A stretch of DNA of 64,000 nucleotides, taken from contig NC_042997.1 of NCBI RefSeq assembly GCF_006345805.1, positions 187,674,001 through 187,738,000 of the forward strand, written 5' to 3'. Within the stretch, counting starts at the first letter, position 1, and every line of letters starts with the position of its first letter. The position numbers and the translations under genes were made by a program. The DNA comes from Octopus sinensis. Taxonomy: Eukaryota. Under the pieces are notes generated by a model, which was given only the letters and a program-made list of their open reading frames with translations, made no database searches and was not told the DNA's origin. This document shows positions 1 to 64,000 of the stretch, piece by piece.

Positions 1-72
1 GACACTCAGCAGCTGATAGTTCAGTTTTTACTATTACTCTCTTTATCTGCATTTGGTTCCATCTCTCTCTCT

Positions 73-107
<35 letters not shown>

Positions 108-265
108 TGCATGTGTGTGTGTGTGTGTGTCTAGCAGGACAAAGAAGAGAGAGACATATACCTAAACACACACCTATACATACACACACATGCACATGTG
201 CATATGTATGTATGTATACATGTGCATGTAGGTATATAAAAATGTACATGTATATTATATATATG

Positions 266-404
266 TGTAGCTTGCTTACCAATCACATGGTTCCGGGTTC
301 AGTCCCACTGCATTGCACCTTAGGCAAGTGTCTTCTACTATAGCCTCGGGCCAACCAAAGCCTTGTGAGTGGATTTGGTAGACGGAAACTGAAAGAAGCC
401 TGTC

Positions 405-443
<39 letters not shown>

Positions 444-635
444 TGTGTTTGTCCCCACCATCGCTTGACAACCGATGCTGGTGTGCTTATGTCCCTGTGA
501 CTTTGTGGTTCAGCAAAAAGAGATGGATAGAATAAATACTAGGCTTACAAAGAATAAGTCCTGGGATAGATTTATTCGACTAAAAGGCAGTGCTCCAGCC
601 TGGCTGCAGTCAAATGACTGTAACAAGTAAAATAA
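266..635 (+). mobile_element. tRNA-derived SINE, family 1 (5'-truncated)
   Basis: agcttgcttacc..ggttccgggttcagtcccactg head remnant, internal (TG)n, gactgtaacaagtaaa tail; matches copies at 24.2, 30.5, 33.0, 44.5 and 57.7 kb. Confidence 0.8.
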
Positions 636-1097
636 TAATAGAATACACACACACACACAATTATTCTATATGTCTGTGTGTATGTGTGTACATACATAAC
701 CAGCAGCTGTGCTAAGTAAAGAAAATAGCTGAAAATTACAGAACTGTAAAATAATTTACTTGGATTAACATTTAAAGGAATTTTTATTCTATTATGTGTC
801 TGCATTTTTTAATATTTTCATTCAATTAAACATATTACGGACACAGTTATGGTTTACTTCATATCACGTGGTTCTGAATGTGATCCCACTATGCAGCACC
901 TAAGGCAACTGTCTGTCTTTACAAAAACCTCAGTTTGACCAGTGGAAGCCTCTCAAATATGTATACATGTTTCTTTGGATGTGTATATATCAATATAAAT
1001 TAGGTATAGTGAGTAATGTTACTTGACACAAAAAAAAGGCTCCAAAAGCAACTTAGCCATTTAATAAAGATCAATAAAATATAACTAAATATTATAA

Positions 1098-1315
1098 TCA
1101 TCATCATCATCGTTTAACGTCCGTTTCCCATGCTAGCATGGGTTGGATGGTTCAACTGGGGTCTGGGAAGCCAGAAGGCTACGCCAGGCCCAGTCTGATC
1201 TGGCAGTGTTTCTCCAGCTGGATACCCTTCCTAACGCCAACCACTCCGAGAGTGTAGTGGGTGCTTTTTATGTGCCACCTGCACAGGGGCCAGACAAGGC
1301 TGGCAAACGGCCATC
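1098..1315 (-). mobile_element. RTE-LINE 3' end fragment
   Basis: (CAT)n then cgtttaacgtccgtttcccatgctagcatgggttgga..., same as the 3' ends of the RT-bearing RTE copies at 14.4-16.6 kb. Confidence 0.75.
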
Positions 1316-1390
1316 AAATATAATTATCTAAATCACTTGAATGTGGTGAGTCAGCATGGCGTATGTACATATACAGATATAGATATGTAT

Positions 1391-1427
<37 letters not shown>

Positions 1428-1441
1428 ACACACACACACAC

Positions 1442-1509
<68 letters not shown>

Positions 1510-2206
1510 GTCCATTATTTTTGCTCTTGTATTGGTCTCAGGCAATGAGTTACAAGCATGCAGGAATGTTGTCTTCAAAGGGTTTTAGTTGATCATACCA
1601 ACCCCACTACCTAATTGAATCTGGTTCTTATGATAATCATCTCTATTGAATTATAAGTTATATTTTTGACATAAAGCAATGTAATTCAGCACACTATTTA
1701 CACCAGTAAAAATAAACACAGAAATGCACTCATAAATATACAAACACATACATAGTGGGATTCTACACAGTTTCCATCAACCAAAATCCATGAAACAGGT
1801 CACTTTCATACTTATTAATATTATTCTTTAAACTCCAGACATGTGGTGAAGCAGCTTTCTGAGAGTCAGAATGAATGTGTATGTAGTGAGAATCTTGTTT
1901 TATAGGGATTTTCAGTAAGCCCTATATCACTTTTCTTGTTTCACAATTATTTACAAAGCAGGCCTTAGCTCAATAAACTAACACTTTATTTAGAAAGAGA
2001 CAAATATACAAGTAGGTACTAGGTTTGGTGTACCCATACAGGAATGTTTCTTTTCTTTTCTTTTTTTAATTTATTCTAGCTGTAGAAGCAGCCAAATTTT
2101 TTATTTAATTGTAGCTCATTTTAATGCTATTTTTATTTTTATTAAAGGTCTATAGTCCTAAAGGTTTTATAATATCTATAGTCTTCACACAAATGGTTAT
2201 TTATAG

Positions 2207-2774
2207 ATGTATAAATATAAACAAACATATTTTTTTTTATAAGCACTAAAATGTGAATATAGATACAAATAAGTTGGTAATTTATTTTTGACACCATTAG
2301 AAACACTGGGTAAATTATCCTTACAAAGTAGAAAAATTTGTCCACAACCAGCTATGGGATTCGAACTCATATCTCTTGGTATAAACTCTAGCTAGTGCTT
2401 TACCATTGAGCTAAACAGCCAGCTGACAAATCAATCTGCTTTTCAGACACTTTTAAAGCTAAATGTACAATTACATGTATAAATACTAACAAACTGCATT
2501 CGAAAATAAATTATCATCTTATTTGTATCTATATATACACATTTCCGTGCTTATAACAAAAACATGTCAGTTTGTTTATATTTACATGTGTGATTGTACA
2601 TTTAGCTTTAAAAGTGTCTAAAAAGCAGATTGATTTGTCAGCTGGTAGTTTAGCTTAATGGTAAAGCACTTCAGCACTTAACTGGAGCCATATCAAGAGA
2701 TATAGGTTCGAGTCCCATAGCTGGTTGTTGACAAATTTTTCCGCTGTGTAAGGATATTTTACCCAATGTTTCTA
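2207..2774. repeat. Interleaved inverted repeat (A-B-A'-B') with tRNA-like cores
   Basis: 2207-2291 pairs with 2500-2588; 2298-2496 pairs with 2568-2774; A-box/B-box motifs in both B arms. Confidence 0.8.
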
Positions 2775-3415
2775 CTGTTCTAACAGTGTCTCTACATTTG
2801 AAAACAAATTATCAGCATATTTATACAGTTTAGAAAAATATTAGCAACATTGGAATGAGAATTTAAACTATAGAGAGGATCTTGCCATAAGTTATTTAAT
2901 TGCCTATTTTGCATTTATGAATATCAGAGTTGTTTCATATGTAATCTCATTTAGAGTATCGTTATAATAACAGGGCTGTATAGTTAAAGGATTCTTCATA
3001 TACGATAAGCCAGATGTGCATTTACTAATGTTATCAAATAAATTTTTTTTATGGATTAGTGAATGATGTTTGGATTTATATTCATAAACTAAAATTTTTT
3101 TAGGTTTTCTTTAAGGGCAGTGTTCAGCAATACCTAAATCTAGAGTTATATCTAGGAAATTAACTTCATATTTATTATGATTTAAATTCATATTTACTAT
3201 GATCTTTAAATCTAATTCTTCACACATGTAGATGAACTCCTTTTCTCACGGCATCCAATGAGATCACTTGAGACCACTCATAGTTTGCAAATTAAGTAGT
3301 TCATCACCATAGTAAGGGCCAAACTACGCAGAGCAAACTCCCTTCAAAATTAAGTGTAAAATGTACAATCCTATTCACAAACCTTAACCACATCATATAA
3401 TTCCAAAATACTACA

Positions 3416-3710
3416 TCATCATCATCATTTAGCGTCCGTTTTCCATGCTAGCATGGGTTGGACGGTTCAACTGGGGTCTGGGGAGCCCGAAGGCTGCACC
3501 AGGCCAGTCAGATCTGGCAGTGTTTCTACAGCTGGATGCCCTTCCTAACGCCAACCACTCCGAGAGTGTAGTGGGTGATTTTATGTGCCACCGACACAGG
3601 TGCCAGACGAGGCTGGCGAACGGCCACGCTCGGATGGTGTTTTTATGTGCCACCGACACAGGTGCCAGACGGCCACGCTTGGATGGTGTTTTTATGTGCC
3701 ACCGACACAT
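3416..3710 (-). mobile_element. RTE-LINE 3' end fragment with internal ~60-bp tandem subrepeats
   Basis: (CAT)n tail and shared 3' UTR; tttatgtgccaccgacaca repeated three times at 3580-3710. Confidence 0.75.
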
Positions 3711-4649
3711 TTAACTCAAAAAGTATTATAGTAAAATTGCAAGAATTCTTTAGTATGAATGATAATAGTATCTTCCAAATCACTAACTGAAGAAATGCTC
3801 ACCTATCGGATTCTAAGGTTTTTGAAGAAGGGATTTTTTTTTTACAGGAATCACTATGATTTCAATGTTTGTAAATAATATTTTTCACTTATATATTGTC
3901 ACGTTACTTCCTTCAATCATTTGAATACATATGTATTTGTGTATATGTCTGTCTTGATATCATAATTGTAAATGAACATCAGCATCATCTGTTTTCAGTC
4001 TCCCATGAAACGTATGTCTTGTCATGGGGAAATTTAGTAAGGAAACAAGTAAGGATTGGAAACAGGAAGAGCATCCGACCACACAAAATCCACCACAACA
4101 AATTCCATATAAGCATGGATAAGTGGTCATTAAATGATGATGATAACAATTATAATGATGATATATATATATATATATACATATATAAGAAATGTAGGAC
4201 ACACAAGTATTGTGAACAAAATTCATCTTACACTTATACCTCATTAGGGGTATAAATGTAAGTAAATTTCTCATATCACTTTCATATATATAAACAACAT
4301 TAACAGATTCCATTCTAACACAGAAAATGAAAAGGTACACTATACTTGTGGCTATAGCCATAAATCCCAGCAATTCAGAGACTGCCAGCTTCTTAAACCT
4401 TTTATGTTGGTTTGGAAAAAAGCTGAAGGCCTCTGGCAGGGAAATGCTGATTGAGTCCAAGAGGAAGAAACATTCACAGTGCTCAGACATCAAGTTAACC
4501 AAGTTCATCCAAACAATTTCACAACATCATCACCATAAACCCATCGGGATGATGAGGACCATCACTAAGCAGATGAAGGTGATGCCATTCATAGTCAGCT
4601 GTGCAATCCATAAGGATATCAGGTCCAAACCTTATGTCAGTATTTGGGT

Positions 4650-5370
4650 ATGAAACCTTCCTGCACTACCTGACTGGCTGTGTAGGTCACTAGCATATTT
4701 CACCAGAAAGGTTAAGCATCTCAGTAACTATCCCCAATAGTTCAGATACCTTCTCTGACTTTCATATCCTTGATTGAACTTTTAACCATATAGATATGAA
4801 CTTCAATGGCTGGCCCCTATGTCAGACCTTCACTCTTTCATGAACTCTCTTCATTCAGGAAGTTACAATAGCATTTCTATGCCTCTTTCTTTTCAGAATC
4901 TATGAGAGAATGTGTGCTGCTATCTTTATTTACACACCTTTCTTCCCTAGTATGCAATCTGGAAAACTGCAAACATCTGAACTTTATATCGCAGACCATG
5001 AACAAGCTATCTATGTTAGGCTTCTTCTTTCCATGCTGGGCATGCTTAATGTCTAGTTTCATATCTAGCAATGTAATTTTGTTTTTTGCTGCCTCCTTTA
5101 TTCCAATCTTCCAGGCTTGTTTCTTAGCTTTTATGGCTCTATCTGTAGCAGTTTTCCACAATCATATCACTCTCAATATTGTTCATAAAACAAATTATCC
5201 TTTACCTAACAAGAGGCAACAATACATGAGACCTGTACTTCAGAAATATTATGAACTGATCCATAATGTGAAGGTGTCACCTACACTCTTCTTATGGTCC
5301 ATAATTATGGTTGAATATAATTTGTTACTAAACACCTTACATGAGACACTCAAATACTGTCCAATTTAAA
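4650..5370 (-). mobile_element. Decayed RTE LINE, region upstream of RT
   Basis: Frame-broken translations WKTATDRAIKAKKQAWK and GPAIEVHIYMVKSSIKDMK..LLGIVTEML resemble the RTE linker (EGP..KAIKDMK.GKA.GPSGI.AEML). Confidence 0.65.
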
Positions 5371-8300
5371 GTCATTCAAGGTTCACAGGAAATCCTCCTC
5401 CTCCTCCTCATCATCATCATCATTATCATCATCATCATTACCATCATCATTATCATCATCATCATTACCATCATCATTTAATGTCTTTTCTCCATGCTAG
5501 CATGGGCTAGACAGTTAGACAAGAGCTGCTGACAAGTCAGAAAACTGTGCCAAGTCTTACTGTCTGTTTTCATATGGTTTCTATGGCTGGATGCCCTTCC
5601 TAATGCCAACCACTTTACAGAGTGTACAATGAGAAAATACATGAACTAGCTTCAAACACTTTCTCTCTCTCTCTATGCAAGATAGTAATACAAAACTAAT
5701 ATCTTTTTGTGTTAGTAGGACTGCATATTTGCATAAAATATTCCCAGAGAAGAAATTTAAAGTTCACATGCCCAGAAAGAGGGAAATTCTCATGAGCTGA
5801 TGAACAAATTTCAAACCAATTAAATAAACAATATCCCTGTAAGAGAAAGGAACCAGATAAGAATATCTCTTGCAGACATTGAAAGTAGAACAAGGTGTTT
5901 CAAAGAAAATGATAGAGAACTGCAAAGGAAACTAGGCTTATAGAAAGCTTAGAAACTGACACTTAAGTTTCCTCTAGGTCTGCACAAGAAACAACCTCAA
6001 TTTAAAATAGGTCATTGTTTGAATAAAGTGGATCACAAAGTAAGTGAATAACTAAAATGGCCAATTCAATATGCTTTCATCACCCCACTGGCACAAATAC
6101 AAATAACAGGGTCAGCATAGATTAGCAACATTGCATGGGAAATAGCTATTATCAATTATACTGACACACAGAAAAAAAAAACTGCCATAGAAAAAAATGT
6201 GACCAAATCAGTAACCTAGAAGGTTTTCCCACAATTATTCTGTAAATATGCACAGGCCCTAAACCACTTTCTGAAGCTTCTTCAAAACTCATAAAAGATG
6301 AAAAAATGTCTCTCTATATTGGAGGGATCTGAGCAGAAGCTACAACAGGCCTGACTCTTTAACTTCAAATATCAGTATATCAGGTGGAACAAATTATGAA
6401 GAAAAATACATTTCTTCAAAAGAATCATTTACTAAATGGTAGTGATTGGATCTTTTAAGATTTTTACCTTCTAGAATGAAGAGTGGAGAGATATGTAGTA
6501 ATATGTTTCTGGAAGGACTGCACCAAACTTTGATACTGAAACTGTGAAAACCCCTGAACTGGCTACCATAACAGAGTACAAGCAGTTTAATTTTTTCTCT
6601 GTCAAGTAAGAACTAGATATTGCAATAGCTTAGATTTCAGAGAACCACAGCTATTCGATATCCTTCCTTGAGCCATAAAAGACATGCATGGAGTAGCTGT
6701 CAACATTTTCTAACATCACTTGAAGCTATATCACAACAGGAGAGACACAGGCAAGGATAGTGATATCAATGAAATATAGCAAAACGTTCCCATAGAATTT
6801 TGTAATTACTTAGCGAATTCAATGCCGAGGCGTTGTTCAGCCGTTATTAAGAATAAAGGCTATGGCACAAAGTACTAATATGTATTTTGTTCTTGTTGCT
6901 CATTTTTGCTACAATCTTAAGCTTTAAATAAAATTATACTGATACGGTCTTAAACTAATTTTTCGGTAAATTTGAAATGTTTATATTAATTTAGCATTAG
7001 AATTCTTCAAGTCATGTAAAAATAGTTATTGTCTGCATCATCCGAAAGAGAAATAAATTCTGCATAAGGTGTAAAAGATAAAAATAATTTGTATGGTGTT
7101 AGTAACAAAATATTTTGTAAGAAATAGAACTTTTATCATCGGTCTTAAATTTATTTTCGCCAGTGTAGCAAATAACAAAACACACACACACACAAACACA
7201 TGCATGTAGATAAGGAAGATAGAGGGTGGAAATAAACATGGAACAAACAAGTTAATTATAATTAAATATTTCCCCTTAAAACAATATCTTAAAGACTAAA
7301 TGAGCATTTTTATACAAAATACATTTTATTATCAAGTAAAACACTTAATGAACAATTAGTTGCACCAATTACGCATTAAATAATGTTTTGAGATCATAGA
7401 TAATTATTTATTACTTTATAAAGTAGTGACTAAGAGCATAGATATACATACTACTTACAATCCCATAACAATTGTCAGTTTACAACTGTAGTAGAGACAT
7501 GAGAAACTTAGCTGAAATAATACTATCACTAGTTCATTTAAATGTCAGCAAATGTGATTAATAATGACCTTTCAATTTCAATTTGAAAACAAAACTGAAA
7601 GTCTGCTGGGTCCAAGATAAAGGGATGCAAATAAATGTGTCTAAATAATGTAGTTTTGTTTTTTTTCTTCTTTAAGGAAATATATTTATATCATATGATT
7701 GAATGTTTTCTGAGTTTTGTATTGCTGATGATTTTAGTAATTATATAAACTTTACTTTTATTTTTACTTAAACCTTACTCTTCTGAGTTCAAAGTATAAA
7801 GAAGACAATTTGTGGTGAAGCTTAGCATTGTACCTCATAAAAATTGTCTGTGTTATTTCATAACTTATTTTTTCTACCTTTTTTTGTCTGTAATATTCTT
7901 TTAATGTTGTGATGTACTTTGGTTGAGTGCAAGGTAAAGTTGACTGAATCTAAAAAATTGCTCTTAAATTTGAGCCCTTGAGAAAAACAATTGTGTTTAC
8001 TGTATTTGCTTGGCAGACCAAAACTAGGTCTCACTTCTAGTTCACAATTTAAATATAAACAGTGCATGGAGAGACCATGCAAACACTGAAAAGAAATTAA
8101 ATGACCATGTGCCACTGGATGCGTGCATGAACAACAGAAACATATTCTGAGAGAAAGAGTAATATATCTCAAAACATCTTACATGAGATATTCAAACTCT
8201 GTTCCAATGTAAAATGGAAAGGCAATACTCTGAAGTACTATTTTTTAATAACTGACTTATGGCATATCAAGAAGTTTGAGAAATCAGTCTTCCAAACAAT

Positions 8301-8771
8301 GCTAAAATATATCTTCTTTAACAATCATACATCACATAGTTTGGAGTTTGGGTGTGGCTTGGAAGAGATTACCCCCTTTTTATATGTATTTCAGTTACTC
8401 AGTAAACAAATAGAGCTCTGGAACAGATTATGTTCATATATAGTGGCCCTGATTATAGAAATCATCTTGCATTTAATGTGATAATATAATCTTCTAGCAT
8501 TCATTCATAAATTCACTGTATAAAATTGGTCTTATGGATTCTTGTTTTATTGAAGTGGATGGCATTCAGATAAACCAAGTTTTGATGTTACTACAGCCAG
8601 CTTTGCGTAAGATCTCATGCCTGCAGAATTGGTTTTACTAGTGTATCTACATAATTCATTGCAAGAAGAATGTGTTACAGATGTTTAATATGCCTGAAGT
8701 TCAAGGTCCAATTTAAATAATCTCTATATATATAAACAGCAACATGTCTGCGTATGTGTCCTTTATACAAA

Positions 8772-8891
8772 TCCACAATTTTTCAGTTAGAGGGCTCGCA
8801 CTTTCTATGGTTATTCAAAACCGTCCAAGGGTCCACAATTTTTCAGTTAGAGGGCTCGCATTTTCTATGGTTATTCAAAACTGTCCAAGAG
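8772..8891. repeat. 60-bp tandem duplication
   Basis: tccacaatttttcagttagagggctcgca..ttctatggttattcaaaa..gtccaag at 8772 and 8832, three mismatches. Confidence 0.9.
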
Positions 8892-11647
8892 TGGTCGTGC
8901 ACATCTTTACATTTCTCCAGTCACCCCGCAAAGCCATTAAAAATCAATAGAAGTGATTTTTTAGGAATTTTCTATCCAAAACCCAATCAAAATGTCCGAA
9001 ACTTGATACGCCAATTGAATTCCAGCAAGCTGTATGTGATTGGTCGGAGATTTGGACAGTACTTGTGTGTATGTGCACGCGCATGCAGCTGTATATGTAT
9101 ACACTAGCAATATGACCCAGCGTTGCCAGGTCATAGTGCTAGTACACAATAATACTTTCACAGAAAGCAAAAAAGCTTTACTTTTCCATTATACTTTCAT
9201 TTACATTAGAATAAGTTGTAAGAACAAAATGAATGTTTTTTTTCAATTTTACATTAACCTTATCTGCAAGACAATTCACTTTATAACTACTATGACAGAG
9301 TAAATATAATGTTATCATTTCATGTTATATCATTATGTATTGATCTATGTTATGAGAGATCACCCTGGCCCAAAAACTAAAAATACTGATTAGGTATTCA
9401 TACTTAATATGATTAACAGTAATACAATTTCAAATTCAATACTATTCTATAACAATGTTAGGATTAGATTTTAAAAAATAGAATGTATTTCTTCTGAATT
9501 TGTGTTCTAATATTACCCTTTTACACACCTGCTGGTAAGCCATCACATGAAAAATATTTTATCACTAGCCAAATTTCCTTGTTCTTTCTTCAATCAGTAC
9601 ACATACACACAACACACACGTATGACAAGTAAATTAATTTTCTTTCTCCCTTCTTTTGCAGTGTTAAGAAGAACTTATTATTTTATATAAGCCACTTTGG
9701 ATCAGAAAGATTAGGACAGTGAGCAGCAGAGTACATTTATTATGGAAGTACACATATGGGAAATTTACCAAAAGAAAAAAGTTCCTAGAGGGTAGCCTCT
9801 TTCAGAATAAGAAACTATTTGTATTATTCAGTGTAAAGTTTTAAAAAGAAATTGAAATGGGATAAAACAGGAAAATTCAAAAGAGTGGCATTTACTATAG
9901 TAGTTATTAAGAGAGTACACAAAATAAAAAGATGGTTCAAAATATATATAGAGCTAATTTTTCAGGTTCCCTGAAAAGACTACTTACTTATATCAGCTGT
10001 GGACAGACAATGATTTTAAAAATAGAGAAATAGATGAAAGCTATTAATGAGATAAAATGGAACTGGAGAGATAAAGGATCCTGGATATAATGCTAAAGTT
10101 TATAGAACGGAAGAAATAGGAAGGTGCTTTTGGCAATTCTTACAACTATATTATACATGGCTTCCAGAAAAGATCATAGAAAATAACTAGCATCTCTGTT
10201 ACAAATTTCTTTTGCTCTGAGTCCCTTAACATTGCAGTGTAGTATAAACAACAATTTTTAAAAAGTTATGGTGATTATTTCAAACACTTCTAATCCATTT
10301 TTTCATTTTTAAACACACTGTTAAGAGATCCAAACACTAAGACCAAGAAATTATTTTGTTATAAATGTAATACTATTCAATATCAAAATATAAAAAGGTT
10401 GAAATTTTATAAAATAAAAAAAAAAACAGAAATAGAAAGTTAGGTCAAGAATGCCTATATAAGTACAATTTCCCAACAAGAAGTGTATTTACATTATCAC
10501 ACTTAAGTAACCTGGTTACATCAGCAAAATTAGAACAGTTCTTCTTTTTATCGTTACTATATGGTATTTATTCGGAAGGAAAGAAGTAAAGCTCATGATT
10601 TTTACAGGTCCTCTTGGGATAGTGAGGTTGATGTAGCTGATGAACAGCTTAAATTTTTGAAGGTTAATGCCTAAGGGAAAACATGATAAAAGAAGTCCCA
10701 GATAGTTGCAGTTCTAGAAATAACTGTTTGGAAAAACAGCTTTGTGCAGAGTTCATATTTGGTTGTTACAAAAAAGATATATGTGAATCGGTTGGAACAC
10801 AATTTGCAAATTTAGAAAAAAGATACTATAGCAGTAATGACAAAAGCAACACAATAAATTGGTATGTCACTAGTATTCATGTGTTATGTCAGTGAAGTAT
10901 GGCTATGTACATGTGTTACATAAATATGTTTGTGTATATGTGTGTATTGATATGAATGAAATCATATTCAAAGCTGAAGGCTATTTAATTGTAAATGATT
11001 TCATGAAATAATTAAAAGAAAAACACACACACACTCTCTCTCTCTCTCTCACTCACACACACATGGAGAGAATAAGATTTATAAGAATCTCATGAATAAT
11101 CTCAAGATTTGCTTGGTTTAAGAATCTAACTTAATTCTTGAGACTGGTAGTAAACTGAGAAATTTCTGTTATATACTTTTCTTAATGTCTTACATAAAAA
11201 AAAGAAAACAACTTATACGTTATCATCCTAACTAGAGACAAAAACAAGCTTAAATGCAGTCCAGTAAATTACTGGTATTTGTCAACCAAAAGGAGATGAA
11301 AGAAAAAGGTATCTCAAATTTGACTTCAGAACAATGACAAATTAAACTCCATATTCTAAAATAGCATGGCTTCATTGGTATGTATATGTTATGCAACATG
11401 TTACTCTAAAATAGATTTAAGATTTTACTTCAGGAATTATTTTTGAATCAACAACCCTGAAGGAAAATACTGAGATTCTAGGACTTCAGAACTTTAAATT
11501 CTTTTCATCCCATAAGCAGAATTGAAAAATTCAGAGAACTTATATTTTGACATTAAACAATTCATTGTAATTTTAATTTTCAAATGAAATGCATTTCACT
11601 ATAACTCCTAGTGCAACATGTTTTTAAAAAAGAATTTCATTTATTAC

Positions 11648-12388
11648 CTGATTGGAATCTCCAGGAGTCACTGATGATGTTTCTTGTTGTGAAAAACCAT
11701 TAATGGTACAGTTTTGGTGCTGATCACTGTCATTGCATCCAGAATCCAATTTGGAAGGAGTTGCTGCATTTGATGCATCATCCATTTGAATTTTCTTGGA
11801 GTTATCAGAACCATGCTGTACAAACAATGGTTTTTCTGCACCAGATTCCACAGATTTAGCATTCTCTCGAACTTTTATAGTTCGTGAGCGGGTCTGAATT
11901 CCTCCAGTATATCGTGGAGGCAATTTAGAGACAGGGGCATTATCAAAGTTTTCATTACTGAATTCATATGGATCATCATTTAAGTGTTGTCGTTGTTGAT
12001 TTTCTTGCTGAGACTCAGGATTTTGTTTAGTCTTTTCTTCATGCTGATGTTGATGCTGCTGCTCCTGAGGTGATAGTGTTGATGGTAATTGCAGTTGTTG
12101 CTGTTGTTCACATACTTGTTCTCCATCCACTTGATTCTGAAATGACTGTGTTGGGACTGATGAAATATCATTTACAGTTTCAATTGCACAAGTTTTCCCT
12201 GGATGTTCACCATCATCAGACTGAATGTTTGTTGTCAGATTACTGTCATTATCTTTATTTTCCAAAGAATCTTTACTTTCTAGTGGTGTAGCTTTTTCAT
12301 CTTGTGATGAAGGACATTCAGTTTGAGACAGGAGCTGCTCTGTGTTAAGAGTCCCACGATTTTCCACCACTGACTCTCCTCCATCCAT
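11648..12388 (-). CDS. First coding exon of an unidentified host gene (acidic, Q/S/N-rich, probably disordered N-terminus)
   Basis: 247 uninterrupted codons MDGGESVVEN...PGDSNQ in AT-rich surroundings. Acceptor ttttctttatttttAG at 12415-12414 (exon starts 12413) with an in-frame TAA upstream of the ATG at 12388. Phase-0 donor CAG|GTAATA at 11648/11647. Downstream exons not identified. Confidence 0.8.
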
Positions 12389-14049
12389 CACATCACTTTG
12401 AAAGCATTACACACTAAAAATAAAGAAAAGGATCAGATATAGTGATACATATAAAACTATGACATTAAAGAGTTGAAAAGCAGGCTCAACCTATGAAATA
12501 TAGCAGCATTTCTCTCTTGAATACAACATACCAACTTAAATAGAAAAGGAGATGTGTGTTTTGTGGGAATAACATAGTCCCGGACACATCCTACTTTAAA
12601 TAAAAGCAGAATAATAACTTGATTGTCTTTCATCATCAGTGTGCTGAGAACAGGATTTACCTCAACAACATTGGAGAAAGCAAAATAGCTAATGAATTCT
12701 CATTATAATTACTAAAGATGTTGGGTTTTTTTTCTAAAGCAACATTAGAAAATATGAAATTAAATAGTTTTATCCTAAACTTCTTACTTTTCTATCATTT
12801 ATAAAAAATAATACCAGTATAGAAGCCAGAAATTAAATGGTAATGGTGATGCTGATGAAAGTGACAATACAGAAAAAAATACCTTATGGAATTCATTTAG
12901 TTACATTTCCTTTGTTCTCAGTTTAATCTTCCAGAGTTAATCAAATAACTAACAGTGAAGTACTGAACTGATAATGTCATCCTTCAAAATGTGGTTTTGT
13001 GTCAATGTTAGAAATTATTACTGTTGCCAAATGGTGAGTGTAAACAAATTTCTATGCATCCTTCACACATATAAACTATCCACTTACATCTACATCATAA
13101 CTACACATTTAGTTCATTCATTCTATAAACCAACACAACTTGTATATTATAAACTGTTTAGGTAGTTTTCTTAGCTACAAGTGTAAATTGATGTAAAAAT
13201 ATAGAACCAGATTTTTATTTTCTGCTAGATGTTATTAACAACGGGTTAAGGATAAGATGCAAAATACAACACAAATAAATATATGATATAGCACTAAATT
13301 CATTAAACCAACAAGGGAGATTCATTAAAGTCACTTGATTTGCTATATACTAAAACAATAGTGAAATTTTCCTTCCAATTACATGCTACAGTCTCAAAAA
13401 AGGAAAGATAGATTAGGTAATATAGTTTCTGATATACAAAAAAAGACAAGAGGCTTAACCTGAAGGTTAAACAAAAAGAAGATAAATTTATCATCTGTTA
13501 GCTGACTTGTGAGGATTTTCCTATGCTTGCTGTGATCTAGCACAAAGCATGATCTTAACTATATCCACTTTAAACCTATATACCAGATAGTTTACTACAT
13601 AGAAATTATCATCCGTATATCTATATAAACATAGAGGTAGTGTAATTCTCTCTGTCTATCCATTCAGTTCTGCTTGCTGTTGCTACTTTTCCCAGAAGAT
13701 AGTTCATTTTTTTCCTTTCACTTTCAGCTTTCTTTTTTTTTTTGCTCTCTCTCTCTATCCTTAACTCTTTAAGTGCTACACTGGTTGGCTGTCTTCAACT
13801 TCTTTCTGTTACATTTTTATTCTCCTGGTCAAAAGACTGCTCTATATTTTTTTCTTTTTATGTTAACTCTTGTATATTCTTGTCTTGCCTTAGTCATAAG
13901 ACTATTTACATTTCTTTCTTATCCTACCTGTGTCAAAAGACCACTCACTTGTCTTTTGCTGCCCCATCTCCTTATAATTTATTCTATCATCTTGTTCTGC
14001 AGTATTTACTCCCAAATAACTTCAGAGTTGTAGCTACTGAATACTAAAC

Positions 14050-14345
14050 AAAACTGTCACTCCAACAGTTATGACGATGAGGGTTCCAGTTAACCTGCTG
14101 ATGAAATTAGTGTGCAAGTGGTTGAGCACTCCACAGACATGCATATCTTTAGCATAGTTCTCAGGGAGATTCAGGGTAATAAAGAATGTAACAAGGTCAG
14201 CACTTTGAATTACAGATATAATCAATTTTTGACAGTTGAGTGGATTGGAGCAACATGAAATAAAGTGTCTTGCTCAAGGACACAGTGCACCAATGGAAAT
14301 TGAACTCATGATCTTATGATTACTCTAACCACTAAGCCATGCACC
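14050..14345 (-). mobile_element. tRNA-derived SINE, family 3-like (decayed)
   Basis: Minus-strand ggcttagtggttagag A-box and gagttcaattt B-box remnants; cttgagcaagacacttta motif shared with the 26.2-kb copy. Confidence 0.55.
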
Positions 14346-14444
14346 TTCACCAAATACTAAACATTGTTTGAAATCACAGAAAATGTTTAAACAATGGTTG
14401 ATGAAGAGGATTCATTTATTATTTTATCATCCTATTTTTTAATG

Positions 14445-15094
14445 TCACAGTTGAGGGAATATGTGGAAGAATTAGACCCAGGAAGACCTGGGATGAGGTG
14501 GTGAAGCACGACCTTCGAATATTGGGCCTCACCAAGGCAATGACTAGTGACCGAGACCTTTGGAAATATACTGTGCTTGAGAAGACTCAGCAAGCTAAGT
14601 GAGACCATAACCCATGACCTATGCTAGCAGTGTAACCGGCCTACATATGCATTGCTTGCGAAGACCCGTTGAGGCAAATGAAATCACAATCAAAACCAAA
14701 TTCACTGACATGGCCAATGACAGCACTGCCTGACTGGCACCCGTGCCAGTGGAACATTAAAGGCACTATCTGAGCATGATTGTTGCCAGGACCACTGATT
14801 GGCTCCCATGCCGGTGGAATATAAAATGCACCATTCGAGTGTGATCATTACCAGCATGGCCTTACTGGCACATAAAAAATACCATTTGAGTGTGGCTGTC
14901 GCCAGTACCACCTGACTGGCCCTTGTGCCGGTGGCATGTAAGAACATCCACTACACTCTCAGAGTGGTTGGCATTAGGAGGGACATCCAGCTGTAGAAAC
15001 TCTGCCTGGTGCAGCTATCTGGCTTGCCAGTCCTCAGTCAAACCGTCCAACCCATGCCAGCATGGAAAGCGGACGTTAAACAATGATGATGATG
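14445..15094 (+). mobile_element. RTE LINE 3' end (C-terminal ORF plus 3' UTR)
   Basis: VEGICGRIRPRKTWDEVVKHDLRILGLTKAMTSDRDLWKY; ends gacgttaaacaatgatgatgatg. Confidence 0.8.
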
Positions 15095-15290
15095 AATTCA
15101 TTTATGCTTGTCTTTTCTTTTTGTCACTTTGCCCTAATAAAGTTCTTTTTGCTTTCACTTAGTTCTGTAAATTTTGTATGTTTATGTTAGGTTTCAATAT
15201 TTATACTTCATCTAGTGCATACATTTTCATGTATGTGTGTGTGTGCATGCGCATGTGTGTATGGGTGTGTATGTATATCATTACCATCAT

Positions 15291-16587
15291 ATCATCATCA
15301 TTGTTTAATGTCCACTTTCTATGCTGGCATGGGTTGGACAGTTTGACATGGAGCTGGCTAGCAGGGAGCTGTCCAGACTCCTACTGTCTGTTGCAGCATG
15401 GTTTCTATGGCTGGATGCCCTTCATAATGCCAACCACTTAACAGAGTGCACTGGGTGTTTTTTACAGCACAGGTATGTTAATGCAGCACCAGCACAAGTG
15501 CTTTTTAAGTGTCACCGGCACCTGAAAGGACAAGTCTGTATGTGTAGAAGACAGTGATTTTACTTAACTTGATGCATCTTATCAAGTACAGTAAATCACC
15601 ACATCACTCGATCCCTTGTCATTTCTTCAGTGAGGCCCAGCATCCAAAGATAATTTCTCTCCACTTCATCGCACGTCTTTCTGGATCCATCCCTTCCACA
15701 GGTACTCCCCACAATTAGAGCTCAGCACTTCTTTATGCAGCTGTCCTCATCCACAAACACCACATGACCAAATCAGTGCAGTCTTCTCTCTTGCACACAA
15801 CATCTGATGTTTCTTATACCCAGTTTTCCTCTTAAATCATTTACACTCTGCCATGCATGCACACTGACATTACTCATCCACCGAAGTATGCTAGCTTCAT
15901 TTCTTTCAAGCCTTCAGAAGTCCTCTGTAGTCAAAGCCCACATTTCACTGCCCCTGCATGTAAAATAGCTGTATGTACAAAGTCATCATACAATCTGCTT
16001 TTCAATCTCAGGGAGAGGCCCTTAGTTACCAACAAAGGTAGAAGCTCTCTGAACTTTGCCAAGCCTGTTCTTATTCTAGCAACTACACTTTCAGAACTCC
16101 TTCCCTCACTGCTAACTTGGTTTCCTAGGTAACAGAAGCTATCTATTACATCTAATGATTCACCCAAACATTTGTGGGAGCCTATTGTCTGTGTAGTTTT
16201 AGTACTCATTGTACCTGCATGTTTGCCACACACAATGACTATATTCTCTGTTAACCTTCCTTTGATACTGCTGCACCTCTTATGTGTCCAAAGCTTGCAC
16301 TGGGTACAACATATGGAGTTTCTACCAATGCCCTTCCAGCATGACCAGCTCACTTCTGTTTTCCTACTTACTAGGATTTTTGTTTTTGCCAAATGAACCC
16401 TAATGCCTTTAGATTCCAGACCTTGTTTCCACACCTGAAATTTCTTCTCTAGATCAGGTAGTGATTCAGCTATAAGAACAAGATCATCAGTGTAGAGGAG
16501 TTCACAGGGACAGCTGGTCTTGAATTCCTCTGGAGGACAAAGATAAAGAAGAAGGGGTTGAGAACTGAGCCTTGGTGGACTCCTACT

Positions 16588-16590
<3 letters not shown>
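15291..16590 (-). mobile_element. 5'-truncated RTE LINE (RT C-terminal half to tail)
   Basis: VGVHQGSVLNPF, LLYTDDL, WKQGLESKG.RV.LAKTKILVS, CTQCKLWTHKRCS, FCYLGNQVSS; (CAT)n tail at 15291. Confidence 0.9.
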
Positions 16591-16634
<44 letters not shown>

Positions 16635-16688
16635 ATTGTTCCCCTGCTGAGAATAATGTGTAGATGTAAGTACCAGTTAAGCACTGGG

Positions 16689-16935
16689 GTCATCATCATC
16701 ATCATCATCATCGTTTAACGTCCGTTTTCCACGCTAGCACGGGTTGGACGGTTTCGACCGGGGTCTGGGGAGCTCGGGACTGCCCCAGGCTCCAGTCTAG
16801 TCTGGCAGTGTTTCTACAGCTGGATGCCCTTCCTAACGCCAACCACTCCGCGAGTGTAGTGGGTGTTTTTTACGTGCCACCTGCACAGGTGCCAGAGGGG
16901 TCTGGCATCGGCCACGTTTGGATGGTGCTTTTTAT
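16689..16935 (-). mobile_element. RTE-LINE 3' end fragment
   Basis: (CAT)n plus shared 3' UTR; truncated at the G-run at 16936. Confidence 0.75.
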
Positions 16936-17173
16936 GGGGGGGGGGACAGAAATATAGGGGAGCACCAGTGGGAGGGGTGGTTCAGAGGACAGGTTCTAGG
17001 CAAGTAGAACGTAGGATATCGAGGGAGGGGTAATGCATGGTGAAATAACGTATTGAAGAGGGGGGTTCAAAGAGTAGACACCTATAATGGTGGTGGGAGA
17101 AACGACATCCGGTATAGTTGGAGCAAAATAGAGATATCCGGTATTGGTGGTGGGGGTGGGTAGGGCGGGCGCG

Positions 17174-18262
17174 CCGCGAAGAATCGGCGGCCAATTCGAT
17201 CAGCTCTGTAAGGGAGATCTTAAATATCTATAACGATAACTAATGAATTATACAGAATATGCAAAAACGAGGCGAGGCTGAAATAGTAGACAGAGTGGCG
17301 ACTAGGGGGATCAGAATAATAATAAATAATAAATAATTAGTAAACAGAGTGGCGACTAGGGGGATCAGAATAATAATAAATAATAAATAGTAAATAATAA
17401 ATAATAAATAGAGATACGGGATGAATTAAAGTTCAAAGATTTCTTATCTTGGGATCACTTCGTTTACGGACAGACTTGGCAAAAGGAATTCGAAATCAAG
17501 AATGAGGCAGGTTACTAGCTTAAGTATGCATAGCCATGGAGAGGAGTAGGAAGAGAGGAGTCCAGACAATATAAAAGAGGGGGAGAGAAGGGAAGAGAAC
17601 CCCGCGAAGAATCGGCGGCCAATTCAATCAGCTCTGTAAGGGAGATCTTAAACATCTATAACGATAACTAATGAATTATACAGAATATGCAAAAACGAGG
17701 CGAGGCTGAAATAGTAAACAGAGTGGCGACTAGGGGGATCAGAATAATAATAAATAATAAATAATTAGTAAACAGAGTGGCGACTAGGGGGATCAGAATA
17801 ATAATAAATAATAAATAATAAATAGAGATACGGGATGAATTAAAGTTCAAAGATTTCTTATCTTGGGATCACTTCGTTTACGGACAGACTTGGCAAAAGG
17901 AATTCGAAATCAAGAATGAGGCAGGTTACTAGCTTAAGTATGCATAGCCATGGAGAGGAGTAGGAAGAGAGGAGTCCAGACAATATAAAAGAGGGGGAGA
18001 GAAGGGAAGAGAACCCCGCGAAGAATCGGCGGCCAATTTGATCAGCTCTGTAAGGGAGATCTTAAACATCTATAACGATAACTAATGAATTATACAGAAT
18101 ATGCAAAAACGAGGCGAGGCTGAAATAGTAAACAGAGTGGCGACTAGGGGGATCAGAATAATAATAAATAATAAATAATTAGTAAACAGAGTGGCGACTA
18201 GGGGGATCAGAATAATAATAAATAGAGATACGGGATGAATTAAAGTTCAAAGATTTCTTATC
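17174..18262. repeat. Nested tandem array: 2.6 units of ~420 bp, each with two ~54-bp subrepeats
   Basis: ccgcgaagaatcggcggcc at 17174, 17602 and 18016; cagagtggcgactagggggatcagaataataataaa twice per unit; units nearly identical. Confidence 0.95.
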
Positions 18263-18980
18263 ATATAAACAATTTACTCCTTTCCCAAAAATTTCAGGCC
18301 TTGTGCCAATAGTAGAAAAGAAATTATACACACACATATTTAGTTCTAAACAGCTGTTCTATTTAAATAAAAAGACAAGCAACACTGAACAATGCTTGAG
18401 ATACCACAACCTAATTTCAAACTACAGCTGACAAGTACCTTGGGTTACTGAGCTTGACACTGCAAAATTATCAAATTCAACCTCACACTTCAGATGGGAA
18501 AACTGACAGAATTCACAAAGAAACATTATTTAATATATTTTATGAGCTAACTATTAATTGTTTGTATGTTGTTGTTGTTTTGCTATTTTTTTCTTTTTTT
18601 GCAAAACAACAATTAGCCCTTGTTCATACTTGCTAAAGGACTGGCTCTCTACATTACAGCTATCTGGGACACTATAACTTTTTGGTGCCTTTGCTTATAG
18701 AGGTTCAGTGAATTTATGACAACAACAACAAAAATAACATCTTTTTTTGTTCTTTTATATTTCAAATGTTTTTTCAGTAGACACACACACACACGGCTGA
18801 GTGATTAAGAAGCTTGAGTTGACTCCCACAGTGACACTTTGGACAAGAGTCTTCTGCTGGGGCCCCAAGCTGATTAAAGCCTTGTGAATAGATTTGATAG
18901 ATGGAAATTGAAAGAAGCCTGTCATATACATGTATATACATATACGTGTGTGCATGTGTGCATGCACATACACACACATG

Positions 18981-19591
18981 TTTGGAGTGATGAAGCTACA
19001 TTTAAATTAAATAGCTCAGTTAACTACCACAATTACACCTACTGGGAGCCTGAGAATCCATATATTACAGAAGAACATTGTAAATTGGACCATTATTCTT
19101 CAACAGCAGCAATAATCTGTCAAAACCAAGCATTCAAGAGAACTTTGAAAATGTGGAGTTTTATTTCTAACAAGATGAAGCACCCCTACACAACTATGTT
19201 AATGTAAGGGCCTACCTCAAGATTTTGCCAAAGATTGGATGAAAAGGTTCAGCAGAAAACCCTCCACTTTCACCAGACCTCACACCACTAGACTTATTTT
19301 TTCTGGAGAATCTTAAAAGATAAAGTTTACAATACTAGCACAGAAATAAATGAATTAAGGGCAGCTATTGAATGAGAATGTTCACAATTACTGAATGTAA
19401 TGTTTCTTGATGCTTGCAATTCCACTGCTTCACATCACATTATCAGCAATGCTTGAACCAGAAAAAGGAATTCATAAAAAAATTAAATTCAGTGTGTAGA
19501 TTCTATTATATTTTGAAAATATAATGAAATTTATTCAACTCTCACTTTATAATCATTCAACGTGTGTACACTTTGTTTGGGATGCCCTGTG
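18981..19591 (+). mobile_element. Decayed Tc1/mariner transposase 3' fragment
   Basis: [26 protein letters not shown]; later ccagacctcacaccactagacttattt (PDLTPLDL) and LKDKVY. Confidence 0.7.
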
Positions 19592-19597
19592 TGTGTA

Positions 19598-19631
<34 letters not shown>

Positions 19632-19803
19632 CAAATTGAGATAGGGGTTGTAAATGCAACCCTCCATGGGATAACATATATCCAATATACTGCTAGTGAA
19701 GTACCCAACAAAGTTAATACATAAATGTTAAGGATTGCGATGCAATCAATTCATTTACTGTATTATATGGGCAAAGGTAAAATGATTTACCACAAATTAC
19801 TAA

Positions 19804-20071
19804 TACAAGATAAGAAAATGGAGAAATACATCTAAATCAAATATCAAATACCAGATAATACTCAATCATATACTTTATTAAACCACTATACAACATTACT
19901 CTTTTATGTACACTTTTTTATGTACATTCCTTTATGTACACTGATTTGTTCTGCTTTTTTTATGTTTAACCCTACAGTCTCTTATGTAGTGGTTTAATAA
20001 AGTATGTGATTGAGTATTATCTGGTATTTGATATTTGATTTAGATGTATTTCTCCATTTTCTTATCTTGTA
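19804..20071. mobile_element. MITE-like fold-back element with 85-bp inverted arms
   Basis: 19804-19888 is the reverse complement of 19987-20071 with one mismatch; TA at both ends; loop has tttatgtaca x3. Confidence 0.7.
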
Positions 20072-20124
20072 TATATATATATATATATATTTCTTATTTT
20101 GGTACCATACCAGCAATTCTGAAG

Positions 20125-20292
20125 GGTAGGGAAGTTGATCACATAGAGTGTTCAACTGGTACTTATTTTACTGACCCTGAAAGAATAAAAGGCAAAGTCA
20201 ACCTTGACAGAATTTGAACTCAGAGTGATGGATGAAATGTTGCTGAGCATTTTGCTTGGTGTGCTAAAAATTTTGCTAGCTCACTACCTTAC
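20125..20292 (-). mobile_element. tRNA-derived SINE, family 2
   Basis: gagctagcaaaattttagcacacc..ctgagttcaaattctgtcaag..tcagtaaaataagtacc on the minus strand; matches 26.9, 28.0 and 61.8 kb. Confidence 0.65.
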
Positions 20293-20305
20293 CACCCTAT
20301 ATATA

Positions 20306-21786
20306 CAGGGTGGGCCAGAATGATGGGACACATTTTAAATGCTAGTGTCTTGGATTATAAAAATGACATAGAGTACCAAATATATTTATTACATAACTGA
20401 TATACAGGAGTTCAACATATTATCTACAATTTTACTATTTTTTACATGTAGTTGGTTTTAGTAACCCTCATAATGTTGTGAACTCCAAAAGAAATTGTAT
20501 ATATGGTCAAAGCATATTTAACCAGCCAAAGATCTATTGTTGCAGCCCAAAGAAAACTCCAACAGCATTTTGGAAAGCAACAGGTACCATCTCAAAATGT
20601 GATTTTGCATACTGTTACAAACTTCCATGAGACAGACAATACTGAGAAGAAAAATCCTCAGATCAACCTTGAACATCTCATAGTGCAGAGAACTACCAAA
20701 GTGTGGGAAAAACTATTGAACGAAGTCCCTCAAAGTCCATGCATTGACTGGCTCAACAGTTCAATATTTCACAACCAGTGTTAAAAGGATTTTAAAATAA
20801 GACCAACACTTGTATCCATATAAGGTACACCTAGTACAGCAATTGCTTCTGCCAGATAAGGTGCAAAGAAAGACTTTTAGAGACTTTTTGTTTGTCAATA
20901 CGTGCAGGAAGGAAGAGGATTTTAGCCATCACTTGGTCACACCAGATGAAGCTCATTTTAACCTTTCTGATTATATTAATAAACAAACTGTAGGTTTTGG
21001 GGTTGTGAAAGTCCTCAAATTATGCACGAAAGGCCTTTGCACACTGAGAGGGTTACAGTGTGGTGTGCAGTGACTTATGAGTGGCCCTTACTTTTTTTGA
21101 GGACAAACATGGTGCAACTGTAACAGTAACTGCTGAGCACTACAACCATATGTCAAAGACTTTCTTCTTTCTTGAGCTACAAAGACTTGCCCTGACACAA
21201 ATGTGGGTGCAAGAACATGGTGTCACTAGTTATACAGTGCGACTGTCAATTACAACTCTTCAAGAACAATTCCCCAAACAACACAATTTGAGATTTGGTG
21301 ATATCCACTGGCCATCCAGATTACCGGATCTAACCCCAGTGGACTACTTTCTGTGGAGTTACCTCAAGTATAGGGTATATGCAAGAAGGCCCCACACAGC
21401 AGCGAAACAAAAACAAAGCATCTGTAGAGGGATTGCAGCCATTTCAGTTGATATGCTAAGCTGCAGTGTGCTTGATATGAGAAGGTGAGCTTGTGAATGT
21501 TCTTTTCATGGTGGTGACCACTTCCAGATCATCATCATCATCGTTTAACATCCGTTCTCCATGATAGCATGGGTTGGATGGTTCAACCGGGGATCTGGGA
21601 AGCCAGAAGGCTGCACCAGGCTCCAGTCTGATCTGGCAGTGTTTCTACAGATGCACTATTCAAATCTTAGATAATATGTTAAACTTCTGTAAATTAAGTT
21701 ATGTAATAAATTTGGTACTCTATGTCATTTTTATAATCCAAGATACTAAGCATTTAAAATGTGTCCCATCATTATGGCCCACTCTA
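20306..21786 (+). mobile_element. Tc1/mariner element with ~100-bp TIRs and decayed transposase (DD41D-like spacing)
   Basis: TA-cagggtgggccagaatgatgggacacatttt / matching right end; fragments YPYKVHLVQQL, TPDEAHFNL, WPSRLPDLTPVDYFLWSYLK; 41 residues between the second catalytic position (here H) and the third D; RTE 3' fragment inserted at ~21530-21650. Confidence 0.85.
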
Positions 21787-24125
21787 TATATGTTTTGCCC
21801 AACAACCATCCCCAACAAAAAAAAATATATCTATGATTCTAATAGACATTTCTTTCTTCTAATTCAAGAAATGATTGTCTCATTTCCACTCATTTCCTTG
21901 ACACTGATAAACAAATATAGCATACAGTAAAGATAATGCAAGCAGGTTAGTTCAGCGGTAGACTTATGAAAATGTAGCTGTTACTATTTGATATAGTAAC
22001 TAATTCTCCACATTTAGAATACTAGGATACACTCTAAAGCAGGGGTTCACAAACAAAGGTGTGTGTGTGTGTGTACTCCTTCAGGGGTGTGTGAGATTTG
22101 TGAAAACACTGGAATTTGAAGTAATCACAATCACCAATGGTACATTCTTAAATTTACTAAACAGTGTTAATAATTTTTTCTTTTTAGTTTTCAAATATGA
22201 TGTTTGAAAGTATAAATTAACAGCAAACTATACATTGTCTGTTTTATGGTATCCATAAAATGGTATCCACTTATTGTCTGTTCCATGATACTCAATTTTT
22301 TCACAATATATTTCACATAAGACATGTGCCAACACTGGAAGAAAAATTTGAGAATAGCTACTCAAGAGGAAATCAATTTAATTGATAACAAAACAAGCTG
22401 AGTCAATCCATGCCTTATTCCAAAGTTGTATAGTATCATTTAGAAAGAACCAGAGAAATTAAAGGGCAAAAGGAAGAACAAAATCTCATGAATTGTAAAC
22501 AAGAAGTCCTTAGAACATGATACTCGACTGAACCCAGAGCTGTTTAACAAGTCTGTTAAAATAAGGACTTAAAAGTGAAATATTTTGCATTCCAACCAAA
22601 AGAACATAAGGTTCTTAAAATGGAAATTTCCCGATGGTAGGCCTCTGAAGGAGACAAACAATTGTAAAATTTATATGCAAAGAAATTAAATATTTAATCT
22701 AAGTTTTGAAAATTCAACTATTAACTTGAACAGTAATACATTTCTGAATGTTTATAGTGTTTTGATTTTACCAGGAAAAGAAAGTTGCTAAAGAAAATTA
22801 AAATAAGTATCATTTAATACATTCAGTTGAAATAAAAAGAGAATTTCTTCTGCTACTAGTTTAATGGCACTGAACTAAATATATTACACTAGCTAAATAT
22901 AATACATTAGAAATATATTACATTAAGTGTTAAGCATGAGCTTCAATAAAGAGGAGTGACAGATAAGTTCTAAACAAATATTTATTAACTGGTACAAGAT
23001 CTAAAACTGGCTGTTGTAAATGTCTAGGCCAGTTTGTTTTGCTACTACAAAATAGAGGTTGACAAAACAGCTGGCTTCCTAATCTTGACCTGCTACTGGT
23101 CAAATTAGTTTGACAGTTTTATCACTGAAGAACTTCTTAGTAGGTCAGTAGGGTGATGTGCTGCTGCCTTTCTAACAACCCTTTCCTAACTCCTCCAACA
23201 TACACCTACACACACAATAAATATATTATCTTCTGTTGTACCACAGAGTGGGTATTAATCTTGTGTGTTTGTTATTGCTTAGTCCCAAGTCAACCCCGCT
23301 TGAGTAGATCTACAGTGAAAAGTACTCCTGCCCTGACCACCCCATTTTTTATGTACATCAGGAGCTACAGTGTACAAACTGTCCTTTCTTTTTTTAAGAC
23401 AGCAGAATTTAAGGGAGATCTGAATTGTTTCTAGCAGGTCAAGAGACCAGATAGAGGCTCTCTCTTAATCTTATGTAAACGGCAATAGTAATAAATAGTT
23501 TAAAAATAGAAATTTTAAAGGATGATTTGATAAAAAGACAAGATAAAAAATATATACAAGTTTGTAAAGACACTTCGCTGCTCAACCTGCTAGAAATAGC
23601 AGCTAAACTTCACTTAAAACCTACCATAAGTAAGGAAAAACACATTAGATAATGTAATTGTGCATATTCCTAAAAAGATGTGTTTGTTGAATAAACTTAA
23701 TGAAATTACTATCAATATCAGTCAAGAACTGGAATTGATTTAACCAATTATCTCCTCAATAGGATTTTAGGCCAATCATTATTTCTATTCATTACAGATA
23801 TTATACAATGAAACAATCTGTAAGATTCAGTGGAGTGTGTGTGGAATCAATGAAGTAAGAATGTTTCTGGACAATCTTATTGCAGATGACAGTTGTGTTG
23901 ATATGTATATGACTGAAAAAAGAAAGAAAGAAAAATCCCTTCTATCTCATTAAGTAAATGAAACTATAAATATTTTAATAACTAATAATTTCAAGAATGA
24001 AACAGACACTGATCAACATATCAATTGAACCAAAGAGGCTTAGATCTTCAGTACAATGCTGTCTCAACTGAGCTAATTTCAGCTAGCCTCATAATTTTAT
24101 AAACTGTCATTAAAATGATATTTTG

Positions 24126-24982
<857 letters not shown>

Positions 24983-25542
24983 TCCACATAAATATATACA
25001 CACACACACACACACACATATCCAACAATGGGGTGGAAAAAACCTCATTTCAAAATATAATGTTTTGTTTTAATAGAATTTTACACCTGTCTTTTACATA
25101 TTTTAAATTTGTCTAAAATCTATATATTTAAATAAATAATGGAACACACATATCATAGGTGTGAAAAGCTTCTTAACACCAAACACTTTTACTACCAGAC
25201 ATGTCAGGCTTTGATAAACACACAATTCAGATGTTACTAAGCTAGCTGAAAATAGCAGCCAAAACTCTAAATAAAGGCTGATATACAGATGATAAGACTG
25301 TCTCAGATCAAAGGCCTTGCATCACAGATTTATATTACAACTGATATAGGACTACACAACAGCACCCAAGTTTATTATAATCCATCTCACTCGCTATCTA
25401 CATGCACGTATGCGTGCATGTGCACACACACATACACTGCTTCTATCAGTCCTGCAAACTAGGAAAAGTGATTGTGAAAGAAAATGAAAAGTAATTTATG
25501 AAATGACTGTAAAATCCAAGCTTTATCTGCAGATATTATGCT

Positions 25543-26082
25543 AGGTCTGATAAAAAGAGCATCAGGACTGTTGTTATGGTAACAGAGCCAAAGTACACAG
25601 AGTGAAGCCACTTTGCACAAATTGACCTTGAACTCTGTCACACATGCACACTAAGTTATAACGTTCTCAATCACTTCTGTTGTTTATAACAATGCTCAGA
25701 AATAAAGTGTGTAGAGTGTGGTTGTTTCAAAAAGAAGATCAGACTTCAGTCGCCTGTTGAGAAGGAATTGTACTGAATTTGTCATGTTCTTCTAAGAAGT
25801 AAAAATCTGTATTGAGAAAGATGAAAACTTTTAGAAAACAGTCATAACAGACAAAGAATTGTGGGTCTATGGCTATGACCCTGAAACCAGTGGAAGACCT
25901 TAACAAGATTTCAGGATGTCAAGGAAATTCAAGAGAATACGAGAAAGCAGCTGCTCGCTATCCCCAAAAAAGGAGTTCAATGAGTGCTTCCATCAATGGT
26001 GGATAAAGTGTGTGGTTTCAGAAGAGGACTACTTCGAAAGGGATTAAATGCTGAATGGATATGTGTTATACTTTCTGATCGG

Positions 26083-26088
<6 letters not shown>
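25543..26088 (+). mobile_element. Internally deleted mariner derivative, same family as 48.4-49.3 kb
   Basis: aggtctgat..ggactgttg..ttgaccttgaac left end; tgggtctatggctatgaccctgaaacc (WVYGYDPET); tgatcggactc right end. Confidence 0.65.
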
Positions 26089-26141
<53 letters not shown>

Positions 26142-26168
26142 GCGTGTGTGTGCGTGTGTGTATGGTGA

Positions 26169-26489
26169 AGGCGCATGGTTCAGTGGTTAGAGCGTCGAGC
26201 TTATGATCGTGAGGTTGTGAGCTCGAATCCCAGACCGGGCTGTGTGTTGTGTTCTTGAGCAAGACACGTTATTTCACGTTGCTCCAGTTCACTCAGCTGT
26301 AGAAATGAGTTGCAACATCACAGGTGCCAAGCTGTATTGTCCCTTGCCTTTCCCTCGGATAACACTGGTGGTGTGGAGAGGGAAGGCCGGTATGCATGGG
26401 CGACTGCTGGTCTTCCATAAACAACCTTGCCTGGGAGGGTAACTTTCTAGGTGCAATCCCATAGTCAGTGTCATGACCGAAGGGGGTCT
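26169..26489 (+). mobile_element. tRNA-derived SINE, family 3-like
   Basis: ggcgcatggttcagtggttagagcg A-box and gagctcgaatccc B-box. Confidence 0.8.
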
Positions 26490-26523
<34 letters not shown>

Positions 26524-26914
26524 AATAATATATTGTATATCCTCGTTATAATGATTAGCAGAAAACCAAACCACCAAGAGGATGGTGTTCATTTAAACAA
26601 AGATGTTATGAAAGGAAATTTAAAGAATTAGATGTTGCTCAATGGAACTAAAAGATTAATGAGCCAACAAAAGAGTTTCTATGTAATCACTCCATCTCAG
26701 AGAAAACACAGCCAAATCAACTACAAATTATAACCTATCATCTTACAGAAAATAGACACTTTACATGTTGTGCATCATGTAATGGATGAGTGTTCCCTGA
26801 ATAAAAAATAGACAGATTTTTACTTCCTGGAAGGCATGAAACACTCAGTACAATTCCTTCTCAATAGACATTGGCTTTTTTGGAATTCAAACATTGGTTT
26901 CTTGTGTCAGATGA

Positions 26915-27135
26915 TAGTGAGACAGAAACATTAGCACACCGGGCGAAATGCTTAGCGGTGTTTCGTCTGCCGTTACGTTCTGAGTTCAAATTCCGCCATG
27001 GTCGACTTTACCTTTCATCTTTTCAGGGTCGATAAATTAAGTACCATACTAGGGTCGATGTAATTGACTTAATTGTCTGTCCTTGTTTGTCCCCTCTATG
27101 TTTAGCCCCTTGTGGTCAATAAAGAAATAAGAAAC
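26915..27135 (+). mobile_element. tRNA-derived SINE, family 2
   Basis: ttagcacaccgggcgaaatgcttagcgg..ctgagttcaaattccgcc..gggtcgataaattaagtacc. Confidence 0.8.
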
Positions 27136-27954
27136 AGGTGTCTTGCTGTAGAGAAAGTACAAGGTTACCTGTCCAGAGCGAGAGAGGGGGAGAGAGGAGA
27201 GGGAGAGAGAGATCAGGAATGAAGACATGAAATTTATTTGCCAATATTCCTGACCTGTACAGATTGCATGCTCTCATGAACTGTGAATTGCATGAAATAT
27301 TCAAATTTATCGCAGATTATGACAATTATGAAGATAAGATAAATGGCTTAAAGTCTATCTACATACAACCAGTGAACAAGATTTTTGTGAGCCACTAAAC
27401 TCATAACTCACCAACAATAGTCAACCAAATCACTGGATTAATTTTTTTTTTAACCAGCAGTTCCTGGTAGAGGAATACAACTTCAAGTTAGTGTTGGATG
27501 AGCTGTTTGCAAAACATTCAACAACAGTTGCTTTTGTTTTATAAATAATATGAAGCAGTATAAGTCTCAGAATACTTGAAAGCTCAACATATCACAAGCA
27601 GAATATTAGATTAGCTCACCAAGTAAGAAGCAATTTTAGCAGTTGCTTGGCAGAAGTGTTTTCTTTATTTTTATTTAAAATACTTCTGCAAAGTAACTGC
27701 TGAAATAACTTCTTACTTGATGAGCTAAATTATTATTTAAATCTAAATTTACTTATTTATCTGTAGAAAGTATAGGCATAATTGCAGAAAATGTCCAGCA
27801 AAAGATGCAATATGTAATAATTGTGTTAAAAAAGTCATTTTCCTTGAGTAGACAAATCATGTAAAGGATTCACAAGGAATCATTGTAAAATGTTAACTGT
27901 CTCCAACATATTCTTTTCTACTCTAGGCACAAAGCCAGTCTAGGCACAATGGGA

Positions 27955-28120
27955 GGGGGCCAGTCAATGAGATCGCCCCCAGTATGCAAATGGTGCTTAA
28001 TTAATCGACCCTGAAAGGATGAAAGGTAAAGTCAACCTAGGCAGAATTTGAACTCAGAATGCAAAGACAGACGAAATACTGTTAAGCATTTTGCCTGGTG
28101 TGCTAACATTTCTACCAGCT
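27955..28120 (-). mobile_element. tRNA-derived SINE, family 2
   Basis: Reverse complement of the family-2 head and body. Confidence 0.7.
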
Positions 28121-28999
28121 CATTGCCTTCTGTTACCAACATATTAACTTCTTCAACTTTAAAACTAACCCTAAGCTTTTCAGATTTATTGGAATATTCT
28201 TTGTCTTATGCACTAGCAAATACCGTAATTCATTTATCAATCAATGTAAGCTTTAGTTGACTGTGGAAGTACTAATGACTTCATCAAAACTAATATTGTT
28301 ATGCAGAACAATTTAGTCATTAAAATCATTCAGAAGCCACCTTGTGATGATATCAATGCAGTTTGATACCAGAATTACAAGAATATGTCATGAAAAATTC
28401 AATATGCTGAAAAGTCATACAAACAACAATGGGTGTTAATTATACACAAGTAAGATCTGCATAGATATAACACTGGTGTGGAGTCTCATGCTTCAACATT
28501 CTTCATTAACATTTAAGTTTAATGGTCCTAAAGTCTCATATGTGTTGTCAAATTTTGTTTGCCTGAAAATTTATCTTATTACAGCCTTCACTAGTTTTAT
28601 TCCATACACAAAAGTTATTGTGGCACCCTTTTGAAGGCATTTTGTGGATGATTGCAAATTCATAACACAAGAAGTAAACTACCTAGTCAAAGCTTTCTTT
28701 GATTAAACTGATTAACTCATTATGGAGAGTACTAGCTACAAGTTAGAGAAATGATACCTGATCATTGAATTGTTTACAACAATCAACAAAGTCTCCCTGA
28801 TGAAATGCTTGACAAATTAATACATACTTTATTGCAGAATTTATTTTTAGCAAGATTATATTATTAACTATCAATGGCATTTAAAGAGAATTCTTATACT
28901 GTTTTCTTAACCTTGGGTCAACTGTATCTGTATACAAGACTTCCACTTAGCCTTATGAAAGCAATGGCATAGCGATATATAACATCAAGGACAACTGGA

Positions 29000-29885
29000 A
29001 GTTCCTATGGGATAACTTAATGAGAGCCACTGACCAAATTTTTGGTTAGCGCAAAGTCCCCTAAAGTGACATGGTGGTAGAACAGTGTAGTAGACAGGGC
29101 CATTAGAGCAAATAAACATTCCTGGAAAGACTGGAAGAGTAGTGGTAGCAGAAAGCTGCATCAAATAGAAGGGAAACTAAGAGACAAGTATATTTAGCTA
29201 GAGAAGCAGAAAGGAACCCAATGCAAGTATGAACACATAAGAAGTGCAGCAGTGTCATATGAAGGTTAACAGAGAAAGCAGTCTTTTTGTGTGGCAGATG
29301 TTCAGATGCAATAAACACTAAGAATGTACAGAAAATAGACTTCCTCAAATGTCCCCTGGTATTTGAGGAAGTCTATTTAGAAGTAGAAGATAGGCTCTAG
29401 TACATAGGCAACCAAGGACGATTCTCTGAGAGCATAGCTGCTAGAATATGAACAGGTTGGGCAAAACTCAGTAAGCTACTACATTTGTTGGTAACTAAGG
29501 GCCTCTTCCTCAGAGCGAAAGGCAGACTATATGATATCTGTGTGCAAAAAGCCATGCTAAAAGTTAGTAAAACATGGGCTGTAACTGTAGAGAACATGTG
29601 AAGGTTTGAAAGAAATGAGGTCAATACGATCCAGTGGATGTGCAATGTACAACAGAGTGTAAGTATTTTAAAAGAGAAATTGGGTGTATGAGGTATCAGA
29701 TATGGTGGGCAAGAGAGAAGATATGTGATGCATATGAGTGAGGACATTGCTAATCTCTAATTGTGAAGAGACCAGTGGAAAGGATAGACCCAAGAAGATG
29801 TGGGACAAAAAGTGAGAGATGATGTTCAGAAGATGTGCCTCACAAAATGACTAAGACTTCTGGCAATCTGCTGTGCTTGAGAAGA
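29000..29885 (+). mobile_element. Internally deleted, decayed RTE LINE
   Basis: TKRQVYLAREAERN region joined to TGWAKLSKLLHLLVTKGLFLRAKGRLYD and a GKDRPKKMWD-like C-terminus. Confidence 0.75.
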
Positions 29886-30450
29886 TACATAAAACTAAGT
29901 AAAATTGAGGGTGTCCACACATACAGGCACTGTTACTACTTTTGAAAATATTAAAATCAATAAGAGAAAGCTTGCCTCTTTGCTACTGATAACTCAACCT
30001 TATTTACAACTGGGACCATTGTGTTAACCAATCCTCCAGCTGTTACATTATTACTGCTTTAAAAAAGCCCACTTTCCAGAGGGGAATTGTTGAGTAAAAA
30101 GAAAAAAAACTCCAGCAATTTTTTAGTGTTTACGTAAATGGCAACACTAACTCCCAGCAAGGCCTTGCCCTCCAATTTATATTTGATAAATCTCATAACT
30201 GTAAAAACAAAGAATGAACTTTTTCTGTATAGTTTTGATATTTTCTATAGATGTACGAAAGAAAATGTGTACACTGAAATCTTGAATTTGTTCTGCTCAA
30301 TCAAATTACAGATTTCTTCAATGTATCAGGTGTAAAAAGATTGATGCATTACATAAAGGGGAAAAATCTCCACTTCTACTAAAAATGCTCATAAAATTTG
30401 TTATGCCTACCAAATACACTCCAAATCAAAATCAAAATTTTACTATCAAC

Positions 30451-30734
<284 letters not shown>

Positions 30735-30924
30735 GTGTGTGTGAAAGTGAGACCAGATTAATGGTATTCAACCTAGGTTGTACAAGAACTTTAACGTTTC
30801 TGGTAATTTTAATTAATTTATATTTCAGTACAAGTGTATAAAAATTGTTGATGACAATTTGGTAATAATTAGTTGTAACATATTAATGATAGGTGTATAC
30901 TTGAAAGAAAGAAAAAAGATGTAC

Positions 30925-30991
30925 CTGATATCGATGAACAAGCCAACCAGACAGAAAAAGACAAAGGCACGGATTCACACATGTGAAACAC
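30925..30991 (-). other. Candidate 67-nt 5' UTR exon of the minus-strand gene
   Basis: Acceptor catttatttttgcAG (30993-30992) and donor CAG|GTACAT (30924-30923) bracket a unique 67-nt segment; splice signals only. Confidence 0.4.
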
Positions 30992-31189
30992 CTGCAAAAA
31001 TAAATGATAGAAATTTGTAACCTAAACATTCATATACATATGTAAAATACAAATGCACATGCACACATACAGATATACTTCTGTATGTATGGGTGTAGTA
31101 TATATGCATGTGTGTGTGTGTTAAATAAAATGAGACAACAAAATTAAGGCTGTGCGGAATTTATAGGAAATTTATAAAGCAAAAGGTAG

Positions 31190-31236
31190 ACTTACAGCTG
31201 TTTCTGGGATATTAGGGATATCGCTTCATCAGAGAC
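31190..31236 (-). ncRNA. Degenerate Penelope-type minimal hammerhead ribozyme motif
   Basis: CTGATGA, stem gatat/atatc, GAAA, palindromic CAGCTG, then TA; stem I and the 10.1-11.1 pair are imperfect. Confidence 0.45.
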
Positions 31237-32324
31237 GATATGATAGAATTAACTAGAGGGAAATAGTAGAGTTCAGTATAAGGAGTTATTTGGGAAAAGG
31301 ATGGATATAGGAAGTATAAAGGGAAATAAGAAAATAAAAATAAAAGTAAAAATATATGTAGGATGATACAGTTTCAGTTCCATTATCCAAGGAAAGAGCT
31401 GTGTATAATGGATAGAAATGCTTCTTGTCCATGGTACGTAGATTCCGACTGGAATCTACATACCATATATGTATATATAGACACCACACACAAACCCATA
31501 CATATTATGGCTATGATATATGGCACTGCGAGCTGATTTAGGTGTATTTACACCATTTGTCTACAGCAAGAAATTTTCTCCATGACAAAATACAGTGAAT
31601 GGCTTGTTTACAAGACTGAACCTGCTATTGGCATATCCGAACTGGTAAAGGCATTGCATAACATGTTGTATATTGTCTCAAATTGCAAATATATTGCAAT
31701 GGGATCAAAAAGATCTTGGCAAATTAACTGAAAAGCATTACCCCATATAGCAGGTTAACAGGGTACTCGAAAGGAATACATAAACTGGTCGTATTGTAGT
31801 GCATATGAAGTCAAACAGTTGTGCAATGATCTCAGGCAACCTGTAAATCCTTATATGTATCAATGATATAACTGCTACACATTATGTAGTGTATCATTTA
31901 CGAAATAAATAAGAATGGATAACTCAAGACATCACTGCACACACTTCAATGGTGTGGTTATTAATGCACAGTACATCATATTACAAATTACATCATATTA
32001 CATATTACATCATTAATGCACAGTACATCATATTACATATTACATCATTTTGCATTATTGCATGTATGTAGTGATGTTCAGCAAAATACAACCAATCTAT
32101 GAAGTCAAGAATATTTATAAACAAATTATAGGACAAGCAAGATTTCAAGGAAATACAGTTTTTCCAAAAGATGGAAGAACTATTAAATAGTTCCTCCCCT
32201 GTCTGGAAAATCTGTATTTCTTAGAAATCTTGCTTGTGGTTATGAAATATTGTGGAATTACATAACATTATGTAATGTACTGTGCATTTTTAAATAAAGA
32301 ACCATGCTATTAAAATGCATATTG

Positions 32325-32938
32325 TTATGTTTTGTGGACTTGGAGAAAGCCTTTGACAGGGTTCCCCGATCCCTTATCTGGTGGTCGATGCGGAAACTGG
32401 AAATTGATGAATGGCTAATAAGGGCTGTACAGGCTCTATACAGTGAGGCTGTCAGCAAGGTTAGGATTGGCAACGAATATAGTGAAGAATTCTAGGTAGA
32501 AGTAGGTGTACACCAAGGCTCAGCCCTCAGTCCCCTTTTATTCATCATAGTCCTCCAGGCAATAACAGAGGAATTCAAAACAGGATGCCCCTGGGAGCTC
32601 CTCTATGCTGACGACCTGGCTCTCATGGCAGAATCACTACCAGAACTAGAAAAGAAATTTCAGGTGTGGAAGCAAGGGTTAGAATCAAAGGGCCTTAGAG
32701 TAAATGTAGCAAAGACCAAAGTTATAGTAAGCAGAAAGGCGAACTCAGCACACACACCCTCGGGCAGGTGGCCCTGCTTGATCTGTAGGAAAGGTCTAGG
32801 TAGAAACTCCATAAGATCCACCCAATGTAAGCTATGGACGCATAAGAGGTGCAGCAACATCAAAGGGAAATTAACTGATAAGATAGCTTTCATGTGCGGC
32901 AGATGCACAGGGACAATAGACACCACAGACACTCAGAA
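32325..32938 (+). mobile_element. RTE LINE reverse-transcriptase fragment
   Basis: FVDLEKAFDRVPR, GVHQGSALSPLLF, LLYADDL, WKQGLESKGLRVNVAKTK; one in-frame stop. Confidence 0.92.
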
Positions 32939-33024
32939 AACATTCTTATTCAAGAATAAACAGCTCAAATATATCTATATCTATATATACACACACACAT
33001 AAAATACACAAATTTCTTACCACA

Positions 33025-33400
33025 CAGGCATAGTTGTGTGGTAAGAATTTTGCTTCCCAGACACATGGTTCCAGGTTCAGTCCCACTGCATAGAACCTTA
33101 AGCAAGTGTCTTCTACTAAAGTCTAAAGTCTCAAGCCAATCAAAGCCTTGTGAGTGGATTTGATAGATGGAAACTGAAGAAGCCTGTCATGTGTGTGCAT
33201 GTTTGTTCCCCACCACAAGTGACAAATGCTGTTCATGTGTTTATGCCCAAGTAACTTAGCAGTTTGGCAAAAAAGATCAATAGAACAAGTAGCAGGCTTT
33301 ACAAAAGAAATAAGTACATGGGTTGATTTGTCAACTAAAATTCTTCAAGGTGTTGCATCAATATGGCTAGTCTAATGACCGAAACAAGTAAAAGATTAAA
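33025..33400 (+). mobile_element. SINE family 1 (decayed)
   Basis: gtgtggtaag..catggttccaggttcagtcccactg..gaaacaagtaaaaga. Confidence 0.75.
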
Positions 33401-34521
33401 GATATATAAACAATTCAATTATCAAAGAATTTGTTCTTAAAGCAATTGTCTATCTATTAAATGAGAATATGTGAAGGAGTTCTTTTTACTGCTTATTTAA
33501 TGGAAAAGTAAGAGGGTTTATACTTTTTTGAGACTGAATGAGTGAATTTATGTGTCTTCATGTACAGGACCAATGTAGAAGACACAAGTTTTCTGATGCC
33601 GGATAGGGAATTAAGAAAAATATTTTCAAGTGACAATTTTAATTTAACACCACTACTTCAAAGTGGTAATGTAAATAATTTTCTGGTAAGGTATTGAATG
33701 TACAAACAATATAAAGTATATAACATGTAAAATGGGGAATGGAAAACAACCCTTAGTTGATGCTAGAAAATCTATAAAAAAAACAAGCGAGATAACTCTA
33801 ATGGAATCAGTTCAGTTGATCAAATTTTCTTGGCAATAGAGATAATGTAGGTTGGCATGGGTTTTGCCTCTAAAGTCAAATGGTGAAAGCAGTCAGCACA
33901 TTTTGATCCTATTAGGTTTCTTTGCCAAAACAAGATCTATTCAATTAGCAAGACACACACACATATCATCTTCATCTTTCGTAGCCAATAACTACCAGTC
34001 AAGCACTGGAGTTGATGTAATCAAGTAGTCCTCACTCCCAAAATTTCAGGCCTTGTGCCTAAATTATTATTATTATTATTATTATTATTAGGGGTATGTA
34101 GTAATACTGATTGTGAATATTAACAGTATGTCTGAGGGAGAATAGCTTGGGGAAGCATTCTGCATGCTAAATACAAAGACAGTAAGGTTACATGTGTAAT
34201 GTGAGTTGAACATTTTCAATCCATTGGGAATATTTATGCAATTTGTAAACAAAAACTCATTGCTAGGTAGTTTAAAATATAAAATTATGCAAGGAAGATA
34301 ACTCCAATATGGTCAGCTAGTGACTATGGTAGGAATAAATATTTCATCAGCTCCGATATTATATCCGTATACAGACACAAACGAAAATGGGGAGCTCTTA
34401 CGCAGTCGCTTTACCTGCAAGAAATAACAATCAAATTTCTCTCAAATGGCAATACTGTCTTACAATATCAACCTACTGATATTTAAGGCGACAGTGGATA
34501 ATGTGCTATTAGATATTCCCA

Positions 34522-34557
<36 letters not shown>

Positions 34558-37500
34558 GTAGTCAGGGCAGGAAGGTTCTGATCATATTTATACGACCATT
34601 ACGGAACTGAGGCTTAAACAACAACATAAACATGTGTTGTAAAACAACAACACACACGCACACATATTGGTGATTCAACCGAATAAACTACTGTATGTAT
34701 TGATTATCTTTAGTATAATAATGTGTTGCGAACGCACTCGCACGCATAAACACAATCGATAAAACAACATCGTGTAACATCGGTGCGATAGATACTTTGA
34801 AAACACTCATCAAGCCAACTTTATATCACAGAACGTCTCCTTCCATAACCATTAGCTTTTTTTTTTTTAGCATTTCATGTCAATGTTAAAGATGATGATG
34901 GTAAGGATGGAGGCAAATGGGGATAGGGGTAGGTAAGATCGTAGAAGGAAAAAAAAATAATAATGACTGGCTTTTGTCTAGAATTAGGAATTGGAGATGT
35001 AAGAGTGAGTCGTATCAGTATTATAGTAGTAGTGGAGGGGGGGAGGGGCGATGATTGTGACAGAAAATAGAATAAGGTCTTGCTCGCAATGGCAACGTGC
35101 TGATCGACGTCGGCTGTAGTAACAGCAGTAGTAGTAGTCGTCGTAGTAGCAACAGCAGCAGCAGCGGCTATAGTCATTGCTACTGCAGGTGCTTTACAAG
35201 CTACTGTTTGTTTTGTTTGTGTTGCCTCCCCTCCTCCTTGCTACTATGACTACCGAAGCTTACTACTTTTACGGCAAAACAGCAGATTTCGAACAAACTA
35301 ATGTTGTTCAGCGCAAAGTAATATAAATAAACAAATTCTAAGCTGTGAGTAAAGAGAGAAGTCTAACATTTTGAGCGTGCTTCCGACCAAAGATTTAAAA
35401 AAAAAATTTTTTTCCCCCACAGAGATTATAGAAACCTCCACCAACCACCTCAAGAACTCACAAGCATGAGAGAGGGAGAGGGGAAAAAAAGGAGGCGGGC
35501 GATGGCGAAGCAAAAGATTCACGAACAGAAAAGGTCTGAAAAATTTATATTGGATGTACGGAAAGGATTTTTACGTAAAGCAGACGGAAAAAAAAAACAG
35601 ACAAAAAGAATATCGTTGTAAATCAGATTAGGAAAATTAAATCAATGGATTGTAATGTATAGATAGAATGTTGTTTAAGTATACAGACAAGTTACTAATG
35701 TATCTAATTAGTAATATAAAATACACATAACTGGCGACTTATCGATCGAGTACACATTGAAAACTAAAATAGGAGTAGAGATCAAGGTGACGGACTTTGC
35801 TACCTGTTTAATGGTATTAACTCAACACAGGAAAGCTCCCGTAAATTTAAACATTATATATACAATGCCTACCAACCATTAAACGTAATTAATGCGATCA
35901 CACACACACACACACATATATATTTATATTACACACCACAGGCACCAGTCTAATATATGTATTAATGCTATAAGCCTTCGTTTATTTTAAGACAGAGAGA
36001 CATTATAAATAGAGAATTAATTAGACAAAAGATAACCCACAATTCTTTTGACATTTGTCTTTTTCCCATTTGATTACTAATAGAACTACCACCCTTTCGT
36101 CACACACACCCTGACATTCCTTTTTAGAGTATTATCAGAAGAAAAGAACTAATTAAATTAGAAAATCAAAATGGACGAAAGATAAGCAAGATCCCATCAA
36201 AGTATTATAGTATAAACACTACTTTGTAGCCTGATTGTGTATAGACTCTCATGTGTATGTATTTTCAGGCGGATGTTGTGTTGCCTCAGTTACAAACGAA
36301 TACTGTTCCTCCTCCCTTCTTAAATAAATATCATTTACATCTTCGTAATTTAGGGCTCATTTTTTTTTTTATATAATTAAAAACATTCCAAATAATATGA
36401 AACGTCCACGAGAGTTACTAAGATAGTCAAGTGAAAAGAGAGGTGTTCGCTGTTTATAATAAATACATATCAAATGTACGTGAATTAGGACGAGTGACAG
36501 CGCGCGCGTGTGTGAACTGGATCATATGTATACAAAAATCTCTATACGATCAGCAAACGAACGTGTACACGCTTGTCTGTGTTAAATATGTGTGTACAAA
36601 TTTATCAGTGTGTGTCAGCTTTAGAAGGAAATTATAAAGGAAAGATGAAATTGCAGTGACCTATATTTAAACGGGAGGATTTTAATAACTACATTATATG
36701 ACCTTGCAAAAATCTATATTTATACTTGTGCTAAAACAACACTATACCGAGTCAATATTCCATTGCACACATTTTTAACAATAAAATCTTAATATAGGTC
36801 TCGAAGGGAATAAGATTTTATAATGTTCATGTCTCTCCTAGGGCCCATATAATGTAGACGGCAGCTAATGGTAGGATCTAAGAATAAGGATTAAATAAAT
36901 AATCAGTGTCGTCAGAAAGGGCACATAGATTTCGGTAAGACATACTTGCTACATATGCTGCACAAATGTATGCACCACCTGTATGTTTTCGATCATATGT
37001 ATATAAATGTATTACCTGTCTAACATACATACATATATATATATATACAGACAGACACACACACACACACATAATTATATACATTAAAACGATAGATAAA
37101 TAAAATCAGACACGTACAACTCCAACACTCACGATTGCTCTCGTTCCAAAGATTATACACAAACTGATTAAGTTGATAAGGTGCAGTAGAGCAAAAGGGC
37201 AGGTGTTTTGTAGTTCGTTGTGTGTGTATTCAAATATATGGACAGTCGATGATCGTAATGTAGTACTGTAGACATGGAAACAGGACCTTTGCATACTTTA
37301 TAGTATTCTATAAACACACGTATGCAATGACGAAAGAAAGGAGGAGGTTGTTGCAGTAGTATCCTTTAGTTGCCTACAGTTAGCCTGTTTTCAAAACCCA
37401 TACGCTAGGAAACACAAACACGATATGTATGTATGTATGTGTGTATGCATATGTGTATGTATGTATGTAATGAAGCTGGATCCTATAGTTTAACAAAACG

Positions 37501-38040
37501 AAGGGTAGAAGAATCTGGGAAACATACATAGAAAATTTTAAAAAATTAATAATACTGATACACAAAAGGCGTGGCTGTGTGGCTGGAAGATTAGAAACAA
37601 ACAAAAAAAAAACGACGAAATAATACGACTAAGGATAGAGATTTTGTACATACACACCATGTAAAATTTAAAATAAAACAAACAAAAAAATATCAGCACC
37701 TCGCACCCACAACAAAGTTGTCTGCAATAGCTTAATGTTCCAAAATGAGTTTACCTTTTTTAACACACATGCATAGGATGTGTGTGTGTGCATATATATA
37801 TGTATAGAGAGAGAGAAAGAGAGAGTCGATAATAAGATCAGGAAAAGTGAAACACAATTTTTGTTTGTTTGCTTTTGTTTTTATCCTCTCTCCAGAAAAG
37901 AAAGACTCCTTCACCCTGAGAGCTTGACCATTTTTCCAACTCCATACAAGTACGACAGAGGGAGGGAGAGCGAGAGAGAGAGAGAGAAAGAAAGAGAGAG
38001 AGGCATATAGACGTACAGAGAAAGAAAGAGAAATTTTGAA

Positions 38041-38072
<32 letters not shown>

Positions 38073-38318
38073 GGAAAACGAAGAGCGAGTGAAACAAATA
38101 GAGTATGAGAGAGAGAGAGAGAGAGAGACTGAGAAGGGTGAAGTGGAGATGGAGTGGCGAGGAAGGGCGATAGGTGGAGTAGGAAACAGATGTGAGGGAA
38201 GAAAAGTAGACAAGATGATGGAGACTAGATGGGGGTGGGGGTTTGAAAGGGGGGGGGGGGAAAATGGAGGAGAAGGAGGAGGAGTCCGGATAAGGGAGTG
38301 AGGGAAGAGTAGACTTAC

Positions 38319-38365
38319 TATTGAAGTGGAGCAGCGGAGAAAAACCCCCAGACATGTCACGTGAT
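38319..38365 (-). promoter_or_regulatory. Candidate first exon/promoter with E-box GTCACGTGAT and donor site
   Basis: CACGTG-centred motif at 38356-38365, ATG at 38355, 37 nt to AATA|GTAAGT donor (38318), followed by CT/GA-rich intron-like sequence. Confidence 0.4.
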
Positions 38366-38511
38366 TAGTGATGGTGTCAGTGTGTCATGGTGCGTACGTG
38401 AGCTGCGTATGTAAATATGCATGTTTGTATTAGCGTATGAGTGTATTACATATATGTATATGTATTTGCGTGTGCACATATTATACATATATAAATATAT
38501 ATATATATATA

Positions 38512-38543
<32 letters not shown>

Positions 38544-38836
38544 GTGTATATATTTATAATATATACAGAAATATATATATATATATATTTATATATACAC
38601 ACAGTTGTGTGTGTGTGTGATTATGTATGTATGTATGTGTGTGTGTGTGAAAACTAACTAGCTTCCAAGGAGCAAAACTCTTGGGAAACAACGTAAAAAT
38701 AATAATAACCCGTGTATTGCTACGATTTTCGCAGTTAGATTGCGCTCAAACTCACACACACATAAATCACATAACATAATATAATACGTACGAACGAACG
38801 TGTATCGTATCTATTAATTCTGGCGTGTGTGGATGC

Positions 38837-38868
<32 letters not shown>

Positions 38869-39061
38869 TATTATATATATATATATATATACAAAATACA
38901 ATTCGAAGTTTCACAATCATAGCCTTTAATCACTTACTCATTCTCTCTGTCTCTCTTCCTTTCTTCCTCTCTCTCTCTCCCCTCCTCTCTCTCTCTTTCA
39001 TTGTACACCTCCGACACACAAGCACGCACGCGCGCACACACACACACAAGCACGCACACGC

Positions 39062-39105
<44 letters not shown>

Positions 39106-39532
39106 CTATTCCAGCCAGTAATTAAGATATTCGCGGTTGCCTGGATAGTCTTCTGTTCAAATTATGTTACTTGTATAACTATTAAAGACTTCTTAAGGCA
39201 CACGCGCGCGCGCGGACACACACACGCACACATACACATACATACACACACACGCACACATACACATACATACACACACACTAACACATGAGTCATTTAA
39301 AACATTAACTTTAAACGTTGTGTTATCACATATACGCACTCGTATAATATACATCGTTTTAAGTGACTCATTCGTGTAAAACCAATAAGCCCCCATAAAA
39401 GATTTTTTTTTCTTTTAAATCTATGTTTTTGCAGGTGTATTATTATCACTTCGCGTCGACTTGTGATGGTGCAATCTTATCGTCCAAAGTTGTGATAGTA
39501 ATTTCTGTTTCGGCTATTGTATCACTAAAACA

Positions 39533-39985
39533 TTGAAGTCCGAAATATTACACACACGCGCGCGCGCGCAGGCAGGCACGCACGCACGCACGCACGCACG
39601 TACGTACGTACGTACGTACATACATACATACATACATACATACATACATACATACATACATACATACATACATACATACATACATACATACATACATGCA
39701 TGCATACATACATACATACATACATACATACATACATACATGCATGCATACATACATACACACACACACCCATCCATCCATACATCATACAGGCAGGCAA
39801 GCACGCACGCACGTACGTACATACATACATACATACATACATACATACATCATACATACATACATACATACATACATACATGCATGCATACATACATACA
39901 TACATACACACACCCACCCATCCATCCATACATCATACATACATACATACATACATACATAGACACACACACATCCATACATACA

Positions 39986-40021
<36 letters not shown>

Positions 40022-40110
40022 CACACACACACACATACACACATACATACATACTACATACATACATACATACATACATACATACATACATACATACATA
40101 CATACATACA
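39533..40110. repeat. Compound microsatellite (CACG/CGTA/CATA/CA)
   Basis: About 580 bp of tetra- and dinucleotide repeats with a duplicated higher-order block. Confidence 0.95.
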
Positions 40111-41565
40111 TGTAAGTAAGTATATATTGGAATTGGTTTGATGCTTTTACAGGATATTTCATGCCGTATAATTGTCAATCGTTTCGCTGTATTATTGTAT
40201 CGTATCGGATCATAGACATAACAGCAAAGTGATTTGGATGTGTTGAAAGTCTTTCGAACGGGATGCTTTTGCCGAATCTTCGGACTATTATAGATTATCC
40301 ATCTGAGAAGGAAAAAAAATCACATTTAATATTCCTACTTTTACCAATCGACTGTTTCTGAATTCAGTAACAGCGGTTACGCTGATAAGAATATGTCAAT
40401 CAGATTATGCAGGTTCGCTATACAGGCGGCGAATTGGTAGAGTCGTTAAAGCGTCGGGGGAGATGCTTTGCAATATTTGCCTCGGCTCTTTACGTTCTTA
40501 GTTCAAATCTTGCCATGGCCTACATGAGTGGTAGACATAATTCGCTGCTCGGTTCAAAACCACCACTTGGCCCTTGAATATCCTCTCTATCGCAAACGTT
40601 CGAACAAAGTCACTAATTTCAGGAGACCTCCCTACCTCCCGTCTTGCCTCTCACTAGTCTCATAGGCGGTGTTAAAAAAAAATTACAAACTACTCAGATG
40701 TTTCCACAAAGATGGGAAATGCACAAAAGGGCGCTGAGAAAGGCCTGGCTGAAAATTATTTTAAAACGAAATAACACCAGAAACGAAAGGAAATTGTTCA
40801 TAGGCAATGAGTACCTAAGGTAGGGTGGTGGATCTGGGTGAACATCCACATGATAACTCACAGCGTAAAAAACTTATTATATGTAGATCTTGTTGGGTGC
40901 CTCTCGAATTGAAATCTTTCAAATTCATCTTTCCTGCACGTGAAAGCAAGTGTCTATTAAATAAAATTCTGACGTGTTGGCCCAGATCAATAAGGATACA
41001 GAAATGAAGCTGTATCTGAGAAATTGTTATAAATAAATAATTTCTTTTGAGTTCCGTGGTGTTTTTGTATTTCAGCCACTTTCCGATCACATGGCGGGAA
41101 GTCACTGAGATATAAATATTCTCTTAGGTAGTACCTCAGCCTACCGCAAGAAACATTCCCAGGGGATTGGATACTTCATTTTTGATAGCCAAGACACCTT
41201 AAGAATGGAAGATTTTCATGTTGTTGCGAGGATTAGCATGAAAACCTGAGTTTTGAACCCTAGCTCTCAGGTTTTCTCGTCTCAGAATCACGACCTACTG
41301 TATCAGCATAAAAGGAAGAGTGTCGCCACAAAAGGCATTAACGCTTACGTCACTATAGTTCGATCAACCAGCGCTGGCTGACTTACTATGGTTGATGCGG
41401 TGAAGCTCAAAGAAAGTGCGCGAGTTTTCCCAGCAAAACAGTTTTGCCGAATGTTCTGGAAAATGTGGCTTATGGTCATAAAAAGCTGGCTAATTCAAAT
41501 TCATATTAGAGTCACTCAGCCGTCTAGACAAATCTGTGTAACTTTTCTCAGCGAGTTAGTCTCTC

Positions 41566-41619
<54 letters not shown>

Positions 41620-41923
41620 CACACACACACACACACTCACTCACTCACCCTCTTTTTCGTATTTAACAAGCTTATGTTGTATTCGACAAAGGGCACCAAC
41701 TTAAAGTTGGTGTCGAATAATGCACTTTCATTATATACAGTGATTTAAATACCTTCTACTCTATTTCGTCTTCCATGGTTATGTCCTATTTTCATATTAT
41801 TTAGCATGTTGAAATACAGAAGACTACCAGCTGATATGTTCGCTACTTCATGAAGGTTGTTCTATTAATTTACTTGAATGTATAAATGTAAATATAAACG
41901 ATGCAGGTTAATAAACTATTTGA

Positions 41924-43028
41924 AAACTCAAATATATATTAGTTTGGTCATTCTTAACTTCACACGCAACCTAACAAATATTGTGAACCACTATATGACT
42001 AATCATCACACTAAAACGCCAACAGGGTATTTGAACTTAAGCAGTCGAACATCATATTTAACCGGCAGTCGGACATCTCACTTTTATATGTGACTGTATT
42101 CTCGAATGGAAACTAGAGTGTGAACTTAGCTTCCCCAACCTCTGCTTTGGTATTCTGCTCTAGTGTCTAAACAAAATGAAATCTTCGCTGTGCCGGGACA
42201 GCTCAAATGCATTGGGTATCATATGGATCAGATACGAAAGGCAAGTGTGGATTGTCGAGACCTTATCTTTTGCTCTAAGATACTTGATTTCTATAGAAAT
42301 ATTGCTGTATAGTTTCTCTAGTTTCTAATGCTCAGTTACAGCAATGTTGTATATTGAGACACTTGTATTTTTGGTATTTTAGCAACTACAATTAGCAGGC
42401 TCTTGCTTATCTGTCTAACACCAAACATACGGTGCTGGTGTCTCTTTTCTCAAAGTACTTTCCCTTTTGGTTATCTGATCCATATGATACCCAATGCATT
42501 TGAGCTGTCCCGGCACAGCGAAGATTTCAATTTGTTTAGACACTAGAGCAGAATACCAAAGCAGAGGTTGGGGAAGCTAAGTTCACACTCTAGTTTCCAT
42601 TCGAGAATACAGTCACATATAAAAGTGAGATGTCCGACTGCCGGTTAAATATGATGTTCGACTGCTTAAGTTCAAATACCCTGTTGGCGTTTTAGTGTGA
42701 TGATTAGTCATATAGTGGTTCACAATATTTGTTAGGTTGCGTGTGAAGTTAAGAATGACCAAACTAATATATATTTGAGTTTGAAGAATTGGCAAGGAAG
42801 CATAACCAAAAGGGAAAGTACTTTGAGAAAAGAGACACCAGCACCGTATGTTTGGTGTTAGACAGATAAGCAAGAACCTGCTAATTGTAGTTGCTAAAAT
42901 ACCAAAAATACAAGTGTCTCAATATACAACATTGCTGTAACTGAGCAATAGAAACTAGAGAAACTATACAGCAATATTTCTATAGAAATCAAGTATCTTA
43001 GAGCAAAAGATAAGGTCTCGACAATCCA
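41924..43028. repeat. Interleaved inverted duplication A-B-A'-B'
   Basis: A 41924-42234 / A' 42472-42782 (311 bp, 1 mismatch seen); B 42248-42474 / B' 42802-43028 (227 bp, 2 mismatches seen). Confidence 0.95.
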
Positions 43029-43572
43029 AGACCGCGAAACAGTTTCAACCTCTAGTTAAAGTCATCTCACTTTTGTCGTTAATGCTTTTGGGAAAATCAT
43101 GGACATCACATTACACTAGTGACTAGTGTAAAAGAGACCAATATATTCAAACTACTTTAGATCTAATGCTAAATCTCAAGTTTATCGTGCCGTCAATAAT
43201 AAAGTGTGTCAGTCGGAAAATAAAAGACGAAGTTAAATATACTAAACAAAGTACATCAAGGGAAGAGTACGTTGGCACAGACCAACTTACGTTCATCTCA
43301 CTACAATTTGGACAGTGTACGTACAAATTACCACCCTAAATATTTTAAACATCCTCGTTTCTTTTCACTCCCGACCTCATAATATATATACTTATGTTTT
43401 GGAAGAAACAATACACTAAATTTAGGCAAAACTTCGCATGACAGGCAATTTGCATTAAGCAACGTTGCTTCAGTGAAGGATGAACTCGAGTAGGGCAACG
43501 GCCAATCTAGCAGCCAAACTAAATCCAGACTGATCTAAGTACGAAGGTATAGGCGCGCGCACGAACACACGA

Positions 43573-43618
<46 letters not shown>

Positions 43619-44471
43619 CTATTTATACTGATAGTACATGCGTACTTAATTTCGTTTTTCTTTACAAGTGTCTGGAACAGCATTACCTCATGTTTCATAT
43701 ATATATATATATGGTGGTTCTTTAAAACGCCTACAATTAGTGATTTTAACGCATAATTCACAGGTCAGTGGAGGTGAGCTGTTTGATATCATAAACACAT
43801 ACACCTTGAACATTCTTTGGCTTCGTGATGATTTTATATGGGAAGATTTAAATAATTTTCATTGCACTTAGAGCAATAAAAAGAGTATGTAACACACATT
43901 GTATAAATACAATATATATCTCACACTGAGAAAATAAGATATTATCACACTCTTTTCAGCATATGCAAGCATTGAATATACATTAATTTTTGACTGAACA
44001 AACACCAAAATACATGAACATTAAAACATTCTTCAGGGAAAACCCTAGGTACAATATCGAGAAAATTAAAACAAATAGATACATACATTTTGCATTTTAA
44101 AATACAGAGTTCCGAGATATGAGTGAAATTATCATACGTATCGAAATTAGTGAAAATAACAAAATTCTTTGTTCATAGTTCATCATTTAAGAATATAGGA
44201 ATATAGGAAGAATATATAATAAAAACGAAAGATTACAAACAGAAGGTACTTATTGTGTCTGCCAAAAGTTATAGCACATATACTCACATTTCCAATTGTG
44301 CTGCATGTAAGAAGGAAGACTACTCTTCACAGCGTTTTAGAATCTATTGTATATTTTGCTTTCTGACATGACAGCACAAAATTATAACAAATATATGTTT
44401 AAGTTTCAAGACTTGAGAATAGCCTTAAACATCTTAGTATCGCTAGACATTATAGAGCCGTATGTATAAAT

Positions 44472-44703
44472 TACTCTTTTACTTGTTTCGGTCATTTGAC
44501 TGTAGCCATGCTGGAGCACCGCCTTTAGTCGAGCAAATCGACCGCAGGACTTTTCCTTTGTGAGCCTAGTACTTATTCTATCAGTCTCTTTTGCCGAACC
44601 GCTAAGTTACGGGGACGTAAACACACCAGCATTGGTTGTCAAGCAATGTTGGGGGGGGGGACAAACACAAACACACAAACATATACACATACATATATAT
44701 AAT

Positions 44704-44784
<81 letters not shown>

Positions 44785-46640
44785 CATACATATATACGAC
44801 GGGCTTCTTTCAGTTTCCGTCTACCAAATCCATTCACAAGGCTTTGGTTGGCCCGAGGCTATAGTAGAAGACACTTGCCCAAGGTGCCACACAGTGGGAC
44901 TGAACCTGGAACCATGTGGTTCGTAAGCAAGCTACTTTTATTCATTAAATTTGCCATGTAGGCAGCACATAGATAAGGTAGCTTTGCGGGCTGGACACAG
45001 ACATTGATGAGGTGAATGATTATGATACAGAAATGATAACGATGGGAGAAGACAGAAAGCGCCAGCCGACCCTCTGCTTCTCCAAAACATTGTTCTTTAA
45101 AAATACATATACAGAGGTATTAATCGTCTTACAATTTAAAATACAATATATTTGGACTAAAAAGTCCATACGAATATAAAACACAATTTATACACAAAGT
45201 GGAGGCGATAAACCTCTACAATTCTTCCCCGAGTAATTTTCTTGCAACTTGCAGGCATTCCTGCAACCGCAATCCGAAGCTCCAAAAAAGAATTCTATAA
45301 TTCTCGTTTTTACACGAGTCAATTATAAGATCACAGTACATTCTTTCCAGCGCCAGAGCATCCACCTGCGGAGGCCACTCTGGACTGTCAATACAAGTCG
45401 GGTCCTGGGGGACCCGACTATCCATATTATTCTCCACGAAACTGTTAATAGCTCCTCCCCTGAGATAGAAGAACATATATTCTTCACCACTTTCACTGGG
45501 AGGGGCCTCAATTCCCTCGCTCGGCGGTACACATCCCACTGACTAGGTTATCTTCTTCTCCCCCTCTGGTGACACACATCACACCGAAGGGGTTTCGGGA
45601 TATGCCGTCGCCGGCAATGCCTCTGTTTTTCTTCTTTCTCTTCTTTTTCCCTCTTACGACGGGAGGGTGGAGTTCCTCCGACATCTCCGGAGGACCTTCC
45701 CTCTCCCCGCCGTCTCAGGATCAATCGGTGGGCAACCATTGTTGCCCACCTTCTTTGTTTTTTTCCCTTTTGTTTTCGAGGAGGTTACCTCCTCCTCGAT
45801 TTTTTCATCCACTGGGGGAGCAGGGTCACCTTTTCAATTAACCGTTCCAGGACCCTTGCCTGGTCCCGGCAACAGTTCTTCTTTATATGGCCCGATTCCA
45901 GGCACAGTTGCGTACTTCGCACCCCTGTGGATAAACCTAACAGTTGGCAAACAGTCTGCCAACTCCTCCTCAATTTCTTCCTCAGAGAAGACCTTGATGG
46001 TGTCAAGGACCATCCGTATGATTTTTCAACCATTCTTTGGAGGCCACAATTTGCCACTCCAAAGCGGATTTCACAGTTGCCATGTTGATAGCCAAAAACA
46101 AAAATAAAAATCCACAAACAAAAATCAAAATGCTCAAAAGAAAGTCTATAAAGAAACTAAAAAAAGATCAGAAAGACAGACAGGAGAAGAAGAGCGAAGG
46201 AAGATAGTCCAAAATGGCAACATACCACAACACAATTCTGCTACTCTGGTAATCCAAACTGGTAGTCCTTCGCAGCACAAATAGTATTCTGTCCATCTCT
46301 GGCTGTACTCCTATCCTTTATGGTAAAAATCCACTTGAAAGGGCACAAACACAGTCATAGAAAATTCCAAAAAATAAACACAATTCTCACTACGAAGTGA
46401 GTCTGCTTGCACGACCACTGGCAAACAAATGCCTGGAACCCAGTGGAGACCCCTGCTCGAAAAAATACTTAAATACAAACAGCAGATCCCACTAAGCTCC
46501 CAAAGAACAAATGCTTTACCTGTGGTCGTGCTTCAAATGTTCAATCTTTCACGTACGACGTGACTTCCACCGCGACGAAAAACCACGCGACAACTTGGTA
46601 GCAGTAAGCAAGCTACTTACCACACAGCCACTCCTACGCC
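44472..46640 (-). mobile_element. SINE family 1 split by a 1.67-kb insertion
   Basis: Head at 46640-46604, body resumes at 44937-44472; gtaagcaagctactt duplicated at 44923-44937 and 46604-46618. Confidence 0.9.
44938..46603 (-). mobile_element. Non-autonomous retroposed element with decayed gag/ORF1-like frame and no RT
   Basis: 15-bp TSD; 3' end tggcaaatttaatgAATAAAA; frameshifted ORF ~46083-45216 with QLCLESGHIKKNC (knuckle-like C-x4-H-x4-C, first Cys missing) and a basic/acidic linker. Confidence 0.7.
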
Positions 46641-48028
46641 TAAATGATGAACATTCGATTTTCGAATAATTTTGGATTCTTATCAAAAGCGTCTAAGATA
46701 GAAATTTCTTCCTTTTTGCGACACGGTGATGTATTTGAATGAACACGTGATCGCGAGATTCTATAAAAGCCTGAAATATATAGAAGAACAGACCAAAATA
46801 TACTAAGGATGTTGTTACAAGTTCCCTCAATCTTCAAATATAATTGGAAAGACCAGTGGAAAATCTTGTAAATATAGCAAGAATTGTAACACTTATACAC
46901 GCTAAGGAAGATGAAATTTTAAAACAGCAAAAATTATGGCAGCAATTCAAACATGAACTTGCGCTTACAAAAATTATGAAAGCTCTATCATTTTTCCTCA
47001 CATTTTCACTAGATATCAATAAAAAAAAAATGAAGCTCTCTAAGAAAAACGTCAAGTGCATGTACACTGTCAGGACTGAGATTTTGTGGGTCAAAGAGCA
47101 AAATCTTTAAATTTCTTACTTTATATGAAGACACTCCTACATTGTTCTTTTTTTTTTATTTCCTTGGAAATACACATATGGAAATTTATAATACAGTGTT
47201 ACTATCACTATAAATGGAACATTCTATAAACAAACAACTAATATTTCTTAAGCTTACAAATCCTTTTTATGAAAATTTCTTGTAAGGTTGACCTGAACGC
47301 TTGTTATGGTGGGTTATTTATCTTAGGATATCAAACGTTCACAAAAATGTTACAGCTGAAACAAATAGTGGTCATGAGACTTAACAATTATGATACATAC
47401 CGAAGTGTAGATGCAATTGATGTTATAACTTCCTTAAAAGTTCTATTTGCACATTACTTTCTCTGCTTTCTTGTTTTACCGCTGTCCACTCAAATTTCCA
47501 TATCTCAATGCATAGTGAGGGTGCGCAAAGTAGCAACAAGTTTTGATTTCACTCGATTCTTGCAAAGTTTAAAGTCTTTGTATTCATTACTTGGCATAAT
47601 GTACTGCTGATGAGAAATGCAATGCTCTTCGACATGTTGGCAAATGAAAATTCTTTCTAGAAAACTTTTGGCAACATTTACAGAAAGATCAAAAGAGAAA
47701 AATAAATCAAATGGAACCATGAATGGACTGAAGTCATACTCGAGCATATTATAGTCCTTGTGGTGGATGAACAGCTGAATTAGACCATCCACTTCATCAC
47801 TCATGGAGATCTGACACTTTGAGCAATAAACACAAGTGTATTTTCTTCTGATAGCGTGAAAGGCACATGTATGAATATACTTTCAGAACCTTTCTGCAAT
47901 TGTATAGCAGACTTGGCAGGTAATTCGCTTTCTTTTTTTGGAAGTCAAAGTCTGCAATATCATTACAAACTTGTCAGAGCCTGATGAACAATTAGATTCA
48001 ACAACTAGCTTAATCAATTCAGTTGCTA
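46640..48028 (-). pseudogene. Possible decayed coding sequence of unknown family
   Basis: Acceptor ttttttatttAG at 48030-48029, then ~174 codons in one frame with a single internal TGA (ATELIKLVVES..CQVC..CVYCSKCQISMSDEVDGLIQLF..); possible donor CG|GTATGT near 47400. Confidence 0.3.
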
Positions 48029-48054
48029 CTAAATAAAAAATCTAGATTCTAAAG

Positions 48055-48129
<75 letters not shown>

Positions 48130-48439
48130 TATGAATAATTAAAACGGCCATTAAAATATAGGATTCATGTTATACGTTGTGGGAATGATGATACTTGTTA
48201 ATTTAAATTGGTATTCTGTTATTAAATTAAATTAGCTTCTGTGAGTGCTATTCTTTTATTTCCCATAACTTTTTTTTTTAAATTAAAATGGATTTTAGTG
48301 GGGAAAATGTTTAATTAGGTGTGAAAGTATGAAAATATTAATCTAGTGTAGTCACAGGGAAATATGAAAAATCATTAACAAAAACTTTTAAATTCGAACA
48401 CAGCTGTCTTCTATATATATGTGCGTGAGTGTGTGTGTG

Positions 48440-49321
48440 TGTGGTCTGGTCAATAATTATCCAGACTGTTGCTATAGTAACGAAACACGGAAAGTTAAGC
48501 CGCTTGGCACAGATTGACCTTGAACGCTGCTGTGCATACACACCAAGTTTTAACGTTCTAGGTCACTTCAGTTGTTTACAACTGTGCTTGGAAGGAATAT
48601 GTGTAACGTGTGACCGTCGCATTGACCATGACAGAGGAAGTTGGGCAGAGAATTTGCATCAAATTTTGCCAAAAGCTTGCGATACCTGCACAGGAGTCTA
48701 CGCAAAGTTTTCAAAAAATTTTCATCGTTCTCAACACAATCAAGAAAATCTTGTGCAATTGAAACCCGAGTGTCTTTTTGGTCAGCTGAAAGCAGTTTTG
48801 GTACAAAATTGGCAGATACGCGTCTCATACCCAAATCTTCAGTGATTATGGACTAAACCGAACCGTAATATGCATATCCTCTGATAACTTACGAATGGTG
48901 ATTCGACGATTTTCCCACACAGCCGTACGCACATCTGCGATGTTTTTCTCAGTTTGCTGGTTGTGGGTTTCCCAGAACGTTCGTCAACATCGACATTTTT
49001 TTCGGTCATCATGAAAACGTCTGAACCACTCGTACACTTGTGTGTGGCTCATACACTCCTCTCCATACACTTTCTGCAACTTTGCATAGGCCTCTGAGCA
49101 GGTATCGCCAAGACAACTTTATCTGTCATGGGCAATGCGACGATCACACGCTACACACTTTCCTTCCAAGCACTGCTGTAAACAGCGGAAGTTAGCTAGA
49201 ACGTTAAAACTTAGTGCGCATGCACAGTAAAGTTCAAGGTCAATCTGTGCCAAGCGGCTTCACTATGCTTGCTTTAGCTTCGTTACTATGGCAACAGTCC
49301 GGACACATTGATCAGACCTCG
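48440..49321. mobile_element. Head-to-head fusion of two mariner left ends
   Basis: Plus arm: TIR, 5' UTR and MTEEVGQRICIKFCQK; minus arm: TIR, 5' UTR and HTH region to NFLKTL; CAAAGTT overlap at 48703-48709. Confidence 0.8.
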
Positions 49322-49332
49322 TATACACACAT

Positions 49333-49371
<39 letters not shown>

Positions 49372-49434
49372 CATGCATACATACATACATACATACATAC
49401 ATACATACATACATACATACATACATACAACGAT

Positions 49435-49680
49435 GAAAGTTCCTTCCCGAGCCACATACTCATAAGGCCGGTTTCCCGGATTTTGTAGCCTATATATTCC
49501 CCACCTCCTGAACGGGACGCCGATCTGTCGCAAGATTATTTTTGCCAGCTGAGTGAACTCGAACAGCGTGAAATGCAATGTTTGCTCTAGAACACAACGC
49601 ACCGCCTCATCCTGGAATCGAAACTACACTCTTACGATCTTGAGTGCAATACCTTTACCACTAAACTTTGCAGCCACGCG
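49435..49680 (-). mobile_element. tRNA-derived SINE, family 3-like (decayed)
   Basis: gtttagtggtaaaggtattgcactcaagatcgtaagagtgtagtttcgattcc head on the minus strand. Confidence 0.6.
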
Positions 49681-50239
49681 CGCGCGCGCACGCACACACA
49701 TTCATATATACATAGATACATAAATACACACGCGTCTTTTTTTGTCTTTTTAATAATACGAATATATAATGAAAGTTTCCAAGCTAGTAGGGTGAGAGCT
49801 GAGAAAGGTTTTGGCTGTTATTTCTAGCGTGTAGTTTGAATTGTATAAAGTACACATTAAATAATTAACTTTCAATAATTAGTACACTATGTACATTGGT
49901 GAAAACAGAGAGACCAAATTAAGGAATTCCTTGGTTATTTGTACAAACATTCAAGCTAATGATTAGGTTATACCATAGAATTTTCTTAGCTCGACGAACT
50001 AAAAGTTTTTGGTAGTTATTCTATTCTATCTGAAAATCCACTACAGTTAAAACGTTTCATTTCAGAATTCAGAATTTTTTAATAAAAACTCTACTGTTGA
50101 AGATAAGATGATATACGTCTCCTAATAGACTAAGTTACGGAGAATATATGAGGGTCATCAGAACCCTTATTAATATAAAATGACTCTTCACCAGCGTTAT
50201 GATAATGGAATAAATTTAAGCGTCAAAATCTTATGTTAT

Positions 50240-50544
50240 ACTAGCAGTATCGCCCGGCGTTGCTCGGGTTTGTAAGGGAAATACCTATATAAGCATTTTT
50301 AGAGAGTTACTTCCCTTATATAATAGCAAAAAAATGCATTAAAAATGGGGGGAAATGATGGTAACTTTTTTTTTAAATCGTAGACTCATCGTAGATGTGC
50401 GCTAATACCCAGAAGGGCTCGATATGAATCACGACTATAAGATACCCGCTTTTGGTTACACTGCACCGCAAAATGTGGGAGTAGTTAGGAATCTAAATCG
50501 TAGGAGACAGACACTCACACAACTTCACTTTTATATATAAAGAT
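50240..50544 (+). mobile_element. Non-autonomous Helitron/HINE-like element
   Basis: 5' actagcagtatcgcccggcgttgctcggg hairpin end, 3' aacttcacttttatatataaagat; second copy at 62794. Confidence 0.65.
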
Positions 50545-51028
50545 ATAGAAAACTTACTTTTCTAAGGTTATTCTCGACAGTAATTTAAAAAAAAACACAT
50601 TGTCATCTCACTACGCATTAACTAATCAGTTCATAAAGACTAATGATTAAGTAGGATGGTTTATTGACGCAGGGATAAAAATTTGTAATATCAAATTCAG
50701 TTTCTAGCACAGATATTACGAAACCATTCTATGACTGATAACTTTATTATGCCCTAAATGAAGGTGAACTACTTTTCTAACTCTAAAAATAATAGGATCA
50801 AAGATTTTCTTACTGATTATGTGTAAATCTGATTTTCACAATACTGATTAATCTACATTTAGGGTGGTTAGCAAAATTGCTTAAAAGATCCTTTCGTTAC
50901 CTAGATATTCTGAATAACATTTTTTTATTTCATTCCTAAGATTTCGTTCAAAGATTAATGTCGTGAAACTAGGAGTCACGAAATTTAATGTTTCAATATA
51001 TATTTAATACCTATATTTTTATACTTGA

Positions 51029-51557
51029 GATCTTTTCGGTTTGAACGGCAGTTTTTTCTAGCCGTGTCATATGAAATTGTCACCCATAATTATGATCCTA
51101 GTATCGATCTATTGCATTTCAATCTATTTTAGGGTTAGGGTAAGAGTTAGGGTTAGGATTAGGGGTGAGAGAAGGATATCCTTCTCTCACCCCTAACCCT
51201 AACCCTAACTAGCCCTAACTAAGAATCGATCTATTGCATTTCAATCTCTGTTAGGGTTAGGGGTGGAGGAAGGGTATCTTTTTTCTTCAGAAATGTAAAT
51301 AAACCCAATCTGTTTCTTAAACGAGGGACATTTTCATACGGCACAAAATGTTTTCACCTTAATAGACGTCATTGATTGGTTGAAATCGCAGAAATTGAAG
51401 GGGAAAAACAACAAATATCTTACAAACCATATAATTTTCTCAATAAAGCCAAGAGAAAAAGGTATTTTATAAACACATTCTACCAGTATACGAAGTTTAA
51501 AAGTGTTTAGTTACGTGGAAATTATTTTTAAAAACTGTCGTTCAAACCGGAAAGATC
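51029..51557. mobile_element. MITE with ~28-bp TIRs and internal TTAGGG-like repeats
   Basis: gatcttttcggtttgaacggcagttttt / aaaaactgtcgttcaaaccggaaagatc. Confidence 0.75.
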
Positions 51558-51659
51558 CTATACTTGGTTTTCATTATCGAGTACCCTCTTAATTCCATTA
51601 TTCTACGTACGTCTGCAGTTCCTCAATATAGAGTAGAGCACTATAATACGATGTATCTC

Positions 51660-52070
51660 ATACTTAAAAGTTATATTTAAGAAAAGAAATTTAGTGAGCG
51701 GAATGAAATGACAAGCATACTTCTTTGACGACCAGAAAACCAGGTATAGGTAGCGACACAGATACGGATTAAAGATATGCAGACATTTTAAAAAAACATC
51801 TGGAATTATTTGAAACGAATTTATTTAATCTAATAAGAAAAGTCGGATTCCTGAGATTTGATAGCAAATTTCGGAGCTATTCAAAGAGTAACCTAAATTT
51901 TTTGACAAACCAAAATAAGATGTGTGTTAATTCTGATAAGACCAAGAGTTTTTACAGTTTAGATAAAAATATTCATAGGAGATTATTGTCAAATAGTATC
52001 ATCAACATCTGTTAAAAATCCGATATTAATACATATAAGTCTATTAATGTAGAATCTAAAGAAGTTGCAT
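51660..52070 (+). mobile_element. Decayed Penelope-like element ORF, N-terminal part
   Basis: NLVSGMK*QAYFFD, RYGLK, LELFETNLFNLIRKVGF, NSDKTKSFYSLDKNIHRRLLSNSI resemble the Penelope motifs MRWKAHFF / FE.DL..LI / ADKT..Y..LL..NIT. Confidence 0.65.
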
Positions 52071-53582
52071 CCGTATTCAAAATAGAATACAAGGTAAAAT
52101 CTTTGCCTCCCCATCTACGTATTTTTTTTAGTTTTACCTCTACATCGAGGAACTAATGCATAGTATCTTATCTGAGAAACCACCAGAATTTAAAAGCGTC
52201 GTTATAGAATTTTGAAACCTTAGTAAAAGCTTGAAGATAAACATAATATAGGTCTATTAACATTGGAGATTAAATTACAGAGAATATATGAAGATGATTA
52301 GCCTGCTCGCCTAGCCAGTGGGTGGTGTCATTCGAAAGCTAAAACAATGTGGAGCGCATTGTGACCAGCGATGTATAACAACATCCGATAGTCTGGTCGA
52401 TACCGTGATATGAAGGTAATTAGAACCCTTATTAATATAAAATAATTTTTCATTAAGATCATAATTCCGAAAGAAATCAGCGTCCAAATTTAACGTTATA
52501 TCTAGAAAATTAATTCTAGTAAGGTTATTGACAAGAATAATTGACTAAAAAATAAAAGTAAAAAAAACCCAAAAAAACATAACGTTTATTAATTCGTTTT
52601 GCAAGATTCTTGATGTGAAGTCGTGTGTTGAAACCGATATTGCTGTATTTCGGGACGGTCATTTTTTCTTTTTGCTAAATAAACACACGCATTATATATA
52701 TTTTCTTCACTCGTTTATTACTGTTCTTATTTTATTATTTTAACATTATCTTCCCCAAATCGATCTATACCATGGCCATTCATACTTAATAAAAAAAAAT
52801 GTTATCACAATAAAGCTCCCCCTCCCCATTTACACCATCTAACATCAGGAACCGTTTATACAACAAAACTAAAGCATACAGCAAAAGCATTCCCGTTGCC
52901 TTTTTGTAGATCAAGGACTAAATTGTTCAAAATGTCCTTTCGATTTCAAGGCGTTGAACATGTGATTTGAAGGAGATTTGGCTGCGATTCTATGCAATCA
53001 CTAATAACTTTAATGACTGCATTGATGGCAAAATATGAAATGTCGACAATGACATGCCGTGATCTCCGAAAAAAGAAAATCCCCGTGCAATATCATAAGC
53101 ATTTACTAAAACTAAAATACTATATACATGCAAGTAACACTCTGGCAACAGAACTATTTAGGGACAATTCGATACGCTAGACGAAATAAGATGGCCCTCG
53201 CTTGTTCAGAGTATCCTCGTTAGTTCGACATAGTTCAAGCTTAATGAGGCTAAGAAATCTGGTAAGAGGGGTGTGGAGTGTTTCGACAAAAACTATATGG
53301 TGCATTTCACGAATTTAAGTTTGTATGCAATGAGGAGAAGAGGAGTATGTCATTTCGTCGGAGAGAGAGAGGGGGAGCGAGAGATTGTTTAATTGTTCTC
53401 ATATCATAAGTCGTAAACTTTATAGCCGAAGTGAGTTGCATTGGTGCATTTCTAGTTCACACAACTCCTATTGAAATGTGGGTTGTGTGCAAGAGTAGGA
53501 ATGTCTGTACGTACCGGCGCGCATGCATATGTGTGTGTAAGTGCATTTATATGTACATGAGTATATATACATATGCATATGA

Positions 53583-53640
<58 letters not shown>

Positions 53641-53681
53641 ATATACAAACACACACATATATATATATATGCATATATATA

Positions 53682-54825
53682 TTGAGTCATCCCATAAATA
53701 ATGCAGTTTTTTCAATTGTATGAACTAAATGTCGAAGTGGGGCGGGATAAACTACCTGCACCAACTTGCTGTAAAAGCAGGTAATAATTTTACTTTGCAC
53801 TTATTCTTAGTGCAAGTTTTGAAGATTTTAATAGCTATATTTTCAAATGGAAGTGACAAATCTATAATGGAAGTGACAAAGGAGCATATTCAGCATACTT
53901 TATGAGTAATAACGCCACGGGGAATATTAATTCAATATATAGGAATCGGACAATAAGCGTAAGCCAGTGCCAACGGTGGTTCCAGAAATTCCGAACCGGA
54001 AATTACAGCCTAAAAGGTGAGAGGCCTGAGAGCTCGACGAGGATGTCCTGCAAATCCCGGTGGAACAAAATCTCATTATAACTGCTAAGGAACTAACAGA
54101 GAAGCTTGGATTTGGTCATTTAACCATTCATCGACACCTGCGTGTCATTGGAAAAGTCAACAAACTGGGTCAATGGGTTCCTCGCAAACTTTCCGAGTTT
54201 AATCGCGCGCAGAGAGTGAATGTATGCTCTTTTTTGCTGTCACGTCTCACGAATGAACCTTTTTGGGACCGTACAGTGACCGGTGATGAGAAATGGATTT
54301 TCAATAAAAATGTCAAGCGCCGAAGACGGTGGGTAGGGAAAGGAGAAACACCGGTACCCCAGGCTAAAGAAGGTCTTCACCCACGTAAAGTGTTGTTATC
54401 TGTTTGGTGGGATATGAAAGGTTTAGTCAACTTTGAACTTTTAAACCCAAACCAAATGATAACAAAGAAGATCTACTGCGAGCAGCTTGAGCGGCTTATG
54501 TCAGTGCTAGAAGAAAAACGACCATCTTTGGTTTCAAGACGAAAGGTGTTCTTCCATCAGGATAATGCTCGGCCACATACAGCGAGGATGACATTCCAAA
54601 GGTTGGAGCAGTTTGAATGGGTAATGATGCCCCACTCACCATATTCGCCAGACAATTGCCCCATCTGATTATCATTTATTCCGCAGTCTTCAAAATCATT
54701 CGGACGGGGAAAAATATGAATTCTGTAGACGAGGTCAGATCAGTACTGCAGGAACATTTTTCGTCATGGACGAGTGAATTTTGGATGTCTACCAGATAAA
54801 CCGCATTATTTATGGGATGACCCTA
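53682..54825 (+). mobile_element. Mariner (DD34D, Mos1-like) with TIRs and frameshifted transposase
   Basis: TA-ttgagtcatcccataaataatgc / gcattatttatgggatgacccta TIRs; WVPRKL, TGDEKW, HQDNARPH, YSPD then frameshift to APSDYHLF. Confidence 0.92.
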
Positions 54826-54828
54826 TAT

Positions 54829-54905
<77 letters not shown>

Positions 54906-56289
54906 GAGAGAGAGAAAATGTTGATACAGCCACAATATTTGAAGATGAATTTTCTTAAAATAAAAGTTATCAATTATATTTTGAAAAGAACCCTTAAAAG
55001 AAACAGATTCACTCAGCCCTTTTGGAAACTTCCACAAGGTCCATGTCAATCGGTTTATTAAAGATTTTTAAAATCTAATTAATAATTTTAATCCAAGAAA
55101 ATCTTTCTTCACTCGCGCGCGCGCACTCACACACACACACACACCGTGTGTGTAGAGTTAAGACGGGCGAATAGACAGAGTCATTAGAGCGTTGGATAGA
55201 AAGCCTTGTTGTATTTGTTTCAACTCACCGTGGACTGGATTCAAACCGAAGTTAGTTTTGTCTTTCGATGAAAACGTTCCAATCCAGGGCGGTGGATAGC
55301 TGAATGGCCAGAAGATCGGAGGAGATGCTTTGTGATATTTGTTCCGTTCTTTGCTTCTGACAGTAATACTTGCGACAACACTGGTGCCAAACTGTGTAGG
55401 TCCAAGTCAGCTGCCTTTCTCTTGGATAAACATCGGTTGAATAGAGAAGAAAGCTTGCACGAACGAGCAACTGCCATTCTACCTAAAAAGAAAAAAAGTC
55501 CTGTTCTTGCCTGCGCATATATGTACAGATACATGGTCAAACGTGACTGATGTTTGTCCTATCACAGAGAGAGAGTTACGTAAATTAAAGAAAAGTTTTC
55601 CAGCTATACAGAGTTATATTGGCAACTTAGAGAGAGATAATGGTTTCTTCTATTATAATTCTATTGACCTTTACAGTATATTATAGGAATATAAAGGTAC
55701 TCCAGTACTTTACTGCTACTTTACTTTTTGACCCCTGAAATGCTTTGATTAAAGGTTCTCAACGGGCCAATCACTGGTTAACTGCATTTTCAGAGATGAG
55801 TGACAAGAGTGTATATGCATAATTCAGGCGGAATGTCTCAGAATATTTTTATTCGACGCACTGATTTATCAACAATTTCTCGCTGATGTATATACCTTTT
55901 GCGGACGTACACATATATGAGGCGAGCTTCCACCCAGTTTCCATTCTCCAAATTTCATTCACAGGGCATTCGTTTACTTAGAAAACGAACTTCTTAACCA
56001 TACACCCATGCTTGTAACTACTCTTATAGAATAAAGAAACTGGAACATTTTTTTTTCAAAATATATTGATACAAAACGAATTGATAAAAGGAGTGTGTCT
56101 AAAAGTTACTTTAATGTATTTCACTCCTTTATTAATCACCCAACCCAATTTTTCCTGACATATGTTAAGAAAAAAGTGTATACAGCACAATTCATTCCTT
56201 ATATTAAAATTAACATCAACATGTTTAAATCAACATTAAGGAAAATATATATCGCCCAAACTGTGAATAATGATAAAGAAAAATTTAAT

Positions 56290-57600
56290 AAGGATTAATG
56301 AGCTTTTATCTGCAAAAAGATCTCTCGGCAGCAGTTACCGTAACTGGCAATGCATATATAGAACGATGGCAGTGCAATATATACATTTGGGTAAAATGTC
56401 ATTTAATTTGTATTTAAAAATAGACATGGTTCCAAATTGTCACTAAAGTTTAATGCATATAAAGTACTCCACTTCCTCTTGCATAGATCCTGAGAACTAG
56501 TCTGAATGTTTGTTCAATAATTTTGTGTGTTCAAGGTTGAGTGTCTCTGCTACCATTCTTCAGTATTGACACAAAATACATAACAAAAAATTGCGTTTGC
56601 AGCGCTAAAATGCTTTGACACTCAAGTAATCACCGAATCAGTAAAGGAGACATTCTATTCAAATTCAAATTTAAGCTCAATAAGGCTAACACGAAAACTT
56701 CTCGAACGTCTTCAATGACAGTGAATCTTAGTGTTGTGTTAATTTTTCGTTTTAATGGAAGTTGGTGCTTAATTTCGATTTCCACAATTTCTTCGATTAA
56801 TTTTTGATCATTTTCCTCTTATGTCTTCAAGTTCGTTCAAGAGCGACTCTAGATTTGAGAGCTCTATACTCACTATAACATCTCTTGTCTATTTTTCTGA
56901 TTTGTATGAGAATTATCAGACATATCGGTGACATAAGGATGCGAATGAATATATTATTGACTTTATTAACGACTTGTGATGTGAGGTCTCGAGACACAAA
57001 TTTCTTTGGTGAAAGTTATATTCCAGAAAAATGAGGTACAGTTGGTCTCACACTTGCTACTCAGCCTGTCCAACGAGTACCTGGTAAAACGAAGATAGAT
57101 TTCCTCACATACTCCTTGAAAATAACCCAGAACTTAGAACTAGAAGAAAACAAATTGTAAACTTTTTACACCACTCAAAAATTGAAGTTACTCCCATGCA
57201 TCATACTGGAGCATCTATTTTACACATTCATTGAATCACATGGGGGACGGTATTCCGTCGGTCAAGGGTGACCATTCATTTATACATGTAGTATATGCAA
57301 GCCTAGTAAGTTTTTGTGTATGACTGGCAGTTTCCTATGCATTCAAAATTCCTCTCTCCACAACATCGATGTTATCCAAAAGAAAGGCCACTGACTTGGT
57401 TCGATACAGCTAGGTATCAGTGAATAGCAAGCGTAGAGAGAATAAATGAACAAAAGATTGAAAGTATGTGCTGTAGGGTATCATTGTACTTTCAGACAAG
57501 TTGGCAACATTATCATAACCCTGTTCACAACAATCTTGCTTGAATATTTCCGTAATCAGGTTTGCTAATTTGTCCCCATTACCTTTCAACAATAAACCAT
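56290..57600 (-). mobile_element. Decayed hAT transposase
   Basis: EQGYDNVANLS (hAT QGYD motif) near 57520 and LPVTVTAAERSF (hAT dimerisation domain) near 56330, with many stops; TIRs not found. Confidence 0.7.
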
Positions 57601-57726
57601 GCTTGAAAACTGTTATACACCACGGCATATGGCGTATTGGTTTAGAGCGCGAGCTACTAACCCCAAGATTCTGATTTCTATTCTAGGCAGTGACCTGAAT
57701 AATAATAATGATGATGATTATTTTTA

Positions 57727-57968
57727 AGCGTAGGAATGGCTGTGTGGTAAGTAGCTTGCTTACCAACCACATGGTTCCGAGTTCAGTCCCACCGCCAAGC
57801 ACCTTGGGCAAGTGTCTTTTACTATAGCCTCAGGCCGACCAAAGCCTTGTGAGTGGATTTGGTGTAGACGGAAACTGAAAGAAGTCCGTCGTATATATGT
57901 GTATGTGTGTGTTTGTGTGTCTGTGTTTGCTCCCCGCACCACATCGCTTGACAACCGATGTTGGTGTG
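57727..57968 (+). mobile_element. SINE family 1 (3'-truncated)
   Basis: agcgtaggaatggctgtgtggtaagtagcttgcttacc head. Confidence 0.85.
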
Positions 57969-58619
57969 ATTGGGAAGAACTGTTTCCATAGTAACCAAAG
58001 ATGCTGTGCATGCGCACAAGGAGGAGAAGGAGATACGAGAAAGATAATTTATTTCATAAAATCCTAGTTTAATGTTTTGACATGCTGATTCCCCACTACC
58101 CACTGATGATGGAAGAGGCAGCGAACGTGCTATTTTCTGATTGGCTGAAAATTCTGAAAATTATCAACTTTGAATACCTGTAACATTTTTGCAAAAACTT
58201 TCTAGAATAAATGAATAACAAATTCGGATTCAGCGTCAAAAATTACATCTATATGATACATTAAAATTTTTTAAAGATAATTGTAAACAGTGATGAAAAC
58301 CACAAATATCCTAAGTTTCCTTTGCCTAAGACAAATCGCTACAACAATTATGCTAGTAAGTATATTTCACTATTTTTCAGTCTTGTAGATGATTACTTGG
58401 TGAGAGATTACATCAATCTCAGAATTACTTTCTGGCCTCCACTGTAACTCACATCTCGCTAGATAACGGCTTTTGTGTGCTGTAAGGTTTTATGTTCAGG
58501 TAATCTATCAAATATCCTCCTCCATTTCTGCTCTGTAGCTCAACCTTAAATAGATAACATGATGGACTATGGCTTTTGCATTTGTGAGCCCGCTGTATAA
58601 CAGAAAAGCTTACAAGGTA

Positions 58620-59591
58620 TAATGTTCGTCCTTCGGTTCGAAGATGACCAACTGACATCATCTGATGGAACTGGCGCCATGAGACCGGAGGTGGCTGGTG
58701 AGGCCAATCCGGGCAAGGAAGCCCCTCCCACAGGTGGGGCAGAAGTGGGTAGGGGCCGTGCTACTGGTGCAGGCGGCTCTGGCTTTACGCATCTGACGTT
58801 TCTGCTCCGCTGACCGAATCCGTCCCTCCTCGGCTGTCCCTGCTCCCACGGTGATTGCGCTGCGCCAGGATGAGCGGTTGGCAGCAAGTGTCTCCCAGGT
58901 CTCTGTTCCGATGGAGAAGTCTTTGAGAGAGACCTTGAGACTATCCTTGTAGCGCTTCTTCTGCCCTCCGACTTTGCGCCTGCCCTGGCCGAGTTCACCG
59001 TAGAAGAGCTGTTTTGGGATGCGAGTGTCGGACATGCGGGAGACGTGGCCCGCCCATCTCAGCTGGGCCTTGCGCACGATTGTGATGGTGCTAGGGAGAT
59101 CTGCCTGCTTCAGAACTTCCGTGTCTGGGACTTTGTCCTGCCAGCGGATGTGAAGGAGGTTCCGAAGACACCTGAGATGGAAGTGGTTTATCTGGCGCTC
59201 GTGCCTTCGGTAAGCAGTCCACGTCTCGCAGCCGTATAGTAGGGTGGTAAGCACGACTGCCCGGTAGACTTTCAGCTTGGTGTTGAGGCTGATTCCTCTC
59301 CGCTCCCAGACTCCCAAACGCGCTGCTTGCCTTGGAGATTCTGTTGATGGTTTCAGCATCTATGTTGGCATTGGAGGAGAGAGTGCTGCCCAGGTAGGTG
59401 AAGTTTTCCACCACTCGTAGGATCCGTCCGTTCACCCTTATCTGAGGCTCATGGTATTGCAATCGATGAGCAGGAGATGCAGCTCGAGATGAACAGGTTC
59501 TCATCAGCCTGTGACAACTTCGGTCTCACCATCAGTGCCAAGAAAACCGAAGTGATGTTTCAGCCAGCTCCCGGCAAACAATACCATGAGC
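58620..59591 (-). mobile_element. 5'-truncated, 5'-inverted RTE (BovB-like) LINE insertion with 13-bp TSD
   Basis: FTYLGSTLS, LNTKLKVYRAVVLTTLLYGCETW, QLRWAGHV, CPTCGRGFLARIGLTSHLRSH; inverted piece on plus at 59462-59591; TSD agcttacaaggta at 58607-58619 and 59589-59601. Confidence 0.92.
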
Positions 59592-61832
59592 TTACAAGGT
59601 AGACAAAGCAAAGCTGCATTCCAGAACTGAATGCAACACAATGACCGCTTTTGCTTTCACCATTTGGAGTTCTTTCAGTTATTAAAATTATTTTTTCGAT
59701 AAAATCATTAAGGATATTTTAATCATATATTCCACGATTTTTTACTCGGGATAATTAATGAGTAAAGCCTAACACCAACACCATATGTTTTAGGTTTGTT
59801 TTCTGTTGAGTGATGACTCTTACTACATTCTATGACGTATATTTCTGTCTGTGCGCCAGAGTTTTCTGGTCCGGCTGACATTCCATACTGATCTTTTATC
59901 TTACACATAATGTTGTGATCAAATTCTCTAGTGGTGTTAGTATCCTCTGGGCCTCGGCTTATTCACTGGATCCCTATACTGATTATCGCACTGCTATCCA
60001 ACCTCAAACAACCTCCAATAAACCCTAATCGCCACCTTCTCCCTTTCTTACTGAGTTCACAAATATTTTGTACAAGTCAGATGACATGTTAGAAATTCTG
60101 GAAAGAATCTTTAAAAAATAACAAGTTGCTCAAAACCCACTAAACCAATCTACTATTTCAGAGGGTTTTATGTTGGAATTTTGGGCAAAAATTTTGGAAC
60201 ATAAAGCTTCACATTTCCGGATTGTTACTTCTTTTGTTCATGATTTCTGATTATCTGTGAAGTGTCTTGCTAGTATAAAAACTATAGTTACTTCTGTATT
60301 TTCCATTTTCTGTACCAAACATTAGCTATTACACTAATAATGCATTAATTATAACTTAATAACATATTCATTTATTCTAATAATGTATATAGAAAAGAAA
60401 ATAAGTTGTGCACAAAATGAATATTTGAGATGGAGCTGGATGTGAGGATGAATTTAGATATTTAAGTTCTTAATAATTCTGATTTTTTTTCCCCAAAATA
60501 TAAACTTATATAGTAAATTAGTAGAGTAATGTTATCATTACAAAGTGTTATAATTCACCAAGTGCTATGTTTTTAGAAAAAACATTTAAAGAAAAATGAA
60601 GATTACTGAGAGATCTTTAACTATTGTTCAACACGACTGTAAAAATCAGGGAAAATACTTATTTTTAGAGTATCTACGAAAGAACATAGCTACACTATAA
60701 TTACTTGTTTCTTATCACTTCTGTAATACATTATGAAAGTAAAATTAAATTTTTTTTCTTTTGCTTAAATTTCATCGACATCCACTTATAATTAACGATT
60801 TGAACGAGTCACGAATTAATAGATGCAAATAATTAATTTACAAAATTCAATTTTGTTGTTTTAGTTGCGTGCAATTCAAATTAAAACTTTTAATTAAAAA
60901 CTCTAATACTGATACTGTTAATAAGATACCGAGAATAAGATATTGATAAGTGATAACAATAATACACTGCATTATTTAACAAAACAATTCATTATTTTGA
61001 TACGAATTTTAACTTTGATGCTTAGCTTAATAGGAATATTATACTAGACCTATGTAGATAAGTATTAGTCAATACGCTGATCTGACAAGTTAAAACTTAG
61101 CTTACAAAATATTGTACGTCATTTGCATTATTGAATGAAAGCGAGATTGCTACAAAGAGATTAACCTTAATATTCATGAGAATTGATGATTAAGCAATTA
61201 CAAAAATTTGTTTGCATTGAACATTGAAGACAGAAGTATATGGCGGTCGACGTTAGTCCTGGCTACTCATCAATGAATATGAAACAACCCTTTCTACTAT
61301 AGGCACAAGGCGACTTCGGTGGAATTTGAAGTCAGAACGTAAGGACGGACAAAATGCCGCGAAGCATTTTGTCCGGCGTGCTAACGTTTCTGCTAGCTCG
61401 CTGCATTAATGAATAAGAAATAAGGAAACGGAAATAGTTTAGGCTATTTAAAGATGTTCGGCATCTTCTACTTGGTCATGTATTTGGTTGCTAGGTTTTG
61501 GTACTACGTTAGATGATTGGTCATAGGGCTGGTAATGTCGATATCCTCCGTTCATAAGGACGGTTGTAAGTAGAGAATTTTGCTTTAGAGTAAGTCTTAT
61601 GGCTGGTAGCGTTTTTAACAGAGAAACCTAAAGCAGGCGACTTCTCTTTAGGCTTTTCATATAGTTGGCAGTACTGTCCATCGTTCGTTCTTTTTAGCAG
61701 ATGTCAGCAGACGTTTTTATTAATCACATAACTGTGTTGACCATGACATGCGCTTCTTTTAACAAAATTTCAAGCTGTAGCAAAAAAGATTATGACTATT
61801 ATTATTGTTATTGTTACTATTACTTTCAAGTC

Positions 61833-62045
61833 GGCAAGCAGGCAGAATTGTTAGCGCGTCGGTCAAAGTTCCTGGCGGCATTTCTTTCGGCTTTTTACGT
61901 TCTTAGTTTAAAATCCACCGAAGTTGACTTTGCCTTACTTCCTTTCGGGGTCGATAAAATAGTACCGGTTGAGCCCTGGTGTCAATGTTATCGACTAATC
62001 CTCTTCCCCTAAAAATATTGCTGGCCTTATGCCAAAATTTGAAAG
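61833..62045 (+). mobile_element. tRNA-derived SINE, family 2
   Basis: ggcaagcaggcagaattgttagcgcgtcgg..cctttcggggtcgataaaatagtacc. Confidence 0.75.
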
Positions 62046-62367
62046 AATGATTATCAGTGTTTCTTTTTTCATACTGGGTAAATTCTGTAACTAGCTGTAT
62101 CATCCATATCTCGATAAGAACGGGAAAGATCAAGAATAAATCATGTAGGAAAGAAAATTATATAAAACACAGGCACACGCACTTATAGACACACAGTAAA
62201 TGGCGTGTTAAAACTATTGATATGTTTCGAGGCTCTGACGATTAAATGTAATGGGGTGGAATTATCTTGGTGGGGAAAGAGAGAGAGAGATAGATAAGAT
62301 AGGGAGAGAGAGAGTGAGAGTGAGTGAGTGAGTGAGTGAGTGAGTGAGTGAGTGAGTGAGTGAGTGA

Positions 62368-62449
<82 letters not shown>

Positions 62450-62793
62450 CATCACTCGAATGTATGTGATGGGGGTGTTTTGTAAAGAAAAGGGGTGGGG
62501 AAAGAAAAGCAAGAAGTGATGTTTCATGTGAAGCGTAACGCCTCTTGTCATAGAATAGATGCTTGGGGAGAGACTCAGTGGGTATTTTTATTGATTCAAT
62601 GTGTGTGCGTGAGCGAAGTTAGCAAGGTAGTATAAATACCTGGTTTGAAGGAACGTTGCTTGACGGCAATGATCCACGTGTTTGTGTGAGAGAGAAAGAG
62701 AGGGGGAGCAAGAGTGCGTGTGCGTGCGCGCGCAATTTATGCAGCTATGTACTCAGATACATATATATAATATAATATAATATATATATATAT

Positions 62794-63170
62794 ACTAGCA
62801 GTATCGCCCGGCGTTGCTCGGGTTTGTAAGGGAAATAACTATATAAGCATTTTTAGAGAGTTATAGCCAAAAAATAGCAAAATAATGCATTAAAAATGGG
62901 GGGAAAATTATGGTAAATTTTTTTAAATCGTTGACACATCGTAGACATTTTTAGAGAGTTACTTCCCTTATATAATAGCGAAAAAAATGCATTAAAATGG
63001 GGAAAAAATGATGGTAATTTTTTTTTAAATCGTAGACTCATCGTAGACGCGCGCTAATACCCAGAAGGGCTCGATATGAATCACGACTATAAGATACCCG
63101 GTTTTGGTTAAACTGCACCGCAAAATGTGGGAGTAGTTAGGAATCTAAATCGTAGGAGACAGACACACAC
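62794..63170 (+). mobile_element. Non-autonomous Helitron/HINE-like element with internal ~100-bp duplication
   Basis: Same 5' end and body as 50240; ttttagagagtta..catcgtagac present twice; 3' end replaced by (CA)/(TA)n. Confidence 0.65.
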
Positions 63171-63178
63171 ATACATAT

Positions 63179-63247
<69 letters not shown>

Positions 63248-63481
63248 TATATTATATATTAGTTGGTTGTCATAATAAAACTCAAAGTTTCGGATGCCAG
63301 GGCTGAAGTCTGCTCCGGCATCTCATCAGTTATTAAGATAAACAAAAACGCTATGAATTTTTAAAAATCCATTGAATAAAGGGAAACTACTCCAATAGGC
63401 ATTGGGAAAGTAAAACTTCGTTCATAGAATCTATATATGCACACATGTACACATATACACGTTCGCGCACACACACACACA

Positions 63482-63559
<78 letters not shown>

Positions 63560-63583
63560 CACACACGCGTGTACATATACGTA

Positions 63584-63626
<43 letters not shown>

Positions 63627-64000
63627 GTCTATACATATGTAAACATACATACATACATTACACGCACATACACACGTATATATACCCATGCATGCATCAT
63701 TATGTTCATATACACAGCTCTATACGCACATGCACATACATACGCGGATAAATGTATATACAAATAAAAACATATACGCAAAAACATAAACCATAAAACA
63801 TTCACATTCGCCGCAAAACTTGAATATACATATGAGCTGTATATGCATGTACACAAATACACCCTCCTGTCTGTCAAACACATCTACACCTGCAGATATA
63901 TAAACGTGTATACATACATGTATGTATGAAGGAAGGAGACAAGAACAAGAGGCAGAGTTTTACACTCGTATATATATATAAATAAATAAATAATAAATAA

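What the first reader, a model, noticed from the sequence alone, without database searches (positions are those of the whole stretch)
41924..43028. Locus containing an inverted copy of itself inserted at its own midpoint (A-B-A'-B')
Seen: 311-bp and 227-bp inverted pairs are interleaved, not nested, with only ~3 mismatches. The B|A' join is seamless (3-nt tat overlap), while A|B and A'|B' carry 13-nt (cgaaaggcaagtg) and 19-nt (gaagaattggcaaggaagc) fillers that share ggcaag. Inference: the ancestral allele was A-B', and a ~535-bp reverse-complement copy spanning the break was inserted between them. This matches a four-point template switch in order 3-1-4-2 or end-joining with templated insertion, at an unusually long scale. 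It could form alternative cruciforms or a giant pseudoknot-like RNA.
Basis: partly seen in the sequence, partly recalled or inferred. Interest (0 to 1): 0.75.

Follow-up and report, generated by a model that had tools for sequence, protein, structure and literature searches.

The report
Inverted self-copy inserted into own locus
A 535-base stretch of non-coding octopus DNA carries a back-to-front copy of itself inserted at its own middle; this is most likely the scar of one DNA copying or repair accident, not a working genetic element.

Summary
A (41924-42234) pairs with A' (42472-42782) with 1 mismatch in 311. B (42248-42474) pairs with B' (42802-43028) with 2 mismatches in 227. The two pairs are interleaved. 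B+A' is one seamless 535-bp reverse complement of A joined to B'. The window is octopod DNA, repeat-rich and non-coding at this site. The 535-bp unit occurs nowhere else in the 64 kb and has no meaningful ORF, Pfam or Rfam content. The fillers have no detectable template, and their shared GGCAAG is not significant (p about 0.1). The best explanation is a one-off replicative or repair template switch (MMBIR or Pol-theta style). It resembles the "3-1-4-2" template-switch class, but it is longer, has fillers, and returns 3 nt early. I found no orthologous or allelic DNA, so the polarity rests on parsimony alone and an assembly artefact is not excluded. The topology is self-erasing, like an engineered FLEx switch. 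Interest is low to moderate: it is a clean example of a known kind of mutation.

The parts
41924..42234 (+). A: original left half of the 535-bp unit, as inferred. It ends in ATA (42232-42234), the left copy of the 3-bp duplication.
   Evidence: 311 nt, 1 mismatch to the reverse complement of 42472-42782.
42235..42247 (+). Filler f1, 13 nt, CGAAAGGCAAGTG, at the first switch junction.
   Evidence: No template in the window. Weak, non-significant resemblance to the bases that followed A in the empty site (p about 0.06).
42248..42782 (-). Inserted inverted copy (B + A'): a gap-free 535-bp reverse complement of A joined to B'. It contains the intact empty-site junction GGATCAGATAACCAAAAGGG on the minus strand at about 42462-42481.
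   Evidence: BLASTN of the reverse complement aligns 1-311 to A and 309-535 to B', with 3 substitutions and no indels.
42783..42801 (+). Filler f2, 19 nt, GAAGAATTGGCAAGGAAGC, at the return junction.
   Evidence: Unique in the window even with 3 mismatches allowed. No local template.
42802..43028 (+). B': original right half of the unit, as inferred. It begins with ATA (42802-42804), the right copy of the 3-bp duplication.
   Evidence: 227 nt, 2 mismatches to the reverse complement of 42248-42474.
41560..41647 (.). Context: (TC)n(CA)n(CTCA)n microsatellite about 280 bp upstream. It could form non-B DNA and act as a fork-stalling site (inference only).
   Evidence: families D1-D3.
43552..43620 (.). 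Context: (CA)n microsatellite about 520 bp downstream.
   Evidence: family D1.

Best explanation
This is the scar of a single DNA-synthesis accident in unique, non-coding octopus DNA. The original locus read x-A-B'-y. A 3' end that stopped or broke at the A|B' point (...GGATCAGATA) left its template. After about 13 nt of untidy synthesis it re-primed on the complementary strand of an intact copy (sister chromatid, homologue, or the other arm of the same fork), about 225 nt downstream at the end of B'. It then copied 535 nt backwards, through B' and A, to the start of A. It left that template, added 19 more untemplated or untraceable bases, and rejoined the original template 3 nt before the point where it had left. 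The product is A-f1-[B-A']-f2-B' with an ATA duplication. In mechanistic terms this is a two-switch replicative event of the FoSTeS/MMBIR kind, or equivalently a break repaired by synthesis on an inverted template with Pol-theta-like filler at both joints. Shown: the anatomy, the seamless inner junction, the 3-bp duplication, the fillers, the near-identity, and the lack of any coding, RNA-family or repeat-family content. Inferred: the polarity, the enzyme pathway, and that it is germline and real. It probably has no function. Its consequences are structural. It is a strong hairpin- or cruciform-forming site. It is also a metastable arrangement: recombination through either repeat pair turns the other pair into direct repeats, and deletion between those restores the original sequence.
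For: The interleaved near-perfect pairs and the gap-free 535-bp inverted copy are. The insert is flanked by ATA on both sides. The unit is single-copy in 64 kb, and no other inverted pair exceeds 90% identity, which argues against a repeat family. There are no ORFs with Pfam content, and no Rfam or tRNA hits. Three substitutions with no indels in 538 bp fit either a young event or low-fidelity synthesis: at an assumed error rate of 2.4e-3 per base (Pol theta figure recalled from memory, not checked here), 1.3 errors are expected and P(3 or more) = 0.14. The four-point template-switch literature describes the same topology, with two inverted repeats created when the copied fragment spans both switch points (PMC5453318). 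Events up to 318 bp are reported in human haplotypes. Microsatellites able to form non-B DNA lie on both sides.
Against: No empty allele or orthologue was obtained, so polarity and reality rest on parsimony. No microhomology is visible at either switch, because the fillers hide the joints. The fillers have no detectable template, whereas classic Pol-theta fillers are usually traceable to nearby sequence. The return point precedes the departure point by 3 nt, an order not seen among clean short template switches. Read support for the assembly cannot be checked.
Confidence: 0.55

Rival explanations
1. Capture of a free double-stranded fragment. A 535-bp piece cut out of the sister chromatid or homologue (breaks at the start of A and the end of B') was ligated in inverted orientation into a staggered break at A|B' by end joining, and the fillers were added at both joints. 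No long-range synthesis is involved.
For: Fillers at both joints and a small target duplication are typical of end-joining capture of DNA fragments (background knowledge on NUMT and T-DNA-type insertions). The fillers are untraceable. The 3-bp ATA duplication fits a staggered break that was filled in.
Against: It needs three breaks within 535 bp on two molecules, and a fragment that happens to span the recipient break. A copying mechanism explains that proximity for free. The 3 substitutions would need either a diverged homologue as donor or later mutation.
Confidence: 0.15
2. Assembly or library artefact. A chimeric molecule or read with two strand switches (for example amplification-type inverted chimeras, or long-read fold-back errors) was built into the consensus.
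For: Read support cannot be inspected here. Inverted chimeras that restart a few hundred bases away on the other strand are a known amplification artefact (background knowledge). No second source of this species was found in any collection.
Against: It needs two precise switches in the consensus, with a return to within 3 nt of the departure point. The fillers and the three substitutions without any indel are not what a single noisy chimeric read polished by normal reads would leave. Common fold-back artefacts give S-S' palindromes, not an interleaved order.
Confidence: 0.15
3. Two-step history. A first event produced A-B'-f1'-A'-f2-B': an inverted copy of A followed by a re-copied B', which is a fold-back with return. 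Homologous recombination between A and A' then flipped the segment between them to give the present order.
For: One search shows that the isomers interconvert by inversion through either repeat pair, so the present isomer need not be the one first formed.
Against: It adds one more event than the direct model for the same data, and no trace distinguishes the two.
Confidence: 0.08
4. A mobile element with long inverted repeats: a foldback or MITE-like element, or a non-autonomous DIRS-like element with terminal and internal complementary regions.
For: There are long inverted repeats in a transposon-rich genome, with mariner and LINE remnants in the window.
Against: There is no second copy in 64 kb. 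No target-site duplication flanks the A..A' unit, the B..B' unit or the whole structure. There are no ORFs for reverse transcriptase, tyrosine recombinase or transposase. The inner 535 bp is exactly the outer two halves joined, which an element architecture does not predict.
Confidence: 0.03

Closest known systems
Four-point template-switch mutation, type 3-1-4-2 (Loytynoja & Goldman 2017, PMC5453318)
   Same: [quoted passage not shown] This creates two interleaved inverted repeats in one event.
   Different: Here the copied fragment is 535 nt. The events in that paper are tens of nt, and the longest human case reported later is 318 bp. The spacer is zero or negative: the return is 3 nt before the departure, an order not observed there. 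Fillers of 13 and 19 nt sit at the joints, which the model does not include.
FoSTeS/MMBIR complex rearrangements, including inverted duplications and DUP-TRP/INV-DUP
   Same: Serial template switches to an inverted template, and short insertions of unclear origin at the joints. Error-prone synthesis could account for the 3 substitutions.
   Different: Those events are typically kilobases to megabases and are usually recognised by junction microhomology. DUP-TRP/INV-DUP has a triplicated segment and is mediated by pre-existing inverted repeats. Here each half is present exactly twice, and no prior repeat is evident.
Polymerase-theta-mediated end joining / SD-MMEJ templated insertions
   Same: An insertion at a break is copied from the break's own flanks, possibly in inverted orientation, with composite fillers.
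   Different: Typical templated inserts are a few to a few tens of nt and can be traced to nearby sequence. Here the templated part is 535 nt, and the short fillers are the part that cannot be traced.
FLEx / DIO engineered recombination switch (topology only)
   Same: Two pairs of inverted sites are interleaved. Inversion through one pair makes the other pair direct, which allows excision (verified on the sequence).
   Different: The engineered switch uses short heterotypic recombinase sites and carries a cargo. Here the 'sites' are 311-bp and 227-bp homologies, there is no cargo, and there is no evidence of any recombinase or regulation. The end state is simple reversion to the empty site.

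Membership tests
Four-point template-switch mutation (type 3-1-4-2) | The middle fragment is a reverse-complement copy of nearby reference sequence. | tested here: met
   535-bp gap-free reverse complement of A+B', 3 substitutions.
Four-point template-switch mutation (type 3-1-4-2) | The copied 2->3 fragment spans both points 1 and 4, giving two inverted repeats. | tested here: met
   the copy covers positions 1-535, and the departure/return point is at 309-311.
Four-point template-switch mutation (type 3-1-4-2) | Point 4 does not precede point 1, so no re-opening of newly made duplex is needed. | tested here: not met
   ATA is present on both sides of the insert, so the return is 3 nt before the departure. 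states that such orders were not observed.
Four-point template-switch mutation (type 3-1-4-2) | The three fragments abut directly, and the event is fully explained by the reference. | tested here: not met
   The 13-nt and 19-nt fillers have no template.
Four-point template-switch mutation (type 3-1-4-2) | An ancestral (reference) allele is available to polarise the event. | not testable with these tools
   No allelic or orthologous DNA could be reached.
MMBIR / FoSTeS | Microhomology of 2-15 nt at the template-switch joints. | tested here: inconclusive
   The joints are occupied by fillers. The only nearby candidate is TGGAT, which starts 13 nt before the end of A and is complementary to the last 5 nt of B'. 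That is at chance level (by eye).
MMBIR / FoSTeS | Two or more switches, with copied segments from nearby sequence in either orientation. | tested here: met
   Two switches and an inverted 535-bp copy taken from within 311 bp of the breakpoint.
Pol-theta end joining with templated insertion | Filler can be traced to sequence close to the break, direct or inverted. | tested here: not met
   This applies to the short fillers: local alignments do not beat shuffles (p 0.5-1.0), and there is no match with 3 or fewer mismatches in 64 kb. The 535-bp part is traceable but is far longer than typical.
Foldback / MITE-type transposon | Terminal inverted repeats bounded by a target-site duplication. | tested here: not met
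   the flanks of the A..A' unit, the B..B' unit and the whole unit share no duplication. Only the inner 567-bp insert is flanked by ATA, and that insert has no terminal inverted repeats.
Foldback / MITE-type transposon | Multiple dispersed copies. | tested here: inconclusive
   There is none in the 64-kb window. The rest of the genome is not available.
DIRS-like retroelement | Reverse transcriptase and tyrosine recombinase genes between inverted terminal repeats, plus an internal complementary region. | tested here: not met
   The longest ORF in the region is 86 aa and is created by the repeat itself. No protein hit was found.
DUP-TRP/INV-DUP | An inverted triplicated segment flanked by duplications, mediated by pre-existing inverted repeats. 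| tested here: not met
   Each half is present exactly twice. The unit has no earlier inverted repeat.

The most novel reading that the evidence does not exclude
The interleaved repeat pairs could work as a natural, homology-driven FLEx-like flip-and-erase switch, or as a source of long hairpin RNA (a substrate for ADAR editing or for small-RNA production in a cephalopod). In that case the arrangement would be maintained rather than being a passing scar.
Probability: 0.03. Interest if true: 0.6.

Novelty: new member of a known kind. Interest (0 to 1): 0.25.

Why it matters
If real, this is an unusually clean, half-kilobase example of a template-switch insertion whose source spans its own insertion point. 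It sits in the size gap between the short template switches catalogued in primates (tens of bp, maximum about 318 bp) and the kilobase-to-megabase FoSTeS/MMBIR rearrangements of human genetics, and it comes from a mollusc. It shows how one event can create a 311-bp and a 227-bp perfect hairpin de novo. Such hairpins are raw material for fragile sites or hairpin RNAs. The interleaved topology also carries its own route back to the ancestral sequence. As a single non-coding locus with no sign of function, it is mainly useful as a search template for a genome-wide count of such events.

Tried and rejected
(1) Finding the empty allele or an orthologue.
- Exact look-up of 10 local ORFs, including the predicted empty-site ORF, found nothing.
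- A six-frame query of the reconstructed empty site plus flanks against 5.8 billion proteins gave no hit even at E <= 10.
- A scan of metagenome contigs for the 20-mer empty-site junction gave one locus, L001. It is a 22-nt chance match in 45.5% GC DNA with no homology to the locus beyond those 22 nt.
- The O. bimaculoides protein P0001 is not on record with DNA.
- The Logan contigs for P0002 are 1.3-1.9 kb and lie 30 kb from the locus.

(2) Tracing the fillers. K-mer, mismatch-tolerant and Smith-Waterman searches of the window all stayed at chance level.

(3) Repeat-family or transposon reading. Rejected on single-copy status, the absence of target duplications and the absence of ORFs.

(4) RNA gene reading. 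No Rfam match was found beyond a meaningless 18-bit SCARNA7 hit inside the upstream microsatellite.

(5) A second interleaved pair at 14462-16936. This turned out to be dispersed SINE-family copies at 71-75% identity, not the same phenomenon.

(6) Snap-back synthesis on both broken ends. This would give A-A'-B-B' (adjacent pairs), not the interleaved order, so I rejected it by reasoning.

Full report
**What is there.**
I read 41700-43300 directly and searched 41000-44000 for repeats. Two inverted pairs were reported: 41924-42234 with 42472-42782 (311 nt), and 42248-42474 with 42802-43028 (227 nt). A base-by-base comparison gives one mismatch in the first pair and two in the second, all substitutions, with no indels. 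BLASTN E-values are 2e-161 and 4e-114.

The order along the plus strand is A, a 13-nt filler (CGAAAGGCAAGTG), B, A', a 19-nt filler (GAAGAATTGGCAAGGAAGC), then B'. B and A' overlap by 3 nt. Together they form a gap-free 535-bp reverse complement of A joined to B'.

One detail was missed. The trinucleotide ATA ends A (42232-42234) and also begins B' (42802-42804), but it occurs only once at the matching place in the inverted copy. The 567-bp insert (filler, copy, filler) is thus flanked by a 3-bp duplication.

**Where it sits.**
The window is 36% GC and full of microsatellites and dispersed repeats. It holds a mariner transposase remnant (Pfam Transposase_1, 7e-23) and ORFs that read like LINE remnants.

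A 255-aa ORF at 11624-12391 (minus strand) is 84% identical to an uncharacterised Octopus bimaculoides protein. It is 75% identical to a protein from Logan contigs of another sample. Those contigs align to the window at 84% nucleotide identity over 1.8 kb, flanks included. The window is therefore from an octopod other than O. bimaculoides.

The focal locus lies in unique sequence between a (TC)n(CA)n tract at 41560-41647 and a (CA)n tract at 43552-43620.
- The 535-bp unit has no other copy in the 64 kb.
- Its two pairs are the only inverted repeats above 90% identity in the window.
- It contains no ORF longer than 86 aa, and that one is created by the repeat itself.
- It has no tRNA and no Rfam match. 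The only listed hit is an 18-bit score against a 65-bit threshold, inside the upstream microsatellite.

**Polarity.**
Of the three internal junctions, only B|A' is seamless. If A-B' was the original sequence, one insertion of one contiguous inverted copy explains the whole structure. The alternatives need two or more events with coincident endpoints: the middle being original with A and B' added on either side, or A..A' being an older inverted-repeat element.

- Exact look-up of ten local ORFs, including the ORF predicted for the empty site, found nothing.
- A six-frame query of the reconstructed empty site with its flanks against 5.8 billion proteins gave no hit even at E <= 10.
- A scan of metagenome contigs for the 20-mer junction gave one 22-nt chance match in DNA with no other similarity to the locus.
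- Look-ups of the two related proteins gave either no record or short contigs 30 kb away.

**The joints.**
I looked for a template for the two fillers.
- No k-mer longer than 9 nt recurs within 6 kb, which is what chance predicts.
- f2 has no match in the window with up to 3 mismatches.
- f1 has only chance-level matches with up to 2 mismatches.
- Local alignments of either filler to the reconstructed locus, on both strands, do not beat shuffled fillers (p 0.5-1.0).
- The resemblance of f1 to the bases that would have followed A (ACCAAAAGGGAAAGT) has p of about 0.06. That is suggestive of a few sloppy bases copied before the switch, no more.

No microhomology can be read at either switch, because the fillers occupy the joints.

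**Mechanism.**
A 3' end at the A|B' point must have acquired, as its continuation, the sequence of the opposite strand, starting about 225 nt ahead and running back 535 nt, and must then have rejoined its own path. That is a two-switch template-switch event.

In the four-point notation of Loytynoja and Goldman this is the rare 3-1-4-2 class, in which the copied fragment spans both switch points and two inverted repeats are created (PMC5453318). It departs from that class in three ways.
- It is 535 nt long. The events there are tens of nt, and the longest later reported in human haplotypes is 318 bp.
- It carries fillers at both joints.
- The return point precedes the departure point by 3 nt, an order those authors did not find in real data.

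These features fit a break-repair or fork-restart process with low-fidelity steps better than a clean intra-fork slip. Candidates are MMBIR/FoSTeS, or synthesis on an inverted template finished by Pol-theta-type end joining. The three substitutions could be age. They could also be errors of the copying polymerase: at an assumed 2.4e-3 errors per base (Pol theta figure recalled from memory, not checked here), 1.3 are expected and P(3 or more) = 0.14. The event therefore cannot be dated from them.

Snap-back synthesis on the two broken ends would give adjacent pairs (A-A'-B-B'), so I reject it. End-joining capture of a free 535-bp fragment is possible but needs three breaks on two molecules.

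**Consequences.**
Folded as a single DNA strand, the 1105 nt adopt the A:A' hairpin (-436 kcal/mol), with B in the loop and B' unpaired. The B:B' alternative excludes it.

I checked the topology on the sequence. Inversion by recombination between A and A' turns B and B' into direct repeats 570 bp apart. Inversion between B and B' does the same for A and A'. Deletion between the direct repeats then regenerates the reconstructed empty site, with 0 or 1 difference. The arrangement is thus the natural equivalent of an engineered FLEx switch with no cargo, and it carries its own path to precise reversion. This fits a young and probably transient structure. I found no evidence of function.

**Artefact.**
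I cannot inspect reads. An artefact would need two strand switches in the consensus with a return to within 3 nt, plus fillers and three substitutions without indels. The usual long-read fold-back errors give plain palindromes, not an interleaved order. I rate an artefact at about 0.15.

**Comparison and verdict.**
The locus works like a template-switch or templated-insertion mutation and is best filed as a long, untidy member of that kind. It fails two defining features of the strict four-point class and the traceable-filler feature of Pol-theta insertions. It also fails the tests for foldback/MITE elements, DIRS-like elements and DUP-TRP/INV-DUP.

A second interleaved pair at 14462-16936 is only 71-75% identical and is built from dispersed SINE-family copies, so it is not the same thing.

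Interest is low to moderate. The finding is a single non-coding mutational scar of a known type, and it remains unverified against reads or relatives.

Noticed in passing
window 2295-2777: An imperfect palindrome (78% self-complementary over about 500 nt) that contains a tRNA-Lys(CTT)-like sequence at 2644-2726 (Rfam 33.7 bits; ARAGORN). It is probably two tRNA-derived SINEs head to head.
   Followed up: partly
window 17174-18224: A tandem duplication: period 414 bp, 2.5 copies, 97% matches. A 54-bp unit is itself doubled inside each copy.
   Followed up: no
window 54060-54668 (+) and 48571-48852 (-): Mariner-type transposase remnants. The first hits Pfam Transposase_1 at 7e-23. The second reads like the N-terminal DNA-binding part; that judgement is from memory. 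An 81% inverted pair at 48430-48643 / 49114-49331 overlaps the second one.
   Followed up: partly
window 20301-20432 and 21662-21791: An 88% inverted pair flanks the 135-aa ORF at 21081-21488. This looks like a decayed element of about 1.5 kb with terminal inverted repeats, but the ORF has no Pfam hit.
   Followed up: no
window 14462-16936: A second pair of interleaved inverted repeats, only 71-75% identical. At least the larger pair (14871-15095 / 16699-16936) belongs to the dispersed repeat family also found at about 1090-1313 and 3414-3650. This is a chance arrangement, not a self-copy.
   Followed up: yes
window 11624-12391 (-): A 255-aa glutamine-rich ORF, 84% identical to O. bimaculoides A0A0L8HFB7 and 75% identical to a Logan protein. 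It is the only likely genuine exon seen, and it identifies the window as octopod. The Logan contig L002 aligns at 84% nucleotide identity over 11502-13284.
   Followed up: partly
window 39601-40111 and 30588-30700: Very long microsatellites: (TACA) x 128 and (TA) x 57.
   Followed up: no
window 58567-59504 (-): A GC-rich island (46% GC against 36% overall) with overlapping ORFs of 137-233 aa. They read like the C-terminal part of a LINE reverse transcriptase, judged from memory. The 233-aa ORF has no Pfam hit.
   Followed up: no
L001 1174-1195: The empty-site junction 20-mer has an exact 22-nt match in a 79-kb metagenome contig (Ga0209498_1000028, 45.5% GC). There is no similarity beyond those 22 nt, so it is a chance hit.
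   Followed up: yes
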